Part shown: piece after piece, positions 1-64,000 of the stretch
How the letters are laid out: each line of letters starts with the position of its first letter
How positions within the stretch are numbered: the stretch's first letter is position 1
NCBI GenBank assembly: GCA_040285825.1
Contig: JAUPSS010000002.1
Coordinates: forward strand, 2,914,001 to 2,978,000
From: Eukaryota sp. TZLM1-RC
Lineage: Eukaryota > Protista > Metamonada: BaSk clade
DNA length: 64,000 nt
Direction: 5' to 3'
Translations under genes and position numbers: made by a program
The notes under the pieces: generated by a model
Told to the model about the DNA's origin: nothing
Database searches by the model: none
What the model saw: the letters and a program-made list of their open reading frames with translations, nothing else

Positions 1-1070
1 CTCTTATCTTATTTCGTTGCAACAGGAAATTGAAACTCTTTCACCAAATATTTGGTCTAAATGTTTTCCCTCTGATATTGTGGAGCTTCCTCCAAGAAGC
101 TTGCTTTCCTTACCACTGACTTTTGCAAAATTGCAGAAAACAATCTTAAAAGTTTTAGAAAACTTGGATTATATTGTAAATCTTAGCTTGGTTAAAGAAA
201 AAATCCCGTTTTTGCAAACTATTTGATTGATCTTGAAGACAGTTGTTCAAGTTGCCTAATCTCCCAAATTCCCAACATTTATGGCCTTTTACTCATTGAT
301 CACCAATGGACCACTGCAATGAGAATGAGATGTTTTTTATGGCCTTGTTTTTTTACCAAATGATTTAATTTGTCGCTGCAAGAGTGTTGTTACGCTTTTC
401 CATATTTTGAACTGTAAGTATTCTTTAACTTATTGCTCAATTGTTCATGACTCAGTTCGTGATCAATTATATGCCATGTGCAAGTTTCAATCTAGAGGCA
501 TTTATTGAGCCATTAGGACGTAAGATGTCTTTAGATCAAACTGATGATTCCTTTGGAAAAAGAAGGGCAGATTTAGGAGCTCCAGGGATCGATGGTGTTC
601 TTAATTTTGTGGATGTTGTCTCAATTGATGTTTGCAAAAATCCTGCTGCTTGTTTAGTGTATTCCGCTGATTCGCCGTTATCTAACGCCGAAAAAAGAAG
701 ATATAAAATATGAAAAACTTTTGGCACAGTTAGGTAGAGTGGAACATGTGAAATATCAGTTTGTGCCGTTTGCAATTTCTCTTTTTGGCAATATTGGACC
801 TTCAGGGTTGCATTTTTTTGAAAATTTCAAAAAAGTGTTACTGAATAGGTCTGGTAAAACAATGAATTCCACTTTCCGGTTAAATAGAGTTGTTTTTTGC
901 ATTTTCAAGTCTATTCCAACAATGATTTCAAAGGCACTTTTAGCTATTGGTGTAGAATATGAACGTAATGCTGTGAGTAGGTTTAGTAATAGTGACGCTT
1001 ATTTGGAGGGTATTGAATTCTAGATGAGTTTGATTCTTATCTCAATAAATTTTATTTAGTTTAAAAAAAA
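1..1070 (+). mobile_element. RLE-bearing non-LTR retrotransposon fragment (CRE-like), family A, frameshifted; runs off the window edge
   Basis: Fragments encode a CxC..H..C knuckle, HDSVRD, the RRAD..D endonuclease core and the AEKK..Y motif; followed by AATAAA and an A-run. Near-identical copies at 29740-30727 and 63135-64000. Confidence 0.85.
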
Positions 1071-1433
1071 GTTCCGGAACAAGCAATTGTTATGCTAGTT
1101 ATTGAGAATTAAAGACAATTTTGACAAAGATATGGCAAATTCAGAATTTTCCGTTGAACAATCCAATTTTATTATACAAAACTTGGGCAAATATTATTGT
1201 TAAGGAATGTATCAATTTTCTCCTCAATGTCCTTAATAAACCTGAATACCCATTGAAATCTCTTTTCGAATGAAAATACAAAAATTTGCTTTCAAAAAAG
1301 ATGTTGGTTTGGTTAAAGCAAAAAAACGTAGCTATCGTCAAAAATTGATTTTAAACAATATTTTCAACAATGCCAAGTTTTATAATTTTATACAAAAGAA
1401 ACATTCAATTAAACGACAAAATTCAACAAAACC

Positions 1434-2363
1434 CTAAACATAAAGCTTTATTAGTTCGTCACACACAGCTCCTGGGGTAAGAATCCCAATATCAGTTAAA
1501 ACCAAATCTATAAACTCTGGTGGAGTGTAATCCACCACCCTCTTCTCTCTGGTATTGACAACTCCTTCTCCTACTGAATCCATGTTTGGTAACCTTAACG
1601 GATGGACTGGACGTTCTGTGAATTGGTCTACTTCATTCTGTGTAAGGGGATAGAGTCTTGTAAACTTGTAAGACTCCGCAGCTACGTAGCAGGGCTTACT
1701 GAGGTGACTAGCAACAACCGCAATGCCATAAGAACCAATTTGGTTAATTAAACCACCATTCTCAGTAATGCCCTCAGCCCCAAACAGTACCATTGTTACA
1801 GAGTGAAGAATCGAAGCTACAGCTGAATCAGAAACAATAGTGACACTAATATTTGATTTTGATAATCGATCTGCAGTTTCGTATCCATTAAACATTGGTA
1901 AACCTTCACTAACAATGACTTTGATCTCTTTCTCTTCAGCTATCCTCTCCAGAACAAGGCATGCAACTTGAGAGTAGCCATGGACAAGTATAGTACATCC
2001 ATCCTGGAAGAGAGCGGGGGCAAAGCGGGTGATAAGCTTGCGCGAGTTGGAGGCGTGTTCAACGAACATTCTGCCTCTATTTATGAGTGCTTCTCTACAG
2101 GCATCGAAGTCCGTGTAGTCGAGGAAAGTGCGTGTAACGAACTTCATAAAGAGAGAAGTTCCTGCTGTGAGGGAAATGGCTCGAGAGACGCTTTTCATTT
2201 CACTGATAGCATCAGAGATTTGTTGCTTAAGATCCATTATAGTGGTTGCATCGGACTCCAGGATAAGTGAGATAAGGAGATCGACTGCTAGAACAGCTGT
2301 TGCCTTCTTTCGTTCTTGAATTTGCTGTTTAAAGGTTTGAGCCAGTGTAGATTGACGTGACAT
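1434..2363 (-). CDS. EIF2B1: Translation initiation factor eIF2B subunit alpha
   Basis: ILVHGYS, FGAEGITENGGLINQIG, AAESYKFTRLYPL and DYTPPEFIDLVLTDIGILTP motifs; ATG at 2363. Confidence 0.92.
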   Translation of the reverse strand: MSRQSTLAQTFKQQIQERKKATAVLAVDLLISLILESDATTIMDLKQQISDAISEMKSVSRAISLTAGTSLFMKFVTRTFLDYTDFDACREALINRGRMFVEHASNSRKLITRFAPALFQDGCTILVHGYSQVACLVLERIAEEKEIKVIVSEGLPMFNGYETADRLSKSNISVTIVSDSAVASILHSVTMVLFGAEGITENGGLINQIGSYGIAVVASHLSKPCYVAAESYKFTRLYPLTQNEVDQFTERPVHPLRLPNMDSVGEGVVNTREKRVVDYTPPEFIDLVLTDIGILTPGAVCDELIKLYV

Positions 2364-3210
2364 CGGCTTATAACACACAAAGTTGCAAGCTGTTGATGAA
2401 TTGAGTTGGTTTTCAAAACTTTATGTCTTTCATTTCCTTTGAATTATATTCAGTGCTGTATTGATGTCACAATTCCATAGAGATTCCCACATCGTGCAAG
2501 GAAGTAATCCATCTCTAAGGTACACTGTTGTCTTTGCTCTACTGTAGGGTCTTAAATTCAGTAGAGAGTTCAGAAATTTTCTTTATTAATCAATTTGTTT
2601 ATTGTTGAATCAAGGACAATTGGACCCAAAGTACTTACAGCATCTAAAGGATGCACTGACAGCTGTGCAATAACAAGCATTTCTTGACTGCATGTTCAGG
2701 AAAAGGTATGAAAATGATGATGTTTGTAGTTGTCAATATGATCAGTGTTAAATTAACATTCTACCAATGTGACAATTTCTATTGTGATGTGCGTAAGGTA
2801 ATGTAGCGAGAGGATAATGTCAGTTTCAACATCCTTAGTCGTTGCTTTTAACCAAACTAATGGTTAAATCAATCTAATTGTTATATGATGTATTGTGCTG
2901 TATTGCAACCATTGGGCAGCTTACACAGTGACAGTGATCATACCACTCCTATTCTATCGAAAACGTTTTCAATTACTGACAAAATATCTCAATCAACATG
3001 ATATTAGGCACAATTCGAGACTGGTTACTGATTTGGTGTGGTTTGGACCTCATTATCCATAAAACAACACATTGTAGTAGATCTAAGTGTATAATTGCCA
3101 AAGAACAATTTTGTATCAAAACTATTTTTGGAATAGCTCACTATACTTAATAGCAGTACTTAGTCTCTACAAGCCTCACACTAGTGGCTTATCACCTGTA
3201 ATACTCTTCA

Positions 3211-5286
3211 ATGTCCTCTCTTAAGCAGGCTGACTCTGCCAATGTCAAAGTAGTTACACGATGTCGTCCTCTTCCAGATGGTTCTTCACCAATTACCAAG
3301 TTAGGAAATGATACAATTACAATAGTAGATGACACTTCTGATGCTTCAATTGAACGTAGTTTTCAATTTGACAAGGTTTTTCCTCCTCAAACTGACCAAC
3401 AATCTTTTTTCAATGATATTGGCAAAGAACTTTGTGATGTTGTTCTTAATGGTTTCAATGCCTGTATGATTGCATATGGACAAACTTCAAGCGGGAAAAC
3501 TTATTCACTTGTTGGTGAAAATGACGAGACTAGAGGTATACTCCCTCTATCATGCGAGTATCTGTTTGAACAAGCTCTCAGAAGATCACCATATCTTAAT
3601 GTTACAATATCAATATCAATATTGGAAATATTCATCAATCGTATGGTTGATCTTGGCAAGATTGCTGCTGAGAAGCTCTCAATCAATTCATCACGTGTTC
3701 ACACGTCACCATCCCCTGTGCCTCCCTCCTCATCCCCAGTCACTTATACTTCGTCAGATATTTGCACTCCTCCACCTCCCATGGTCCCTCTACATGACAA
3801 GAAGATGGAAGAACTGACATCACATCTCACCATACGGGAAGGGGTGAAGGGAAAAGCAGAATTATATGGATTGGAACAAATCCAAGTCAGCAATGTCTCT
3901 CAAGTCAGTGAGATCCTGGCTGAAGCTCTTTCCCTGCGCCACACCGCCCATACACTGCTCAACTCACATTCTTCTAGATCACACTTGATCATTTCCTTCA
4001 CAGTCAGCCAATCACAAATCAATCGTCCACAGTCCTCAACCATTGTTGGAAAGTTTTCTATTTGTGATCTTGCTGGTTCTGAAAGGATCAAAAAGAGCCA
4101 TGGTGATGATGTGAATATTGACCGTCGACGTGAAGCTGCATCTATAAATTCTTCTCTCTCCACATTAGGCTCTGTCGTCTCCTCTCTTGCATCCAACACT
4201 TCCCACGTTCCTTTCCGTGATTCCAAACTAACCAGGGTACTGCAATGTTTGGGCTTGGGTCAGGGTGGTAATTCTTATATAACGCTCCTGGCTACTCTGT
4301 ACCCGCTGTATAATCATTTCAGCGAGAGCTTAAATACGATGGTCTTTGCCAATAGATGTTTGGCAATTCAGACAGGACCAACTGTTAATTATAATCAGTT
4401 AGATGAGCTGGCGTATCAGGCAAAGTTGAAGGAGTTGCAGCAGACCATAGTAGAGCTCACTAGTGAGGTGAATTTTTTAAGAGAAGAGCTCAAGTCAAGG
4501 GAGGTCAATGAAGGCCAAAATATGGAATCGGAGAGGGTCAGAAATACAGAAAATTCTGGTCTCGTTAGGTCTTTTGATGATGATTTTGATGGACTTTCTA
4601 AAATGGAGTCGAAATTTCAGGACGTTCAATTGCAAAATGTAAATGCCCTTGTTAAACAAGCCAAGAGAACTCTAAGGTTTAAATCAGAATTAGCTCAAAA
4701 ATCACAAGAAAACTCACGACTTTTTGATGAATCACGTTCACTTTTGAGCCAGCAGTCAAGAACTTTCAAGGCAGAGTTAGAGAGTATTTCAGAACGAACA
4801 AAAAGACAGTTAGAAGAAGCAGAAAACCAACGAAAATTAGCAATATTGAGTCCAATCAAAAAACAGAAACCAATCAGAAAGATCAGGACTGGTGATGTGA
4901 TCAATCAAAATAATGACGACAGTTTGATTGAAGTGATTAATCAACGTGATGCAAAAATAGCGGAACTAACTGAAGAATTGGAGCAAACCCATCGCAATAA
5001 TCAATCAAATATCAAATCATTAGTGAGTGAGAGTCAGAAGCTAATCAAAATGATTAGGGAACGTGATAGATTAATCGCTGACGTGGCAGATGGTCATTTA
5101 AGTGAATATATCCATTTTGGAGGAACCAAAGGCAAATATTTAGAGATTCCAGATGGATATAACGTCAAAAAGTTTTACACTTCTGATTTTCCACTTTTAT
5201 ACAAACTTATTCCTATCAATTCTTCTACTCGGACGATTCGAAGAAGAAGAACATCAAGACCTCAAAGTGCAAGCCCTTTTTGTTGA
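3211..5286 (+). CDS. Kinesin motor protein (N-terminal motor, C-terminal coiled coil)
   Basis: RCRP, AYGQTSSGKTYS P-loop, NSHSSRSH switch I, DLAGSER switch II, HVPFRDSKLT. Confidence 0.95.
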   Translation: MSSLKQADSANVKVVTRCRPLPDGSSPITKLGNDTITIVDDTSDASIERSFQFDKVFPPQTDQQSFFNDIGKELCDVVLNGFNACMIAYGQTSSGKTYSLVGENDETRGILPLSCEYLFEQALRRSPYLNVTISISILEIFINRMVDLGKIAAEKLSINSSRVHTSPSPVPPSSSPVTYTSSDICTPPPPMVPLHDKKMEELTSHLTIREGVKGKAELYGLEQIQVSNVSQVSEILAEALSLRHTAHTLLNSHSSRSHLIISFTVSQSQINRPQSSTIVGKFSICDLAGSERIKKSHGDDVNIDRRREAASINSSLSTLGSVVSSLASNTSHVPFRDSKLTRVLQCLGLGQGGNSYITLLATLYPLYNHFSESLNTMVFANRCLAIQTGPTVNYNQLDELAYQAKLKELQQTIVELTSEVNFLREELKSREVNEGQNMESERVRNTENSGLVRSFDDDFDGLSKMESKFQDVQLQNVNALVKQAKRTLRFKSELAQKSQENSRLFDESRSLLSQQSRTFKAELESISERTKRQLEEAENQRKLAILSPIKKQKPIRKIRTGDVINQNNDDSLIEVINQRDAKIAELTEELEQTHRNNQSNIKSLVSESQKLIKMIRERDRLIADVADGHLSEYIHFGGTKGKYLEIPDGYNVKKFYTSDFPLLYKLIPINSSTRTIRRRRTSRPQSASPFC

Positions 5287-5632
5287 ATCTAATTTGAAGT
5301 TAAAACAAACTTTTAAGTAATTTTGTTGAGTTTTTTTCAATTTATCTGAGGGTTTTGCCTTTTTTGCCATTAATTTATTGCCTGAGATTATTTTCGCTAC
5401 ATAATTTTTTTACATAATTTTTTTACATATTTTTTTTGTAATATATTTGTAAATAATCCTTTTCAATTTTCCGAGCACTTTTTTATTGTTTTCTCTAAGT
5501 TTTGGTGCAAATTGTTCAAGTAAAGAGCTGATTATCCATGTCTCAATCAATTACCCTTTCACCACGATAGCTACATCAAAATGCAATGTAATAAACAAAT
5601 ACTCAAGTCAAAATAACTTTATAAGTTACAAC

Positions 5633-6436
5633 TTAATTTCTATGTTTCCTAAAACGTTTAGGCTGTTTTTGTTGCTGAACAGAAACCTTGGCAGGAACAC
5701 CATTGATAACTAGTCCATTCTGGATAATGTTTTCGGCTTCATCAGGTTGATAAAATACAACTCTAAACTTTCCCGGCTGCTTCTGCATGATGTCAATGTT
5801 ATTGGAGAATTCTCTGCAAGCTGCATCAACGTCAGCCATCACTGCGCCCTCCAACTCAATGACGAGATGTTTTGGACGAGGGGTTCCAATAGTGTCTTGT
5901 TTGCGTTCACGGTGAGGCTTGCGTTCGGCTTTGGTATCAATGGTGGCTGGTACACTGGGAGACGTTGCTTCTACCTCTATACAAGGAGTTGTGACGTTGC
6001 GTTCAGAAACTTCTGGCTCGGGGCTATTCCACCGGAACATGGAAGCCCGTAGATAAAACCAGCCATTCAAATGGTGGTCTTCATGGGCTGTTAAAATAAA
6101 ACTGTTTTGAAATGCTCTTACATCTGTGTTAGAGGTCGGCGAGACCACGGAACCGTTAACAACAACCATCATAGACGTACTGTCGAAAGGAGTATAATCA
6201 ACAGACGCAATGTGGAAGGACTTTCCTGACATATTAGAGGATTTTATAAACTGGTCAATAGCGTCACGGCCAGTATAAACATCCGAAATGAAGGAGCTGC
6301 CGTACTCACTGACAGTCAAGGTGGATTCCTCGCCATAAAAGCGATTGACATTGTCCGGTTCCTTGCAAAGTGTGCTAAAGTATTGGTCTACAAAGGACCG
6401 GAGTACTGACTCGGGAGATATTTGAACAGAAGTCAT
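5633..6436 (-). CDS. NTF2 domain plus degenerate RRM protein (G3BP/Bre5-like)
   Basis: N-terminal FVDQYFSTL..FYGEESTL..VVNG..FQNSFIL NTF2 pattern; C-terminal RRM-like segment and basic tail. Confidence 0.75.
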   Translation of the reverse strand: MTSVQISPESVLRSFVDQYFSTLCKEPDNVNRFYGEESTLTVSEYGSSFISDVYTGRDAIDQFIKSSNMSGKSFHIASVDYTPFDSTSMMVVVNGSVVSPTSNTDVRAFQNSFILTAHEDHHLNGWFYLRASMFRWNSPEPEVSERNVTTPCIEVEATSPSVPATIDTKAERKPHRERKQDTIGTPRPKHLVIELEGAVMADVDAACREFSNNIDIMQKQPGKFRVVFYQPDEAENIIQNGLVINGVPAKVSVQQQKQPKRFRKHRN

Positions 6437-7467
6437 TGGTCTTAATTGGGTTGTTTGGAAAAGTGAAATATTCTATTTCATCTTTGTATCAGCACTCTTC
6501 TGACAATAGTTTATTGGAGATCAACCAAAAAATACATTGCTCACACAACAAAACAACTAGCTGCAACTTTCTCGAAGTAATGCGGGAGACACTTTTGCTC
6601 CAGGGACCTTCTTCAACATCCCTTTATATTGGAAGGAACAACACAATTCTGTCAAAATAATCTAGGAAGACATAAATGCTGCTATTTTAACAACATGTTC
6701 ATAACTTCCCAGAAGTCTTATAAGAAATAATTGAGTGAGGTATTTCTGTACAATTTAAATTAAACTGAAGCCAATGATATCACAATTCTTGTCGAAAAGG
6801 ACCAAATCATTATCCCGTTAGCAAATTTTCTAAGAATGTTGGCCCCAATATGTGCTTTTTTCAATTTTTTGGACAATAACTTCATTGGAAGATTCACAAG
6901 CGGGCCTCCATTGTATGCATCTTATATAAAGCTCAACAAGAAAAACAAAGTCTTGCGTTTTCATTATCATCGAAATTTGTGATCTAAATTGGTATGATTT
7001 AGTAAGAATAAGATTCAATTTAGTAACATCTATTTTTATTAAAATTCATAATAACTATAATTAATAATAATTAATTATAATTAATTGGTAAGTTAGGTCA
7101 AAAAGTTTCTTGATTCTTTTGCCAAGTTATGTCTTGAACGTAACAGATTATTTAACATTTCCATTTGGCGTAATAGAATCATCTTTGCTTTATTTCGAAG
7201 CTTTCCCAAATACTTGTCTCAGATATTCAAAAAGTTATATAGAAGTGTAAGGGTAGATGTGGAGAAATTTTCTTCTTATAAGTTCTAGCTCTTAGCTGTG
7301 TATGTTGTCACTTTATAATAATAATAATAAATAAATAAATAATTAATAATAATTATATTAACAATTATTTTTTAAATAAATATCAAGCAACTATACTGTT
7401 TTTGGTTGAGAGATTTTCTCTTATGAAATGAACTTTACGAATTTACTACTAACTCACCTTCTTTCAA

Positions 7468-8358
7468 ATGTCTTTGAGATTTGACTTTAGCATAATCTGT
7501 ACCGATTGTCGTTCAAACGATGCTCTGCTGGTAGATGATTATAGAACAGGTAATCGTGTCTGCACAAAATGTGGTCTGTGTTCCCCTGAACGTATCATTG
7601 ACCCTGGAGGAGAATGGCGATCTGTTGAGGGTGCAGAAACAGAAGTTAGAGTTGGAGGACCTACACAATTCTTTATTGAAACATTATCCACAACTATAGG
7701 AGAAGACACCGGGACAAAAGGTCCTAGACGAACAACACTATCAAGCAAAGACTATTCCCTAATCAGAGTTCAACAACAAATGAACCGCCTTGGACTTAAA
7801 CTTGGCTTAACCACCTCTGTTGTCAATAGAGGACTGGAACTCTATCAAATTGTTACAGAGACAGCTTCCTTGCGAGGCAGAAGTTCTGAAGGTGTTGCTA
7901 CTGCATGCCTATTCATTGCGGCGCGAGAGGCAGGGTTTCCCAGAACATTCAAGGAGTTTGAACTAAATAGTGGAGTTCCCAAGAAACAACTGGGGAGATG
8001 TTACAAATTTGTGTTGGAAACCTCACAGTTAGTACTGGAATCAGCAACATCACCAGAGAAACTGGTGGATCGATTTGTTAATGCGGCACGTCTCGAATAT
8101 AGAGTGGGATTTTTGGCAAAGTATATAGCAAAAAAAGCCACAAGCTTCGCAATCGCAAGTTCACGTCATCCAGCATCTATAGCCGGCGCTTCTATCTATT
8201 GGGCGTCAAAGTTCCTTGCAGAGAAGCAAGGTACTGCACCTGTAACTCTCGGAACATTGAGCGATGTAGTTGGAATAAGTGAGGTTACATTGAATGTAGT
8301 GTATCGGGAACTAATGGGAAATGAGGACCTTATTCGTCCAATTGAGGTTGCTGAGTAA
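7468..8358 (+). CDS. GTF2B: Transcription initiation factor TFIIB
   Basis: Zinc ribbon CTDC..CTKCG, IDPGGEWRS B-reader, cyclin repeats with LRGRS..ACLFIAAR..PRTFKE. Confidence 0.92.
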   Translation: MSLRFDFSIICTDCRSNDALLVDDYRTGNRVCTKCGLCSPERIIDPGGEWRSVEGAETEVRVGGPTQFFIETLSTTIGEDTGTKGPRRTTLSSKDYSLIRVQQQMNRLGLKLGLTTSVVNRGLELYQIVTETASLRGRSSEGVATACLFIAAREAGFPRTFKEFELNSGVPKKQLGRCYKFVLETSQLVLESATSPEKLVDRFVNAARLEYRVGFLAKYIAKKATSFAIASSRHPASIAGASIYWASKFLAEKQGTAPVTLGTLSDVVGISEVTLNVVYRELMGNEDLIRPIEVAE

Positions 8359-8759
8359 CTACCATAGTGTTTAGGAATAGATTCGCTGTAAACAAAGTGG
8401 AATTGTTTGGTATTAAAAGATAGTAGAGCCGTATTAACTAATCATGGTTTGGTGGTGAAGTCCGTACTATAAGCAGAGTTGCTTACCCAATTGACCCTCT
8501 ACGTTAGAGAACATTCGCTCAACTTCGACAGAAGTTGCTGCCACAGTTGTAACATTGACATGAATGAAAAGCAAGTGTGCTGGTACGAAACTGAAGCAAT
8601 TGACTGAGGACGTGTATTGAAAGCAATTGATGTACGCTGTAATGTTGCCCTATTAGCAAATGGCAATTACCGTATTAAATGGGGGTACAAATGTTGATCG
8701 TTAAATTTGAAACTGGTGAACTTCAAAAAACAGTATTGCAATGTATTGAAAAATTTTGT

Positions 8760-9406
8760 ATTTATTGAATTTGTACACTTAATTAAATTAAATCAGAACT
8801 AATGGGACGACTATCAATGAACCAAGATTTCCTCTACAAAATCTTGATCTGCTTGCTGTCTAGCTAAAGCTTCTCTTATTCGATTGAAAAACCGAGGTAA
8901 TCTATTAATAATGGCAAATTGAATCCGTGACCGCCATAAAAAAATATCAAATCTTTTCATTGTTTTTTCTTGCACCATTTTTTGGAAGTCATTCAAAAAT
9001 GTTTCTGCTTCATCTGATAATCTTCCATTTATCGGAAATGGGAAGGCAATAAAAACCAGCTGTGTACTTCTATCGGCATTAGCCTCTTCAATATCTTTAT
9101 CATATTTTGTATGTTTCTCTTTTGCTTTATAATCAAGAGCAGTCACAGGATTAAGTTTTCTTCTGTGAACCAAAGTATCATTTGCAACATTACATGAGAC
9201 AAAGTCAACAATAGCTTCAGAATTATCAATCCAATCACAGTATACATCACCTCTATCATCAGAACCAAAATTATTCAGAGAAAGTGTTTCCTTCAGCAGG
9301 GGCTCTTTGATACACGATATTCTTGCAGATTGTGCCATATTGAAAACAGTGTCTCTAACAGTATCATGTATTGAAAAACGATAAGTTATCAATTTAGAGC
9401 AATTTA
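8760..9406 (-). mobile_element. 5'-truncated CRE-like non-LTR retrotransposon, family B
   Basis: HDTVRD, EP, RGDVYCD..D, KAKEK..KY RLE motifs; near-identical to the 3' part of 42821-44240. Confidence 0.85.
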
Positions 9407-9579
9407 TTGATTTTTTATTCTTTTGAATAAATTGAATTGAATTGGGGTAAAAACACTAAGACTTTATAGGCTAGATGAAGGGACCTCATCTCCAAAATCG
9501 AGAGAATATGTTGTGATGATACCTTGTGAACACTACTAACTCTCCCTACTAATGTCACTTATTCAACTTTGGAGCACTT

Positions 9580-10290
9580 ATGTATTCTGCAGGACCAATC
9601 TTATTATCACTAACTCTATTGACGAGTTGGACTCTCACTCAGATATATAACCCTGTTGAGGATGAACGCTTTCCCGTAATATCTAAAACTCACTTACATT
9701 TCCCACAAAATGTGGTTTTTGTAATTGGATCTACTATTGCTGCTGTTTGTTTTTCTCTATCAGCTGATAAGGTATCCCATACTATTGAGAAGGAGGCTAA
9801 AACTATAGAAACTTTATACGGAAAGAGACCCTTTCCCTTAATCGGATCACAAATCTTTATCAAAACAACTTTGTTCATAATGGGTGGCTTGGGTAACTTT
9901 TGGTATCCCCTACTGGCGATCTATTCCTTGGACACAGCTCATACGGAACATTGGTATGTAGCTGGCTTCTTTGCTTTGTCTGCGGCTATAGAGATGGTGT
10001 TTTTATATCTTGTTTCAGATATCCATAATTACTTCATTTCAAACGAGATTCCTCTGGGAGGGTCGTCTCTCCTCTATGTTCATCTTCGACCAGCTGTAAG
10101 TAAGAAGAGTCTTAACTGGAAGCTTGGTTGTATTGTTGTCTCAGCTAGCAGTATTCTGGGTTATTTGTACCTTCGATTCTATTGTCTAAGGCTCACACGT
10201 CATTGTGATTGGTATGCTATTTGTCAATATCTGTCAGTGTTTGCTATAATTGCTTACCGATCGAGTTATCGCTGGGATTTCCTCAAATAA
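9580..10290 (+). CDS. Multi-pass membrane protein, FRAG1/DRAM/Sfk1-like
   Basis: About six hydrophobic segments; PVIS..PQNVVF, H..HWYVAGFF and terminal AICQY patterns typical of this family. Start codon uncertain. Confidence 0.6.
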   Translation: MYSAGPILLSLTLLTSWTLTQIYNPVEDERFPVISKTHLHFPQNVVFVIGSTIAAVCFSLSADKVSHTIEKEAKTIETLYGKRPFPLIGSQIFIKTTLFIMGGLGNFWYPLLAIYSLDTAHTEHWYVAGFFALSAAIEMVFLYLVSDIHNYFISNEIPLGGSSLLYVHLRPAVSKKSLNWKLGCIVVSASSILGYLYLRFYCLRLTRHCDWYAICQYLSVFAIIAYRSSYRWDFLK

Positions 10291-10505
10291 ACTTAAAGTT
10301 TCGATGTTTTTATTTTTGCACAGATGTTTCATTATTGTTTTGGACTTCTCATTCAAGTTTGTTCAATATGTGATAATTGCGTAGCAAAATTGAAATGAAA
10401 ATGTTAAGGACCACAATTTGGATCCATTTCAGTTTGTGAATTTGAGGCCTCAATTTGAATAGTTCATTCATTTTCACTTCACCCTACCCCTTTCGATCTC
10501 TTCCG

Positions 10506-10925
10506 ATGCAAAACGAATTTGAACAAAAGCTTTCGCAACTTAAATCTCTTCAGGAAGGTTTGTCTTCCATATCAGACACATCTCATAATAGAGGCTTCAT
10601 CACTTTACTCTACACGTACTAAACTATTGGGCCAACTCACTGAGAATGAAATGGTCTTAGATGAATTCAAGTTACTTGAAGAAGATGCTAAAATTTATAA
10701 GTTGTCTGGACCGACTTTACTTCCCCAAGATCTTGAAGAGTCCAAAGCAATGGTTAGTAGTAGAATTAGTTACATCAAAAACGAACTGTTTGTTTCTATA
10801 TAACATCTTATTCTAGCGAATCACTTGAAAAGAAGTTAAAGGAATATTCAGACAAAGAAAAATCCTTAACTGAGAGACTACAAGCTATACAGGCTGCTGC
10901 TCAAAAGCACAGAAGTAATTTTTAA
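10506..10925 (+). CDS. PFDN6: Prefoldin subunit 6; introns at 10558-10591 and 10788-10816
   Basis: Spliced product MQNEFEQKLSQLKSLQEEASSLY..QLTENEMVLDEFKLLEEDAKIYKLSGPTLLPQDLEESK..RISYIKNELESLEK; both introns are GTTTGT..TAG. Confidence 0.92.
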
Positions 10926-11081
10926 TGCATTGATGTTCAATAAATAAAGATATTTTGATTTTGTGTTTTACTAATATGATGACATTGAGACAATAAGCGA
11001 GAGATCGAAGAGCTAACACCCACTTTATGATAGCTACAGACTAATGCAAAAAAGGGCACGGAAATACACAAAATGAACGGC

Positions 11082-11296
11082 TTACAATCCAAGCTTGGTT
11101 CTTCTCCAGTGACGACGGAGAGCGTTGTATCTAATATGAGCTACGTTATATGTGTACAAACCTGATAGTGTTATCAGTACGCATACGGATCCAGTTAGGG
11201 ACGGGACGGTTTTGCTTGCGCAATTTGGCCATTCTGGTCTTGAGCTTGAAGGACTTGACGGCACCCTGGTGGTTAGGTCAACAATGATCATACCAT
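11082..11296 (-). CDS. RPL39: 60S ribosomal protein L39 (eL39); introns at 11266-11293 and 11131-11161
   Basis: Splicing gives the 51-aa [51 protein letters not shown]. Confidence 0.97.
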
Positions 11297-11916
11297 TTGA
11301 GGAACTTGGAGAAAAGGAGGTTTTACTTTTTCTAACTACACACTCAATATAGTTCTGCGATCATTTTTCCTGTTCACACATTCAATATCAATGTCATGCA
11401 TTAGGATTCTTATCTAATCGTTTTCTTGTCGATCACAATTTGTTCATAATGATGTATACTGTTACTTTTCAGACTTGTTTGTCATGAGTACATGTAAGCA
11501 CATTTGTGCGTTCACATTAGATGTCACATTATGGTTTGAAAACGTCATGTATAATTCAATACTTTGGTCAATTGCATGAAATTTGGGGCTCGTTTATGGT
11601 TTCTATCACTGCTAATATGTCAATTGTGTTCCAATACCTCTGTTCTATTTACAAGTTAGTTTGTATCACATTAGTTTTGACATGTTGTACTTATAATTCC
11701 TTTGTATTTATAATCAGTATTGATACCATTAAATAAATTAAATAGTAGAAAAAGTATTTATATACCATTGAATCAACTAACAAAACAAGAGCACAGAAAA
11801 TGTTGAGTTGCTAAAAACTAAAAACAAAATAACCCAATTAAATAAGTACAGGTTCTAACAAACTACCAAAACTAAATAAAAACAATATTAAATTAAACTT
11901 GTTTTTAAAACAGTCC

Positions 11917-12882
11917 CTATCGTTTATTTCTATTTTTATTCTTCGATCCGTGAATAACCTTTGGCTTAAACTTATACCTTATGATTCCCGGAGCAGCCTC
12001 CATACCACCATGTTTCCCTCTCCTCTCCTCTTTCTCCTCTCCTATCCTTCCCTTCTTAGCCTTAGCCAATCTCTGCTTTGAGGCAGCAACATTCTTCCTT
12101 CTCTGTTGCTGTTCCTTGCTTAAACACTTGGAAACTCTGATATTCCTGTTCAGTACTTTAGAGCCATCCAATTTCAGTGCAGGCAAAGTACTAGCTTCAT
12201 CATAAAAATGAATAAAAGCTGTTCCAATACACTCAGTAGAATCTTTGTTTCTACAAACCCTGACATCTCTGACTTTGCCTGCGTTGGAGAACAACCTAAA
12301 CAAAGACTCTTCGTCAGTTTGAGGAGAGAGATTTCCTACAAAAACAGCCTTTTTAGGTTCTAGGGACAGATCAAGACTTTCAGGATGTACAAATAAAGTA
12401 TGATCACGTGATACGGTCAAATGTAAACGTGTGCAACAAGAGTCAGCGTCCTGTTCATTTAGGAATTCTAAATAACAATGCATGGAGCTACGATTCTCAG
12501 CTAGGCTGTTGTTACGAATAGCTACCTTCTTGGGGAGCAAAACTTCTGATTTTGCACCCTCTTTTACCTTGGTTCGATTGACTGGGACGGATCTGAAGCG
12601 CATGGAATGAGGCTTGACGGGACATAACTTAAGGATGTCCTTTTTGGTAAGAGAAATGGGAACATTCTTTATGATGACAGTAAAGGTTTTGATTTTGGGT
12701 TTTGAGGGTGTACTGGTTTTCTCAGGGACGGGTTCTGAAGGAACGTCTTCTTCTTCAGAGTGGGCTGATTGATCTTGTTTAATTGATAATGAAGACTGTA
12801 TCACTGGGGGTACAGTGACAGAGACGGGACAGGGAGCATCAAAAAGAGAAGAGTTTTGTTCACTATCAGACGAATCAGACAT
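11917..12882 (-). CDS. RBM34: Two-RRM nucleolar protein, RBM34/Nop12-like
   Basis: RRM1 with the SMRFRSVP insertion typical of Nop12/RBM34; RRM2 AVFVGNL..VRDVRVCR..GTAFIHF; basic tail. Confidence 0.8.
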   Translation of the reverse strand: MSDSSDSEQNSSLFDAPCPVSVTVPPVIQSSLSIKQDQSAHSEEEDVPSEPVPEKTSTPSKPKIKTFTVIIKNVPISLTKKDILKLCPVKPHSMRFRSVPVNRTKVKEGAKSEVLLPKKVAIRNNSLAENRSSMHCYLEFLNEQDADSCCTRLHLTVSRDHTLFVHPESLDLSLEPKKAVFVGNLSPQTDEESLFRLFSNAGKVRDVRVCRNKDSTECIGTAFIHFYDEASTLPALKLDGSKVLNRNIRVSKCLSKEQQQRRKNVAASKQRLAKAKKGRIGEEKEERRGKHGGMEAAPGIIRYKFKPKVIHGSKNKNRNKR

Positions 12883-13256
12883 TGGCTACTAGTACTGAGA
12901 CAGTTAAAAGATTTGGACAATCGAAATTAGTAATTGCAATTTATTGAATTTAATTGTATCTTCTATCATTTCAAGATGATACGTTTGAACAAAGGGTGAA
13001 TAGTGTGTGAACGTCAATATGGATTCAAAACAACTAAACCTGTCTTCATGACGCTTATCAATTATAGAAAACTGACTATATTGTTTGATATTAATGAAGT
13101 GAACGTTTGATACATTAATAGGTCGCCGGATAAACCATTCGAACGTCTTAAGTGATCCAAAATGGGGGACCGAACTAATTGGATAAATCCAACTTTGGTA
13201 TAAATGAAACTCAGTTTTTGTACAAAGGACACTTATTTTATTGTGTGATGCTCAAA

Positions 13257-15069
13257 ATGCGCTCACTTCTCGTTGCTTTTGCGATCTTTTCAGTAGCTCT
13301 TGCTACCACTAACTATGCAACTGTCATCCAAAAAGGACGTACTTTGGATGATCTTGTTGTTGTGGATAAACTTATAGAACAACCAAACTCTGTTTGTTTT
13401 GGCTTATATGACGATACTCTCACCAATGATGGCTTTGCCAAACTCAGAATCTCGTGTGATCACAAATTTCCTTCAGACATCCAGTTTTACTCCACTGGTT
13501 TGATCGAAGGCTTCCTTATGCAATACGACATTGCACGTGGTTTCAACAACACAGGAAAAGATATCCCTCTTAAAGGACCCAAGTTTGATAAACTTCTCAC
13601 CGTCCTTGAAGAGCATGACTCATTTGTCAAGCAAACTGAAATCCATCCCCATCTCAAGACAACCATCCTCAACTTACACCTTCTCATTGACGGTTTAACC
13701 CAAGGGTTTGCTGCCAAATGTGCCCTTTCCCCATCCAAGGAGGGATGCTGGTTGACCAAAGACCACCTCCTGTTGCTCAATGCCTGGGGTGATCTCTCTG
13801 ATCTCTGGCCTTCGCTCTTCCCCGAAACTCAGCTATCCTGGCACAAAATGGTTAATGAAGCCAGCGATCCCATCACCAGATGTTCAGCCCTTCTCTACAA
13901 AACCAAGGATTGGGTTGCTATCTCTCACAACACTTGGGACATGTTTAGTTCTATGTTGAGGACGATGAAGAGGTATGAGCTCTCTATTGATGGTAAACGA
14001 ACAGTGTGTTTGAGTTTTTGTTGAAGTGTGTGTGCAAGGTTTTTGGTGGTTGGTTTATTTCAAATTTAACCAATTTTAAATCTTATTTAATAGGAAATAA
14101 TGTTGTTTTTGACAAGATCATTTCAAACAAACCACCAACCTTTATCTCACTTCTTTCTCTCTTCATTTTCTTCTTCCTCACTAACCCCAGGCAGTTGAAT
14201 TCTCTTCCCAACCAGGCACAGTCTGGTCATACGATGATTGGTATGTTAACCCTCAAACTGAGATGACAATTACGGAAACCACCAACAATCTTTATAACAC
14301 TTCTTTGTACAAAATTATGACTCCTAGGAGCCTATTCACCTGGGAGAGAGCCATGGCTGGATCAATGATAAGCGAAAGTAGTAGAGAATTCGTTGAACAT
14401 TTCGTTACATTACAATCTGGAACTTATAATTGTCAATTTATGGCTTTTGATGAGAAGAAGATTCGTAACTACAATGGTGAATTACCAGCTGAAACCTTTG
14501 TAATTGTCGAGTTAATGCCAGGTGTCACTAGAGCTCAAGATATGAGTAGTGTTGTCAATCGTCAAGGTTTTTGGTCTTCCTTTAACATTCCTTTTTTCAA
14601 GGATGTTTACCAAGCGTCTGGTTATGGTGATAAAGCTAAAGAACATGGTGACTCTTTTGTTTGGGCAAAGGCTCCTCGGAAACTGATTTTTGATCGAGAG
14701 GTCAAAAACATTCAATCATTTGATGATATGAAACGTGTCATGCGTTATAATAAATACAAGACCGACCCACTCATGAAGGGAGACCCTGGTTTTGGGATTT
14801 CTGCAAGGTATGATTTGAGAAGTGATTCTCCCAAATGCTTTGGTGCTATTGACTGCAAGATTCGCAAGCTTGGTGTTCCTGGACATTATGGATCACATCG
14901 CTTACCTACTGAAAATTTGCCTTTTGGAGGTTTTGAGTTCATTGCTGGACCTACTTATGAAGGTGATGCTGAGGTTTTGGTGTATAGCGAATCTCTGCCA
15001 TGTAGAGGAGTTTCATTTGAATCTGTACTTGATAGGTTTGATTTTGAATGGTCTCGTTGGTTGTTTTAA
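13257..15069 (+). CDS. Phospholipase B-like (PLBD/Laminin-A Ntn hydrolase) secreted or lysosomal protein; one 187-nt intron at 14004-14190
   Basis: Signal peptide MRSLLVAFAIFSVALA, RCSALL nucleophile, SHNTW; the splice restores FSSQPG..SYDDWY and TETTN; also SGTYNCQFM, SFNIPFF, ISARYDL, GAIDCK. Confidence 0.92.
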
Positions 15070-15599
15070 AAGTTTTAAATTGATTTTGTTATAAATATAT
15101 GTTTTCAGCTGTTTTTTTGGCAGCTTGGTGTCAGCAATCAATTGCATTGTTTATCCTTCAACAATATTATAAAATTTATTATTCTTCAACAATATTATAA
15201 TAATTTATAATAATTTCCTGATTGGTTTAGCTTATTTTTGCTTTCAGACGTCACTCTTGTGATCAGCCGCACTTTTTGCCATTCCAATAATCAAGGATAA
15301 CAACATGATGCTAGTCCAATATAAATGTTGATAACAGAAAATTTGTGAAAAAATATGCATCAACATTGCTTTAAAGAAATAGCAGCGCCATTATATTACA
15401 CAATTTTTCTTCCTTTATAATTGAAAAATTTGTACATTTTGTTTGTTGTTGATTTGGATATTTGGGCTAACAACATTATCTTGTTGATCATCAAAAGTAG
15501 TCAAGAGTGATTACATATACAGAAAATATATTTTCTTGCGTCATGATTCCATTACACTTTCACTCTTAATAGGACTCTCACCTTCAATGAGACCAATTC

Positions 15600-16135
15600 A
15601 TTTAACACAGACTTCCTCCACAAAATCCTGCTCTGCTTTTTTTTCGCCATTGCTTCTGTTATTCATCAAAGCTGAATTAATTTATCAATTACAACAAAAT
15701 TGATTTATGATCGTCATAAAAAGATATCCAATCTCTTCATTGTGTTTCCTTGGAAATCATTCAAATAATTTCCTGTTTCTGCTGATACTCTTCCGATTAT
15801 CGAAAATGGGAAAGCAATAAAAACCAAGTGGTCTGTTTCTATCAGCATTAGCTTCTTTGATATCTTTGTCATATTTTCTATGTGTTTTTAGCTCGATATT
15901 CAAGAGCTTTTACAGGATTAATTTTTCTTCTTTGAACCAAAGTATAATTACAGGAGCAAAAACCAACAACAGCTTTAGAGTTGTCATCAGAACCAAACTT
16001 GTTTAATGACAATGTCTCTCTAGGTAATGGCTCTTTATTACATTAGTTTCTTGAATTTGATACCATATTAAAACCAGTGTACCTGAGGATCATTTAATGA
16101 CGAACAATAGATTATCAATTTGGGACAGTTTAATT
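15600..16135 (-). mobile_element. Old degenerate family-B-related non-LTR fragment
   Basis: Recognisable but heavily mutated similarity to 8760-9406 (e.g. GAAAATGGGAAAGCAATAAAAAC, TCATCAGAACCAAA). Confidence 0.7.
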
Positions 16136-16749
16136 AGAGACTTTAAGAGTTTCAATAAACCAACTGGTTGCTGAATTATCCATCAATTCGGTAAATTCTT
16201 CTGGTTGTGCCTTTACACATTGAATAAATTGGATAATAATTATCAGTCGCACAAATTGCTCAATTTGTGGATTATTGAAGATTTTCTCGTGTTTACTGAA
16301 AAATTGACACTATTTGCCATATTTTCAGAAATATTTCCAGGAATTAATACAGAATCTTTTTTGTATAATTGGAAGATAATACAAACCAAAGGCAATTTCG
16401 TCCTATACTATATTAGGACCCTCACTAGTGAGATACCTAATCGGAAATCAAAAGAATTGATTTCTATTGCATCTGAATTCCACTGAAAATCAGAACACAC
16501 CAAAGCAGCAAATACCAGAGCTACCTTGCCACGTGAGCAATCGTTTTCAGTCTCTAGTAGTCCATAGACCCTGACTACTCCCTATTTGACCCACCGTAAA
16601 GACTGTGGCTCAGATAAAGAAATTGAACCCTAACAAAGATATGAGTCAAAGATTTAGTATCGGAGTTAGGCAATAAGAAGAATTTATTGACTTTCAACAT
16701 GTTGGAATTAAAAATTGGAAAAACATTGAAACTACAACATGACTCGGAA

Positions 16750-17213
16750 TGCCATATTACCTGGTCTGGAAGAAACCTTCATTTTAGTGGACACAGTGTC
16801 TACTGATCCTTGTAATTCCTCAAGTGAAAGGCTTGCTAATTGTGAAGTTCATGCTGAAAATTTCAAAATTATAAATTAAAGTGAACCTTTGTCCAAGTTG
16901 TGCACCCAATAGCATGCAAAATACAATTTGTATACATTTGTGTTCTCTTTATTTGGTTCACTTGCTCCCACGACTATACGCTCTTTTGGCAGATTTTGAA
17001 ATGTTTGTGAAAAAAAGACCAATTGAACTTTTAAAATTGTTTTGGCAAAATAGAATTGTGTTTTCTATTTTTAAGGGGATGTTGAAGATGGTTTCTGATG
17101 CTTTCTCTTGAATCTAACCATGAAAAGGTTGCATCTGGTTGTTTTGTTTTGGCAGAGATGGACTATTTAGATGTGGATTTATAGGTTTTTGATAAATACA
17201 TATTATTAAAAAA
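16750..17213 (+). mobile_element. Degenerate family-C non-LTR 3' fragment
   Basis: Encodes FWQNRIVFSIFKGMLKMVSDA and ends ..YLDVDL, like 24786-26087; flanked by an imperfect ACAT(G)ACTCGGAA duplication. Confidence 0.8.
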
Positions 17214-18755
17214 ACATACTCGGAAATTAGACCACTATGCTTGGTAGACAAATCAAAACTCCATGTTGCATGCCTACAACAGAATTAGTTGATGCAAGAA
17301 ATCCCACGACTTGCTGTGACTTTTCCTCATCCAATACGTCTAAAAAATCTCCGGGAAAAAACGGTATGATATGATTAATTTCAAGACAATAATAGAACTC
17401 AAACGGAAGGTGGTTGTAATTGTGTCAAACAGGTTGATGGAAACTGATTGATAGTTTGTGCTTGTTAAAGCCGTTTCTATTTTAAATAAATCAAATTGAA
17501 TTAAATAATTGGCTAGTTGAAATGCACACACCAATGTAGAACTACTTTACACTTGTTATTATACTAATAAGCAAAACTGGTATTGCAAACAATAGAAATC
17601 CATTTGGTGATTTTGAGTTAGTGCGACACATTACTCTTCCTCAATTCTATGATATCTGTCTCATTTGATGGTATTGAACCTAAAGCCAAATTAATTCCAC
17701 TGATGCTATTCGGCATCTAAATTTGTTTTTAGACAATAATGATGAAATCACCTCAAATTTGTTTGATGAGATCTTAAACAATTGACTAGATAAAGAAAAA
17801 GATTGGAGAGAACAATTTGTTGCTAAAACCGATATTCTTGAAAATCCAGACTGTTGCCGTTAGGCATTGTGCTAGCTGTATGTATGGGTTAGTGTGTTAG
17901 TTAAGGCGGGTTAAGATAAAGACAATTTTATTTAATGTTATTCAGTATACTTAGGTACTCACTAGTGAGGTACCTACAAGACCTGAATTGTCACATCAAT
18001 TTATTTTTATTGTTTTTTAATTGAACTAATTTTTCCTATTAACAATCAACGTGAGCTTCCAACATTTTTGAGTCACCACCCATGAAGTGTTGCTATCATT
18101 CTACTCTATCAGACAACCATATACGAGATTCTCTAGCAGAAAAATTGCGGTAGGAGCATTTGAGAGCTTGAAATGTCAGTGCATTTTGGGTTAATTGTAG
18201 ACTTTGGAACGAGCAATCATTTCATCATCAAATAGCAGTTTTTTTGCTGAAATTTTTGAGATCAACAAAAAAGGAATTTGTCGTGAATAATGCATTTTAT
18301 TTACCCAGAGTCTAGATACTTTAATTGTTTGTTTTGTTTCGATTTATTTACCAAAGAGTTATCCAAATTCCAGTTTAACAACGTATTTGGAACTGATATC
18401 GAAACTACACACTAATGATCTCAAACTTTATTCTTCAAACAGTTTTGGAACAGAGAAACGTAGATTGGTATTTTTATTTAAGTTTTACATATTTCATCTT
18501 GAACTGTTCATAGCCTTCGTATTTATGAAAAGCTAATGCTTACGGTCTGTCAGACTTTAAAAGGGACAAAGAACAAAAGTTGGGTGGTCTAGTAATTAAA
18601 TTGTCTCTTTGGTATCATCAAAGACTAGGATTTGGCAAAAATCAGAGTAGAATCTTCGCAAACAAAGTCTGATTTTTGTTTTAGTATCTGGATAAGAGGT
18701 TCCGCTCTTTGGTGAATATTGGTTTCAATGCAAAGTAATAAAACTTGTACAGAGT

Positions 18756-20021
18756 TTATTTCAAACAAATCAACTTTTGAAACATCCAATTGAGATCCAT
18801 GAGACCGTCCATCCCCTTCATAAATACCAGCCATCCTTCATGAAGAAACGGTTGTCGCCACAATCCATGAAGATCGAGTCCATTCTCAAGCCTCAACACA
18901 CATGATTCACAAAACATTGTATGTGAAACATTATGAGTACATGTAGAAAATCGAAGATCAATGTAGCGAATATGGTTTGATATGGACCTTGAAACGAAGC
19001 TTGGCAGCACTGCACAATTGTAGAGGTAAAGTTCTTTTAGGTAGGGCAATGAAAAACCTACACAATCCCGTAGATCGCTTCCTTCTAGCCTCAACACTCT
19101 CAACATTCGTGGTAGGCAAGACGGGAAAAACTCATCATCCAGAACACTTGTTACGAATTGAAGAGACAACATTTCCAGTGTTGAAGGTAATACTAAAGAT
19201 GTATACTGGTCATAATCATAAATACGTAAAGCAGTAATTTTCAGGGCAGATAGATCCAATAAAGAATCATCAAAATCTAGACAAGAAAAAGCTAGTGATT
19301 TGAGACTCGAAGGTCGATTGTTTGATAGTTTGTGTAAAGAAGAGTGGTCTATGCCAGATAATAGTGACAAGTGAACTGTATTTGAAGGGCTAAAGAGTTC
19401 AATATCATTATAATTATTCAACAAAAGTCCAAAAAATTGGGGAAATAGAGCAAGATTTATTGGACCATCATAATTGGAAAAATTAAACTCAACAAATCGA
19501 TTTGAGGGTAAAAGAGTTTTATGGAAAAAATCTTGGGGACTGATATCGACAACATTAAAAACAATGTATCTGTTGTGTACTGTTAACAGATCAGAAATTT
19601 TTGAAAGTTGTAGCGAAGATGAAATAGTAAGGTTCACTTTGAAAGAGTGGGAGAAGAGACTTGACGAAGGAGGTATTGTGAAATGTTTGAAGTACAATGT
19701 ACAAGAAGGAATGACTGTGTTTAAAAGATTAACAATATCAGTAGGGAGATGCTGATCTTCAAGATCGAGTAAGATGAACTTCACCAGAGAAGACCTCCAT
19801 AAAGAAGTAAATTGAGGAGCCAAAATAAATCGAAGTAGATCAAGACTATTGGGAATGTATAAGTGAGGACTGTAACGGATTGATGTATGTAGACATGACT
19901 TGAATGACGACGATACAGATCGTATACGAAGCAGTGTTAGCACATTTGATCTAAGAAAGACTACTGTCCAAAGAGTGTTGTTCAACATAAACTGCAGATT
20001 ATTTCTGTTACTCATTCTCAT
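18756..20021 (-). CDS. Leucine-rich-repeat protein with possible F-box-like N-terminus
   Basis: LxxLxL repeats (PSSLKSLAF, LPSTLEMLSL, LPRMLRVLRL, LPYLKELYL); N-terminal LLRIRSVSSSF resembles an F-box helix. Start codon uncertain. Confidence 0.6.
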   Translation of the reverse strand: MRMSNRNNLQFMLNNTLWTVVFLRSNVLTLLRIRSVSSSFKSCLHTSIRYSPHLYIPNSLDLLRFILAPQFTSLWRSSLVKFILLDLEDQHLPTDIVNLLNTVIPSCTLYFKHFTIPPSSSLFSHSFKVNLTISSSLQLSKISDLLTVHNRYIVFNVVDISPQDFFHKTLLPSNRFVEFNFSNYDGPINLALFPQFFGLLLNNYNDIELFSPSNTVHLSLLSGIDHSSLHKLSNNRPSSLKSLAFSCLDFDDSLLDLSALKITALRIYDYDQYTSLVLPSTLEMLSLQFVTSVLDDEFFPSCLPRMLRVLRLEGSDLRDCVGFSLPYLKELYLYNCAVLPSFVSRSISNHIRYIDLRFSTCTHNVSHTMFCESCVLRLENGLDLHGLWRQPFLHEGWLVFMKGMDGLMDLNWMFQKLICLK

Positions 20022-20759
20022 TAAGAACCGTAGTCATCAGACATGTTTCATTCCACCTTTCTGCTGTCAGTCATGCTTTCGGATAAATTCATTTCACTGA
20101 AGCATCAAAGTGACCAGTGAAGTACATTTTTTGATTCAAAGCTCGAGCCTTGATAACCAGAGTAGTTATCGTGAGAGGTTTTATTCATTGTTTTCTTTAC
20201 AATTGGACATAGGGAAAGAGAAACGCGATTGACCATTTGAAAAACCTTCCAAAATAATAAGAATACCAAAAGAAATAAACAATCAATAAAGGCACACATT
20301 TTTGTTGCTCAACCATAAAACAAAATAAATACAAATATTTGACGACAATAATTCATTAATGGTGTTCAAACATGTTTAGGATGGTATAACAATGAATTTA
20401 GGATTCCACCGTTGAATTTGAAAAATGACACTGACAAACTTTCTTTTAGTGAAAATTACTGGATCTGATTGGGAATAAATGATTCTTTGATGATAGCAGA
20501 CCCAGGGATGTTCAAAATGAAGAACTTGCACTGCCTAATTAATCACCATTTCCTAGAGATCAAGAGGCCACAGCTATCAAGTATACTGTAAAAAAATAGT
20601 AATTTGAATATTTAATCACCACTGTTACTTGAGTCCTTTTGATTTCTCCATATATGCAAACTTGAGTAGAATTGCTTTAACTTTTTCATCTATTGAATAA
20701 TTTTCTACAATTGTTAAAAATCAGAAGGGCACGAATTGGCAATTTCTGATAGTCAATAT

Positions 20760-21688
20760 TTAAACCAACATTTATTGAACATGCACACTTAATTAAATTA
20801 ATTCATAACTAATGGGACAAATACCATTGAACCAAGATCTCCTCTATATAATCTTGATCTGCTTGCTGTTTAGCAAAAGCTTTTCTTATTCGATTGAAAA
20901 ATCGAGGTAATCTATTAACAATGGCAAATTGAATCCGAGAACGCCATAAAAAAATATCAAATCTTTTCATTGTTTTTTCTTGAACCATTTTTTGGAAGTC
21001 ATTCAAAAAAAATTCTGCTTCAACTGATAATCTTCCGTTTATCGAAAATGGGAAAGCGATAAAAACTAGCTATGTATTTCTACCAGTATTAGCTACTTCA
21101 ATATCTTTATCATATCTTCTATGTTTTTCTTTTGCTTTAAAATCAGGAGCACTTACAGGATTAAGTTTTCTTCTGTGAACCAAAGTATCGTTTGCAACAT
21201 TACATGAGAGAGACAAAGTCAACAATAGCTTCAGAGTTATCAATCCAATCACAGTATACATCACCTCTATCATCAGAACCAAAATTATTCAGAGAAAATG
21301 TTTCCTTCAGCATAGGCTCTTGGATACACGATATTCTTGCAGTTTGTGCCATATTCAAAACAGTGTCTCTAACAGCATCATGTAATGAAGAACGATAAGT
21401 TATCAATTTCGAACAATTCTAAGCATGTCGCAAAGTGAGCTGAGGTGAATTCGAACAAATACATTTTTCTTTTGATAATAATTGATTAATGGGGATATTC
21501 AAATATAATCTCATTTTTGTTACAAATGCTTCATTAGTGGCACACAATCCAAATCTTCGTGGTACAATGGTTACAAAAAGTGAAGAATCTGATGACTGGT
21601 TTTCACAAACACCCTTTTCCAATAACAATGAGTCAAGATCTTGATTTAAAACAGCCGAGCTGCATAAATTATTATAAAGATCACTATA
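20760..21688 (-). mobile_element. 5'-truncated family-B CRE-like retrotransposon with a 12-bp TSD
   Basis: Frameshifted CICS..H..C knuckle and RLE motifs; GATAGTCAATAT repeated at 20748-20759 and 21689-21700. Confidence 0.88.
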
Positions 21689-22420
21689 GATAGTCAATAT
21701 GGAATTTTGGAAAATAATATTTCAGTGTTGCAAACAATTCATCTCAAGATCATTGTTGCTGGTCAATTCTTGAATTCATAGATAGAACTGACTATTTGTA
21801 ATTTTTTCATTTGTATCGATGAGCCTATACAAACCTATTCAATCATCCTTCAATTGCGATAATGCAATGTACAATCGTGGGAGGGAATGGGTAACAACCA
21901 AAACCGTTGAAGCGACAACCATTGAGGCAGAAGCACCACTGTATAAAGACTGTTCAAGATCTAGTCTTAATCTGTTCTAGTACAGGTTACTAGGGTTTTG
22001 TTTTGCAGAAAAGCAAAAACTGCCTCCTTGACGATTAGTGACCCGGTTTGCAGAGTGTCATCAGTCACTACACGCCAATTACTGCCTGATCTGAAAATGA
22101 TGCTGAGAATGCCGTTGTCCAGCAGTTTAAAATTGTTAATTATAAGTTCCTGGTCAAAAATTTCAAGAAGCAGATTGGTCACATTAAAATCTGTAAAGTT
22201 GTGCACTTCAGTAAAGTGAATTGGGACTTCACCATCGAAGAAATTGGAAAATCATCACTTTTAAGAAAGATAACATGTTAAGTCTATTGTTAAAGAGTTA
22301 GAGTCACCAAAAGATGAAGGTGAAGTCATTGAGTTTGTGAAAGGTGAAAAATTGCATTTAGAGCGAAAATCACAATGATATTTTGTTGACCCAGATCCAA
22401 TCAATCTTCAATTCCAAACT

Positions 22421-24505
22421 ATGAACACAGAGACTTATCCTGATGCGTACCAGATTTTTCTTGATATAGCTACCTCAGAATTAACGGAAGGCGCTGCTGC
22501 TTGGAGTCCTCTTACGCTGCCACCAAGAAAGCCACCCAGACCCACTACTGTCATGTTTGGCAATGGATTGTCCCTCAATGTAAACGGTACTCTTTGTCCT
22601 AAAATGCAGTATTCTGCAGACTTTCATCGCAGTGTTGTAACTGTCTACAATCTCTGGATTGATGTCTGCTCATTTGTAAAGGAGGTTTTGAACGACAACC
22701 ATCACTTCACTAGAACCAACACGAACTCGTCTATTCCTTTTCACTTTTACATGTCTGCAAATTCTTTTCAGGACTCATTTAATTCGTTTCAGATTACATT
22801 TTGTGAGCTTGTCAAACAAAAATCCTTTCCTAAAGACGTTCAACACTATTTCGATGAACTTGACTCTGATAAGGCACAACTCGACAAGCTCAACTATCTC
22901 TATCCCTTTAATCTGGACTCTCAAGTTCCCATTAGTCTTCCTGCTTTGGCATTACTTTTGTTGTGGGTTCACGGAATAGATGTACATGTCCTTCTCAACG
23001 CGAAAAAGCTTATTCCGGCTGCCGTCTTTCGCCAGGATATCAAAAATCTTGGTCTAAAGGAGTACTTTGGACCATACTATTATTCACTCATATGGCAAGA
23101 TTTACTTCAAGAGTCCTTCGCCTCTTATCAGTCAACAGAAAAAGATCTTTTGAATGAGTTGCGTAATATTGCTCAGTTCATTGCAGTCAATCCACGAAGT
23201 GATAGTGGCCATGACATTTCGTTCCAAAATAATTATGAAAAAGCTGTTAATTCTTGTGTTGGGGATGTTTTTGGACTGTTGACTATCATTTCAATCTTAA
23301 ATTTCCAGGAAGGAAACGACAACCAAACGTCTGATCAGGCCAGTACACATGAGTTTTATTGTGGAAATTTTAAGAATTTTGTGGAAGCCAACTCATATGC
23401 TAAATTTTTGATCCAGATTGCCACTCTGTATAAGGATCACCGTGATTGCATCCGCATTGCAACAACCAATTATGATTTTCTTCTCGAAGCCATCCTTTTT
23501 CTTGGTTTTAAGTTTTACAATTCTACTAAAACCACTCATTGTTACAAACCTCAAATGGTTTGCTTTTCCACGTCACCCCGTCAATCTTCTTCTTTAGTCC
23601 AATACATTCAATGCAGCAGTCATGAGGAGATGTCTTCGTTTGATTCACTCTGTCCTGTCTTCCATATTCATGGTTCACTGTACTCATCTGGCTCTATTGT
23701 TGTTACCTACGCTGAACTATATGATCATTGCCCGGCTGTTCTTGGTGAACTTTGGATCACTATTGGACTTGGGACTACTAATGACAAGACTTTCCAGTCC
23801 ATTGCTGCGAAATCTGATTTTTCTGTTTTCAAATTTGTCGCTGATGAGGAGTCTAAAAACGGCTGCATTGTACCTGTGAATTGTAAAGATCGAGAGAGGG
23901 TTCCATCATGTGCACTCGCTTTTCTTCTCTATATTCTTAGTCGTTCCATTGAAAGAGACTTACCCTTGGATTCTTCGTTCGGTCAATTATTTCCTTGTGG
24001 TGTTCCTTATATCGATGCTGTCAATTGGGTTTCTTCCAGACACTACGATGAAGATTTGCAGTCTTTAAAAGAAGTAAAGTGTAAAAACGAAGACCACAGA
24101 AACTGCAAATTCCTCTCTAGAGATTTGTGTTTTGGATTTTACAAGAATAAAGAGGACCAAAGTGTGGGTGAAAAGATCATCTCTCTGTACTCTGTGTTTG
24201 TAGATTGCTGTTTGAACCCTAAATATAATATGCCTAGACCAATTGATCCTAGGGAGTTGTTTTTGTTTTACTTGAAGCACAAAGAGTGTAAAATCAATGT
24301 GTTATTTCAGGATTTTTGCAAATTCGAGTCGTTTCATAAGAACAACACTAGTGACATTCAGCAATTAGGCATTACCGATTCTTATTTTATCATTTGGAAC
24401 TCGTGCAAATCCTTTTGTCTCTTCTTACCTATCATACTCGAAGAGCCTTACAACAAACTCAAACCCCATTTTGATCATACAAGCCCAAAATTTTTGGCCA
24501 CTTGA
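22421..24505 (+). CDS. SIR2-like (SIR2_2/AbiH-type) domain protein, 694 aa, no introns
   Basis: Ordered motifs VMFGNGLS, IATTNYDFLLE, VFHIHGSL and ITIGLG..ND, with a large insertion between the first two. Confidence 0.72.
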   Translation: MNTETYPDAYQIFLDIATSELTEGAAAWSPLTLPPRKPPRPTTVMFGNGLSLNVNGTLCPKMQYSADFHRSVVTVYNLWIDVCSFVKEVLNDNHHFTRTNTNSSIPFHFYMSANSFQDSFNSFQITFCELVKQKSFPKDVQHYFDELDSDKAQLDKLNYLYPFNLDSQVPISLPALALLLLWVHGIDVHVLLNAKKLIPAAVFRQDIKNLGLKEYFGPYYYSLIWQDLLQESFASYQSTEKDLLNELRNIAQFIAVNPRSDSGHDISFQNNYEKAVNSCVGDVFGLLTIISILNFQEGNDNQTSDQASTHEFYCGNFKNFVEANSYAKFLIQIATLYKDHRDCIRIATTNYDFLLEAILFLGFKFYNSTKTTHCYKPQMVCFSTSPRQSSSLVQYIQCSSHEEMSSFDSLCPVFHIHGSLYSSGSIVVTYAELYDHCPAVLGELWITIGLGTTNDKTFQSIAAKSDFSVFKFVADEESKNGCIVPVNCKDRERVPSCALAFLLYILSRSIERDLPLDSSFGQLFPCGVPYIDAVNWVSSRHYDEDLQSLKEVKCKNEDHRNCKFLSRDLCFGFYKNKEDQSVGEKIISLYSVFVDCCLNPKYNMPRPIDPRELFLFYLKHKECKINVLFQDFCKFESFHKNNTSDIQQLGITDSYFIIWNSCKSFCLFLPIILEEPYNKLKPHFDHTSPKFLAT

Positions 24506-24779
24506 ATCAGAATAATAGTTGATTAAACCTGATGAAGGTGGTCTGTCAATTTCTCCACTATATCCAACAAAATTGATTAATCAAGGTTCTTTTAAATTCT
24601 TTAAACTAATCAAAAATGAATATTCTGTGGAAGTAGCTTCTTTTCCATGGTGGAATCAGTATGCAGCTGAAATATATTTGATCGACTTTCTTCGTGATGT
24701 TAGTTTTGTATATTCATAAATTATAAAATAAAATTAACACAAAATTAACAAATGATATGTTTTTGGTTGAAAAGTAACC

Positions 24780-26118
24780 CAAAATTTGAACAATGTTTTG
24801 AGATCTTGTGCTCCTTCCATAGCATTAGATTTTTGTCGTTCTTTTAATTCATTGAGAACAGAATTTTTTGCTGATTTATTGGATGTAGAACCAAGAATGT
24901 TGAAAAGTCACCTATTTTCTTCAGCAAATTTGGGGGGTATTGGATTTACTAAATCTTCAATTTTGTGTCAATCAGCATTCTTGGGTGGTGGCAAAAATTT
25001 TATTTATGAATTTTCTCGTAGATTTCCTGATGATTCTCATCTGTTAGTTCCCAATTGCAGTCCCTATTTGTATGAGTTATCCTGTGAACTTGAAAAATCG
25101 CCGCCACAAATTTGGACCAAATGTTTTCCTCAATCAATTCAAGAAATTCCAAACCGATCTCTATTTAATTTACAGTTTTGCTGTAAAAAGCTTCAACAAA
25201 AATTGTCAAAGATTTTTGAAAGCTTGGATTTTGATGTTAGACTTGGCTTGGCCAAGAAAAAGAATCCCGCTTTTGCAAATCTTTTGCAAGATAGGTGTGA
25301 CAGTACTTCTTCTGCCTTAGTAACAACAATTCCACAAGTTTTTAGTACTCTCTTATCCGATTCTGCTTGGACTCTGAATATGGGATTTCGTTCCTTTATC
25401 TGGCCTGATAATTTACCTCATAATTTAATTTGTAAATGTTCTCGAGAAATTACAACTACTCATTTGTTAAATTGTAAACATTTTATTACTTTTAGAAGCA
25501 AGGTTCATGATGCTGTAAGAGACCAGTTATATTGTATGTGTAAATCTCATAGAATTGAATCCTTCTTGGAACCTCTGTTGTCAAATCTGTTTGATGCTGA
25601 AGATGATTTTCATAAGAATAATAGAGGTGATGTCATATTACCTGGATTAGATGGAAGCTTCATTTTATTGGATGTAATGTCTGTTGATCCTTGTAATGCC
25701 TCAAATGAAAGGCTTGTTATTTCTGAAATTCATAATCCCTTTTCAAATGCTGAAAATTTTAAATTCAAAAAATACAATGAACCTTTGTCCAAATTGGCCA
25801 TTCTACAGCATGCAAAATACAATTTGTATCCATTTGTATTTTCCCTTTTTGGTTCATTTGCACCAACTGCTTTACGTTTTTTGGATGATTTTGAAATGAT
25901 TGTAAAGAGAAGAACTGGCAGAAATTTCAACAGATTGTTTTGGCAAAATAGAATTGTGTTTTCTATTTTTAAGGGGATGTTGAAGATGGTTTCTGATGCT
26001 TTGCTTTCTCTTGGATCTCACTATGAGAGAGTTGCATCTAGTGTTTTTGTTTTGGGAGAGATGGATTTTTTAGATGTTGATTTATAGGTTTTGAATAAAA
26101 TTAAATTTAAATAAAAAA
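24780..26118 (+). mobile_element. 5'-truncated CRE-like retrotransposon, family C (433-aa uninterrupted ORF remnant)
   Basis: Post-RT VLRSCAP and GGIG motifs, CKC..H..C knuckle, HDAVRD, RGD..D, AE..K.KKY; AATAAA and an A-rich tail. Confidence 0.88.
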
Positions 26119-26479
26119 ATGTTTTTCAATGAATACTGAATTCTTGAGAGTGGAACTAATTTATCTGTAGGAGTCATTCGTGCACTTACCATTCGAGGTC
26201 TATTAATTAATCCTGTATGGTATCTTCTATATGCAGTTTTCGTTATAATAGGTCTGTGCTGTTTCAACATTCTATAAAATACAGTTCCACTCATTTGTTG
26301 ATTACCTCTTCTGACAAGATAAATAGCACGAGCTAACCACATTTTATCTGAATTCTCTAAACAGTTAATGCTAAACCATCAGTATAATGTCCATGGAGAA
26401 TGTCATATTACCAGAATACATGCAAAAGAACAAAGAGGGCGGATCATTTTCCAATTTTAATATAAAGGAGTTTTATAAA

Positions 26480-26810
26480 TAGCACCCCAATCTCAACCGC
26501 ATGTCTTGTTTCCGAGCTTCATTTGTTAAGTGAAGGACAAATGGGCTTGGTTGCTGACATTATTAAACTAGTGTCATTCTAGATGACTGAAAAGACGGGA
26601 TTGTTAATGTTAGTCACACTAAGTCGTTTAGAAAAATCATGGTCTTCAAAACCAATTAAAACAGACTTTTGTAATTTCACAACAGCAAGATGAAGATTAT
26701 TCAAAGGTTTTGAAGGAAAAAACTTATTCCACACATCAATAGGTTCTTTACAAAATTCATTTTCGAATCTGGGTAACCAATGGATAAACAATTAGTGAAT
26801 TGATATCAAT
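26480..26810 (-). mobile_element. Degenerate fragment of a further CRE-like family
   Basis: VWNKFFP..KLQK..DF..RL..NPVF and MRLRLG align with the pre-knuckle region of families A and C. Confidence 0.6.
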
Positions 26811-26975
26811 AACCATTTCGAGATTTTATTCCAATATTAATTTCGATTTTTTGTGAACTTAGGTTTTGGAAAAATTGGTAGAACCCCACTGAAAAAAATT
26901 TCAAAATACAATCACTGTTTTGGAAAAAAAAGAAAAGAAAAATATTTACTATTATCAAACTAAATACAAAAAAAT

Positions 26976-28760
26976 CTACATAAGAGAACATCCACCGCCA
27001 GCAAAATAATTTGGTCTTGAATAAGTTTCGTTACTTCTTTTAAAAGTCACTGGTTCTATATTGTCACCAAACTTGCCATCATTGCCAACTGAGAGGAGTA
27101 CGATTGCCCCCAAGTTATTCTGGTGCTGGTAGTTTGGGCAGCTGAATATTGTGAAAACCAGACCATCGTGCAGAGAGGTCCATCCATCGGGTACCATTTC
27201 GTGAGATCTGAATATCTTACTCAGCCCATTGATGTCAAGGAAAGCTCGACTCACCTCAGCCCCCCATTCAACTCCAAATCCACGGAAAGAAGGACGTACA
27301 CCGGGGGAAGGGGAGGGGTCAGACCAGAGGAGAGATTCGATAGTGGAGCCTTTGGGGAAGATTTCAAGCACCCTGTTTTCTTTGTTTAAGTCGTCAATTG
27401 TCAAAGAGTGACCATTCATAGACAAACCACCATGGACAACAAAGATATCTCCGTTCAATACTGTCGCAATTGGTAAATGAACAAAAGTTAAATGAAACTC
27501 GTTATACAATGGACGATGACAAGAAACGTATTTGTCCTTCAATTCTCTGGCAAACCCATAATCACAGGTACACCACCTGGTTTCGTGATTACCTCTGTTG
27601 AGAAAGACTCTGTCTGGACGGCTAATGTATAGTAAAAAGATGATCAATACAGCTTCAATTGAGTATCGTCCCCTGTCTACCCAATCACCATTGAAGACAT
27701 AAGCAGTGTTATCGGACGGAAAGCCTTGGGAGTTGAGTATTTGGAGGAGATCGTAGTACTGGCCGTGAATGTCGCCAACAACGCAAATTTTTGTCGAAGG
27801 ATCAAAACTGGGACTGACCACGTTTGGTAGTTTCGACAGCATATCACGTGCCACGGTCAAAATGTTCTTGACTGTTTCAAGACTAAACTCTGCCCCGTTT
27901 GCCAATAACTTGCTTAGGTCAACAATATCATTGACCTTCAATGACTTGATCTCTTCTTGACACTTGTCTATCACTGGTCTTGCTTTATCAACGTAGGGGG
28001 TCAGAAACACACGTAATACTGACCCGCTTTTCAAATGCTTTGAAAGACTTGTTCCACAATGAATCTCATGTTCCTCGACACCATCAATAATGCTGATTCT
28101 GCAAACAAGATGCCCAAAGTGTTGGGCAATTACACCAACAAGTGTTTCAAATGAAGTGACTGGTTGAGTAATGATTCTTGAAGGCTTCAGGGTCGACGTT
28201 GTGGAAACTTGGAATGATGTGTTGAGGGCCCAGTTTCGATCAAATTTGATTGGTTTCACGCACAACGCAAGTTCGTCCTTGTCTGCAGGAAATGGGTGGC
28301 ATATTAGGAAATATGAGGAGGGGTCTGCCGTTTGCAGAAGAGAAGGGTACAGGTCATCTGGGATGGAGATGTTGGCAGCAGACAGACGTTGGTTAAAGGC
28401 ATCAAGGTCGTTCTTGGAGAGCGTATTGAACGAACAGAGGCTGTTGAAACCGTAGTTCATGAATAGCTGCGAAATCTTCGGCGACGAAAGCGAGGTGTGT
28501 TTAAACTCGAGAAACTCGGCCACATCAAAATCCTGATGGAAGTCATGAAGGAAGACCTCATCATTTGAAACGGGGTCTTTTGAATCAACAAGGTGGCCGT
28601 CTTGGCGACGTAGAAGAGGAGCAGGGACTGGATTAACTTCCCCCGAGTAAAAACGATATATGGTGCCCAAAAGATCACCAGCTGTAGGAGAGCGCATGCA
28701 TTCAGACGAGAACTTTTCCGTCCAACCCTTGTAATTCACGGAGAGGTATGGAACTGTCAT
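26976..28760 (-). CDS. PPP-family Ser/Thr phosphatase with a PP5/PPEF-like catalytic domain, non-TPR N-terminus and C-terminal CaaX
   Basis: GDIHGQ, FNGDWVDRG, NRGNHE, HGGL, LWSDP, RSHE, FSCPNY; ends GGGCSLM. Confidence 0.9.
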   Translation of the reverse strand: MTVPYLSVNYKGWTEKFSSECMRSPTAGDLLGTIYRFYSGEVNPVPAPLLRRQDGHLVDSKDPVSNDEVFLHDFHQDFDVAEFLEFKHTSLSSPKISQLFMNYGFNSLCSFNTLSKNDLDAFNQRLSAANISIPDDLYPSLLQTADPSSYFLICHPFPADKDELALCVKPIKFDRNWALNTSFQVSTTSTLKPSRIITQPVTSFETLVGVIAQHFGHLVCRISIIDGVEEHEIHCGTSLSKHLKSGSVLRVFLTPYVDKARPVIDKCQEEIKSLKVNDIVDLSKLLANGAEFSLETVKNILTVARDMLSKLPNVVSPSFDPSTKICVVGDIHGQYYDLLQILNSQGFPSDNTAYVFNGDWVDRGRYSIEAVLIIFLLYISRPDRVFLNRGNHETRWCTCDYGFARELKDKYVSCHRPLYNEFHLTFVHLPIATVLNGDIFVVHGGLSMNGHSLTIDDLNKENRVLEIFPKGSTIESLLWSDPSPSPGVRPSFRGFGVEWGAEVSRAFLDINGLSKIFRSHEMVPDGWTSLHDGLVFTIFSCPNYQHQNNLGAIVLLSVGNDGKFGDNIEPVTFKRSNETYSRPNYFAGGGCSLM

Positions 28761-28833
28761 ACTTCAATAAACAAGGATGACCCAAAGAAAAGCGGAAAAT
28801 GGAATAACAAAATTCTTTTTTTTAAAAAAAAAC

Positions 28834-29720
28834 TTTTTTTTTCAAAAATTTAATTTTATTCTAAACCTATAAATCAACATCTAAAAAATCCATCTCTCCC
28901 AAAACAAAAACACTAGATGCAACTCTCTCATAGTGAGATCCAAGAGAAAGCAAAGCATCAGAAACCATCTTCAACATCCCCTTAAAAATAGAAAACACAA
29001 TTCTATTTTGCCAAAACAATCTGTTGACATTTCTGCCAGTTCTTCTCTTTACAATCATTTCAAAATCATCCAAAAACGTAAAGCAGTTGGTGCAAGTGAA
29101 CCAAAAAGGGAAAATACAAATGGATACAAATTGTATTTTGCATGCTGTAGACTGGCCAATTTGGACAAAGGTTCATTGTATTTTTGAATTTAAAATTTTC
29201 AGCATTTGAAAGGGGATTATGAATTTCAGAATTAACAAGCCTTTCATTTGAGGCATTACAAGGATCAACAGACATCACATCCAATAAAATGAAGCTTCCA
29301 TCTAATCCAGGTAATATGACATCACCTCTATTATTCTTATGAAAATCATTTTCAGCATCAAACAGATTTGACAACAAAGGTTCCAAGAAGGATTCAATTC
29401 TATGAGATTTACACATACAATATAACTGGTCTCTTACAGCATCATGAACCTTGCTTCTAAAAGTAATAAAATGTTTACAATTTAACAAATGAGTAGTTGT
29501 AATTTCTCGAGAACATTTACAAATTAAATTATGAGGTAAATTATCAGGCCAGATAAAGGAACGAAATCTCATATTCAGAGTCCAAGCAGAATCGGATAAG
29601 AGAGTACCATAAACTTGTGGAATTGTTGTTACTAAGGCAGAAGAAGTACTGTCACACATATCTTGTAGAAGATTTGCAAAAGCGGGATTCTTTTTCTTGG
29701 CCAAGCCAAGTCTAACATCA
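28834..29720 (-). mobile_element. 5'-truncated family-C retrotransposon inserted in the 3' tail of a family-A copy
   Basis: Near-identical to 25232-26100; a T7-A8/9-CT motif is repeated on both flanks. Confidence 0.85.
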
Positions 29721-29739
29721 TTAAAATTTTTTTAAAAAA

Positions 29740-30727
29740 AACTGGATTATTTATTGAGATAAAAATAACCATCTAGAATTCAATATCCTCCAAACAAGCG
29801 TCACTATTACTGAACCTACTCACAGCATTACGTTCATATTCTACACCGATAGCTAAAAGTGCCTTTGAAATCATTGTAGGAATAGACTTGAAAATGCAAA
29901 AAACAATTCTATTTAACCAGAAAGTGGAGTTCATTGTTTTACCAGACCTAATCAGTAACACTTTTTTAAAATTTTCCAAAAAGTGCAAGCCTGAAGGTCC
30001 AATATTGCCAAAAAGAGAAATTGCAAACGGCACAAACAGATATTTCACATGTTCCACTCTACCTAACTGAGCCAAAGGTTCTTCATATTTTTTTATCTTC
30101 TTTTTTTCGGCGTAAGATAACGGCGAATCAGCGGAATACACTAAACGAGCAGCAGAATTTTTGCAAACATCAACTGAGACAACATCTACAACATTGACAA
30201 CACCATCGATCCCTGGAGCTACTCAGTCTGCCCTTCTTTTACCAAAAGAATCATCAGCTTGATCTGAAGACAGCTTATGTACTGATAGCTCAATAAATGC
30301 CTCCATATTGAAACTTTTGCACATGGCATATAATTGATCACGAACTGAGTCATGAACAATTGAGCAAAAAGTTATAAAATACTTACAGTTTAAAATATGG
30401 GAAAGCGTAACAACACTCTTGCAGCGACAAATTAAATCATTTGGTAATGAACAAGGCCATAGAAAACATCTCATTCTCATTGCAGTGGTCCATTGGTGAT
30501 CATTAAGTAGAAGGCCATAAATGTTGGGAATTTGGGAGATTAGGCAACATGAACAACTGTCTTCAAGATCAATCAAAAAGTTTGCAAAAACGGGTTTTTT
30601 CCCTTAGCCAAGCTGAGACGTACAATATAATCCAAGTTTTCTAAAACTTTCAAGATTTTTTTCTGCAATTTTGCAAAAGTCAGTGGTAAGGAGAGCAAGT
30701 TTCTTGAAGGAAGTTCCACAATATCAG
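29740..30727 (-). mobile_element. 5'-truncated family-A CRE-like retrotransposon
   Basis: Near-identical to 1-1070; CRC..H..C, HDSVRD, RRAD, AEKKKIKKY. Confidence 0.85.
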
Positions 30728-31437
30728 GTTATCAGGTTCCACATTAAAATTCTTGAAATACAAATAGATTGGTAGAGAAGCTTCTCACTTTAATTCGAGA
30801 TACTGGGATACTGTGATCTTCCAATCTTGCAGATTTATCAAGTGTTTCTGTTGTACATGAACCCGCACCTATTGAAAGAGATGGCAAACTAATGATGGAA
30901 ATAATTATTACTTGGCGTCATCAGACATTTTCTACTTCAATATCGTTCAATCCCTATAAGAAAAGTGCATTTGAGACGGGTGGCCAGGGATGTTTACATG
31001 CATTGTCATGGAACACTGTTTGTGAAGAATTGTTCAAGCAAGCACTTGATTTTTACCACAGAAAATAGTTTAGAGACCAACACAATTAGGGTGAATTGTA
31101 TAGACTAGCAAGTTACTTATAGTGGCACAATTTAAATAATTGTAGAATACTGTGATTGCTTGTTTCAGTTTTATATTTTTTAGAATGGACCATGCCAAAC
31201 CTTGGTCTTTTCTTTTCACTCTTCCTTATCATATTAAAACCCACTAAAAAGTGGACCTTGTCTTTATCAAATTAATCATGTTTACATTCGAATACTTACA
31301 CTAATACACTTTGGCCAAACGAATAACGACAATGCTAAACAGTTGTAATTATCAGTAAATACAACCCAACTATTATAATTGTCGAGCTCAAAATGCCACG
31401 TCATCATTATTGCCACAAAACCATGCTTTTATTGCCA

Positions 31438-32405
31438 CTATTCCATTGGAGCTTCCTCACTATTATTACTACTCTCGTTCGTTTCCTCCTTTTCCTCTCC
31501 TTCTTCAAACTCTTCTTTCAACTTTCTTTCCAACCGAATCTGGGACTCTCTGTTCAGAATAACATCATGAATAGCAGTGAGTGAACGCCCTATCAAACCC
31601 ATAAGTACAGTGAGTTGGTTTTCATTGGTGAGTTGAGCAAGGTCTTCTTTAACAGCGGTGCTCAACAAAGGTAGGTCGTATAACACTTCTTGTAAAAGAT
31701 TAACAATTTCAGATTTAGGTTTGGGTGTCTTTTCTAAATATTCACATACAATTTCTAAATTTCGAGAAAGAGCAGTTAAACCATTGATCCTCCCCTCCCT
31801 CATGGTACTGAGGTCTGAGATTTCTACTCCTTTAACGTCCCGGAGTAAGTGTTCAATACCAATTTCTTCAGCAATTTGTTGTCCCATTCTGGTCTGAATA
31901 GCGTCAAAGGTTTCAGTTGGTTGTTCACCAGGTGTGCGAGAGGTAACTTGTTTGATGAATGCACGAGCAGGGAACTCTTTCGTCTCCATAACAGTAACTA
32001 AAAGGTAAACAGGATCGATCGGAAGTGACATAAGTCTATGTACAAGTTTGTGGATGGCCAAATCAAGGGCCACTGGAGAAGGACCGGTTGAGTACCAGCC
32101 CACGATCTGTTCTTTGACTGGGATGAGTGTAGGAGAAGAATAACGATACTATTGACTTTTTGTTGCATTTTAAACATTGTTTCTGCAAACTGATGATCGA
32201 ACATCCAGACTTTGGGATCGCGGGGATTTTCTTCAAATGGGACTGCAAAGCAATTTGTTATATCCACAACTCCTCTGTTGACTGTGCCAAGAAGAAGGCC
32301 ACATACACGCTGTTTTGGACCGCGAGAAACACGTTTGTGGTGATCTGATACTGAAAGGAGGACAAGAGGATGTACAATAGCAAGTGATGGAGATGGAGAT
32401 GTCAT
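31438..32405 (-). CDS. RPN8: 26S proteasome lid subunit Rpn8 (PSMD7); one 32-nt intron at 32118-32149
   Basis: VHPLVLLSVSDH..RVCGLLLG..NCFAVPFEE..WMFDH; the splice gives KVNIKEQIVGWYSTGP; also AEEIGIEHLLRDV. Confidence 0.95.
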
Positions 32406-34667
32406 TGAAACAGATGATGTCTTGAACAAGAAATAAGTGTCCTTTTTACACAGATGGACAGAGTTTTTGAGAAGTGGAAGATTTTCTCCTTGATTCCTTT
32501 GTCAACCTTGACTCTCTGCAGGTTTTTCGGTCTATCTCCACCATTTACATGTGCTTCCATCACTGCCAACATATTAAGCGAAGCATTTCGATCTCTATTC
32601 CACAAACTTTCGCATGATTTACACGTGGTAAGCCCGTGACGAATAGACATCTCATGCCTCTTCCATGGCCTAGGATTTCTGCACCATCGGAATGTTTCAA
32701 CTGTTTTCTCCGCTTTCTTACAGTTGAAACAACAGCAACTGGTTCGAAACTCATCAATCAAAAAGACCGTATAACCACCCTTTTTAAATAGAATTCTCAA
32801 CCCTTTTACTTTGCTAGGTTCTTTGAATTTCATGTGTTTTTGCTGTTCCCAGTCTCCGATTCCAATAACTACTTGGCTAGGATCACCAATTACTGATTTG
32901 AGTCTATGAATCATTATTGCCTCAGATCTTGTGCGATTAATCTCCGCCCACCATCTTAGCTTCCTTAATATTTTTTGATGATAGACTTCACCAACAATAC
33001 TATTCACAAAATTCTTTTGTTTAATATACTCCATAAGTCTATCAAACCTGCTGCTTTTGGAATTGAATTGGGATAAAGTTGCTTCCCATTCTGCTACAGA
33101 TTTAGTCGTGTGATCATTGTTTCTCAAATTGAATGAGTAATCAATTTCGTGGGGACTATTGATTTCTTGAGGTACTTCACCTCTTAATAAACTAATTGTT
33201 CTTTCAGTCATTTGATTAATTATACTGCTGCTTAAATCCATTCTTTGTTGTTGCTCTTCATATGGTTCATAATTGGATAGATCAATTCCTCTACCAGTGG
33301 AGTCACTTATTGTGATAAGAGTGTCATTCCATATGATGACTCTTATTCTTTTGAATTTGGAACTTTTCGACTCAAATCTTCATTGATTTTGAGTGTACCT
33401 GAAATGAACGTATTTATCTCTTTCAGGTTTTTTTGACTGAGTCATTCCAGTAGCTAAATTTGCAGAAAAATAGAGTAGATCAGATTTCCCTGGATCAGCA
33501 GCTGCAAGGGTCATATCTTGGAATTCAGAAGGATTGATACTAGGGTCATCAATATATTTTTCTTTATCTTTCATTTCTTTTGCAGTTTCTTTGTACTTTT
33601 TCAAGTCCATTCTAGATTGAATGAATTTACTGCTACCCCATCAGTCTCGATACTAGACATGATGTACTTGGAATTTACTGAATAAAGTTTAGTGTTTTTA
33701 ATCTCGTCCATTTTTAAAAAGGTATTCCATAAAACCAAATCACCAGCTTGGTCATTGCATTGGTAGGACGACCTTGGACCAAGAATGTCCTTGATTTGGA
33801 CAAAGAACAAGTCCAATAACCTTGTCTTGTCAATTCTGCTATACGAGGGAATACAAGAATTCTTCAAAGGCAGAGCATGAAAGAGTTTGCTCTCCTCATT
33901 TTCTGGAAAATTATAAATATAAAACAATGATCTCAAATACAAATTTGATTTTGACGAAAAACAAATTTTGAATACTTATCCCTTTTTGGAACTACTGGAA
34001 AGTAAATGAGGGATCTGGTCATTAATGAAAAGCGAAGTAATTGATGAGACTTTGTTTCTCATTGCAGAAGTTTCGCCATCACCATCTCTACATCCTTCTA
34101 GAAGGAGGGATTTAATTTTGTTGATGAATGATGAGAAGTTTTTCTTATCTTGCTTTTTCAGGACGTTGTTGTTTCTCTTTACATCATAAAAAGCATCAAC
34201 AAACCGATCCAAATAATCAAAGTAATGCTCCTGGATGTTATTTTTGAAATTCACAACCAGTTTGTCAATTGTGTAATACAAAATATTACTGATTGCTTTT
34301 TTTGATTAAACTTTTGGAACAAGTTTTTCTCTCAAGTGTTGGTGATAGAATTCCAACAACGGGGCACAACGAGGATTTTGCTAAGCTGTTTTTGTCCTTG
34401 CGTTAAGGGAACTTCCCTCCTCGCTTTAGGACGTGACCACAAGAAAAGCTTCACGAAATAATTGGGTTTCAATTTTTGGTAAAATAGCATTTGGGTTTAA
34501 GTCAAAAAGATGCAAATAATAACCACAAATGAATTCTAACCAACAATAGAAATTTCCTGACACCTAATTACTGCCTCATCGATCACTTCAATCATTTTCG
34601 GATCTCGGATGAAATTTTTGATGCTATCCTTATAACCATCATAAGGTGTATGTTTAACAGTTTCCAT
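32402..34667 (-). pseudogene. Fanzor1 (eukaryotic TnpB-like RNA-guided nuclease), full length but disrupted by frameshifts and a stop
   Basis: N-terminal KDSIKNFIRD..IDEAVIRC..LPKIE; KNNIQEHYFDYLDRFV; PLKNSCIPSY.RID; SIETDGVAV; RuvC-I AADPGKSDLL; YTQNQ*R; IGDW..KEPSK; RuvC-II IDEFRTSCCCFNC; NPRPW; HGLTTCKSC; RuvC-III WNRDRNASLNM. Confidence 0.9.
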
Positions 34668-34680
34668 GAATTGGTCATTG

Positions 34681-35399
34681 TTAAAAAAAATTAAATAATT
34701 TCATGATTAAATCTGTATCCCTCAAACAATAAACTGCAACTGCAGTTCTTCTTTGGGATAAGAAAAAATCTGAGAAGGGATCATCAACTTGAACCTTCCA
34801 ATACTTTGCAATATATTGAGGATCAAGGTCAATTGTACTCTCCCCTAATAAAGTTTAAGAAACTGTTTAGTTTGAGTAGTTGGTAATAATTTGTAAAATT
34901 ACTACAAGTATCAACAACAAATCGACCAACAATTAAGGGGTTCACTAGGACCGATTTCACACTTAAAAAGTCCTCATTTTCAGAACGTTTCATAATATGT
35001 GGGATGTCACATTTGAGAATATTGAAACCACATATTATATAAGGATGACAAGTTTCTAATGATTTTTAAATGAACTTAGCAATTCTTTTGTCAGAGGAAT
35101 GATGATATGAAGTCATATTTTTATCTTCAACTTTGCAATAATGTTCATTTCTGCTTGTTGATTTTTCTACAAGATCACAAAAAACAAAGATTTAATTCAA
35201 TCTGTTCTCGAGTGAAAATATAAGGAACTGAATTTGCAACAGTCGTTCTTGTAGATTGACAGTAAAAGATGGAATGTTCCCTTGCAGAAATAACAATTAT
35301 TGCATCCTCATCACTGAGCTTTTTACCCAACACCAAAGTTTCAATATCAAAATTTAATATTCTGAGAATAAATTGTGTTTTGACATTTGATGGTGTCAT
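34681..35399 (-). pseudogene. Family-B DNA polymerase 3'-5' exonuclease domain (delta/zeta/viral type), decayed, with no polymerase domain following
   Basis: Manual translation across frameshifts: ExoI LRILNFDIET..DAIIVIS (about 35366), ExoII HPYIICGFNILKCDIPHIMKR (35047-34985), IVGRFVVD, ExoIII RRTAVAVYCLRDTDLIMKL (YCLRD at 34731-34717). Confidence 0.82.
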
Positions 35400-35599
35400 T
35401 AAGGGTATATATATCGAATCAGCGGATTCTCATTGAAAAGTGTTTTTACACGTTTCAAAGGTCTGCTCAATACATCGGCTCGTCTTTTTCTGATGGTTTT
35501 ATTTACAGAGGAGCATTTCTTTGTCTCAAATGATTTTCATTCATTGTCAACACAGCTATAAAAACATCTTTTGTCTTGATTGACAAAATATTTAATATG

Positions 35600-36077
35600 A
35601 GCTGAATCAATTGAATTGAGCTGATTTGACAAAAACAAATTGATCATTCTTTTTGCAAACAATATGGTGAATATTCTACAATTATACAAATTAAATTGAA
35701 CAAATTCAAATTATATTTTGACTGATATTGACTCCAAATTTTCAAAAATTTTGAATTAATTTTGTGATGTTGTTCTTCATTATGACGAAGACTATCAAAC
35801 ACAAATGCTTTTACTGTTCTGGATTTGATCCAGAATGCAACAAGTACCCAATGTTGCCCAATGGTAAATTGTTCGTCATCAGATGCAATCAAATTTGATT
35901 GATGGAATGCATCATTATAGGGTAGAAGAATCAATGTATTTTCTTCGTTGCCATAATTGATCAATTGTGACCAAAATCCTCTTGAACAAATCCCCTAAAA
36001 AACAATAGGGCTGATGTGATGGACCAAACAAGTAATCGAATCAGTGATTTGTTCACCATCTAACCAACTGTGTTTGA
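35600..36077 (-). pseudogene. Ulp1/SENP (peptidase C48)-like protease domain, decayed and interrupted by the hAT insertion
   Basis: SWLDGEQITDSI, ILLPYN, GQHWVLVAF..FDSL and, after a frameshift, VQFNLYNCRIF..FAK (Q-x-N-x-x-D/N-C-G motif); His/Asp/Cys triad present. Confidence 0.75.
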
Positions 36078-37707
36078 CAGGGATAACTAAAGTGGTAAAG
36101 TACTTTAAGCACTTTACTTTACTTAACTTTACTTTAAAGAATCTTTTTTTGATAAAGTAGAGTCATCATTATTTGGTTTGACAAACATGTTGTACATTTT
36201 AATAGAGAACATTCTATTTTCGAAATCCTCTTCAAGTAAGGTAACTTTTCAATTCACCATAAGATAACAAAACCTAACATTTATTCAGAAACTCATCAAA
36301 AACTGATTGAAAAATTAAGTATGTGGTGGATGAGCACCAACACTCTTCTACTCATGGATCTCAATTACATCTTCATCGGATGACACCCCGCTACTTACTT
36401 CCAACTCATCAGGTTCATTGGGGACATCTGCACCATTCAGCCAGTCCCAATACTTCTTTGAACTACTTCTTCCTCCTCTGACGTAATGCTTCACCATCAC
36501 ACTATCTGTTGCCCTCTGACTTTCCATTTTGTTTCTTTCTTGTGTACATACAATACGAAAGTCCGACCAGTTTCTTTCAGCTTCTGAGTTTGATGTCACC
36601 ATACTTAACAGTCTCACTGCCAGGTTAGATAGCTCAGTGTTACCGCCATGAACATACCACCATTCATGTGCTACCATTCTGGAAGCTATGTTGAATAGTT
36701 CACTGTGTTCGAATAAATCTGACCCTGCAACATAACAAGACCATTGATGAATGATGTCTGCCTTTTTTGCCCGTCCAAATTGTTCTTCAATCACTCGAAA
36801 CAAAGCATCACGACACTCTTGAAATTGTTGTTCTGTAATTAAATCCCTAAATTCAGGATCCAAACAAAAAGCCGCCCGATGATAGTCGTTGAAGATTTGC
36901 AAAATTCTGAATTCAAATCTCTGAAGAAGTAGACTGTGTTCTTCTTCTGATATAAATGATAGTTGAGTGAGATCCATTCTTTCTTTTTCCATTTGTAGAT
37001 AGCGATACAGTTTGCCCATAATTGGTGTCAAACTATCAATTCTTTGCATGATATTGACAAGTGGTTTCATGAAGTCCACCAATTTTTCCACTTTTGTCCA
37101 ATAGTTTTCATTGGCTAAAATTCTCTTTACGTCACAGAATTCCTGACGTAAACCCCGTTGGAGTTGATGGAGTCTGTGGTGTAAAAGGAGTAAGTGGAGA
37201 AGGACTTGAAAAGGACGGAAGTGCTTGTCTAGGAGCTGGACTATTGATACTGGAAGCTCGTCTTTTGCGTTGTCTAGAATGTGTAGCTAGATACACTCGT
37301 AAGTCTGCAACCTTCTTACCATTGTTACTCTCAGGACACCCTATTTGGTTGCATAACGGTACCTGTCTTTTAGGTAGTAGGTCAGGTACATAATGCCCTT
37401 CCATTGCCCATCGGTTGACAGAATAGACCTCATCGCATAATAGACATTGAAAGCGCGCACAAGTCTTTGAAACAACTTCGTTGACTTGACAGACATTCGT
37501 CCAAGCCTCACAAGGGAGTGAAGTCATTAACAAAAGAAAATATATAAGAAAAATGAAGTGAGAAAGGGGTGGAGAGTAAAGAAAGAAGCGTTCACTACTT
37601 TATACCACTTTAGCCAATTTTAGAGCTTAAAGCTTAAAGTTTAAAGTAAAGCTTAAAGTAAATAAAGTACTTTAATTTCATTTTTTGGACCACTTTAGTC
37701 ATCCCTG
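36078..37707 (-). mobile_element. Internally deleted hAT DNA transposon (1630 bp)
   Basis: 19-bp TIR CAGGGAT(A/G)ACTAAAGTGGT; perfect 8-bp TSD GTGTTTGA (36070-36077, 37708-37715); BED-finger N-terminus (37527-37132) joined out of frame to the hAT dimerisation C-terminus (WWYVHG..LAVRLLS..SNSEAERNWS); subterminal TAAAGT repeats. Confidence 0.95.
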
Positions 37708-39734
37708 GTGTTTGACATCATCACTTTGTTGCCCTTCACCTGATAAATTAATTTTTTTAACTGGAATATTTATTGAGAAATATAGAGTATTTTTTTAAAA
37801 ATATATATTGTTATTATAAAAAGGAATTCAATTGATATAATCTTTAGTAAAAAAATTTTAAAATTTTTTTATCAGATTGGTCATCAATCTTTCCAGAATA
37901 AACACAAAATGAATTGCTCCCTTCTTTATAGAGGCTGTGGGTGGAAACAATGGTGTGTGAAACACATACAGCTTCCAGGTTCGTGCTCCAGACACAACCA
38001 GCAAATTCATAGATAATGTGTTGTCTTGAACGATTTATAAAATGTTTATTAATCAATAATGGAACAATTAATTAAAGAACAATTTTGAAAAACTTCATGA
38101 TGGACTACTTGGTCACATTGACCCTTCTCAACCAAAAAAAGAGGAAGAGTCAATCTGACCAAGTAGTCTATTTTCAACCAAATGGTAAGGAGAGTCTTCA
38201 TGAGAAACAGTTCCCTTGTTACATTTGGTTGAACAAGAACACACCTGTGAAGGTGGAATCTCAGGAGGGCTGGAAATGAGCTCCCAGGAGCGCTCAATGG
38301 AAGCTTGCTCCTGGATGGTTTCACTCAGCAGTGAATCCATATAATTCTGAATCCTCTTTGGACCAGGGGGTGCGTCTGACGTGTAGTGAATATATTGAGC
38401 TTATTTATCAAATTTTGCACTTGTGGGAGGTTTTCACTTTCTCATTCATTTCACCAACATTCACCAGCAATCTCAACGACTATCTGACATTTTTGTTATA
38501 TTAGACGATATCTTCAGGTTCAAGTCATCCACAACCCTTCGCAACTCTGCGAAGACTGCCATCAGTTCTTTGGCTTTACTGAAACTGCCTACCATTGTAG
38601 TGTGTGTTACAAAAACTAGCAACATAGCCATCCTGAGTTAGTAGCAGGCACTTCTCCCACCCGTACGGAGTCTTCGCCGCCGGAAGCTGTCTCCCTTTCT
38701 CAAATACTGTTTCGTCCATTGAAAGGCAGGGAAAATCTGTTTACTTCCTCTTCCAAATGCCTGGTCTAGTAGTCATTGTTGTTAGTGTCCAAAATGTAAA
38801 AATAACCAAATTACAGTCTGTGAGTGCACTTCACTAAACCCCATGGTGTTGATTGTGCTTTTTCTTCTTGTGAATCCTTCTGTTCATCCCTGGATTCTTT
38901 TGATTAAATAAATCAATTTCTTGTTTTAACTTCGCAATGATGTCATTGTTATAATTTGAGCAATTAATAATCAAATCGCTTTAGAAGGGATTGACTATCA
39001 GTTATCTATACCATTTTTTGCAGATTAGATTCTGTCCACAATAATGTTGTTACTGATGATGGCGTCCTATGACTATTCTTCACAGCACAATCATGGACTG
39101 ATTCAGCTAAGAGTATTCTGATCAATGGAATCTTTTGCCACTAGAACAGGAAATTGTGATGCTAAAAACAACAAAATCAAGAAATGTTTTGTATATTGTG
39201 TACTATTTCAGTTGAACTTTACCATTGTCGTATTTTTGATAATAATGCGTATGTTATTTGACAGTTCAGAGTAAATAATTTCTGTTCTGTGAATATTGAC
39301 TAGGAGAAAATCTTTTAAAATTTCGTGAGCCTTTATTCGAACATGATAAATTCTGACTGATTTCAATTACATTTCTATTGATGTTTCAAGAAAAGACTAC
39401 AACAACCTGAACAATTAAAACTACAATTAATGCCATGTATTTTTGATTTAATTCGATAAGCTACAGAAACACAATTCAGCCACGTGTTGCAATACTTTCA
39501 ATTGTAAAGTGTGAGATACTCAGTCTTGACCCAAAACACTTTTATCTCAAGTCGATTTCAGATAATTTTGAATCTCCAATTGAAAGAAATCATGATATCA
39601 TGTTATGGAGTTTTGACAGCAACACTGCCACATTCAACGTGACGATGATGTTATCGACAACATTGTGCGATTTCACTTTTGGTATAAAATTGCATGAAAT
39701 AGTCATCGTGGTTTTCCTTTTTCTCCTTTTCCTA

Positions 39735-40225
39735 AGTTTGTATTCCCCCATTTTGCCCCTCATCTAAGTGAAGACCGAAGTTTGCAGCTACTCAGGTAGA
39801 AAGATCCATCCCGGTGTCGGTAGCAGGACTGTCCGTGCTGACGGTAAGATTTTTGTATTCGATTCTCACAAAACCCTTGCTCACTATCAACACCGATGGA
39901 ACCCACGTAAGCACGGATGGACTCTTGCTTACCGTAAGGATCATAAGAAGGAGGCCGAAATTACTGTTGGTAAACGCGCCAGAAGAAAGGTAGTCAAGGT
40001 CCAACGTGCTGTTGTTGGTGCATCTGTAGAGGAAATCCTCCGTAGACAAAGAGAATCTAAGGAAGAAAGAGTTGCTCAACGTGAAAAGGCTGTCCGGTAT
40101 GATGTTTCCCTCCTCTCTCTTATTTTAGCAGTGCCAAGGAAGCTAAGGAAGCCAAAATGGCAAAGAAGGCCCAAAAGGCTGCTCAACAAGCCCAATCCGG
40201 CAAACCACTCAAAACCAGACGTTAA
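39735..40225 (+). CDS. RPL24: 60S ribosomal protein L24 (eL24); introns at 39736-39768 (inside the ATG) and 40097-40128
   Basis: MKTEVCSYSGRKIHPG..NPRKHGWTLAYRKDHKK..QRAVVGAS; the second splice restores the EKAVRSAKEAK Lys/Ala-rich tail. Confidence 0.95.
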
Positions 40226-40321
40226 TCTTCTTAGTTCTTTAGTCACTCTTTTGCCTCGCGGAATTATAAATAAACTGTGGATGTCCTTTTTGTTTAATAC
40301 CTTTTAGTGATTTCATTTTTG

Positions 40322-41767
40322 ATGTTTAACCTATGGTCTCTGTTACAAATCGTGGGGGTGCAAGTTACCAGCAAAGTTGCCTCTTTCTTGGTCAATAGAT
40401 CTGCTGTTAAATCCGATGTGTCATCATTTGGTGTTGCATCGTTTCGTCTTGATCTTATCGTTCGGTCTATTGTCTTTCTTTCGCGAGAACCTTTTAGGAA
40501 ACTAAGTGTTAGGCAAACACCATCATCATCATTGTCAATATTCCTTTGGCTGATTTTCCCGATCTCTATCATCGTTTCTTTAGTCACACTTGGGTTAATA
40601 TGGTACTCAAAAGTAGGCTTTGATGTAAGTGGTTTTGTTAATGCTGTTCTCTTAACTGTTATTGCCGCCTTGATTGAATGTGTTTCTGAACCGTTCTACA
40701 ATCTCAATCAGTTTCATTCTCGATCTTTTTCTATATCTAATCTAATTATAGCCCTATCATTTCTAGTAAAATCTATCACAATACTCTACTTCCACCAGCT
40801 GAACTTTTCCATTCCAGTCTCCTTTGCTCTTGGCCATCTTTCTCGATCTTTATTTGTCCTTTTATTTCTCTTTCTGGTCTATCGCACCACTCCAATTATC
40901 GCGACCAATTCTCAAGGCAGAAATGTTCATTACTATCCCCTATTCAAATTATTTTTTGTACAAACTATTTTAAAATATTGCCTTACAGAATTTGAGAATA
41001 CTATACTTTATTTTTCGCTGACTAATGATGACCTGGCAGTTTTGACTATTATCCAGTCAATACTAGTTTTTGTCACAAAATTCTTGTTCCTGCCAATGGA
41101 AGAATTAATTCACAGAACTTTCTCATTTATTCAAAATACTTTGACAAAAATATTTGTACTTTGCCGAATTGGCACATTTATATCAATTTTCTTTTCTTTT
41201 TTCCTTCATTTATACGGTGAATTTGTTTTATCAACATTATTCCCAGATGCTCTATTGAACCATGCAACCATTGCTAAGCAATTGTTTCTCTTTTCGCTCA
41301 CCTTACCATTTCTATCAATAAATGGTATCTCTGAGGCTGTTCTTCATTCCTCTGCCAATGCAAGGGTGTTATCGGCATTAAATTATTACTATTCTTTCAT
41401 TTCTTTAGTTTGTGCAGGATTTGGGTTTTATTTGGTAAAGGTTTTTGGTTTGGTGGGTGTTTCTTTTTCTACCATCATTAATATGACTCTGAGAATTATT
41501 GTTGCATTCAAATATTTGAATAAGTCAGGTGTGGCAGTGTCAGTTGGTGACGTCTTGCCACGTGTTACTTGTTTGTTTAGCACCGTGGTTTCATTATTTT
41601 TGTTCAAGTGGTTTACTGTTCATTTCAGTGTTGTTTTGGTTGAATTGTCCGGGAGATTTATTATTTTTACTGGTGTTTTTGTGGTATTAGGTGTTCTAAA
41701 CTCTACATTATTCGTGTACAATGATTGGGACGATATCTCCATCTTTTTCAAACCGAAAACGGATTAA
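40322..41767 (+). CDS. RFT1: RFT1 (Man5GlcNAc2-PP-dolichol translocation protein)
   Basis: Polytopic membrane protein with FLSREPFRK, ECVSEPFY, LKYCLTE, FLPMEE and INGISEA motifs. Confidence 0.88.
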   Translation: MFNLWSLLQIVGVQVTSKVASFLVNRSAVKSDVSSFGVASFRLDLIVRSIVFLSREPFRKLSVRQTPSSSLSIFLWLIFPISIIVSLVTLGLIWYSKVGFDVSGFVNAVLLTVIAALIECVSEPFYNLNQFHSRSFSISNLIIALSFLVKSITILYFHQLNFSIPVSFALGHLSRSLFVLLFLFLVYRTTPIIATNSQGRNVHYYPLFKLFFVQTILKYCLTEFENTILYFSLTNDDLAVLTIIQSILVFVTKFLFLPMEELIHRTFSFIQNTLTKIFVLCRIGTFISIFFSFFLHLYGEFVLSTLFPDALLNHATIAKQLFLFSLTLPFLSINGISEAVLHSSANARVLSALNYYYSFISLVCAGFGFYLVKVFGLVGVSFSTIINMTLRIIVAFKYLNKSGVAVSVGDVLPRVTCLFSTVVSLFLFKWFTVHFSVVLVELSGRFIIFTGVFVVLGVLNSTLFVYNDWDDISIFFKPKTD

Positions 41768-41952
41768 TGGCAAATATGGAAACATAGTTTTCACATCAAT
41801 GGTTAATTTGAATAAATCTATTTTTGACTATTTTGCTTAATGTTTTTTTGTCTAATTGCCTCTATCAAATCACTATAACCTTTACCAGAAAAATACTTTC
41901 AGCATAAAAACTATCCAAATATCAAAATAAAAAGATATATAGCAGATATATA

Positions 41953-44348
41953 CACTGTTGGCAGTAATTAGTCTCACTGCCAAATTAGTCTCACTGCAAA
42001 ATTAGTCTGAGTGAGACTAATTTTGTCCAATGACCATCCAAAATCGTTTTTGTGAGACTAATTTTGTCCTGAGTTTCATAAACATTTTTCCAGTACTTTT
42101 TTCGAAAACTTATAAAATTTTGTACCAATCATTTTCTATTCATTTTTTCTCTTACTAATGAACGGTCTTTTCTCGGATTCTCCTCTCGTACAATCTTTTG
42201 CACGGGCTCAATGCTCTAGCACGGCTCACACTACACCTCCTTCTGCAGAAGTAGATACCTCCACTCCTATCGTCTTACCACTTCCTGAAATACAACACCA
42301 TGATGAAAACGCTGTGTTGTCTCCCACTGCAGGAAGGAAGTGGTGGCTGAAATCAACTCCAAGAGGAATGAGAATGGCATGTCTTACGCCAAAGTAGCGA
42401 TGATGCGCTGTGGATTGGGTTTGGACGATGTTGGTAAATGGAGTGTTAAATATCTGAGTCCCCAACTTCAAGCAATTATTTCCAAATACAATGCAAACTT
42501 CAAAGGAGAAAAGCCTCCCGGTTGTTATGAAGATATCTGGGAAGATGTGAGTGACGACGATGATTTCACTGAAGTACAGGGATTCGACGATAATTCAGAG
42601 GAGGAAATTCAAGTAACCGAAGATTTCATAACACAACAGGAGATTACTAAGCTGAAGGATGAAGAAGAGGATGAATGTTATATTTTAGAATAGATTGAGT
42701 GTTTTTTATTGATAAAGATGTTGTTTGTCTGGTGGTCAAAGGAAATAAGGTCGAGACAAAATTAGTCTCACTGCAAAATTAGTCTCAGTACAGAATTAGT
42801 CTCACTGCAAAATTAGTCTGAATGATGAATTTAGATATAAAAAAACACATCAAATTTACCATTATAAGACTGTGTTTTAGTTCCAATTTTAATCATATAT
42901 TTCGATCTACAAATCCTCTCGTCACTAGACCTTTGGCTCAAAAGTTTAATGAGTTACGTGCAAAAGTTCTGTCTCAATTACTGGGATGTAAAATGTTTCA
43001 AATTGCAGATCATGCTTACCTTAGTCCACATTATGGTGGTTTAGGGTGGACGAAGGCTTCTATTCTTACCTCGTGTGCTTTTGTTGGTGGATGCAGAAAT
43101 GCAATCTTTGAGTTTTCCGAAAGATTTGCAGATTGGGAAGATTTATTGATGGCAACGCAAAGTTCCACTGTTTTTGCATTAAATGAAGAAATTTCAAGAA
43201 TTGATGTAGAAAAATGGGGTCGATGTTTTCCCCAATCATTCAATGGCAATATTCAAGAAAAAAATGTTTTAAATTTGAAGTACACTCTTCGAACATTACA
43301 GAAAAGATTGACTGGAATGTATGAAAAAGATCTTTATAATAATATTTGCAGCTCGGCTGTTTTAAATCAAGATCTTCACTCATTGTTATTGGAAAAGGGT
43401 GTTTGTGAAAACAAGGCGTCAGATTCTTCACTTTTTGTAACCATTGTACCACGAAGATTTGGATTGTGGGCCACTAATGAAGCATTTGTAACAAAAATGA
43501 GATTATATTTGAACATTCCCATTAACCAATTATTATCAAAAGAAAAATGTATTTGTTCGAATTCACCTCGACTCACTTTGCGCCATGCTCTAAATTGCTC
43601 TAAATTGATAACTTATCGTTCTTCATTACATGATGCTGTTAGAGACACTGTTTTCAATATGGCACAAACTGCAAGGATATCGTGTATCAAAGAGCCCCTG
43701 CTGAAGGAAACACTTTCTCTGAATAATTTTGGTTCTGATGATAGAGGTGATGTATACTGTGATTGGATTGATAATTCTGAAGCTATTGTTGACTTTGTCT
43801 CATGTAATGTTGCAAACGATACTTTGGTTCACAGAAAAAAACTTAATCCTGTGACTGCTCTTGATTTTAAAGCAAAAGAGAAACATAGAAAATATGATAA
43901 AGAAATTGAAGATGCAAATGTCGATAGAAATACACAGCTGGTTTTTATTGCTTTCCCATTTTCGATAAATGGAAGATTGTCAGTTGAAGCAGAAACTTTT
44001 TTGGATGACTTCCAAAAAATGGTGAAAGAAAAAACAATGAAAAGATTTGATATTTTTTTATGGCGTTCACGGATTCAATTTGCCATTATTAATAGATTAC
44101 CGCGGTTTTTCAATCGAATTAGAGAAGCTTTAGCTAGACAGCAAGCAAATCAAGATTTTGTAGAGGAAATCTTGGTTTAATGATAGTCGTCCCATTAGTT
44201 ATGATTTAATTTAATCAAGTGTGCAAATTTAATAAATACGATTAATTTCTCACTGCAAAATTAGTCTGAGTGAGACTAATATTGTCCGGAAAGCACAAAC
44301 AATTCAGTACAAAATTAGTCTGAGTGAGACCAATTACTGCCAACAGTG
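41953..44348 (+). mobile_element. Internally deleted pogo/Tc1-mariner-like TIR element carrying a nested LINE
   Basis: TA TSD; 26-bp TIR CACTGTTGGCAGTAATT(A/G)GTCTCACT; many subterminal AAATTAGTCT(CACTGC/GAGTGAG) repeats; residual ORF NGMSYAKVAMMRCGLGLD..W..LSPQLQAIISKY resembles the C-terminus of pogo-like transposases; DDE core absent. Confidence 0.8.
42821..44240 (+). mobile_element. 5'-truncated family-B CRE-like retrotransposon (452-aa uninterrupted ORF remnant)
   Basis: IRLCF..HIFRSTNP, GGLG, CICS..H..C, HDAVRD, RGDVYCD, KAKEK..KY; flanked by the duplicated CTCACTGCAAAATTAGTCTG (42801-42820, 44249-44268). Confidence 0.9.
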
Positions 44349-44354
44349 TAGTTT

Positions 44355-44950
44355 TATTCAAACGTTTCATTCCCACTATTTGGTTCAACACTTTACGTTT
44401 TTTTGACAAATTTTGAACAGGTTGTTACACAAAACACCAACAGAAACTTAACATTTATTTTGGCAGAATAGGATTGTTTTTCTGACATTAAAGGGATGTT
44501 AACGAAGGTTTCTGAAGCATTTCGTCATCCCAGATCTAACTATGACAGAGTTGTATGGAGCTGTTTACAGGAGATCGTTTGAAAGACGACACTATATTAT
44601 AACAACGACAGTGCTTCATCAAATTCAACAAGTGTATGGCTAAGCAAGAAAATTCTGCTTCTGCAACAGTTTTGATCGACTTCAAGGAGAGTTCATCTGA
44701 CGGTTTGTTGAACCAAATTCCCCAAATTTATAAATTTATGGGTTATTTTTAGATGACGGCCAATGGACCACTGCTACGAGAATGCGTTGCTACTTATGGC
44801 CTTGCAATTTGCTATTGATCTGTTTTGTAAATTTGGAGCTGGTTTGACATTATCACATTTATTCAAGTGCAACATATTTATTTCTTATTGTTCATCTATG
44901 CATGATGCTGTCAGGAATCAAATCCAGCAATGTGTAATTCTTGTCATGCT
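44355..44950 (+). mobile_element. Rearranged degenerate CRE-like fragments
   Basis: WQNRIVF 3' piece followed by a QWTTA..CKFGAGLTLSHLFKC..HDAVRNQ piece. Confidence 0.65.
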
Positions 44951-45289
44951 GACAAGCGAGTTAATATCCAAGTGAATTGCGAAAATCTCCCTTCACTCAA
45001 TTGATGGGGTTTGAGTAGGTGAAAGCATTAGTTAAGGTTTTTGGTTGAGTTTTAAAATGTGTTTGTTCCAGGAATAAAACGGTTTTTACGTAAAAAAATC
45101 TGATTACGATTCCTGTTTATTGGCACTTTAAAAATTTAATCCAAACAGATTTTTACAAAATCTCATTAATAATTGTATCTTGCTTAAGAAAAAACAATCG
45201 ATAAAAAACGAGTCTTCATTGAAATTAATGACAAAATTACGTGATCATTTTTTAAACGATTTTTATTTTTATTTTTAAAACTACAATCT

Positions 45290-45690
45290 AAAAATCAATA
45301 TCTTCAAAACAAGCTTCCACACCATCAAACCGTACTACAGCAAGGTTTTCGTAATGTGCACTGACAGTCATCAACAACATTCAAGACATCATCAAATGAG
45401 GGCACAACTACATCAGCACGTCGTTATCCATATTCTGAATCTCTTACGTTTCATTTATATCCAGAGACCTCAACAAAGATTGTACAAATGATTCAATATG
45501 ATAGGAATTACACATTGCATGGATTTGATCTCTGACAGTATCATGCAAAGTAGAACGATAAGAAATAAATCTATTACAATTGAATAAATGTGATAATGTC
45601 AAACCAGCTCCACATTTACAAAACAAATCATTGGGCAAATTACAAGGCCATAAATAACAACGCATACTCATAGCAGTAGTCCATTGAAAT
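45290..45690 (-). mobile_element. Degenerate CRE-like fragment with an internal deletion
   Basis: QWTTAMSMRCYLWPCNLP..CKCGAGLTLSHLFNC..HDTVRDQ. Confidence 0.75.
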
Positions 45691-45938
45691 AAAAGATGGG
45701 TTTGAAATATGAAAAAGGTTGAGTCAAGGTTTGTATTCGACATTTGTTTTGACTGTGTTCAAGTCAATGGTTGGAAAAGTAGCAGAAAGTAATTACTTAT
45801 AATCTTATGTACGTATCCGATTGATATTGTGATTAATTGGCAGAATATGTAGGTTTAATCAAGTTCAAGGTAATGAAATTTGGGTCAATGTATCATTGTT
45901 AAGTTGCTTTAATGTGGTTTTTCAGTTGATCCACAAAT

Positions 45939-46086
45939 GGCTTTCTGGTCATACAAACCACATTCTTGACCAATTGCCAAAGGATTTCTGTCCATACAAA
46001 CCGAACTCTTGACCAATTGCCAAAGGATTTCTGTTCATACAAACCACACTCTTGACCAATTGCCAAAGGATTTCTGTTCAAACAAA
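45939..46086. repeat. 43-bp tandem repeat, about 3.4 copies
   Basis: Unit GGATTTCTGTTCATACAAACCACACTCTTGACCAATTGCCAAA, head to tail with no spacers. Confidence 0.92.
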
Positions 46087-46206
46087 AGGTAAACAAAACA
46101 ATTACAGGAATAATATAATTTAAATACTTTATATATTTAAAAACCAAACACAACACAAGTTAAACTATGATACAAAAAAGGAAAAATAAATAAACCCTAA
46201 TAAACC

Positions 46207-46794
46207 CTAACCCAGCATACTCCACAACTTGGAATTCTTTAACAAATCTGGCTCTGGAGCTACTGTACGTTTTCCTTTTCTTGGTCGATCTCCGCCTGTT
46301 CTTTTTCTTGATCCAGACGTGCGTTTCCTTGGAACGGAGGTGACTTCTGGTAGAGATGAGAAATCACCATTAGGAGAAAGAGGTATTCTGACAGATGACG
46401 CGGTGGATAACACAGACTCATCATCCAGTGGTTCATCAGGTAAAATCATGGGAGAAGTATTGGTAGACATATCTCGTTGATCTATAAATGCATCAGTGAA
46501 TGCATCACTCTTGCCTAGGGTAACGATTTGGGATTGTTTCTCGGCAAAAACATTTTCAATGTTGTCTATACGTTGCGTAATGGACTCTGTGAAGGATTGA
46601 AGACGATCACACTCAAATTTGTCTGCACGTTGAACAAGGGATTCTGTCAAGGATTGGAGGCGATCACACTCAGCTCGTAGACGTTTGTTTTCACAATTGA
46701 CTGAGTTGCACTTATGAGAGAGAACATGTTCTGTGTAAATAGCAAGATGTGCAGAGAAGTTGAGGAAGACCCTCATATCGAATGTAGAAGACAT
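46207..46794 (-). CDS. Hypothetical protein, 195 aa, with a duplicated coiled-coil segment and a basic NLS-like tail
   Basis: Intact ATG-started ORF; internal repeat ECDRLQS(L/F)TES(L/I)xQR twice; PRKRTSGSRKRTGGDRPRKGKR. Confidence 0.6.
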   Translation of the reverse strand: MSSTFDMRVFLNFSAHLAIYTEHVLSHKCNSVNCENKRLRAECDRLQSLTESLVQRADKFECDRLQSFTESITQRIDNIENVFAEKQSQIVTLGKSDAFTDAFIDQRDMSTNTSPMILPDEPLDDESVLSTASSVRIPLSPNGDFSSLPEVTSVPRKRTSGSRKRTGGDRPRKGKRTVAPEPDLLKNSKLWSMLG

Positions 46795-46879
46795 CGGCTA
46801 ATAGCACAAAAATGTCAAATAGTAGCAACCCGTTGAGATTACTGAAGATGAAGATGAATCAAGTTGATCTTTTCAATAC

Positions 46880-47360
46880 TTAAGGTCTTTCATTTCCTTT
46901 AATATACTCATCCACAACATGAATCATATCAAGAACAGCATTGACATTACGATTCCATAGACGTCCACACTTCTTGCAAGTGAGTAGTCCACGTCTAAGG
47001 ACCATTAGAGTCTTTGGTCTCCTATAAGGTCTTGGGTTAGGTACTCGATGTTTCTTTACATTTTCACCTTCTTTCCCCTCGAGTACACATGTATGACATC
47101 GACAACTTGCTCTGTATTCATCCAGCAGCAATGGAAGAAAGTTACTTTTTTTGAACATCTTCGATAACCAACATTCTTTGTAGGTGCTTGATGTTTAAAA
47201 TTGGTTTGCTTCCGATCACCCATCACTACAATGTTATATTTTGGATATCCAAACTTATTTTCAAATACATTCATCCATTTTGCTTCAAACCTCTCTGTGG
47301 CAACGAATCTTCGCAGTTATATGACTCGCAATTCTTTGTTAAAGTAAAAAGCTCCAACAT
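46880..47360 (-). pseudogene. Second Fanzor1 fragment (RuvC-II, zinc finger, RuvC-III region)
   Basis: FENKFG..VMGD..KHQAPTK..LLDEYRASCRCHTC..NPRPYR..GLLTCKKCGRLWNRNVNAVLDM..GNERP. Confidence 0.85.
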
Positions 47361-48115
47361 GGAGACGCCTTCGATGTTTTATTTGGCCCAATTACGTGCC
47401 TCATTATTTGATTTGCAAATGTGGATCAAAAATTTCTCCAAATCATTTGTTTAACTGTAAACATTTTATTACTTTTCGATCAAAAGTCCATGATGCAGTT
47501 AGAGATCAGCTCTATTGTTTGTCTAAATTTCACACAATTGTCTCCTATTTGGAACCATTACTTTCTCGTTTGGTTGATGAAGATACTGTGAATTCTTTTT
47601 TTTGTCGTAACAGAGGTGATTTAATGCTTGCAGGATTTGATGGCACTACTATCTTTAGATCAACTGATGTGTGTATTAATTCTTTCATACCATTAGCTCA
47701 GTCAAAACACAAGAAACCGCTGTCTGTTGCCGAAAATTCTAAAACTGATAAATATAGAGCAAAGTTGGTTTCCTTGAATGCTGAATCTCACACTCATTGT
47801 GTCCTTTGTCCCTTTGCTTTTTCCTTACATGGTACGCTTGGACCAATTGCTTTATCTTTTTTGGATGATTTTATTGAAATTGTAGAACAACGTACATGAA
47901 GAATTTTTGACAAAACGTTTTGACACAACAGAAATGTATTTTCAATTTTTAAAGGTGTTGTTCCGTTATTGTTTTCTGCTTTATTATCTCTTGGTCGCTT
48001 TTATGAAGGAAAAATTTTCAGTCAATTCTTGTTGGCTGATTTGGGATATGAAGATTTAGAATTTTAATTTTTTTGTTTAGTTTCATGAAAGGAATAAATT
48101 AAATTTAAAAATAAA
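47361..48115 (+). mobile_element. 5'-truncated CRE-like retrotransposon (further family), interrupting the second Fanzor
   Basis: LRCFIWP, CKCG..HLFNCKH, HDAVRD, RGDLML, AENSK.DKY; AATAAA tail. Confidence 0.82.
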
Positions 48116-48119
48116 CTAG

Positions 48120-48285
48120 ATTTATCTGGGATCAAAATTCTGTAAATTGCATGTGTGTCCGAGAAACCATGCCCAGGTATATCAGAGGTCTGAAGTGGAA
48201 ATAACTTCGTCTTAATTGGATGTGACCGTGGCAATTTCAAATAATATAAGCAAAAACAATAATAATCAATGAATTTCAACAATGT
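48120..48285 (-). pseudogene. Probable upstream piece of the second Fanzor
   Basis: KLFPLQTSDIPGHGFSDTHAI aligns with PLKNSCIPSYSRIDKT of the first Fanzor. Confidence 0.55.
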
Positions 48286-50189
48286 CTAAACCAAAATTGC
48301 ATTAAAAGTAATTTAGAAAAACATAATACATTGACTAACACTAAATATCTTTGACAAAACAGTTCCTGCCACCAAGACCATTGTAGTGTCGGTCTTGAAC
48401 ATAGTTTGGCCCATCTAGTTGGGCAAATCCCACACTGTTCGAGAAATGTCTGTTATGCTACAGCAAATAATGGCACCAAAAAGTATAGTCTAGAGCAGAG
48501 CATATTTTCAATGCTACCATCGATCTTAAAAACAAAAGAAATTGTACGACAATTGAAGAATGTCAAATTAATCAAATACCACTTTCATTTTTCAATTTAT
48601 TTAGTCTGAGAGAAAAACTATCCGTACATTGAACAAAAAATCAAAACATTAATTCAATTGTCTTCAGAAGTTCTTTAATATGTCATTATGCTTAACTAAA
48701 AATTAAGGGCAATGTAGATTCTATAGATGAAGCAATTTCTGAACAACAATCAGATTACAATGATGGAGAAACCCAAATATTACTAAATAAGGGGGAAAAG
48801 ATAAACAAATTTCTGCCGTGAAACAAAGATGAAAATTTGGTTATTGCTTGATTCTGAATAACACTGTTCAAGAAGACTATCACCTTGCCTCAAACAAACT
48901 GCTATCAATAACCAATATTCAATATTTATACCATGTATCAAAGTTCCTATAGAAGTTTGTGAAATCAGTTTTATGAATTCTACACCTCCTCCATCAAATG
49001 ATTGAATTTCATGTACCCAGTATTTGTTCTAAAAAGTTCTGATCCAGTTGTCTTCTATGAATCGTATATAGTATTCGGTTGAATACAATAGTAATCTGTT
49101 GATTACTTGGGAACATCAAAATGCAAACCTTGAACCCTCTTGTTGAATTTTTCTGAACGGATGCTATTTCTAAATACTTCAACTTTCCCAGAGTTATTCT
49201 GTGATAAAGTGATCAACGGCTTTCATTCAATTGATTATTGCCATTGGGATTGTTTCAGGCTTATCAAAATTTACTGCGCGTCATCAGTTGTCATTTTCGT
49301 CCTTTATAGGTTATCAGAGTAATTATATGATAAACAGATGTTAATGCAATAACTCTAAACAGAAACCATTTCCAAATAATTCAAAAAATAAATTGCAGCT
49401 GACATATTTTGTTTTAAATTATGTCTATCATTTTGTATTGACAACAATGAATACATCATATTATATATAGTTCATTATTCTGAGCAAGCACATTAAATCT
49501 CTTGACACTAGCGAAATAACTGTTTGATTTTGTGGCTTTTGGACTTTTGAAATCAACTCATCAAGAACGTTACCAAACCACAAATCACGTTTTGAAAATC
49601 AATGGAGCACCTTGAAGTCCTCAATTTAATGTGATTTAAAGGGCATAAAAAAATTGATGCTTTCTGAATAATGTTCAATTTACGAGCACTATTTGTATTG
49701 GATCATATGATTTATTCACAATTTTTCTTAAGCTTCAACCTGTCAAAATATATTCTTCAACATCTAATGACCAAAAACAATCAACTTATCTTTTGATTCA
49801 ACCAAGACAAGAGCAACCAACAATCTTAGTTGCAACACAATAAAACACAGTCATCTGTAATGAATTAATCAGTAATTCGTTGGCAAAAATGTCAAAGATA
49901 TGTGCAAAATGTTTTTCACTACCAGGAAGTAATTTTCTTCTGTATGCAGCAAGTCCACAACTGAATACTGTTTTTGCATATAATCTTTATTATATCTTTT
50001 CATTGTCTCCAACCAACTTGATTTGCCTGTTTGTGTTCCAATAAATGTGATATTTCAGCTCCAAACATTCGAATTTTGTTGACTATTTTAAGATTGTGTA
50101 GTTTTGAAGATGCAGATGCTCTCGAGTTGGATTTTTGCCAAAATCCAAACCAGCACGCTAAAAAAAATATTTTAATTGAAAAACAAACA

Positions 50190-51542
50190 CTATAGTAATG
50201 AACAACATCCAATGGTCACTGTCTCATGATCATTATTGACTTCTCCTTTATTGGAATTTGGCCAAATTGAACCGTTATGTCTTATAGCATTATGTCCTGA
50301 GCAATGAGCTGGATGATCAGGTTTGTTTTCTATACAATTTTCATCAGGATCAACTTCCTCCAATTCCACAACAACCTCATGTTCTCCAATCACACTTTGA
50401 AGATTCTGCTTGACTTCATCTAACTCTTGAAATTGATTGAAGTCACCCATCACCGCTTTGGCTAATAAACCACCCATAGCTACATCATTTGCCGGGTCCA
50501 GTATGGGCATAATTGAAAAGTGATGTCCAATACTGCGGAAAACGTCATAGACTGAATTAAGATGGACAAGTCTACCAGTGGGAACGACCTTGTCAATGCA
50601 AATTCCCCTTGTTTGTATTGATTGAAAGACAACTACTAATTCAGAACGAAACTTTTTGAGTAAATTTTTCATCAAATGTTGCATTTTTTCCCAAGAAAAT
50701 GGTAGATCAAGGTCGTAACCTCGAATTAAGTCATCTACTACAATTTCTTCAAGGTAACACAACGTTTTTACTTTGGAGCAAGCTTTCCAAAGTTTAACCT
50801 TGGATTTCTCAGTCAGTTGGTCCTTCATTTGTTCAGGAACGTTCTCCACGCAATAATAGTAGATTTTCTCATCAATGTTCCTTCCTCCAAACCAAAATTC
50901 ATGCTCAACCAACACTTTGAACTGTCCTTCCTTATGTTGGAACACCACCAAGTTGGTCACTGCTTCACCTACGTCAATAATGGCGACTGTCTCTTCTCTA
51001 GAACTATCTAATGATTTGTACAAAAATGAGTGAATCAGGGCAAGTGTTGTGGGGACGAAACATTCCACTGGCAGTTTGTTTTCGCTAAAAGCCGTTTCCA
51101 ACATCTTCTTGTTTTGAGCAAGAGCCTTGGGAAGAACAATTCTGATTCTTAACGTAGATTTTGGCAATAAAGCGATCAATTCATCCTTGATGTGACTAAC
51201 AACAAGGTTGAGCATTTCCTGATGTGAAAAGGTCTTGCATTCGTCAGCTGAGTTGATCCTAAAGAAGAACTTGTTGTCTCTAACAGTGACATTGTTGGCT
51301 AACGTAGAATTTGGAGGGAGAACACCATCGATCAGATGGGTAACAGCAACGAAGGAGTTGATTGCATGCTTTGCTACCTTCCTTTCGGCATCTTGACCCA
51401 TAAACGTTTCTCCACGATCATGAACTAGCAAATTTGAAAGGAAATTCTGTCCATTTTTGAGTTGGAGAACCTTGAGCTGATTGTCATGCTGCAATGCCAA
51501 AGTAATGGCACTAGCACCAATGTCTATGGAGAGGAGTAACAT
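50190..51542 (-). CDS. Degenerate Hsp70-like nucleotide-binding-domain protein (probable pseudo-ATPase) with C-terminal CC-SLL (CaaX)
   Basis: SIDIGAS, AIIDVGEA, FGGRNIDEKI, KL..ACSKVK and DPANDVAMGG indicate an actin-like/Hsp70 fold; NEPTA and GGGT motifs lost; ends IGCCSLL. Confidence 0.75.
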   Translation of the reverse strand: MLLLSIDIGASAITLALQHDNQLKVLQLKNGQNFLSNLLVHDRGETFMGQDAERKVAKHAINSFVAVTHLIDGVLPPNSTLANNVTVRDNKFFFRINSADECKTFSHQEMLNLVVSHIKDELIALLPKSTLRIRIVLPKALAQNKKMLETAFSENKLPVECFVPTTLALIHSFLYKSLDSSREETVAIIDVGEAVTNLVVFQHKEGQFKVLVEHEFWFGGRNIDEKIYYYCVENVPEQMKDQLTEKSKVKLWKACSKVKTLCYLEEIVVDDLIRGYDLDLPFSWEKMQHLMKNLLKKFRSELVVVFQSIQTRGICIDKVVPTGRLVHLNSVYDVFRSIGHHFSIMPILDPANDVAMGGLLAKAVMGDFNQFQELDEVKQNLQSVIGEHEVVVELEEVDPDENCIENKPDHPAHCSGHNAIRHNGSIWPNSNKGEVNNDHETVTIGCCSLL

Positions 51543-51617
51543 TGATGATACCTAAATGTGGTGATCTCTTTTTGGTGATATCGTAAAATTTAACAGTTGG
51601 TCATCTTGCTCGTTTCC

Positions 51618-53216
51618 ATGTCCATAACACTGGGAATAGACTTGGGTACAACCAACACGTGTGTAGCTGTTCATCGGCAGAAGCGTTCACCTAATGGAGG
51701 AATGGTGTATTCCACAGATGTACTTACTGACAGAAGTTCGGGACAGAAACTAATTCCATCAATGGTCGCATTTCACAAAGGACAAGAGAGTGTTGGAGTT
51801 CAAGCTAAGGAAGGTCGCAAGAAGAATGCGGTAAACACTGTTTTTGAAGCCAAAAGGTTTATTGGCAGACGTTACTCGGATCGAGTCGTTCAGACAGCCA
51901 CTGAAACCACCAGATATCCTTTCAAGATCACTAAAGATGGAGTGTTTTCCAACAATGTAGCTTTTGAAGTAACCCATCAAAACCAAAAAATCAAATTGAG
52001 ACCAGAAGAAGTTGCTGCAAAGGTGCTTTCTTATGTTCGCGACTATGCAAGTCATGCTCTAGGTGTTCCATCAATCACCAAGGCCGTCATCACAGTTCCC
52101 GCATATTTTGAAGACTCTCAACGCCAAGCAACAATGGCTGCTGCCAGAGCTGCTGGTTTCCAAGAGGTTCGCTTGATCAATGAACCAACAGCAGCTGCAT
52201 TAGCACTGAAGGAGGAAGATCCAACGACAATTGGTAAACGTGTTTTAGTGTTTGACTTTGGAGGTGGAACGTTCGATGTTTCCATTGTAAAAATTGAGAG
52301 GGAAGATGTCACAGTCTTGGGAACTCACGGAGCTACAGACCTCGGGGGAGCAGATGTGGATCATGTCCTTATGCAATTTTGTGAGAAGAATTGGGCCGCA
52401 GATTCAGATACCAATGATGAACCTACTGGTAGAAAGAAGGAAATGCTCAGAACGGCTATTGAACAGGCAAAATGTGCCCTTTCTGGTAGATCTGAAACTG
52501 AAATTGAAGTGGAAAACTTTGCTGGAGATGAAGACTTGAGGGTTTTGCTTACTCGAAATCAACTGGACTCACTATGTCAAACCCTATACGCTAGAACAAT
52601 GTCAGTTGTTGATGAGCTTTTGAGAGACTTGAAGCTCAAAGCGTCACAAATTGATGTAGTACAATTAGTTGGAGGGTCAAGTAGGATCCTTAAGGTTCAG
52701 GAGCTTTTGAACAAAAAGTTTCCATTAAAGGTGCGGCGTACTGTGAATCCAGACGAGTCGGTGGCTGCTGGGGCCAGTGTTCTGAGTTTGCACTTGCTTA
52801 ACGATGTGAACCCCCATAGTTTGGGTATAAGGGTGGTTTCTAAGTCACCAGTTTCTGAAGTTAATACAATGAGTGTCCTTATCCCACGGAACTCTCGTGT
52901 CCCAGGCCGGTTCTCTGGTACCTACCACACTATTCACGACAATCAAACAAGGATAAGTGTGGATGTTTATCAAGGCGAGGCATCAATTGTGTCACTCAAT
53001 CACTTGCTAGACAAGTTTACTATCACGGATCTTCCCAAATTGCCGGCAGGCAAAGCTAGTATTGAGGTATCAATGATTGTGGATTCCGATGGCATTCTCC
53101 ATGTAACTGCAACAGATCGGTCTTCTTCCTCAAACACAGACACCATCAAAATTGAAAAGATCAGAAACCAGTTCAACATTAGCAAGGGAGAGCTTGCTCC
53201 ATCAAAGCACAGTTAA
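51618..53216 (+). CDS. Divergent Hsp70 lacking the helical lid and EEVD (copy 1)
   Basis: GIDLGTT, EAKRFIG, TVPAYF, INEPTAAAL, DFGGGTFDVS, VGGSSRI, NPDE, DVNPHSLGI, VYQGE, DSDGILHVTA; stops just after SBD-beta. Confidence 0.92.
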   Translation: MSITLGIDLGTTNTCVAVHRQKRSPNGGMVYSTDVLTDRSSGQKLIPSMVAFHKGQESVGVQAKEGRKKNAVNTVFEAKRFIGRRYSDRVVQTATETTRYPFKITKDGVFSNNVAFEVTHQNQKIKLRPEEVAAKVLSYVRDYASHALGVPSITKAVITVPAYFEDSQRQATMAAARAAGFQEVRLINEPTAAALALKEEDPTTIGKRVLVFDFGGGTFDVSIVKIEREDVTVLGTHGATDLGGADVDHVLMQFCEKNWAADSDTNDEPTGRKKEMLRTAIEQAKCALSGRSETEIEVENFAGDEDLRVLLTRNQLDSLCQTLYARTMSVVDELLRDLKLKASQIDVVQLVGGSSRILKVQELLNKKFPLKVRRTVNPDESVAAGASVLSLHLLNDVNPHSLGIRVVSKSPVSEVNTMSVLIPRNSRVPGRFSGTYHTIHDNQTRISVDVYQGEASIVSLNHLLDKFTITDLPKLPAGKASIEVSMIVDSDGILHVTATDRSSSSNTDTIKIEKIRNQFNISKGELAPSKHS

Positions 53217-53883
53217 GAGTTGTACAGTCACCATTCAATGTGGATAAAAGTGCTTTGTTTCAATTTACGTGGGTTTTTGTACATGGAATTGTTTTTGTAC
53301 ATGCAACTATTTATATTTTATATTTATATTTTATATTTTATTCTAAATATAAGATCTTTTAAGAGTCAATGACACCTATATTATTTCGTAAATCAAGCCA
53401 ACCCAATTTGAGTGCTTTTGTTAATTGTGGGTTGTGCTTTTTTTAACCCAACTTGTGGGTTCTATTTTATGCAAAAAATACTTTTCCTAAGATTTTGACA
53501 TCCTATGCCCCTTCAATAAAACTGCCAATATCAAAGACTAGTTTGTTTTCCAAGATTATTTTCAACCAGGATAGTTTTTATTGATTTTTCTCAGATGTCA
53601 AGGTCTAACATAAAGAGTTGTAAATTTCTGTTCAAAACGTGTTAAAAATGCCTTTTGGGAAATTTTCTGAATCTTTAGCAATTAATTGTATTGATGTAGG
53701 GGAGGCAAATTTTGAGGATTCGGAGCTTTAGTTGTGTATTTGATGATTTTTGATTCCTTATTCGCTAAATTCATAAATTTTTTTAAAAAACGTGTAAAGT
53801 GTTATAGCGTTGCTTTTTAGTTATCTGCTATGATCGAAATGACAAGATTCTACAAAATAAATGTTGTGTTTACTTACCACCTC

Positions 53884-55482
53884 TCACCTTTGATGTACAG
53901 GTTCTCTACGTTGCTCTCGGATAATGTACTGATCGCGAACTTTGCCAATCTTAATTGATGCTGAATTGCTCCTATCACGGGAATCTTTGGCAGTGACATG
54001 TAATATTCCATCCGAATCAATGATCATTGTTATTCTGATCATAGCTTCACCCTTAGGCAAAGGTGGTAGGTTTCGAATAATAAAAGTATCTAAAAAGGAG
54101 TTTAAAGAGATTATAGAGGCCTCACCTTGATACACATCTACCGTTATGGATGTTTGATAGTCAAATGCAGTCATATAAACGTCCTCAAATTTACACGGAA
54201 TCTTGGAGTTTCTGGGAATCAGAATGCTCATTGTGTTCTCTTCAGTGGTTGCAGAGCTAGAAACGACTTTGATTCCTAGTGAATGAGGATTCACGTCAAA
54301 CAGTATGTGCTTATGACAGACAGCAGATCCCACAGCTACTGCCTCATCAGGGTTCATGGTTTGTCTAACTTTCCCTTTGAATTTAGAGTTAAGAAGCTCT
54401 TGAATTTTGGTAAGGCGAGAGCTTCCCCCAACAAGCTGTACTATATCAATGTCCTTTGGTTGTAGTTTGGTGTTTACGAGCAGTTCATCAACTATTGAAA
54501 TGCATCTCGAATAAAGCGTCTGGCATAAACTGTTGAGCTGGTCTCTTGTGAAAACAATCTCCAAGTCCTGACCATCTGCATAGCAGTCAACTTCTATTTC
54601 AACTTCATCTCTTCCCATGAGAGATTCTTTTGCACGCTGTACTTCAACTCGTAACATTTCCTTCTTCTTCTCAGTAGGTTGTTTGTTAGTAGAGCTATCC
54701 ACGGCAAAGTTTTTGATACAGTGTTCCATGATTTTGTAGTCAATGTCACCTCCCCCGAGGTCTGTAGCTCCGTGAGTTCCCAAGACTGTGACGTGTTCCC
54801 TCTCAATTTTCACAATGGAAACATCGAACGTTCCACCTCCAAAGTCAAACACTAAAACACGTTTACCAATTGTCGTTGGATCTTCCTCCTTCAGCGCTAA
54901 TGCAGCAGACGTGGCCTCATTGAGCAAGCGAACCTCTTGGAAACCAGCAGCTCTGGCAGCAGCCATTGTTGCTTGGCGTTGAGAGTCCTCAAAATATGCG
55001 GGAACAGTGATGACGGCCTTGGTGATTGATGGAACACCTAGAGCATGACTTGCATAGTCACGAACATAAGAGAGCACTTTTGCAGCAACTTCTTCTGGTC
55101 TCAATTTGATTTTTTGGTTTTGATGGGTTACTTCAAAGGCCACATTGTTGGAAAACACTCCATCTTTAGTGATCTTGAAAGGATATCTGGTGGATTCAGT
55201 GGCTGCCTGAACGATTGGATCCGAGTAACGTCTGCCAATAAACCTTTTTGCTTCAAAAATAGTGTTTGTGGCATTCTTCTTGCGACCTTCCTTAGCTTGA
55301 ACTCCAACAAGCTCTTGTCCTTTGTCTAATGCCACCATTGATGGAATTAGTTTCTGTCCGGTCATAAAGTCTGTCAAAACTTCTGTTGAGAAAAACAATT
55401 CTCCATTAGGTGAACGCTTCTGCCGATGAACAGCTACACACGTGTTGGTTGTACCCAAGTCTATTCCCAGTGTTATGGACAT
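53884..55482 (-). CDS. Divergent Hsp70 lacking the helical lid and EEVD (copy 2)
   Basis: Same motifs as copy 1, with LNEATSAAL replacing INEPTAAAL; N-terminal half near-identical to copy 1, C-terminal half diverged. Confidence 0.92.
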   Translation of the reverse strand: MSITLGIDLGTTNTCVAVHRQKRSPNGELFFSTEVLTDFMTGQKLIPSMVALDKGQELVGVQAKEGRKKNATNTIFEAKRFIGRRYSDPIVQAATESTRYPFKITKDGVFSNNVAFEVTHQNQKIKLRPEEVAAKVLSYVRDYASHALGVPSITKAVITVPAYFEDSQRQATMAAARAAGFQEVRLLNEATSAALALKEEDPTTIGKRVLVFDFGGGTFDVSIVKIEREHVTVLGTHGATDLGGGDIDYKIMEHCIKNFAVDSSTNKQPTEKKKEMLRVEVQRAKESLMGRDEVEIEVDCYADGQDLEIVFTRDQLNSLCQTLYSRCISIVDELLVNTKLQPKDIDIVQLVGGSSRLTKIQELLNSKFKGKVRQTMNPDEAVAVGSAVCHKHILFDVNPHSLGIKVVSSSATTEENTMSILIPRNSKIPCKFEDVYMTAFDYQTSITVDVYQGEASIISLNSFLDTFIIRNLPPLPKGEAMIRITMIIDSDGILHVTAKDSRDRSNSASIKIGKVRDQYIIREQRREPVHQR

Positions 55483-55557
55483 GGAAACAAGCAAGATGAC
55501 CAACTGTTAAATTTTACGATATCACCAAAAAGAGATCACCACATTTAGGTATCATCA

Positions 55558-58392
55558 ATGTTACTCCTCTCCATAGACATTGGTGCTAGTGCCATTACTT
55601 TGGCATTGCAACATGACAATCAGCTCAAGGTTCTCCAACTCAAAAATGGACAGAATTTCCTTTCAAATTTGCTAGTTCATGATTGTGGAGAAACGTTTAT
55701 GGGACAAGATGCTGAAAGGAAGGTAGCAAAGCATGCAACCAACTCCTTCTTTGCTGTTACCCATCTGATCGATGGTGTTCTCCCTCCAAATTCTACGTTA
55801 GCCAACAATGTCACTGTTAAAGACAATAAGTTCTGCTTTACGATCACCTCAGCTGACGAATGCAAGACCTTTTCATCATCACATCAGGAAATGCTCAACC
55901 TTGTTGTTAGTCACATCAAGGATGAATTGATCGCTTTATTACAAAGTTCTACGTTCAGAATCAGAATTGTTCTTCCCAAGGCTCTTGATCAGCACAAGAA
56001 GATGTTGGAAACGGCTTTTAGCGAAAACAAACTGCCCGTGGAATGTTTCGTCCCCACAACACTTGCCCTGATTCACTCATTTATGTACAAATCATTAGAT
56101 AGTTCTAGAGAAGAGACAGTCGCCATTATTGACGTAGGTGAAGCAGTGACCAACTTGGTGGTGTTCCAACATAAAAAAGGACAGTTCAAAGTGTTGGTTG
56201 AGCATGAATTTTGGTTTGGAGGAAGGAACATTGATGAGAAAATCTACGATTATTGCATGGGTAACGTTCCTGAACAAATGAAGGACCAACTGACTGAGAA
56301 ATCCAAGGTTAAACTTTGGAAAGCTTGCTCCAAAGTAAAAACGTTATGTTACCTTGAAGAAATTGTAGTAGATGACTTAATTCGAGGTTACGACCTTGAT
56401 CTACCATTTTCTTGGGAAAATATGGGAAACTTGATCAAGGATTTGCTCAAAAAGTTTCGTTCTGAATTAGTAGTTGTCTTTCAATCAATACAAACAAGGG
56501 GAATTTGCATTGACAAGGTCGTTCCCACTGGTAGACTTGTCCACTTTAGAGCTGTTTATGATACTGTGAAGGAAGCTGCTGGTGGTCTTAATCTTTCTAC
56601 TACCCTTGATACGTCTAATGATGTAGCATGTGGTGGATTGCTGTTCACTAAAGGTCGAAAAGTTGCTTATTCACGACGCTCAATGTTGCTTGAACTACCA
56701 AACAACACCGAAGTGGAGAACCATGGAGAGATTTCTGTAGAGACCAACTGCAGCTCTAATGTCACCCAACTATCAAATTCACCCAAGGTGGAAAGTGACA
56801 CTGACAGCGATATCATCGATGTAAACAAAAAACAAAAGAACTCTGGAAATGGTTTACATCAATCTGCCACTGAATGTTGTTTAGAAACAGTTGATAAAAA
56901 GCAAGATTCTACAACAACCAAAGCAAGTAGTAATAAGATTGGAGCGACTCACACCACAGAAAAACAGCTGTACCCTAATCAGAGCACTCAATGTTCCCCC
57001 GATCTGCTTTCAAAACCAACAAAGACTAAAACAAATTATAATTGTACTGAAAATCGTTTAGAGGTGTGCCAAACGGTACACATTGAACATTGTGTGCAAG
57101 AGCTTCCGAGAGAGAAAGTACATTTGGAGCAAAAACTTGCAGCGATGTCAACTGATCTATCCAAGCTCCTAGAAGAAAATACACTGTTGACACAGCAGTT
57201 GAAGGAAAAGGATAGCTTCGCTCATAATATGGGGTTAGTTATTGAATGCTTGAATGAAGAGACACAAGCTCTTAAAATCCATAAGGACAAAGCATTTATT
57301 GAACTTGAAAAAGTACGGCAAGAACACAGGAAGATGAAACAAGCAAACGAACGATTGCTACAAAAGGTTTTGGTCAAAGATCAGGAAATTTCTCATTTAA
57401 AAGAACAGAATCAAGAACTGAAGTGGCAGTTGAACAAACAGGCTTATTCACACGAAATACAACCTCGACTTGAACGAAAAAACAACAAGTTGAATGATGA
57501 ATCAACAACACTGAAGCACCAACTAGTGGTCAGCGCACAAGTTGATTCAAAACCTGGACTTGCTACTGATGAGCAAAGGACTTTACGAAATCAAGCTTTG
57601 GTACACCACAATGAACACTTCACTGATGAACACCAGTCTAGTCTTGCTTTAAAGGATGTCAAAGGTAAAGGGCTGGCAAGTGATCATATTAAATCAACAT
57701 TGAGGAATCATGTGGGTATTTTGAGTGAAACATGCTCACGTGCTAAGGGACACATTTCATTACACAAGAGTGGCAGCTGCTGCATAGTAGACTATTTAGA
57801 AGTACTGTCACAAAGCGTGTCAGCAATTGAACACTGTTTGAATGGAGACTTGAATGTAACCTCTTTGATGAAAGGAACACAACAAACATCAGAAAACGAA
57901 CTATCCCCCCCAATGGTGACGAAAGCATCCATTGAGCGTGCGACAGTCCCCAAACACAATATCTTGTCTGAAATGACAGTCGCAATACGCTTAATCAATA
58001 CCAATTTTGATTGGACTCTGTATGATTTTGTTGTAAGTTTAGAAGGTCCATGTGTACGACCATTCAATTATAAGTTTACATTCCCAGATCAGCTTGTGCA
58101 TACCTTTGATATATGTCAAGTAATATCAACTGAATTACCCTCAAACGGTAACCTTTACATTGGCGATTGCTTCGTAGTACTCTCTATTAAGAGTGAAAGA
58201 TCTAACATCGTTGGCAAAATTCCTTTGCAAAGTCTATGGGCAGCAAGGATTCAATATTTTACTTTTACAGACCCATCAATTCCAAAAATACATGTCACTC
58301 TCAGTTCCAATTGTGATCTAAAAAGTTATTTCTGTCAAATCCGTGGTGAGTGCAGTAGGAGACATCAATCTTATAGACGGAAATTTGTGTAA
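55558..58392 (+). CDS. Degenerate Hsp70-like NBD plus low-complexity linker, coiled coil and possible C2-like beta domain (944 aa)
   Basis: First ~330 aa near-identical to 50190-51542; heptad-rich region around aa 520-650; beta-rich C-terminus (VVLSIK..IVGKIPLQSL..IHVTLS). Confidence 0.72.
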   Translation: MLLLSIDIGASAITLALQHDNQLKVLQLKNGQNFLSNLLVHDCGETFMGQDAERKVAKHATNSFFAVTHLIDGVLPPNSTLANNVTVKDNKFCFTITSADECKTFSSSHQEMLNLVVSHIKDELIALLQSSTFRIRIVLPKALDQHKKMLETAFSENKLPVECFVPTTLALIHSFMYKSLDSSREETVAIIDVGEAVTNLVVFQHKKGQFKVLVEHEFWFGGRNIDEKIYDYCMGNVPEQMKDQLTEKSKVKLWKACSKVKTLCYLEEIVVDDLIRGYDLDLPFSWENMGNLIKDLLKKFRSELVVVFQSIQTRGICIDKVVPTGRLVHFRAVYDTVKEAAGGLNLSTTLDTSNDVACGGLLFTKGRKVAYSRRSMLLELPNNTEVENHGEISVETNCSSNVTQLSNSPKVESDTDSDIIDVNKKQKNSGNGLHQSATECCLETVDKKQDSTTTKASSNKIGATHTTEKQLYPNQSTQCSPDLLSKPTKTKTNYNCTENRLEVCQTVHIEHCVQELPREKVHLEQKLAAMSTDLSKLLEENTLLTQQLKEKDSFAHNMGLVIECLNEETQALKIHKDKAFIELEKVRQEHRKMKQANERLLQKVLVKDQEISHLKEQNQELKWQLNKQAYSHEIQPRLERKNNKLNDESTTLKHQLVVSAQVDSKPGLATDEQRTLRNQALVHHNEHFTDEHQSSLALKDVKGKGLASDHIKSTLRNHVGILSETCSRAKGHISLHKSGSCCIVDYLEVLSQSVSAIEHCLNGDLNVTSLMKGTQQTSENELSPPMVTKASIERATVPKHNILSEMTVAIRLINTNFDWTLYDFVVSLEGPCVRPFNYKFTFPDQLVHTFDICQVISTELPSNGNLYIGDCFVVLSIKSERSNIVGKIPLQSLWAARIQYFTFTDPSIPKIHVTLSSNCDLKSYFCQIRGECSRRHQSYRRKFV

Positions 58393-59098
58393 GTAGAGCT
58401 GTCATGATGTGAATAAAGTATTCGGGTCAATTTGACAATCTTTTACACCACATTTGGCTCATGGATGTGACTATCTTTGCACACACAAAATTTTCAAATT
58501 AAGCTCACCCTAAATGTTCTTAAACAATGATTGATGGACAAGCCATGAATTTAATTTTAGGACAATGTCCAACCAGCATCATTTTTTGAACCACACAGTT
58601 GTTTCAAATTTGATGCAATCAATACAGGAATTAGTAAGGTGTGCAAGAATTAATTATAATTATCAGCTTTCTGTAGCAACTTTCGGTAGCAGCTGATTGA
58701 ATGCTTGTATACAATGAATTATGTGTTGCAGAGAATTACTTTATAAAATGTATTTCAAATCAAACTTCTTGTATCCAAGCCAGGTGATGTCACCATTATT
58801 ATTAAAGTATCAGCAAAGTCGTCAACTATTGTATGGTTTTAACTGATAATGTTATGATTTCTGACTTTCTGAAATTTGTTCTAAATTGAACAAGAAGGTA
58901 ACCAAAGTTAAAGAAATTATCTCGTATGATAGGTCGAAATTAAATGTCTTCGCTGAAAAACAAAATCTAGATTATATTCAAAGTAAAAGTTTACAATATA
59001 GTTCAAATAATCTAACCCCACAATAACTAACCAAAATCATTCACTACCAGAACAACAACAAATTATTATTATTTTAATTAATTTTTAATTAATTTTTT

Positions 59099-60952
59099 CT
59101 ACAAACTAAATATCCTCACAGAGCAATCATTACCAGCTGTTACAATCAATGATGCACTAGAATGACAAGAGATACCCCAAATACCAGCATCGCAACTACT
59201 TACATGATGAGAGGCAACATTACCAATCATTTTACTATCCAAACCAGTCAACCTCAGTGTACAATCATGACCAGCAGAAACAATAATAGATGGGTTAGCG
59301 TTGAGAAACCCTACATCAGAGCAGGTGACAGAATGAACCTGTTTCACCCACACCACCTTAGGACCTCTTGCATCAATGAGAGCAACACTTCCATCTGACA
59401 GAGATGCAGCAAGAAGACACGTCTTAGGATGTGCTGTAAGTGAAGTTACTGTGACATCTGGTGATGAAACGGGAATTTCAACCGAATAAGTGACTTCTAA
59501 TTTGCTTAAATCAATTAAATAAACCATATTTCTACATGCTACTGATAATAAGTGAATATAAAATGGCATAAACGAGAGACATCCAAGACCAGGCTCAATA
59601 TTGACAACAGAAATGCCCTCCGACTGATCAACGTTATCTACAGTAGCTTCATCGGAAACTGATTCAGAACTGCCAGTCAACTTCGACAAGTCCATGATTG
59701 CCACACTACCGTCACTTCCACAGCTAGCTACAATATCATCATGGCACGGATGAACAGCCACATGCCATGCTGCATCTGCGTGCTGAAAGATCTTTGCTTG
59801 GTGGTAAGGAAGCTTATCACCACTGTTAGGGTAAGGTTCTAAAGTATTAGAAAGGTCATAAAGGTGAATTGACCCATCAAGACTACCAGAAATCACTCTA
59901 GTTTCCTTTCTATTAGCAAAAGTTGCAGTTAAACAAGGTGATTCTGAACCCCTTAATATCGCCACAGGTTTAAAATTATTAGTGGATGTAGGCAAAGCCA
60001 CTGAAGCTGACCAGATTTGGATTAAACCATCCTCACCACAAGACAAAAACACGTTGGAACTTGGTGAGAAAGAGACACATCGTACGGGGGACAGGTGGCC
60101 TTTAAGCGAGGAAACGCAATGAAAAAGAGAATAATCTTGTTCAAAGTCCAGTGAAATTTCCAAATCATCAAGTAGGGATATCACATCATCCAGTTGAGAT
60201 GATGACGAAGCTAGTGACGTGGTTTCGGACCCTGATGAGCTGTCAGAGCTGGAAATAGAAACACTGTTGGCGGATGACACATTGACAGGAAAAGAAGTGA
60301 CATCATTAGAGATGCCTTCCTCAAACGACATGTGGTCTACTGGAGTTGAGTAGACAGAAGGAGAATGTGATTCATTAGAGTTGGCAGGAGATGAGGTGGT
60401 AGAGGGAGCTTTTACAAGAGGAGATGAAGGGTCCTGCAGAGGGATGGCTGTGGTGTTGGGGGAGGAAGAGAGGCGGTCACATATGGCAGACCGGTGAGCA
60501 GGGGAGAGACCAAGAGCATGGACGATGGTAGAGACAGCAGACCTGGCAGAGTCAGAAGGGTCCGCCACGAGGAGGCGAAGGACGTCAATAAGAGAGCAGT
60601 TGAGCGAAGGGAAGAGTGAGATTAACTCACGATCAGAAGATGGAATGGCTTGGGGAGTCGCATGGTGAGTAGATTTAGGCATTGTGAGCTCAATAGAAGC
60701 CCGCTGGTTAACCAAAAGCTCCGCATATTGTTGTCGTTCTTGTTGAAGTGTGGATTCAAGCGCTTTAATGTCTCGAACCAGAAGACTGTTAGCCTGGTTG
60801 GCTTTTTCAAGAGCTTGTTGCAGTGTAGAGGCTGTATCTTTGGCATGTTTTTGTTGAGTATCAAAGTCGGCACGTTCTCGTTCTATATTACGAAGTTCAA
60901 GCTGAAGGACTGCTAAAGCTGCAGCGGCACTCAACGGAGCATTTGAGGGCAT
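59099..60952 (-). CDS. STRN: Striatin-like protein (N-terminal coiled coil, C-terminal WD40 repeats)
   Basis: LAVLQLELRNIERERADFD matches the striatin N-terminal coiled coil; WD repeats LKGHLSPVRCVSF..SCGEDGLIQIW, HADAAWHVAVHP, SAGHDCTLRL, TAGNDCSVRIF. Confidence 0.8.
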   Translation of the reverse strand: MPSNAPLSAAAALAVLQLELRNIERERADFDTQQKHAKDTASTLQQALEKANQANSLLVRDIKALESTLQQERQQYAELLVNQRASIELTMPKSTHHATPQAIPSSDRELISLFPSLNCSLIDVLRLLVADPSDSARSAVSTIVHALGLSPAHRSAICDRLSSSPNTTAIPLQDPSSPLVKAPSTTSSPANSNESHSPSVYSTPVDHMSFEEGISNDVTSFPVNVSSANSVSISSSDSSSGSETTSLASSSSQLDDVISLLDDLEISLDFEQDYSLFHCVSSLKGHLSPVRCVSFSPSSNVFLSCGEDGLIQIWSASVALPTSTNNFKPVAILRGSESPCLTATFANRKETRVISGSLDGSIHLYDLSNTLEPYPNSGDKLPYHQAKIFQHADAAWHVAVHPCHDDIVASCGSDGSVAIMDLSKLTGSSESVSDEATVDNVDQSEGISVVNIEPGLGCLSFMPFYIHLLSVACRNMVYLIDLSKLEVTYSVEIPVSSPDVTVTSLTAHPKTCLLAASLSDGSVALIDARGPKVVWVKQVHSVTCSDVGFLNANPSIIVSAGHDCTLRLTGLDSKMIGNVASHHVSSCDAGIWGISCHSSASLIVTAGNDCSVRIFSL

Positions 60953-61107
60953 ATGCTAGAAATTGTTGGTGCGTTTTTCTTGATTCAAATTTCTTGAACT
61001 GTGGTTAATTTTTATGTTGAATACAATTCCCCCAAACATTCCCCAAACAATATGCTATTGTGGATATAATCCCACTGCCCAACCTTTGTTTAAGTCTCTT
61101 TCATCAT

Positions 61108-61232
61108 TTCTGATGCTTTGCTTTTTATTTGGATCTGACTATGAGAAAGTTGGAGCTAGTGTTTTTGTTTTGGAAGAGAAGGATTTTTTAGATGTTGATT
61201 TATAGGTTTTTGATAAAAAAATTAAAAAAAAT
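61108..61232 (+). mobile_element. Very short 3' end of a family-C retrotransposon
   Basis: GSDYEKVGASVFVLEEKDFLDVDL followed by an A-rich tail. Confidence 0.8.
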
Positions 61233-63134
61233 ATACACACCTAACCCATGTTTTGTTTTGAAATATAATGTTTTTATTATTTCGCAAACAGAAAAGCTCT
61301 TTTATATTTACAATAATGTTTTTCGTAAAATATAATTGATTTTGGTGTTTGAGAAACAATGTTGGGACAAGTTTTTTCTTTCCTCCTCTAAAAAGTCAAT
61401 TGTTTTACATTATAAGCCCAGGAGTTTTGGTTTTGTTTTCATTATCACAAATCTGCTGTTTTATTATCTTTTTTATTTAATTAAATTGATTAATTACTGT
61501 TTTTGAGATTAATGTTTCAGTTATCATCCTTTTGATGGTTTAATTGAGAAAATCACCAGACAATAAGCAACGAATATTGAATGACTTGAAACAAAAATGC
61601 TTTAATCTTTTTCATCTGATTCAACACACACTGATGAATTTCCACTGAACCGATGCATCAAACTGATGTTATCAAGAACAGAAAACCTGGTCACTCATTG
61701 TTAGTTACATCTGAATAACACTTTGGAAGAATAACATGTTTCGAATAACACGTATATAATGTGGTATTAGTAAATCAATGGGTGATAGTACTTTTAGGTG
61801 CCAATCTTTAACTAGTGAAATAGGAGACAGTGAAGGTAAATACAAAAGAGACTGTTTGGAGAGAGACGTTCAAAATTGGGACATGTCTGTTTTCAACCTT
61901 TCGAAGATCAATTAGACAGTCAACATGCGTAGACTACGTTTTGCGGGCTGTTTTGCTGTGGTGGTGTCTAGCATGGGGGCATTGATATCTACATCGTCTC
62001 TTAGAAGGGGTGATCCTATACATGTTGGACGACCGTTCACAGTTGATCTGTTGGGACTCCTCCTCTTCCAGTGGATATCTTTCAGTTGCATTTTTTATGA
62101 GCAAATACTTCCATGACAAGATCGCTCTCACCAGAACAATGTTGTCAATCATTACTTTCACTTCTGCACGAATTGTCATGTAATCTGTTGGCCATGATCT
62201 CCAACAGCACAAACCTTTCATACCTGTTCTTCCGGAACAGATCTTCATTACATTCCCTGTACGAATCTCAGCAGTGGTGTTGTTATGGCTAACTGCGATG
62301 ATATGTTTTGTTCTATTTCTCTTTGATTTGGGCATTAAGTTCAAAAAAGATACATTTTTAGCTGCTGGGTTTTTATTTTTTATCAGTTTCTACACTCATT
62401 TCTGATGCGATATTTCCTTGAGATATTGAGCTATTTGCTGATCTTTGTTGCATTTTTCACAATTTCATCAAAACCTGTTCAGTCTCTAGGTTGTGTCCTG
62501 AATGATTAAGAACAATCTTGCAAGTAATTTGAACAAGCAAATGGGAGGGCACCCACTGGCAAAGGATATCATTTGAGGTATCAAACTCCATTCCATATTA
62601 TTCGTTCATGCAACTGATTGAGCCACGCTTCTAAACACAGAGTCGTAAGGTTTGGAATATGAACAATCAACAAATTGATGACAATTAAATACGGTTCTTA
62701 TTTAGACTGTGCTTCTTCAAAACAAAGTGGTTGTATCACTTCGCTCCTTGAGATTTTTGGCTAACAGAATCATTATAAGAACAGTTGTAGTAACTTCATT
62801 TGTTATATTATGTCCCAATTTGGATACTAGCACAAATTCACATGAACAATATGAATAGTATGTCCTCTGGATTTGTTCAAAAACTTTGGATTCGCCCACG
62901 GTTGATTTTAGATTTTCGGTGTCAATTATTCTTGTTTTAAAAATTATAATGTCACTTAAAATCAACTTCAATGTTATAATGTAGAACATGTGGCCAGTTT
63001 TTCTTTCCATTGACACAATCACCAATTTGTTCGTCATCAACAGATAATCCGTTGTTCTTTGCTGTTTTTTATACAAGTATGACCATCCATCTCATGTAAT
63101 TGACTTAGTATTGAGAATATTAAAAACAATTCTA

Positions 63135-64000
63135 TTTTTGACTGGAATTCTTATTGAGAAACAAAACCCCATCTAGAATTCAATATTCTCCAAACAAGCG
63201 TCACTATTACTAAACCTACTCACAGCATTACGTTCATTTTCTACACCAATAGCTAAAAGTGCCTTTGAAATCATTGTTGGAATTGACTTCAAAATGCAAA
63301 AAACAATTCTATTTAACCTGAAAGTGGAATTCATTGTTTTACCAGACCTATTCAGTAACACTTCTTTGAAATTTTCAAAAAAAATGCAACCCTGAAGGTC
63401 CAATATTGCCAAAAAGAGAAATTGCAAACGGTACAAACAGATATTTCACATATTCCACTCTACCTAACTGTGCCAAAGGTTCTTCATATTTTTTATCTTC
63501 TTTTTTTCGGCGTTAGATAACAGCGAATCAGCGGAATACACTAAACGAGCAGCATCATTTTTGCAAACATCAATTGAGACAAGATCCACAACATTGAGAA
63601 CACCATCGATTCCTAGAGCTACTAAATCTGCCCGTCTTTTACCAAAAGAATCATCAGTTTGATCTGAAGACAGCTTATGTACTGATAGCTCAATAAATGC
63701 CTCTATATTGAAACTTTTGCCCATGGCATATAATTGATCACGAACTGAGTCATGAACAAGTGAGCAAAAAGTTATAAAATACTTACAGTTTAAAATATGG
63801 GAAAGCGTAACAACACTCTTGCAGCCACAAATTAAATCATTTGGCAAAGAACAAAGCCATAGAAAACATCTCATTCTCATTGCAGTGGTCCATTGGTGAT
63901 CATTGAGTAGAAGGCCATAAATGTTGGGAATTTGGAAGATTAGGCAACTTGAGCAACTGTCTTCAAGATCAATCAAAAAGTTTGCAAAAACGGGATTTTT
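63135..64000 (-). mobile_element. Family-A CRE-like retrotransposon fragment (runs off the window edge)
   Basis: Near-identical to 29740-30600; CGC..H..C, HDSVRD, RRADLV. Confidence 0.85.

Follow-up and report, generated by a model that had tools for sequence, protein, structure and literature searches.

The initial annotation of the 64,000-nucleotide stretch analysed here (the window, from Eukaryota sp. TZLM1-RC contig JAUPSS010000002.1) described an Ulp1 protease, a family-B DNA polymerase (PolB) proofreading exonuclease and a Fanzor1 nuclease in one continuous decayed tract at 32402..38780. The question is whether these parts once formed a single protein, and what role such a protein might have had.

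Extent and copies of the element

We found a decayed Fanzor1 element on the minus strand that spans about 32445 to 38379 or further and was later split by a hAT insertion. Most likely, the locus is a broken copy of a multi-copy mobile element with a formerly single long gene. On rechecking the sequence, all motifs quoted in the initial annotation lay at the positions given for them. The continuous decayed frame was also recovered, but the tract was more broken than had been claimed, with 15 frameshifts and 9 stops in the alignment. The proposed extent had to be reduced, as the frame starts at 38379, about 220 codons upstream of the protease, and membership of 38480-38780 was unsupported. The features are as follows, P0066 being a predicted protein of another copy.

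32445..32460, minus strand: likely right end (end of the putative omega-RNA scaffold), for which the host flank beyond 32445 would be the guide
32504..34667, minus strand: full-length Fanzor1, with Met at 34667, RuvC residues D33496, E32752 and D32593, and a zinc finger
34668..34690, minus strand: exonuclease-Fanzor junction with an 8-T run, one base out of frame in the window
34691..35390, minus strand: family-B polymerase 3'-5' exonuclease domain without palm; ExoI D35348/E35342, ExoII D35008, ExoIII Y34731/D34719
35391..35640, minus strand: coding linker, open and colinear in P0066
35641..36069, minus strand: C48/Ulp1 cysteine protease; H35853, D35796, Q35698, C35680
36070..37715, minus strand: hAT insertion (36078-37707), later and internally deleted, together with its 8-bp target duplication
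37716..38379, minus strand: N-terminal region (about 210 aa) that runs colinear with residues 2-211 of P0066

Three predicted proteins of other copies in Eukaryota sp. TZLM1-RC together tile the reading frame at 75-82% identity. They are gene models, known as proteins only.

KAL0215306.1 (P0066): N-terminal region, Ulp1 protease, linker and ExoI, without the hAT
KAL0218717.1 (P0026): ExoII-III, less broken than the window, stopping at the junction before Fanzor
KAL0223747.1 (P0027): ExoIII directly into the Fanzor start

All copies seen were decayed and none was intact, so the ancestral frame was tiled from decayed copies. Contigs from sequencing runs lacked at least four of the window stops (35539, 34857, 34308 and 33382, among the substitutions listed), and the linker TGA at 35539 was CGA in both contigs that covered it. 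The shift at 34537, which homologues mark as a lesion, was mended in one contig. The contigs did not bridge 35393-35418, where P0066 covers the junction.

The hAT insertion has 19-bp inverted ends besides its target duplication. It was absent from P0066, and the contigs were 99-100% alike over the hAT part. It is no part of the ancestral gene. The possibility that it supplied the element's own transposase was rejected, because it interrupts the gene and is missing from P0066.

The right end adjoins an Rpn8 gene in the window copy, as against a RING-HSP70 gene in copy P0023, placing the two at different host loci. A search at the window locus gave no convincing inverted ends or target duplication for the Fanzor element; a 13-bp inverted match of 32478 with 39302 did not extend and was taken as chance. 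The left-end motif of viral loci located no left end. The six frames of 38380-39760 gave no Pfam match, and neither the transposase nor the Rep-helicase of a Fanzor-carrying cut-and-paste or Helitron transposon was found in the element. It is possibly a non-autonomous member of the Fanzor-carrying transposon group, with its left end undefined. Pattern scans of viral contigs and metagenomes gave no close relatives, and the sole match in an Rfam scan, mir-77, was judged to be chance.

Domains of the encoded protein

The Fanzor carries two frameshifts, five stops and an insertion of about 73 aa after the bridge helix. The profile match nevertheless covers positions 11-634 of 644, and the TNB domain was matched with E 1.6e-6. 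It shows the split RuvC with the DPG motif, the shifted Glu six residues before the zinc finger and the RuvC-III RD that define Fanzor1 in published descriptions. PDB matches were to Fanzor1 only (3/3 for the profile, 2/2 for the window piece). Judged by these matches, over its full length it is closer to Fanzor1 than to Fanzor2 or TnpB. Profile coverage and residue check thus agree with the original call of a full-length Fanzor1 with three RuvC acidic residues.

Downstream of RuvC-III, 81 of 116 related Fanzor loci carry GTGTAAA, directly after which conservation drops. A looser two-part terminal motif, present in 55 of the 116, matched the window once, at 32445..32460. One contig has six extra nucleotides at 32451, and contig cover ends in that bin. 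The putative omega-RNA region is shorter by about 55 nt than that of the relatives, a profile of the relatives' ends found no match in it, and it folded no better than shuffles (z +1.08).

The exonuclease shows the PF03104 signature in the window, namely ExoI D-x-E (FDIET, 35351), ExoII N-x3-D (35026) and ExoIII Y-x3-D (YCLRD, 34731), with all four carboxylates present. The window's own fragment matched Pfam with an E of only 0.013, and a PDB sequence search with it gave nothing useful. P0026 matched DNA_pol_B_exo1 at E 6.7e-8 (32.7 bits against a curated cut-off of 23), with His in place of the ExoIII Tyr. The borders are clean, about 10 aa before ExoI and 8 aa after ExoIII. A six-frame search of the window turned up no PolB palm, and P0027 continues after ExoIII into Fanzor, not palm. 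An exonuclease with ExoI-III and no palm, as first described, was thereby confirmed.

The nearest 38 outside relatives are 27-43% identical to this domain. All 38 carry the family-B polymerase exonuclease domain and 36 carry PF00136; none belongs to a protein-primed PolB family, the relatives being RNA-primed PolBs. Family-B polymerase exonuclease domains act on DNA 3' ends.

In the protease, WLDGEQI (36066), HWVL (35853), FDSL (35799) and QFNLYNC (35698) were located, and the His-Asp-Cys triad and oxyanion Gln are present in both the window and P0066. For P0066 residues 205-385, ESM Atlas features indicated Peptidase_C48 (0.94; 29 of 30 feature matches in the C48 set), and the top structure had a TM of 0.70. 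Pfam HMMs (hmmscan) missed the protease, and PDB sequence searches with the protease piece and P0066 gave nothing useful. Overall, the assignments of the three domains go beyond what chance would give.

The N-terminal region has no family in the ESM Atlas (best 0.85). It contains an adenain-type Gly-Gly-like motif (37746-37732) as well as a candidate 39-nt intron (37799-37761), and a strong hairpin lies at 38100-38171 (z -7.0). The linker contains a bipartite nuclear-localisation-like motif at 35491-35444. An AlphaFold2 model of P0066 alone had a pLDDT of 29 and was set aside.

A probable single open frame across the junctions

P0066 aligned with the window over 490 aa (383/467 identical), with no gap at the protease-linker or linker-ExoI junction. 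The exonuclease-Fanzor junction was in frame in three of the five copies seen, namely P0027, where the spacer is only six residues, and two sequencing-run contigs, one by -1 and the other, a single 151-nt record of depth 2, by -4. Every junction was thus open in at least one other copy. In all 136 related Fanzor ORFs, the open frame before the Fanzor start was at most 74 aa. The pattern named in the initial annotation as refuting was not seen: no copy had unrelated sequence upstream of Fanzor, and no exonuclease copy ran into a polymerase. The tiling copies, in-frame junctions, retained residues and short upstream frames of relatives therefore point to one ancestral protein of about 1,440 aa. 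As far as sequence comparison can tell, the ancestral gene was very probably a single open frame of some 1,440 codons that encoded, in this order, the N-terminal region, the Ulp1 protease, the linker, the PolB-type 3'-5' exonuclease and Fanzor1; a protease-exonuclease-Fanzor polyprotein had been proposed in the initial annotation. Our literature search found no description of an exonuclease-Fanzor pairing.

In the two remaining copies, the window and P0026, the frame is closed by a stop at one and the same codon of the junction. This shared position, together with Met 34667 lying where stand-alone Fanzors begin, would fit a two-part gene, in which the stop terminates the protease-exonuclease, Fanzor synthesis starts at its own Met or depends on a +1 ribosomal shift at the U-run plus UAA, and the in-frame copies are derived. 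We consider this quite unlikely, since three distinct copies are in frame and the T-run is an ordinary site of slippage and assembly error. Moreover, the stop-to-Met gap is only 14 nt, which leaves no room for a promoter.

The other alternative, raised in the initial annotation, is an endogenous giant virus or Polinton remnant with a Fanzor inserted in its PolB gene. The nearest Fanzors are indeed of the giant-virus type, and a protease before the exonuclease recalls the Polinton order TP-vOTU-EXO-PALM (PMC11161782). Against this, the window has no palm, the protease is C48 rather than OTU, and the relatives are not protein-primed as Polinton pPolB is. The viral-Fanzor left-end motif is absent between ExoIII and the Fanzor start. 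In a check for viral core genes, the immediate flanks were host genes (Rpn8-type and RpL24), and the unit recurs at other loci. Such a remnant is very improbable.

A third possibility, passive cargo, accepts the fusion and denies it a use: protease and polymerase fragments were caught by chance, fused in frame and spread unused. The decay of every copy and the restriction of the fusion to one lineage among the relatives searched would be expected from it. All three enzymes retain their catalytic residues despite the low exonuclease identity to outside relatives, which we counted in favour of a functional fusion. Two extra enzymes with clean borders and complete catalytic sets, a nuclear-import-like linker motif and one frame of about 700 codons likewise speak against passive cargo, and we regard it as unlikely.

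Comparison with known systems

Like SpuFz1 (8GKH) and Parasitella Fanzor1 (9CF0), the nuclease has the DPG RuvC-I, shifted RuvC-II Glu, zinc finger and RuvC-III. It shares about 50% identity in the C-terminal part, and the right-end motif, with giant-virus Fanzor1 (620-720 aa). Unlike Fanzor1, the window element is extended at the N-terminus by about 700 residues that include two enzymes and has the internal 73-aa insertion, and no transposase or inverted ends were found in it. Ulp1 proteases are also carried by the mobile elements NeSL and KAONASHI, and MULE-fused ULPs (PMC12903978) are a further case of a C48 protease on a mobile element. Transposon-borne Ulp1 elsewhere is fused to transposase or reverse transcriptase, whereas here it is fused to an exonuclease-Fanzor.

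Fanzor1 is carried by the eukaryotic transposons Helitron2, Mariner, MuDR, IS4-like and Sola (PMC3627910). As there, Fanzor1 belongs to a dispersed repeat and occupies its right end; the partners described there are transposases, whereas in the window Fanzor1 shares its frame with a protease and an exonuclease. Polinton pPolB resembles our element in that a cysteine protease immediately precedes a family-B exonuclease within a single polypeptide (PMC11161782), but our element has Ulp1 instead of OTU, an exonuclease of the RNA-primed type, and Fanzor in the polymerase's place.

Possible mechanism

Known Fanzor biochemistry suggests that the host flank would supply the guide of the omega-RNA at the right end. 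In SpuFz1, the cuts fall 16-17 nt from the TAM on the non-target strand and 20-21 nt from it on the target strand (PMC10432273). With such a guide, Fanzor would cleave the empty allele at a distance of about 16-21 nt from the insertion point and leave a short 3' tail, about 16 nt of right-flank sequence without a match in the filled allele. The tethered proofreading exonuclease might remove this tail and allow repair to copy the element, much as intron homing is helped by the T4 polymerase exonuclease. In phage T4, the nuclease cuts away from the insertion site and the family-B 3'-5' exonuclease, 43Exo, influences homing efficiency (PMC2988022). The analogy is functional; the T4 exonuclease belongs to the replicative polymerase and acts in trans, and the T4 nuclease is not RNA-guided. 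By this analogy, trimming of Fanzor-cut 3' ends for copying by repair is a serious candidate role for the exonuclease, falling a little short of an even chance. The fused ancestral gene and this trimming, taken together, we hold to be evenly balanced.

The exonuclease of the same fused protein might instead trim the 3' end of the omega-RNA, setting guide length, or degrade excised element DNA. This reading is improbable; for omega-RNA trimming, it conflicts with the 38 of 38 outside relatives whose domain is a polymerase exonuclease acting on DNA 3' ends. In its favour are the tether of only six residues and the proposal that DEDDy exonucleases of other mobile elements process RNA or ssDNA 3' ends (PMC6431247).

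The protease is a predicted deSUMOylase that could relieve SUMO-dependent silencing or repair control, and may also clip off the N-terminal region. The self-processing between protease, exonuclease and Fanzor suggested earlier was unsupported, because no Gly-Gly site occurs at those junctions. Homing alone cannot account for dispersal to new loci, which were probably reached via a transposase in trans. A tentative reading of the whole is an RNA-guided homing element of eukaryotes that would do without its own transposase, in which one protein would cut the empty allele, trim the end with a captured proofreading domain and strip SUMO marks.

Implications

The part that Fanzors play in host biology is described as open (PMC10432273). 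A natural 3'-5' exonuclease fusion points to end processing and homologous copying as a Fanzor role, and the end-processing idea could be tested by one catalytic mutation. Engineers have fused exonucleases to compact Cas12f nucleases with the aim of raising editing (exoCasMINI; PMC12337685), and the element resembles a natural precedent of such an exonuclease-fused programmable nuclease. It would also add an instance in which a polymerase proofreading domain serves as a free module, and one in which a protease-exonuclease order arose independently of Polintons.

Layout and decay of the element

The window holds a real, multi-copy, decayed Fanzor1 element, arranged as follows.

38379 to ~32500, minus strand: N-terminal region without a matching family, cysteine protease, linker, exonuclease and Fanzor, in that order
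36078-37707: hAT insertion at the protease start, with 19-bp inverted ends and an 8-bp duplication
Starting at 32405: JAB/MPN gene of Rpn8 type, in the host flank
Near 39768: RpL24, in the host flank

Once the hAT is removed, 4,262 nt remain, about 1,420 codons (about 1,440 if two deletions of the window copy are restored). Aligned to other copies and to the Fanzor profile, the window copy shows 15 frameshifts as well as 9 stops and is therefore dead; none of the copies seen was intact. The hAT is itself internally deleted, with one frameshift near 37135, and was recently active, since contigs (pieces from two sequencing runs) were 99-100% alike to it. The N-terminal coding region contains a hairpin with a 28-bp arm (38100-38171; z -7.0, 0 of 200 shuffles equally stable). 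Contig joints at 32536-33629, 35265-38392 and 35922-38396, which have short sides and low depth, suggest internally deleted element derivatives.

Between the element and RpL24, the minus strand at 38400-39750 is decayed and coding-like and gave no Pfam match; it may represent either the 5' part of the element or a pseudogene of the host, and 58 nt of it resemble 46787-46844. Many dispersed-repeat fragments from a few families lie at 70-1030, 8760-9450, 20770-21680, 24771-26126, 28830-30730, 42822-44240 and 63140-64000. Their ORFs resemble the restriction-like endonuclease in the C-terminal part of non-LTR retrotransposon proteins; the two fragments checked had no Pfam match, and 17-bp tandem units lie on both sides of the copy at 42822. 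An inverted duplication (50190-58392) carries four HSP70-like genes; a long coiled-coil extension is present in one of them.

Domains of the element

The Fanzor covered positions 11-634 of a 644-position profile made from 19 relatives, and it retained all three RuvC residues as well as the zinc finger. Its PDB matches were Fanzor1 structures only. None of the 19 profile relatives has the insertion of ~73 aa after the bridge helix (33120-33340, minus strand), which was found in contigs of other copies.

The exonuclease fragment of the window scored weakly (E 0.013). P0026 (KAL0218717.1), a predicted protein from a less broken copy, exceeded the Pfam cut-off (E 6.7e-8), and its alignment to yeast polymerase delta extended through ExoIII (E 0.017). 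Searching 1.84 billion representatives returned 40 matches: two were element copies, and the other 38 were family-B polymerase proteins with 27-43% identity to the exonuclease. The exonuclease family was present in all 38 of these outside relatives and the polymerase family in 36, while a TnpB or C48 domain occurred in none. They include archaeal-type enzymes and one delta-type enzyme, so no donor is singled out. No polymerase palm match was found anywhere in the window.

The protease had no Pfam match. ESM Atlas grouped residues 205-385 of P0066 (KAL0215306.1), from another copy, with Peptidase_C48 by features (0.94, 193/256 shared) and by structure (TM 0.70), which we counted as one source. 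The His, Asp, Cys and oxyanion Gln are all there, and the predicted protease most likely removes SUMO. Among the sequences scanned, [MIL]xGG, the adenain consensus, occurs only once, directly ahead of the protease; it is a weak, post hoc match.

A probable single reading frame tiled by other copies

The frame was tiled by three NCBI gene models of Eukaryota sp. TZLM1-RC, compared as predicted proteins. P0066 (491 aa) begins in the N-terminal region, continues across the protease and the linker into ExoI, and lacks the hAT. It was identical to the window at 383 of 467 positions, with gap-free domain junctions; the sole stretch missing was 13 intron-like codons. These 39 nt (37761-37799, minus strand) contain an in-frame stop and end in CAG; they resemble a spliceosomal intron that has lost its 5' site to decay in the window copy. 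P0026 covers ExoII-III and terminates at the window's own stop codon. The initial annotation had predicted one ancestral protease-exonuclease-Fanzor frame, broken at 34683-34690, and the read-through from exonuclease to Fanzor was seen in P0027 (KAL0223747.1), which passes from ExoII and ExoIII through six further residues into the first 44 Fanzor residues.

The contigs (64 and 167 pieces from two runs of one sample) carry diverged copies, mostly 80-95% alike. Among the differences listed, one contig in each run had one base fewer at 34683, with the known lesion at 34537 also repaired, and a second contig of run X2 had four bases fewer at 34689, likewise in frame. In contigs, sense codons replaced the window's stops at 35539, 34857, 34308 and 33382. 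These gene models and contigs are other copies, not independent lineages, as they may share one genome with the window. The stop in P0026 counts against a continuous frame, and the exonuclease-Fanzor junction was in frame in three of the five distinct copies seen. We consider a one-gene protease-exonuclease-Fanzor architecture very probable; rival readings are a gene in two parts and the remnant of a virus.

Ends of the element

Of 116 non-redundant related loci, 81 carried GTGTAAA, at a median of 216 nt past RuvC-III. Conservation fell from ~0.9 to ~0.4 directly past it, which marks the right end. The giant-virus-type Fanzor1 loci (L001-L160) have a strongly conserved right end about 200-260 nt past RuvC-III, and in 41 of 116 loci the terminal GTGTAAA has a possible pairing partner in a TTTACAC upstream of it. 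The window motif ends at 32445, 158 nt past RuvC-III. A two-part form common to 55 of the 116 loci matched the window once, at this motif; a more stringent version fitted to the window itself had a chance expectation of 0.06. Contig cover stopped in the bin of this motif. The putative scaffold here is ~55 nt short and folds poorly.

The gene model P0023 (KAL0206682.1) links a RING-HSP70-like gene of the host to the C-terminal 58 residues of a Fanzor from this family; the annotation has probably read through at a different insertion site. It matches the element up to 32453 and then enters a different host gene, a sign that the two insertions were separate. At its left, the element reaches to 38379 or beyond, with contig cover declining near 38480. 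Neither a transposase nor inverted ends were found for the element.

Novelty and possible roles

Among 160 viral and metagenomic related-Fanzor loci (the top 80 of 397 plus the top 80 of at least 342), 136 ORFs included the Fanzor N-terminus, and the longest open stretch preceding it was 74 aa. No exonuclease match occurred in their flanks. One weak protease-side match (E 0.009, 43 aa, downstream) was set aside. None of 25 long homologues had an exonuclease or C48 annotation. Literature searches, with most subscription papers outside their scope, found no such fusion; nor did the available passages of PMC10530073, PMC10432273, PMC3627910, PMC10691335 and bioRxiv 2023.08.09.552727, or the searched supplement files of the first three. 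No occurrence was found outside one lineage. No search showed this domain architecture elsewhere.

The architecture and catalytic residues are directly observed. The six-residue exonuclease-Fanzor join lacks a Gly-Gly site, so the two domains likely remain together; the linker contains a bipartite nuclear-localisation-like motif. In published work, transposons carrying ULPs are already known (PMC12903978), SpuFz1 cleaves the non-target strand 16-17 nt and the target strand 20-21 nt from the TAM, a cut-and-copy role has been proposed for Fanzors, and the 3'-5' exonuclease of the phage T4 polymerase affects intron homing (PMC2988022). If the Fanzor cut an empty allele, the TAM-side 3' end would carry ~16 nt of right-flank DNA. 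This tail would mismatch the filled allele and need removal before repair could copy the element, and such a mismatched 3' tail would suit a polymerase proofreading exonuclease. The same domain might instead trim RNA or be passive cargo. We propose only tentatively, at somewhat less than even confidence, that the exonuclease trims DNA ends for the Fanzor to which it is joined.

Follow-up and report, generated by a model that had tools for sequence, protein, structure and literature searches.

Does a lid-less Hsp70 that is encoded head to head with a degenerate Hsp70-like protein work together with it, or are the two only neighbours? The question is raised twice by a locus of Eukaryota sp. TZLM1-RC, where partner A and Hsp70 A diverge from a 75-bp gap and, beyond a spacer of 667 bp, Hsp70 B and partner B repeat the arrangement in mirror image. 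This order, the spacer and the 75-bp distance from ATG to ATG in both cassettes had been given in a preliminary description of the sequence, and all coordinates held on recheck (Table 1). In the window, meaning the whole stretch of 64,000 nucleotides that was analysed, the remaining divergent gaps between ORFs of at least 100 aa measure 241-2794 bp (6 of 6). The window is also crowded with transposon remnants. The explanation tentatively preferred here, by analogy with Ssz1 as part of RAC (ribosome-associated complex), is that the partner may be an adaptor, tethered to a membrane, that serves a dedicated lid-less Hsp70.

Table 1. Positions of the features within the window
Feature	Position	Strand	Description
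Partner A	50190-51542	-	450 aa; aa 1-360 form a degenerate Hsp70 ATPase domain; tail acidic, ending in CCSLL
CCSLL of partner A	50193..50207	-	predicted CaaX-like prenylation signal with adjacent cysteine; from sequence
Homogenised tract, copy A	50563..52351		partner aa 1-327, intergenic region and Hsp70 aa 1-245; change-point fit
Divergent intergenic region A	51543..51617		75 bp; presumed shared promoter
Hsp70 A	51618-53216	+	532 aa; with intact catalytic motifs, a short linker region and SBD-beta, without lid or EEVD/KDEL
Spacer between converging Hsp70 genes	53217..53883		667 bp, AT-rich (30% GC)
Hsp70 B	53884-55482	-	532 aa; architecture as Hsp70 A
Homogenised tract, copy B	54749..56543		opposite orientation to copy A; its ends follow from the repeat arms
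Divergent intergenic region B	55483..55557		75 bp
Partner B	55558-58392	+	944 aa; degenerate ATPase domain with low-complexity linker, a probable coiled coil and, at the C-terminus, a C2-like domain
Probable coiled coil of partner B, aa ~500-640	57055..57477	+	E/K/Q/R/L fraction 0.46-0.64
C2-like beta-sandwich of partner B (predicted)	57958..58338	+	low-confidence model, pLDDT 46

The two Hsp70s and their degenerate partners

Hsp70 A and B matched the Pfam HSP70 profile with E-values of 1e-127 and 1e-122 over positions 2-500 of 599, the lid being uncovered, and both keep the catalytic residues D10, K71, E175, D199 and T204. SBD-beta is present (E 5e-19 to solved SBDs) with a 7-residue insert in its first loop, and neither a helical lid nor an EEVD/KDEL terminus was found by Pfam, alignment or spacer search. 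The motifs first read from the sequence were in this way borne out, but for NEPTA, which is NEATS in Hsp70 B; the same protein has Q and M at canonical E268 and S275 (Hsc70 numbering). A lid spliced from the spacer was rejected, as three lid queries gave no tblastn match there and the longest stop-free run is 51 codons. The lid-less GEMRC1_006416 of GEM-RC1 terminates at the same place as Hsp70 A and B. The best solved-structure match of Hsp70 A is a canonical cytosolic Hsp70 (315 bits), and by sequence both proteins are of cytosolic type. A hidden mitochondrial Hsp70 is argued against by an indel check, although the position in trees is unstable: the GPKH insert in lobe IIB, a signature of mitochondrial Hsp70 and DnaK, is absent from both, a gap common to the cytosolic rows of the alignment. 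This matters in a group whose mitochondrial organelles are reported to be extremely reduced (PMC11316075, in part). The viral scan gave no match to the Hsp70 SBD.

Of the interface residues R151, R167, D326, V389, D393, K414 and D481 (PMC6843406), both Hsp70s keep R151, R167, D393 and D481 and have K414 as R; D326 is kept in Hsp70 A only and V389 is replaced by H. The linker region is 8-15 residues short in both, with 10 residues from the last ATPase helix glycine to the linker aspartate versus 18 in DnaK and 19-25 in eukaryotic rows, making this natural lid-less Hsp70 a test case for the roles of linker and lid in allostery. The two SBDs are 61% identical, and substrate-cleft positions vary among paralogues (YHTIH, YMTAF, YVTTA).

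In the partners the Pfam HSP70 match (E-values 2e-13 and 3e-14) covers the ATPase domain only and stops at aa 327-360; past residue ~360 partners A and B are unrelated, and both lack the beta-sandwich and the helical bundle. The loss of motifs noted earlier stands, with K71, E175 and both glycine loops gone, but D-x-G survives in both phosphate loops. An AlphaFold model of partner A reached pLDDT 91 and Foldseek TM values of 0.66-0.85 to Hsp70-family ATPase domains, and going by this model the partners are folded Hsp70 ATPase domains. The best fit was to ATP-state structures (BiP-ATP TM 0.85, Ssz1 0.81), which carries no weight because the input alignment contained Hsp110-like rows.

Membrane anchoring of the partners is predicted from CCSLL in partner A, a probable C2 domain in partner B and CCC at the end of a distant relative, and the differing predicted anchors of partners A and B are new relative to the preliminary description. 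The last four residues of partner A, CSLL, fit the CaaX motif and are of a type geranylgeranylated elsewhere, and no remnant of a longer tail was found behind the gene. CaaX-like ends occur in 2 of 31 window ORFs; a terminal Cys motif occurs in 2 of 9 skoliomonad pseudo-ATPases versus 0 of 93 non-skoliomonad Hsp70-fold matches, the other seven family members being without it. A third predicted anchor form is RKSWFRRIFCCC in RCL1_005165. The C-terminus of partner B was modelled with 8 strands of at least 3 residues, and C2 domains fill the lists of both Foldseek (best E 7e-3, above 0.001) and VIA-align (best Z 7.6, below 8; rmsd 3.6, 107 aligned). No Pfam C2 match was found for this C-terminus, ESM Atlas gave no usable match for the domain, and C-terminal domains compared pairwise among four family members were not significantly similar (Z no higher than 1.8). 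The coiled-coil region has a weak Csm1_N match (E 7e-4, below the cut-off).

Sequence searches place the partner family in skoliomonad protists only. Distant members are 29-39% identical, with D-x-G invariant and K71 and E175 lost. A full HMMER scan recovered members that word-based searches had missed, so that missing matches do not mean absence; Hsp70 B was hidden under an unrelated 40-aa cluster representative. An 8171-bp contig (L001 and L002, one locus each from the metagenome and viral scans, apparently the same) was rejected as a family member, its gene being Hsp110-like (29% over 95 aa). The literature search found no description of such a pair, and the genes may appear in supplements of PMC11316075 beyond those searched (Hsp70 tree); six motifs from named relatives had no match in its supplement file 3, whose cells hold the first 400 characters.

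Age of the duplication, probable gene conversion and linkage

Identity between the cassettes is 95% within a 1.8-kb tract and 61% and 60% outside it (change-point fit, log-likelihood gain 283). Outside the tract synonymous sites are saturated in both genes, Hsp70 A versus B having pS 0.81-0.85 and pN 0.28-0.32 and partner aa 331-362 having pS 0.72, and the cassette duplication is therefore old. A recent duplication of the whole cassette was rejected on these flanks, and an assembly artefact because outside the tract the two copies share 60% identity; no joint supporting an inversion between the arms was found in three low-depth DNA runs, which are from one sample and not independent. Within the tract the partner has a dN/dS of about 0.5, with borderline purifying selection (p 0.04-0.09). 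As the 95% tract sits amid saturated flanks of ~60% identity, the near-identical intergenic DNA is likely the product of gene conversion. The earlier observation that these regions are almost the same stands, with a difference at 1 of 75 positions, but its regulatory weight is gone: both lie inside the tract, so the 74 matches, which by our own arithmetic have about a 10% chance at 95% identity, are not separate evidence of conserved regulation. The proposal of a maintained active-plus-pseudo-ATPase arrangement is upheld by the age of both cassettes, four intact ORFs and the conserved partner family.

Unlinked homologues had been named beforehand as evidence against a pair, and the outcome was divided. 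In GEM-RC1 a lid-less Hsp70 and a family gene lie loosely near each other, 12-13 locus tags apart (6416 versus inferred 6403; 6525 versus 6537), but are neither adjacent nor head to head. The two cases are 92-98% identical and are probably one recent duplication. Both GEM-RC1 lid-less Hsp70s lie at most 13 tags from a family gene, such windows taking up ~1% of tags if tags are uniform. No lid-less Hsp70 was found near 4 of the 6 GEM-RC1 family tags or near the TZLM1-RC family gene, in a search that can miss members. GEMRC1_006416 carries a 144-aa N-terminal extension, which occupies the position expected for a head-to-head partner.

A proposed membrane-tethered adaptor and its alternatives

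In the adaptor explanation each cassette would supply a catalytically intact lid-less Hsp70 together with an Hsp70 domain that is a pseudo-ATPase and carries the predicted membrane anchor. Both genes are likely co-transcribed from the 75-bp gap, where a shared promoter may be assumed (no heat-shock element was found in region A), and the pseudo-ATPase would bind the Hsp70 by ATPase-domain contact and hold it at the membrane. Because Hsc70 without its lid remains able to hydrolyse ATP and to bind J-proteins but no longer to fold substrates (PMC3315512, in part), the Hsp70 could remodel a specific target locally and not serve as a general folding chaperone. This would make the two cassettes variants of each other, with ATPase domains kept alike by conversion, divergent SBDs and different anchors, and the closest working analogy would be Ssz1 in RAC with the membrane replacing the ribosome. 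A broader proposal, rather unlikely to hold in full, is that in skoliomonads a cofactor-type Hsp70 domain gave rise to a pseudo-ATPase family whose members are anchored to membranes by interchangeable means (prenyl, C2, triple cysteine) and each recruit, by contact between ATPase domains, a lid-less, short-linker Hsp70 dedicated to them; this would be a membrane counterpart of RAC, its coupling surfaces matched by conversion and its target specificity diverging. A substrate-binding domain is retained in Hsp110 and Ssz1, the known Hsp70-fold cofactors. If true, a lipid-anchored pseudo-ATPase domain on its own would represent a novel means of localising what an Hsp70 does, and would put to the test whether contact between ATPase domains is by itself enough to regulate an Hsp70.

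There is a real, if not strong, possibility that the proteins are neighbours and not partners. Two independent atypical Hsp70 families would once have shared a bidirectional promoter, the pair would have been duplicated and its junction copied by conversion, and the pseudo-ATPase would be a membrane scaffold with other clients. Giardia promoters inherently transcribe bidirectionally (PMC1885649, in part), so a short divergent gap need not signal partnership. Conversion accounts for the shared intergenic DNA, the locus represents one origin of adjacency and not two, and in GEM-RC1 the homologues are non-adjacent and the six pseudo-ATPase tags outnumber the two lid-less Hsp70s found. Against this, adjacency has outlasted synonymous saturation amid transposon remnants, and the loose linkage recurs in GEM-RC1, at about 1% by chance on the same assumption of uniform tags.

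It is improbable that the locus is a defence module in which a variable membrane-anchored pseudo-ATPase serves as decoy or sensor and the lid-less Hsp70 as executor. The head-to-head layout, fast divergence, the varying substrate-cleft positions and at least six GEM-RC1 copies, several of them fragmentary, would suit it; the fragments may however be assembly errors, amino-acid change is not in excess (pN well below pS), and nothing links the locus to infection. The likeness to paired head-to-head NLR immune receptors, put forward earlier, gained no direct support, as Pfam scans at E up to 1 detected no STAND/NB-ARC ATPase, repeat sensor or other known sensing or signalling domain.

It is highly improbable that the partner is a truncated Hsp110 serving the Hsp70 as its own nucleotide-exchange factor. 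Hsp105 (49.5 bits) and Sse1 (47.9) top the ranking of the family profile against solved structures, and the D-x-G-H and GGR-x-D motifs resemble Hsp110 rows, but Ssb1 scores alike (47.4), 2 bits below the top. In AU tests neither a sister position of Hsp110 (p 0.37) nor one of lid-less Hsp70 (p 0.21) was rejected, whereas the best trees keep the partners apart from Hsp110. In three quick trees the partners fell among the atypical proteins, grouped with HSPA14-like rows (SH-aLRT 97-98; stem of 2.0-3.7 substitutions per site, with a composition warning), the HSPA14-like label coming from P0201 alone among the three reference rows. Hsp110 needs its helical bundle, which makes conserved contacts, to open Hsp70 (PMC4753570, in part), and since the partners have none, the exchange-factor role considered in the preliminary description is weakened and appears unlikely. 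Decay of the partners as functionless duplicates is scarcely credible: catalytic motifs are lost, dN/dS in the tract has borderline significance and partner A is short, but the frames are open over 450 and 944 codons, relatives of 30-35% identity keep 21 invariant columns, the full fold is modelled at pLDDT 91 and partner A has no longer-tail remnant behind it.

The adaptor explanation can be set against known systems. Hsp70 A and B resemble HSPA1/HSPA8 in their catalytic and interface residues and cytosolic-type indel, and differ by the missing lid and EEVD, the short linker region and the insert in the SBD loop. Inverted hsp70 gene pairs in Drosophila are likewise homogenised by gene conversion, but those are near-identical canonical genes, whereas here each unit holds two different atypical proteins and only the 1.8 kb centred on the junction is homogenised. 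We know of no Hsp110 genes that form head-to-head pairs with a dedicated Hsp70. In the Hsp110/Sse1 system the ATPase domains of cofactor and Hsp70 face each other and cofactor hydrolysis is dispensable (PMC4753570, in part), a likeness as far as such contact may be assumed here, while the beta-sandwich and helical bundle are missing from the partners. HSPA13/STCH, E. coli YegD and bacterial DnaK derivatives likewise have no more of Hsp70 than the ATPase domain, to which unrelated termini are often added (PMC13580251, in part); the partners differ in having lost K71, E175 and both glycine loops, and the passages cited from that source describe neither a CaaX or C2 anchor nor pairing with a lid-less Hsp70. 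In RAC, Ssz1 keeps an SBD-beta that Zuo1 completes, and its extended linker wraps round Zuo1 (PMC10191838, in part), whereas the partners have no SBD and carry a predicted membrane anchor. A scan of 24 window ORFs found no gene for a J-protein. Hsp70 A and B share with Ssz1/HSPA14 the lack of a lid, but are catalytically intact with a shortened linker, Ssz1 being non-hydrolysing. Ssz1 contacts Ssb partly through the ATPase domains (PMC13580251, in part), and the likeness to the partners would be that an Hsp70-fold protein without hydrolysis localises an active Hsp70 and serves it.

Locus layout and age of the duplication

The four ORFs, the two 75-bp gaps and the 667-bp spacer were all confirmed as set out in the preliminary description, and the coordinates of the ORFs are collected in the table together with those of other features. 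The other divergent gaps in the window, counted for ORFs of at least 100 aa and with transposon ORFs included, measure 241-2794 bp (n = 6), and no heat-shock element was found in the 75-bp gap. The window is compact eukaryotic DNA, in which eIF2B, kinesin, TFIIB, Rft1 and striatin-like genes are interspersed with transposon remnants. SIR2_2-type domains, to which one ORF in the table has a weak match, occur in prokaryotic defence proteins.

Duplication of the cassette is real, but it is old, and only the junction is near-identical. The inverted repeat is confined to this junction, where a change-point fit delimits a homogenised tract with 95% identity inside and 61% and 60% on its flanks. The near-identity claimed for the intergenic DNA holds, but since that DNA lies inside the tract it is no separate evidence. 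Outside the tract, synonymous sites of the Hsp70s are saturated (pS 0.81-0.85) and replacement sites are not (pN 0.28-0.32). The final helix of the partners, with pS 0.72 and pN 0.44, is likewise old. The SBDs of Hsp70 A and B share 61% identity, compared with 58% and 62% to GEMRC1_006416, a lid-less Hsp70 of GEM-RC1, which places the duplication at about the same age as the split from that gene. This divergence argues that both genes of both cassettes are old and have been retained, and that the junction was later homogenised, likely by gene conversion. Inversion of the segment between the two arms may also be possible, and would change which SBD and which partner tail are neighbours.

Features of the window, with one gene from a metagenome contig
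Position (strand)	Feature	Remarks
18756-20021 (-)	421-aa leucine-rich ORF	no Pfam match at E 0.001; by eye resembles F-box/LRR proteins
22421-24505 (+)	694-aa ORF	SIR2-like domain (SIR2_2, E 8e-4) as sole Pfam match, weak and below cut-off
26976-28760 (-)	calcineurin-like phosphatase	594 aa; CaaX-like end CSLM
32402-33379 (-)	TnpB/Fanzor-like ORF	Cas12f1-like TNB domain, E 4e-6; end meets start of proteasome Rpn8-like gene
36348-37599 (-)	hAT transposase remnant	E 1e-5
46880-47158 (-)	shorter remnant resembling TnpB/Fanzor-like ORF	no Pfam match
8814-9455, 24771-26087, 29066-29731, 42822-44180, 47348-47899, 63464-64000	related repeated ORFs	3 scanned, no Pfam match; by eye non-LTR retrotransposon zinc-knuckle and endonuclease ends
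50190-51542 (-)	partner A	450 aa
50563-52351	homogenised tract	
51618-53216 (+)	Hsp70 A	532 aa
53884-55482 (-)	Hsp70 B	532 aa; placed by a database clustering error under unrelated ENA peptides of 38-40 aa, which hides it from homologue searches
55558-58392 (+)	partner B	944 aa
4452-6332 (+) of L001	Hsp110-like gene	also L002, apparently the same 8171-bp contig; filed by IMG/VR under giant-virus bin

The lid-less Hsp70s

Cytosolic Hsp70 is the best match of the Hsp70s (315 bits, compared with 308 for BiP, 306 for Ssb, 280-288 for DnaK and 273 for mitochondrial Hsp70), and the DnaK-type GPKH insert is absent from both in the alignment. The helical lid is indeed missing from both; GEMRC1_006416 stops at the same point, and no lid exon was found in the 667-bp spacer. 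The segment preceding the linker aspartate has 10 residues in all four lid-less proteins, 18 in three DnaK rows and 19-25 in five eukaryotic rows. The ATPase motifs, described as kept, are intact in Hsp70 A, but Hsp70 B reads NEATS and lacks two nucleotide contacts, positions that we take from Hsc70 numbering. Among the interface residues listed in the part of PMC6843406 covered (R151, R167, D326, V389, D393, K414, D481), R151, R167, D393 and D481 are kept in both Hsp70s, K414 is replaced by R and V389 by H, and D326 is present in Hsp70 A only. Because a lid-less worm Hsc70 retains ATPase activity and cofactor binding and loses folding (PMC3315512, in part), Hsp70 A and B would by analogy be unlikely general foldases. 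Residues 1-144 of GEMRC1_006416 form an N-terminal extension, RRM-like by eye and without a Pfam match, which reflects either a genuine fusion or wrongly merged gene models.

The partner family and its predicted anchors

A full HMMER scan with the partner gave 102 matches. The query aside, the top five (E 2e-65 to 5e-17) come without exception from TZLM1-RC or GEM-RC1; generic Hsp70s start at 2e-9, below the family members, and the weak matches include three skoliomonad proteins that are more distant. Skoliomonad proteins with a degenerate Hsp70 ATPase domain include P0175 and P0199 of GEM-RC1 and P0179 of TZLM3-RCL, which group with the family (SH-aLRT 99) in a quick tree carrying composition and long-branch warnings. 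The family conserves D-x-G in both phosphate loops and an LD-P-x-x-D-V-x-x-G helix; K71 has become T-H, E175 is gone and the glycine loops are filled with bulky residues, and ATP hydrolysis has likely been lost. The partner model, for which the 30-row alignment included other Hsp70-fold proteins, shows the Hsp70 ATPase fold in full (pLDDT 91). Against solved structures the partner profile scored 49.5 bits with Hsp105, 47.9 with Sse1 and 47.4 with Ssb1. In quick trees built from 29 and 33 rows, hand-picked from about 225 proteins, the partners sit at the end of a very long stem and group with HSPA14-like rows (SH-aLRT 97-98). AU tests did not reject either Hsp110 or the lid-less clade as their sister.

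The C-terminus of partner A reads CCSLL, which resembles a CaaX motif and has an additional cysteine. The relative RCL1_005165 follows the plan of partner B (pseudo-ATPase, linker, charged coil) and has the C-terminal end RKSWFRRIFCCC. Cysteine-motif C-termini occur in two of nine skoliomonad pseudo-ATPases against none of 93 other matches. As a separate observation, the end of the phosphatase in the table suggests that the organism employs CaaX-like termini. Partner B probably contains a coiled coil, and its C-terminal domain is poorly modelled from the single sequence (pLDDT 46). With this domain Foldseek gave a list full of C2 domains (best E 7e-3, none below 0.001), as did VIA-align against 48,161 chains, with a best Z of 7.6 (rmsd 3.6, 107 aligned), where values below 8 may mean a common fold only. 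For some proteins in these lists the aligned range is presumably a C2 domain, and TEP1r is a clear non-C2 exception. The C-terminal domains of the relatives P0122, P0123 and P0124 are also beta-rich, but neither among themselves nor with partner B is the similarity significant.

Possible membrane tethering and its alternatives

The preferred though tentative reading, to which we give somewhat less than an even chance, is that an anchored pseudo-ATPase would tether a dedicated lid-less Hsp70 at the membrane. The main rival, that the two are neighbours without partnership, is only slightly less probable. For both gene types, the nearest relatives that carry a name belong to the assemblies Eukaryota sp. 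GEM-RC1, TZLM3-RCL and TZLM1-RC, the last of which we take to be a skoliomonad too, and may be orthologues or paralogues of the window genes. GEM-RC and TZLM3-RCL are skoliomonads, free-living metamonads from soda lakes (PMC11316075, in part). The GEM-RC1 lid-less Hsp70s carry tags 6416 and 6525 and the family genes tags 6537, 6673, 6692, 6893, 8174 and 6403, the last placed by accession offset only. Linkage of homologues was found in that both Hsp70s have a family gene 12-13 tags away, but these are not adjacent, and linkage in GEM-RC1 is loose at best. The order there, partner-Hsp70...Hsp70-partner, matches the window. Both cases probably go back to a single recent duplication, and paralogues cluster. 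Of 14,268 tags (a gene count assumed to be that of GEM-RC), 148, or about 1%, fall within 13-tag windows round the six family genes. The suggestion that the partner is an exchange factor is unlikely, since Hsp110 opens Hsp70 by its helical bundle together with its ATPase domain (PMC4753570, in part) and the partners have no such bundle.

Lid-less and SBD-less Hsp70s are already known, as HSPA12, HSPA14, HSPA13 and YegD (PMC13580251, in part). In agreement with the earlier view, which did not recognise a described system here, no description of the partner family, its anchors or its pairing with Hsp70 was found in the literature, the supplements of PMC11316075 being covered in part. The cassettes are real and old, and vary the theme of an atypical Hsp70 combined with an Hsp70. 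Ssz1, which has no ATP hydrolysis, contributes to the positioning of Ssb, in part via ATPase-domain contact (PMC10191838 and PMC13580251, both in part). Tethering by the partner would resemble Ssz1 and Ssb, in that a non-hydrolysing Hsp70-fold protein positions an active Hsp70, here proposedly at a membrane.
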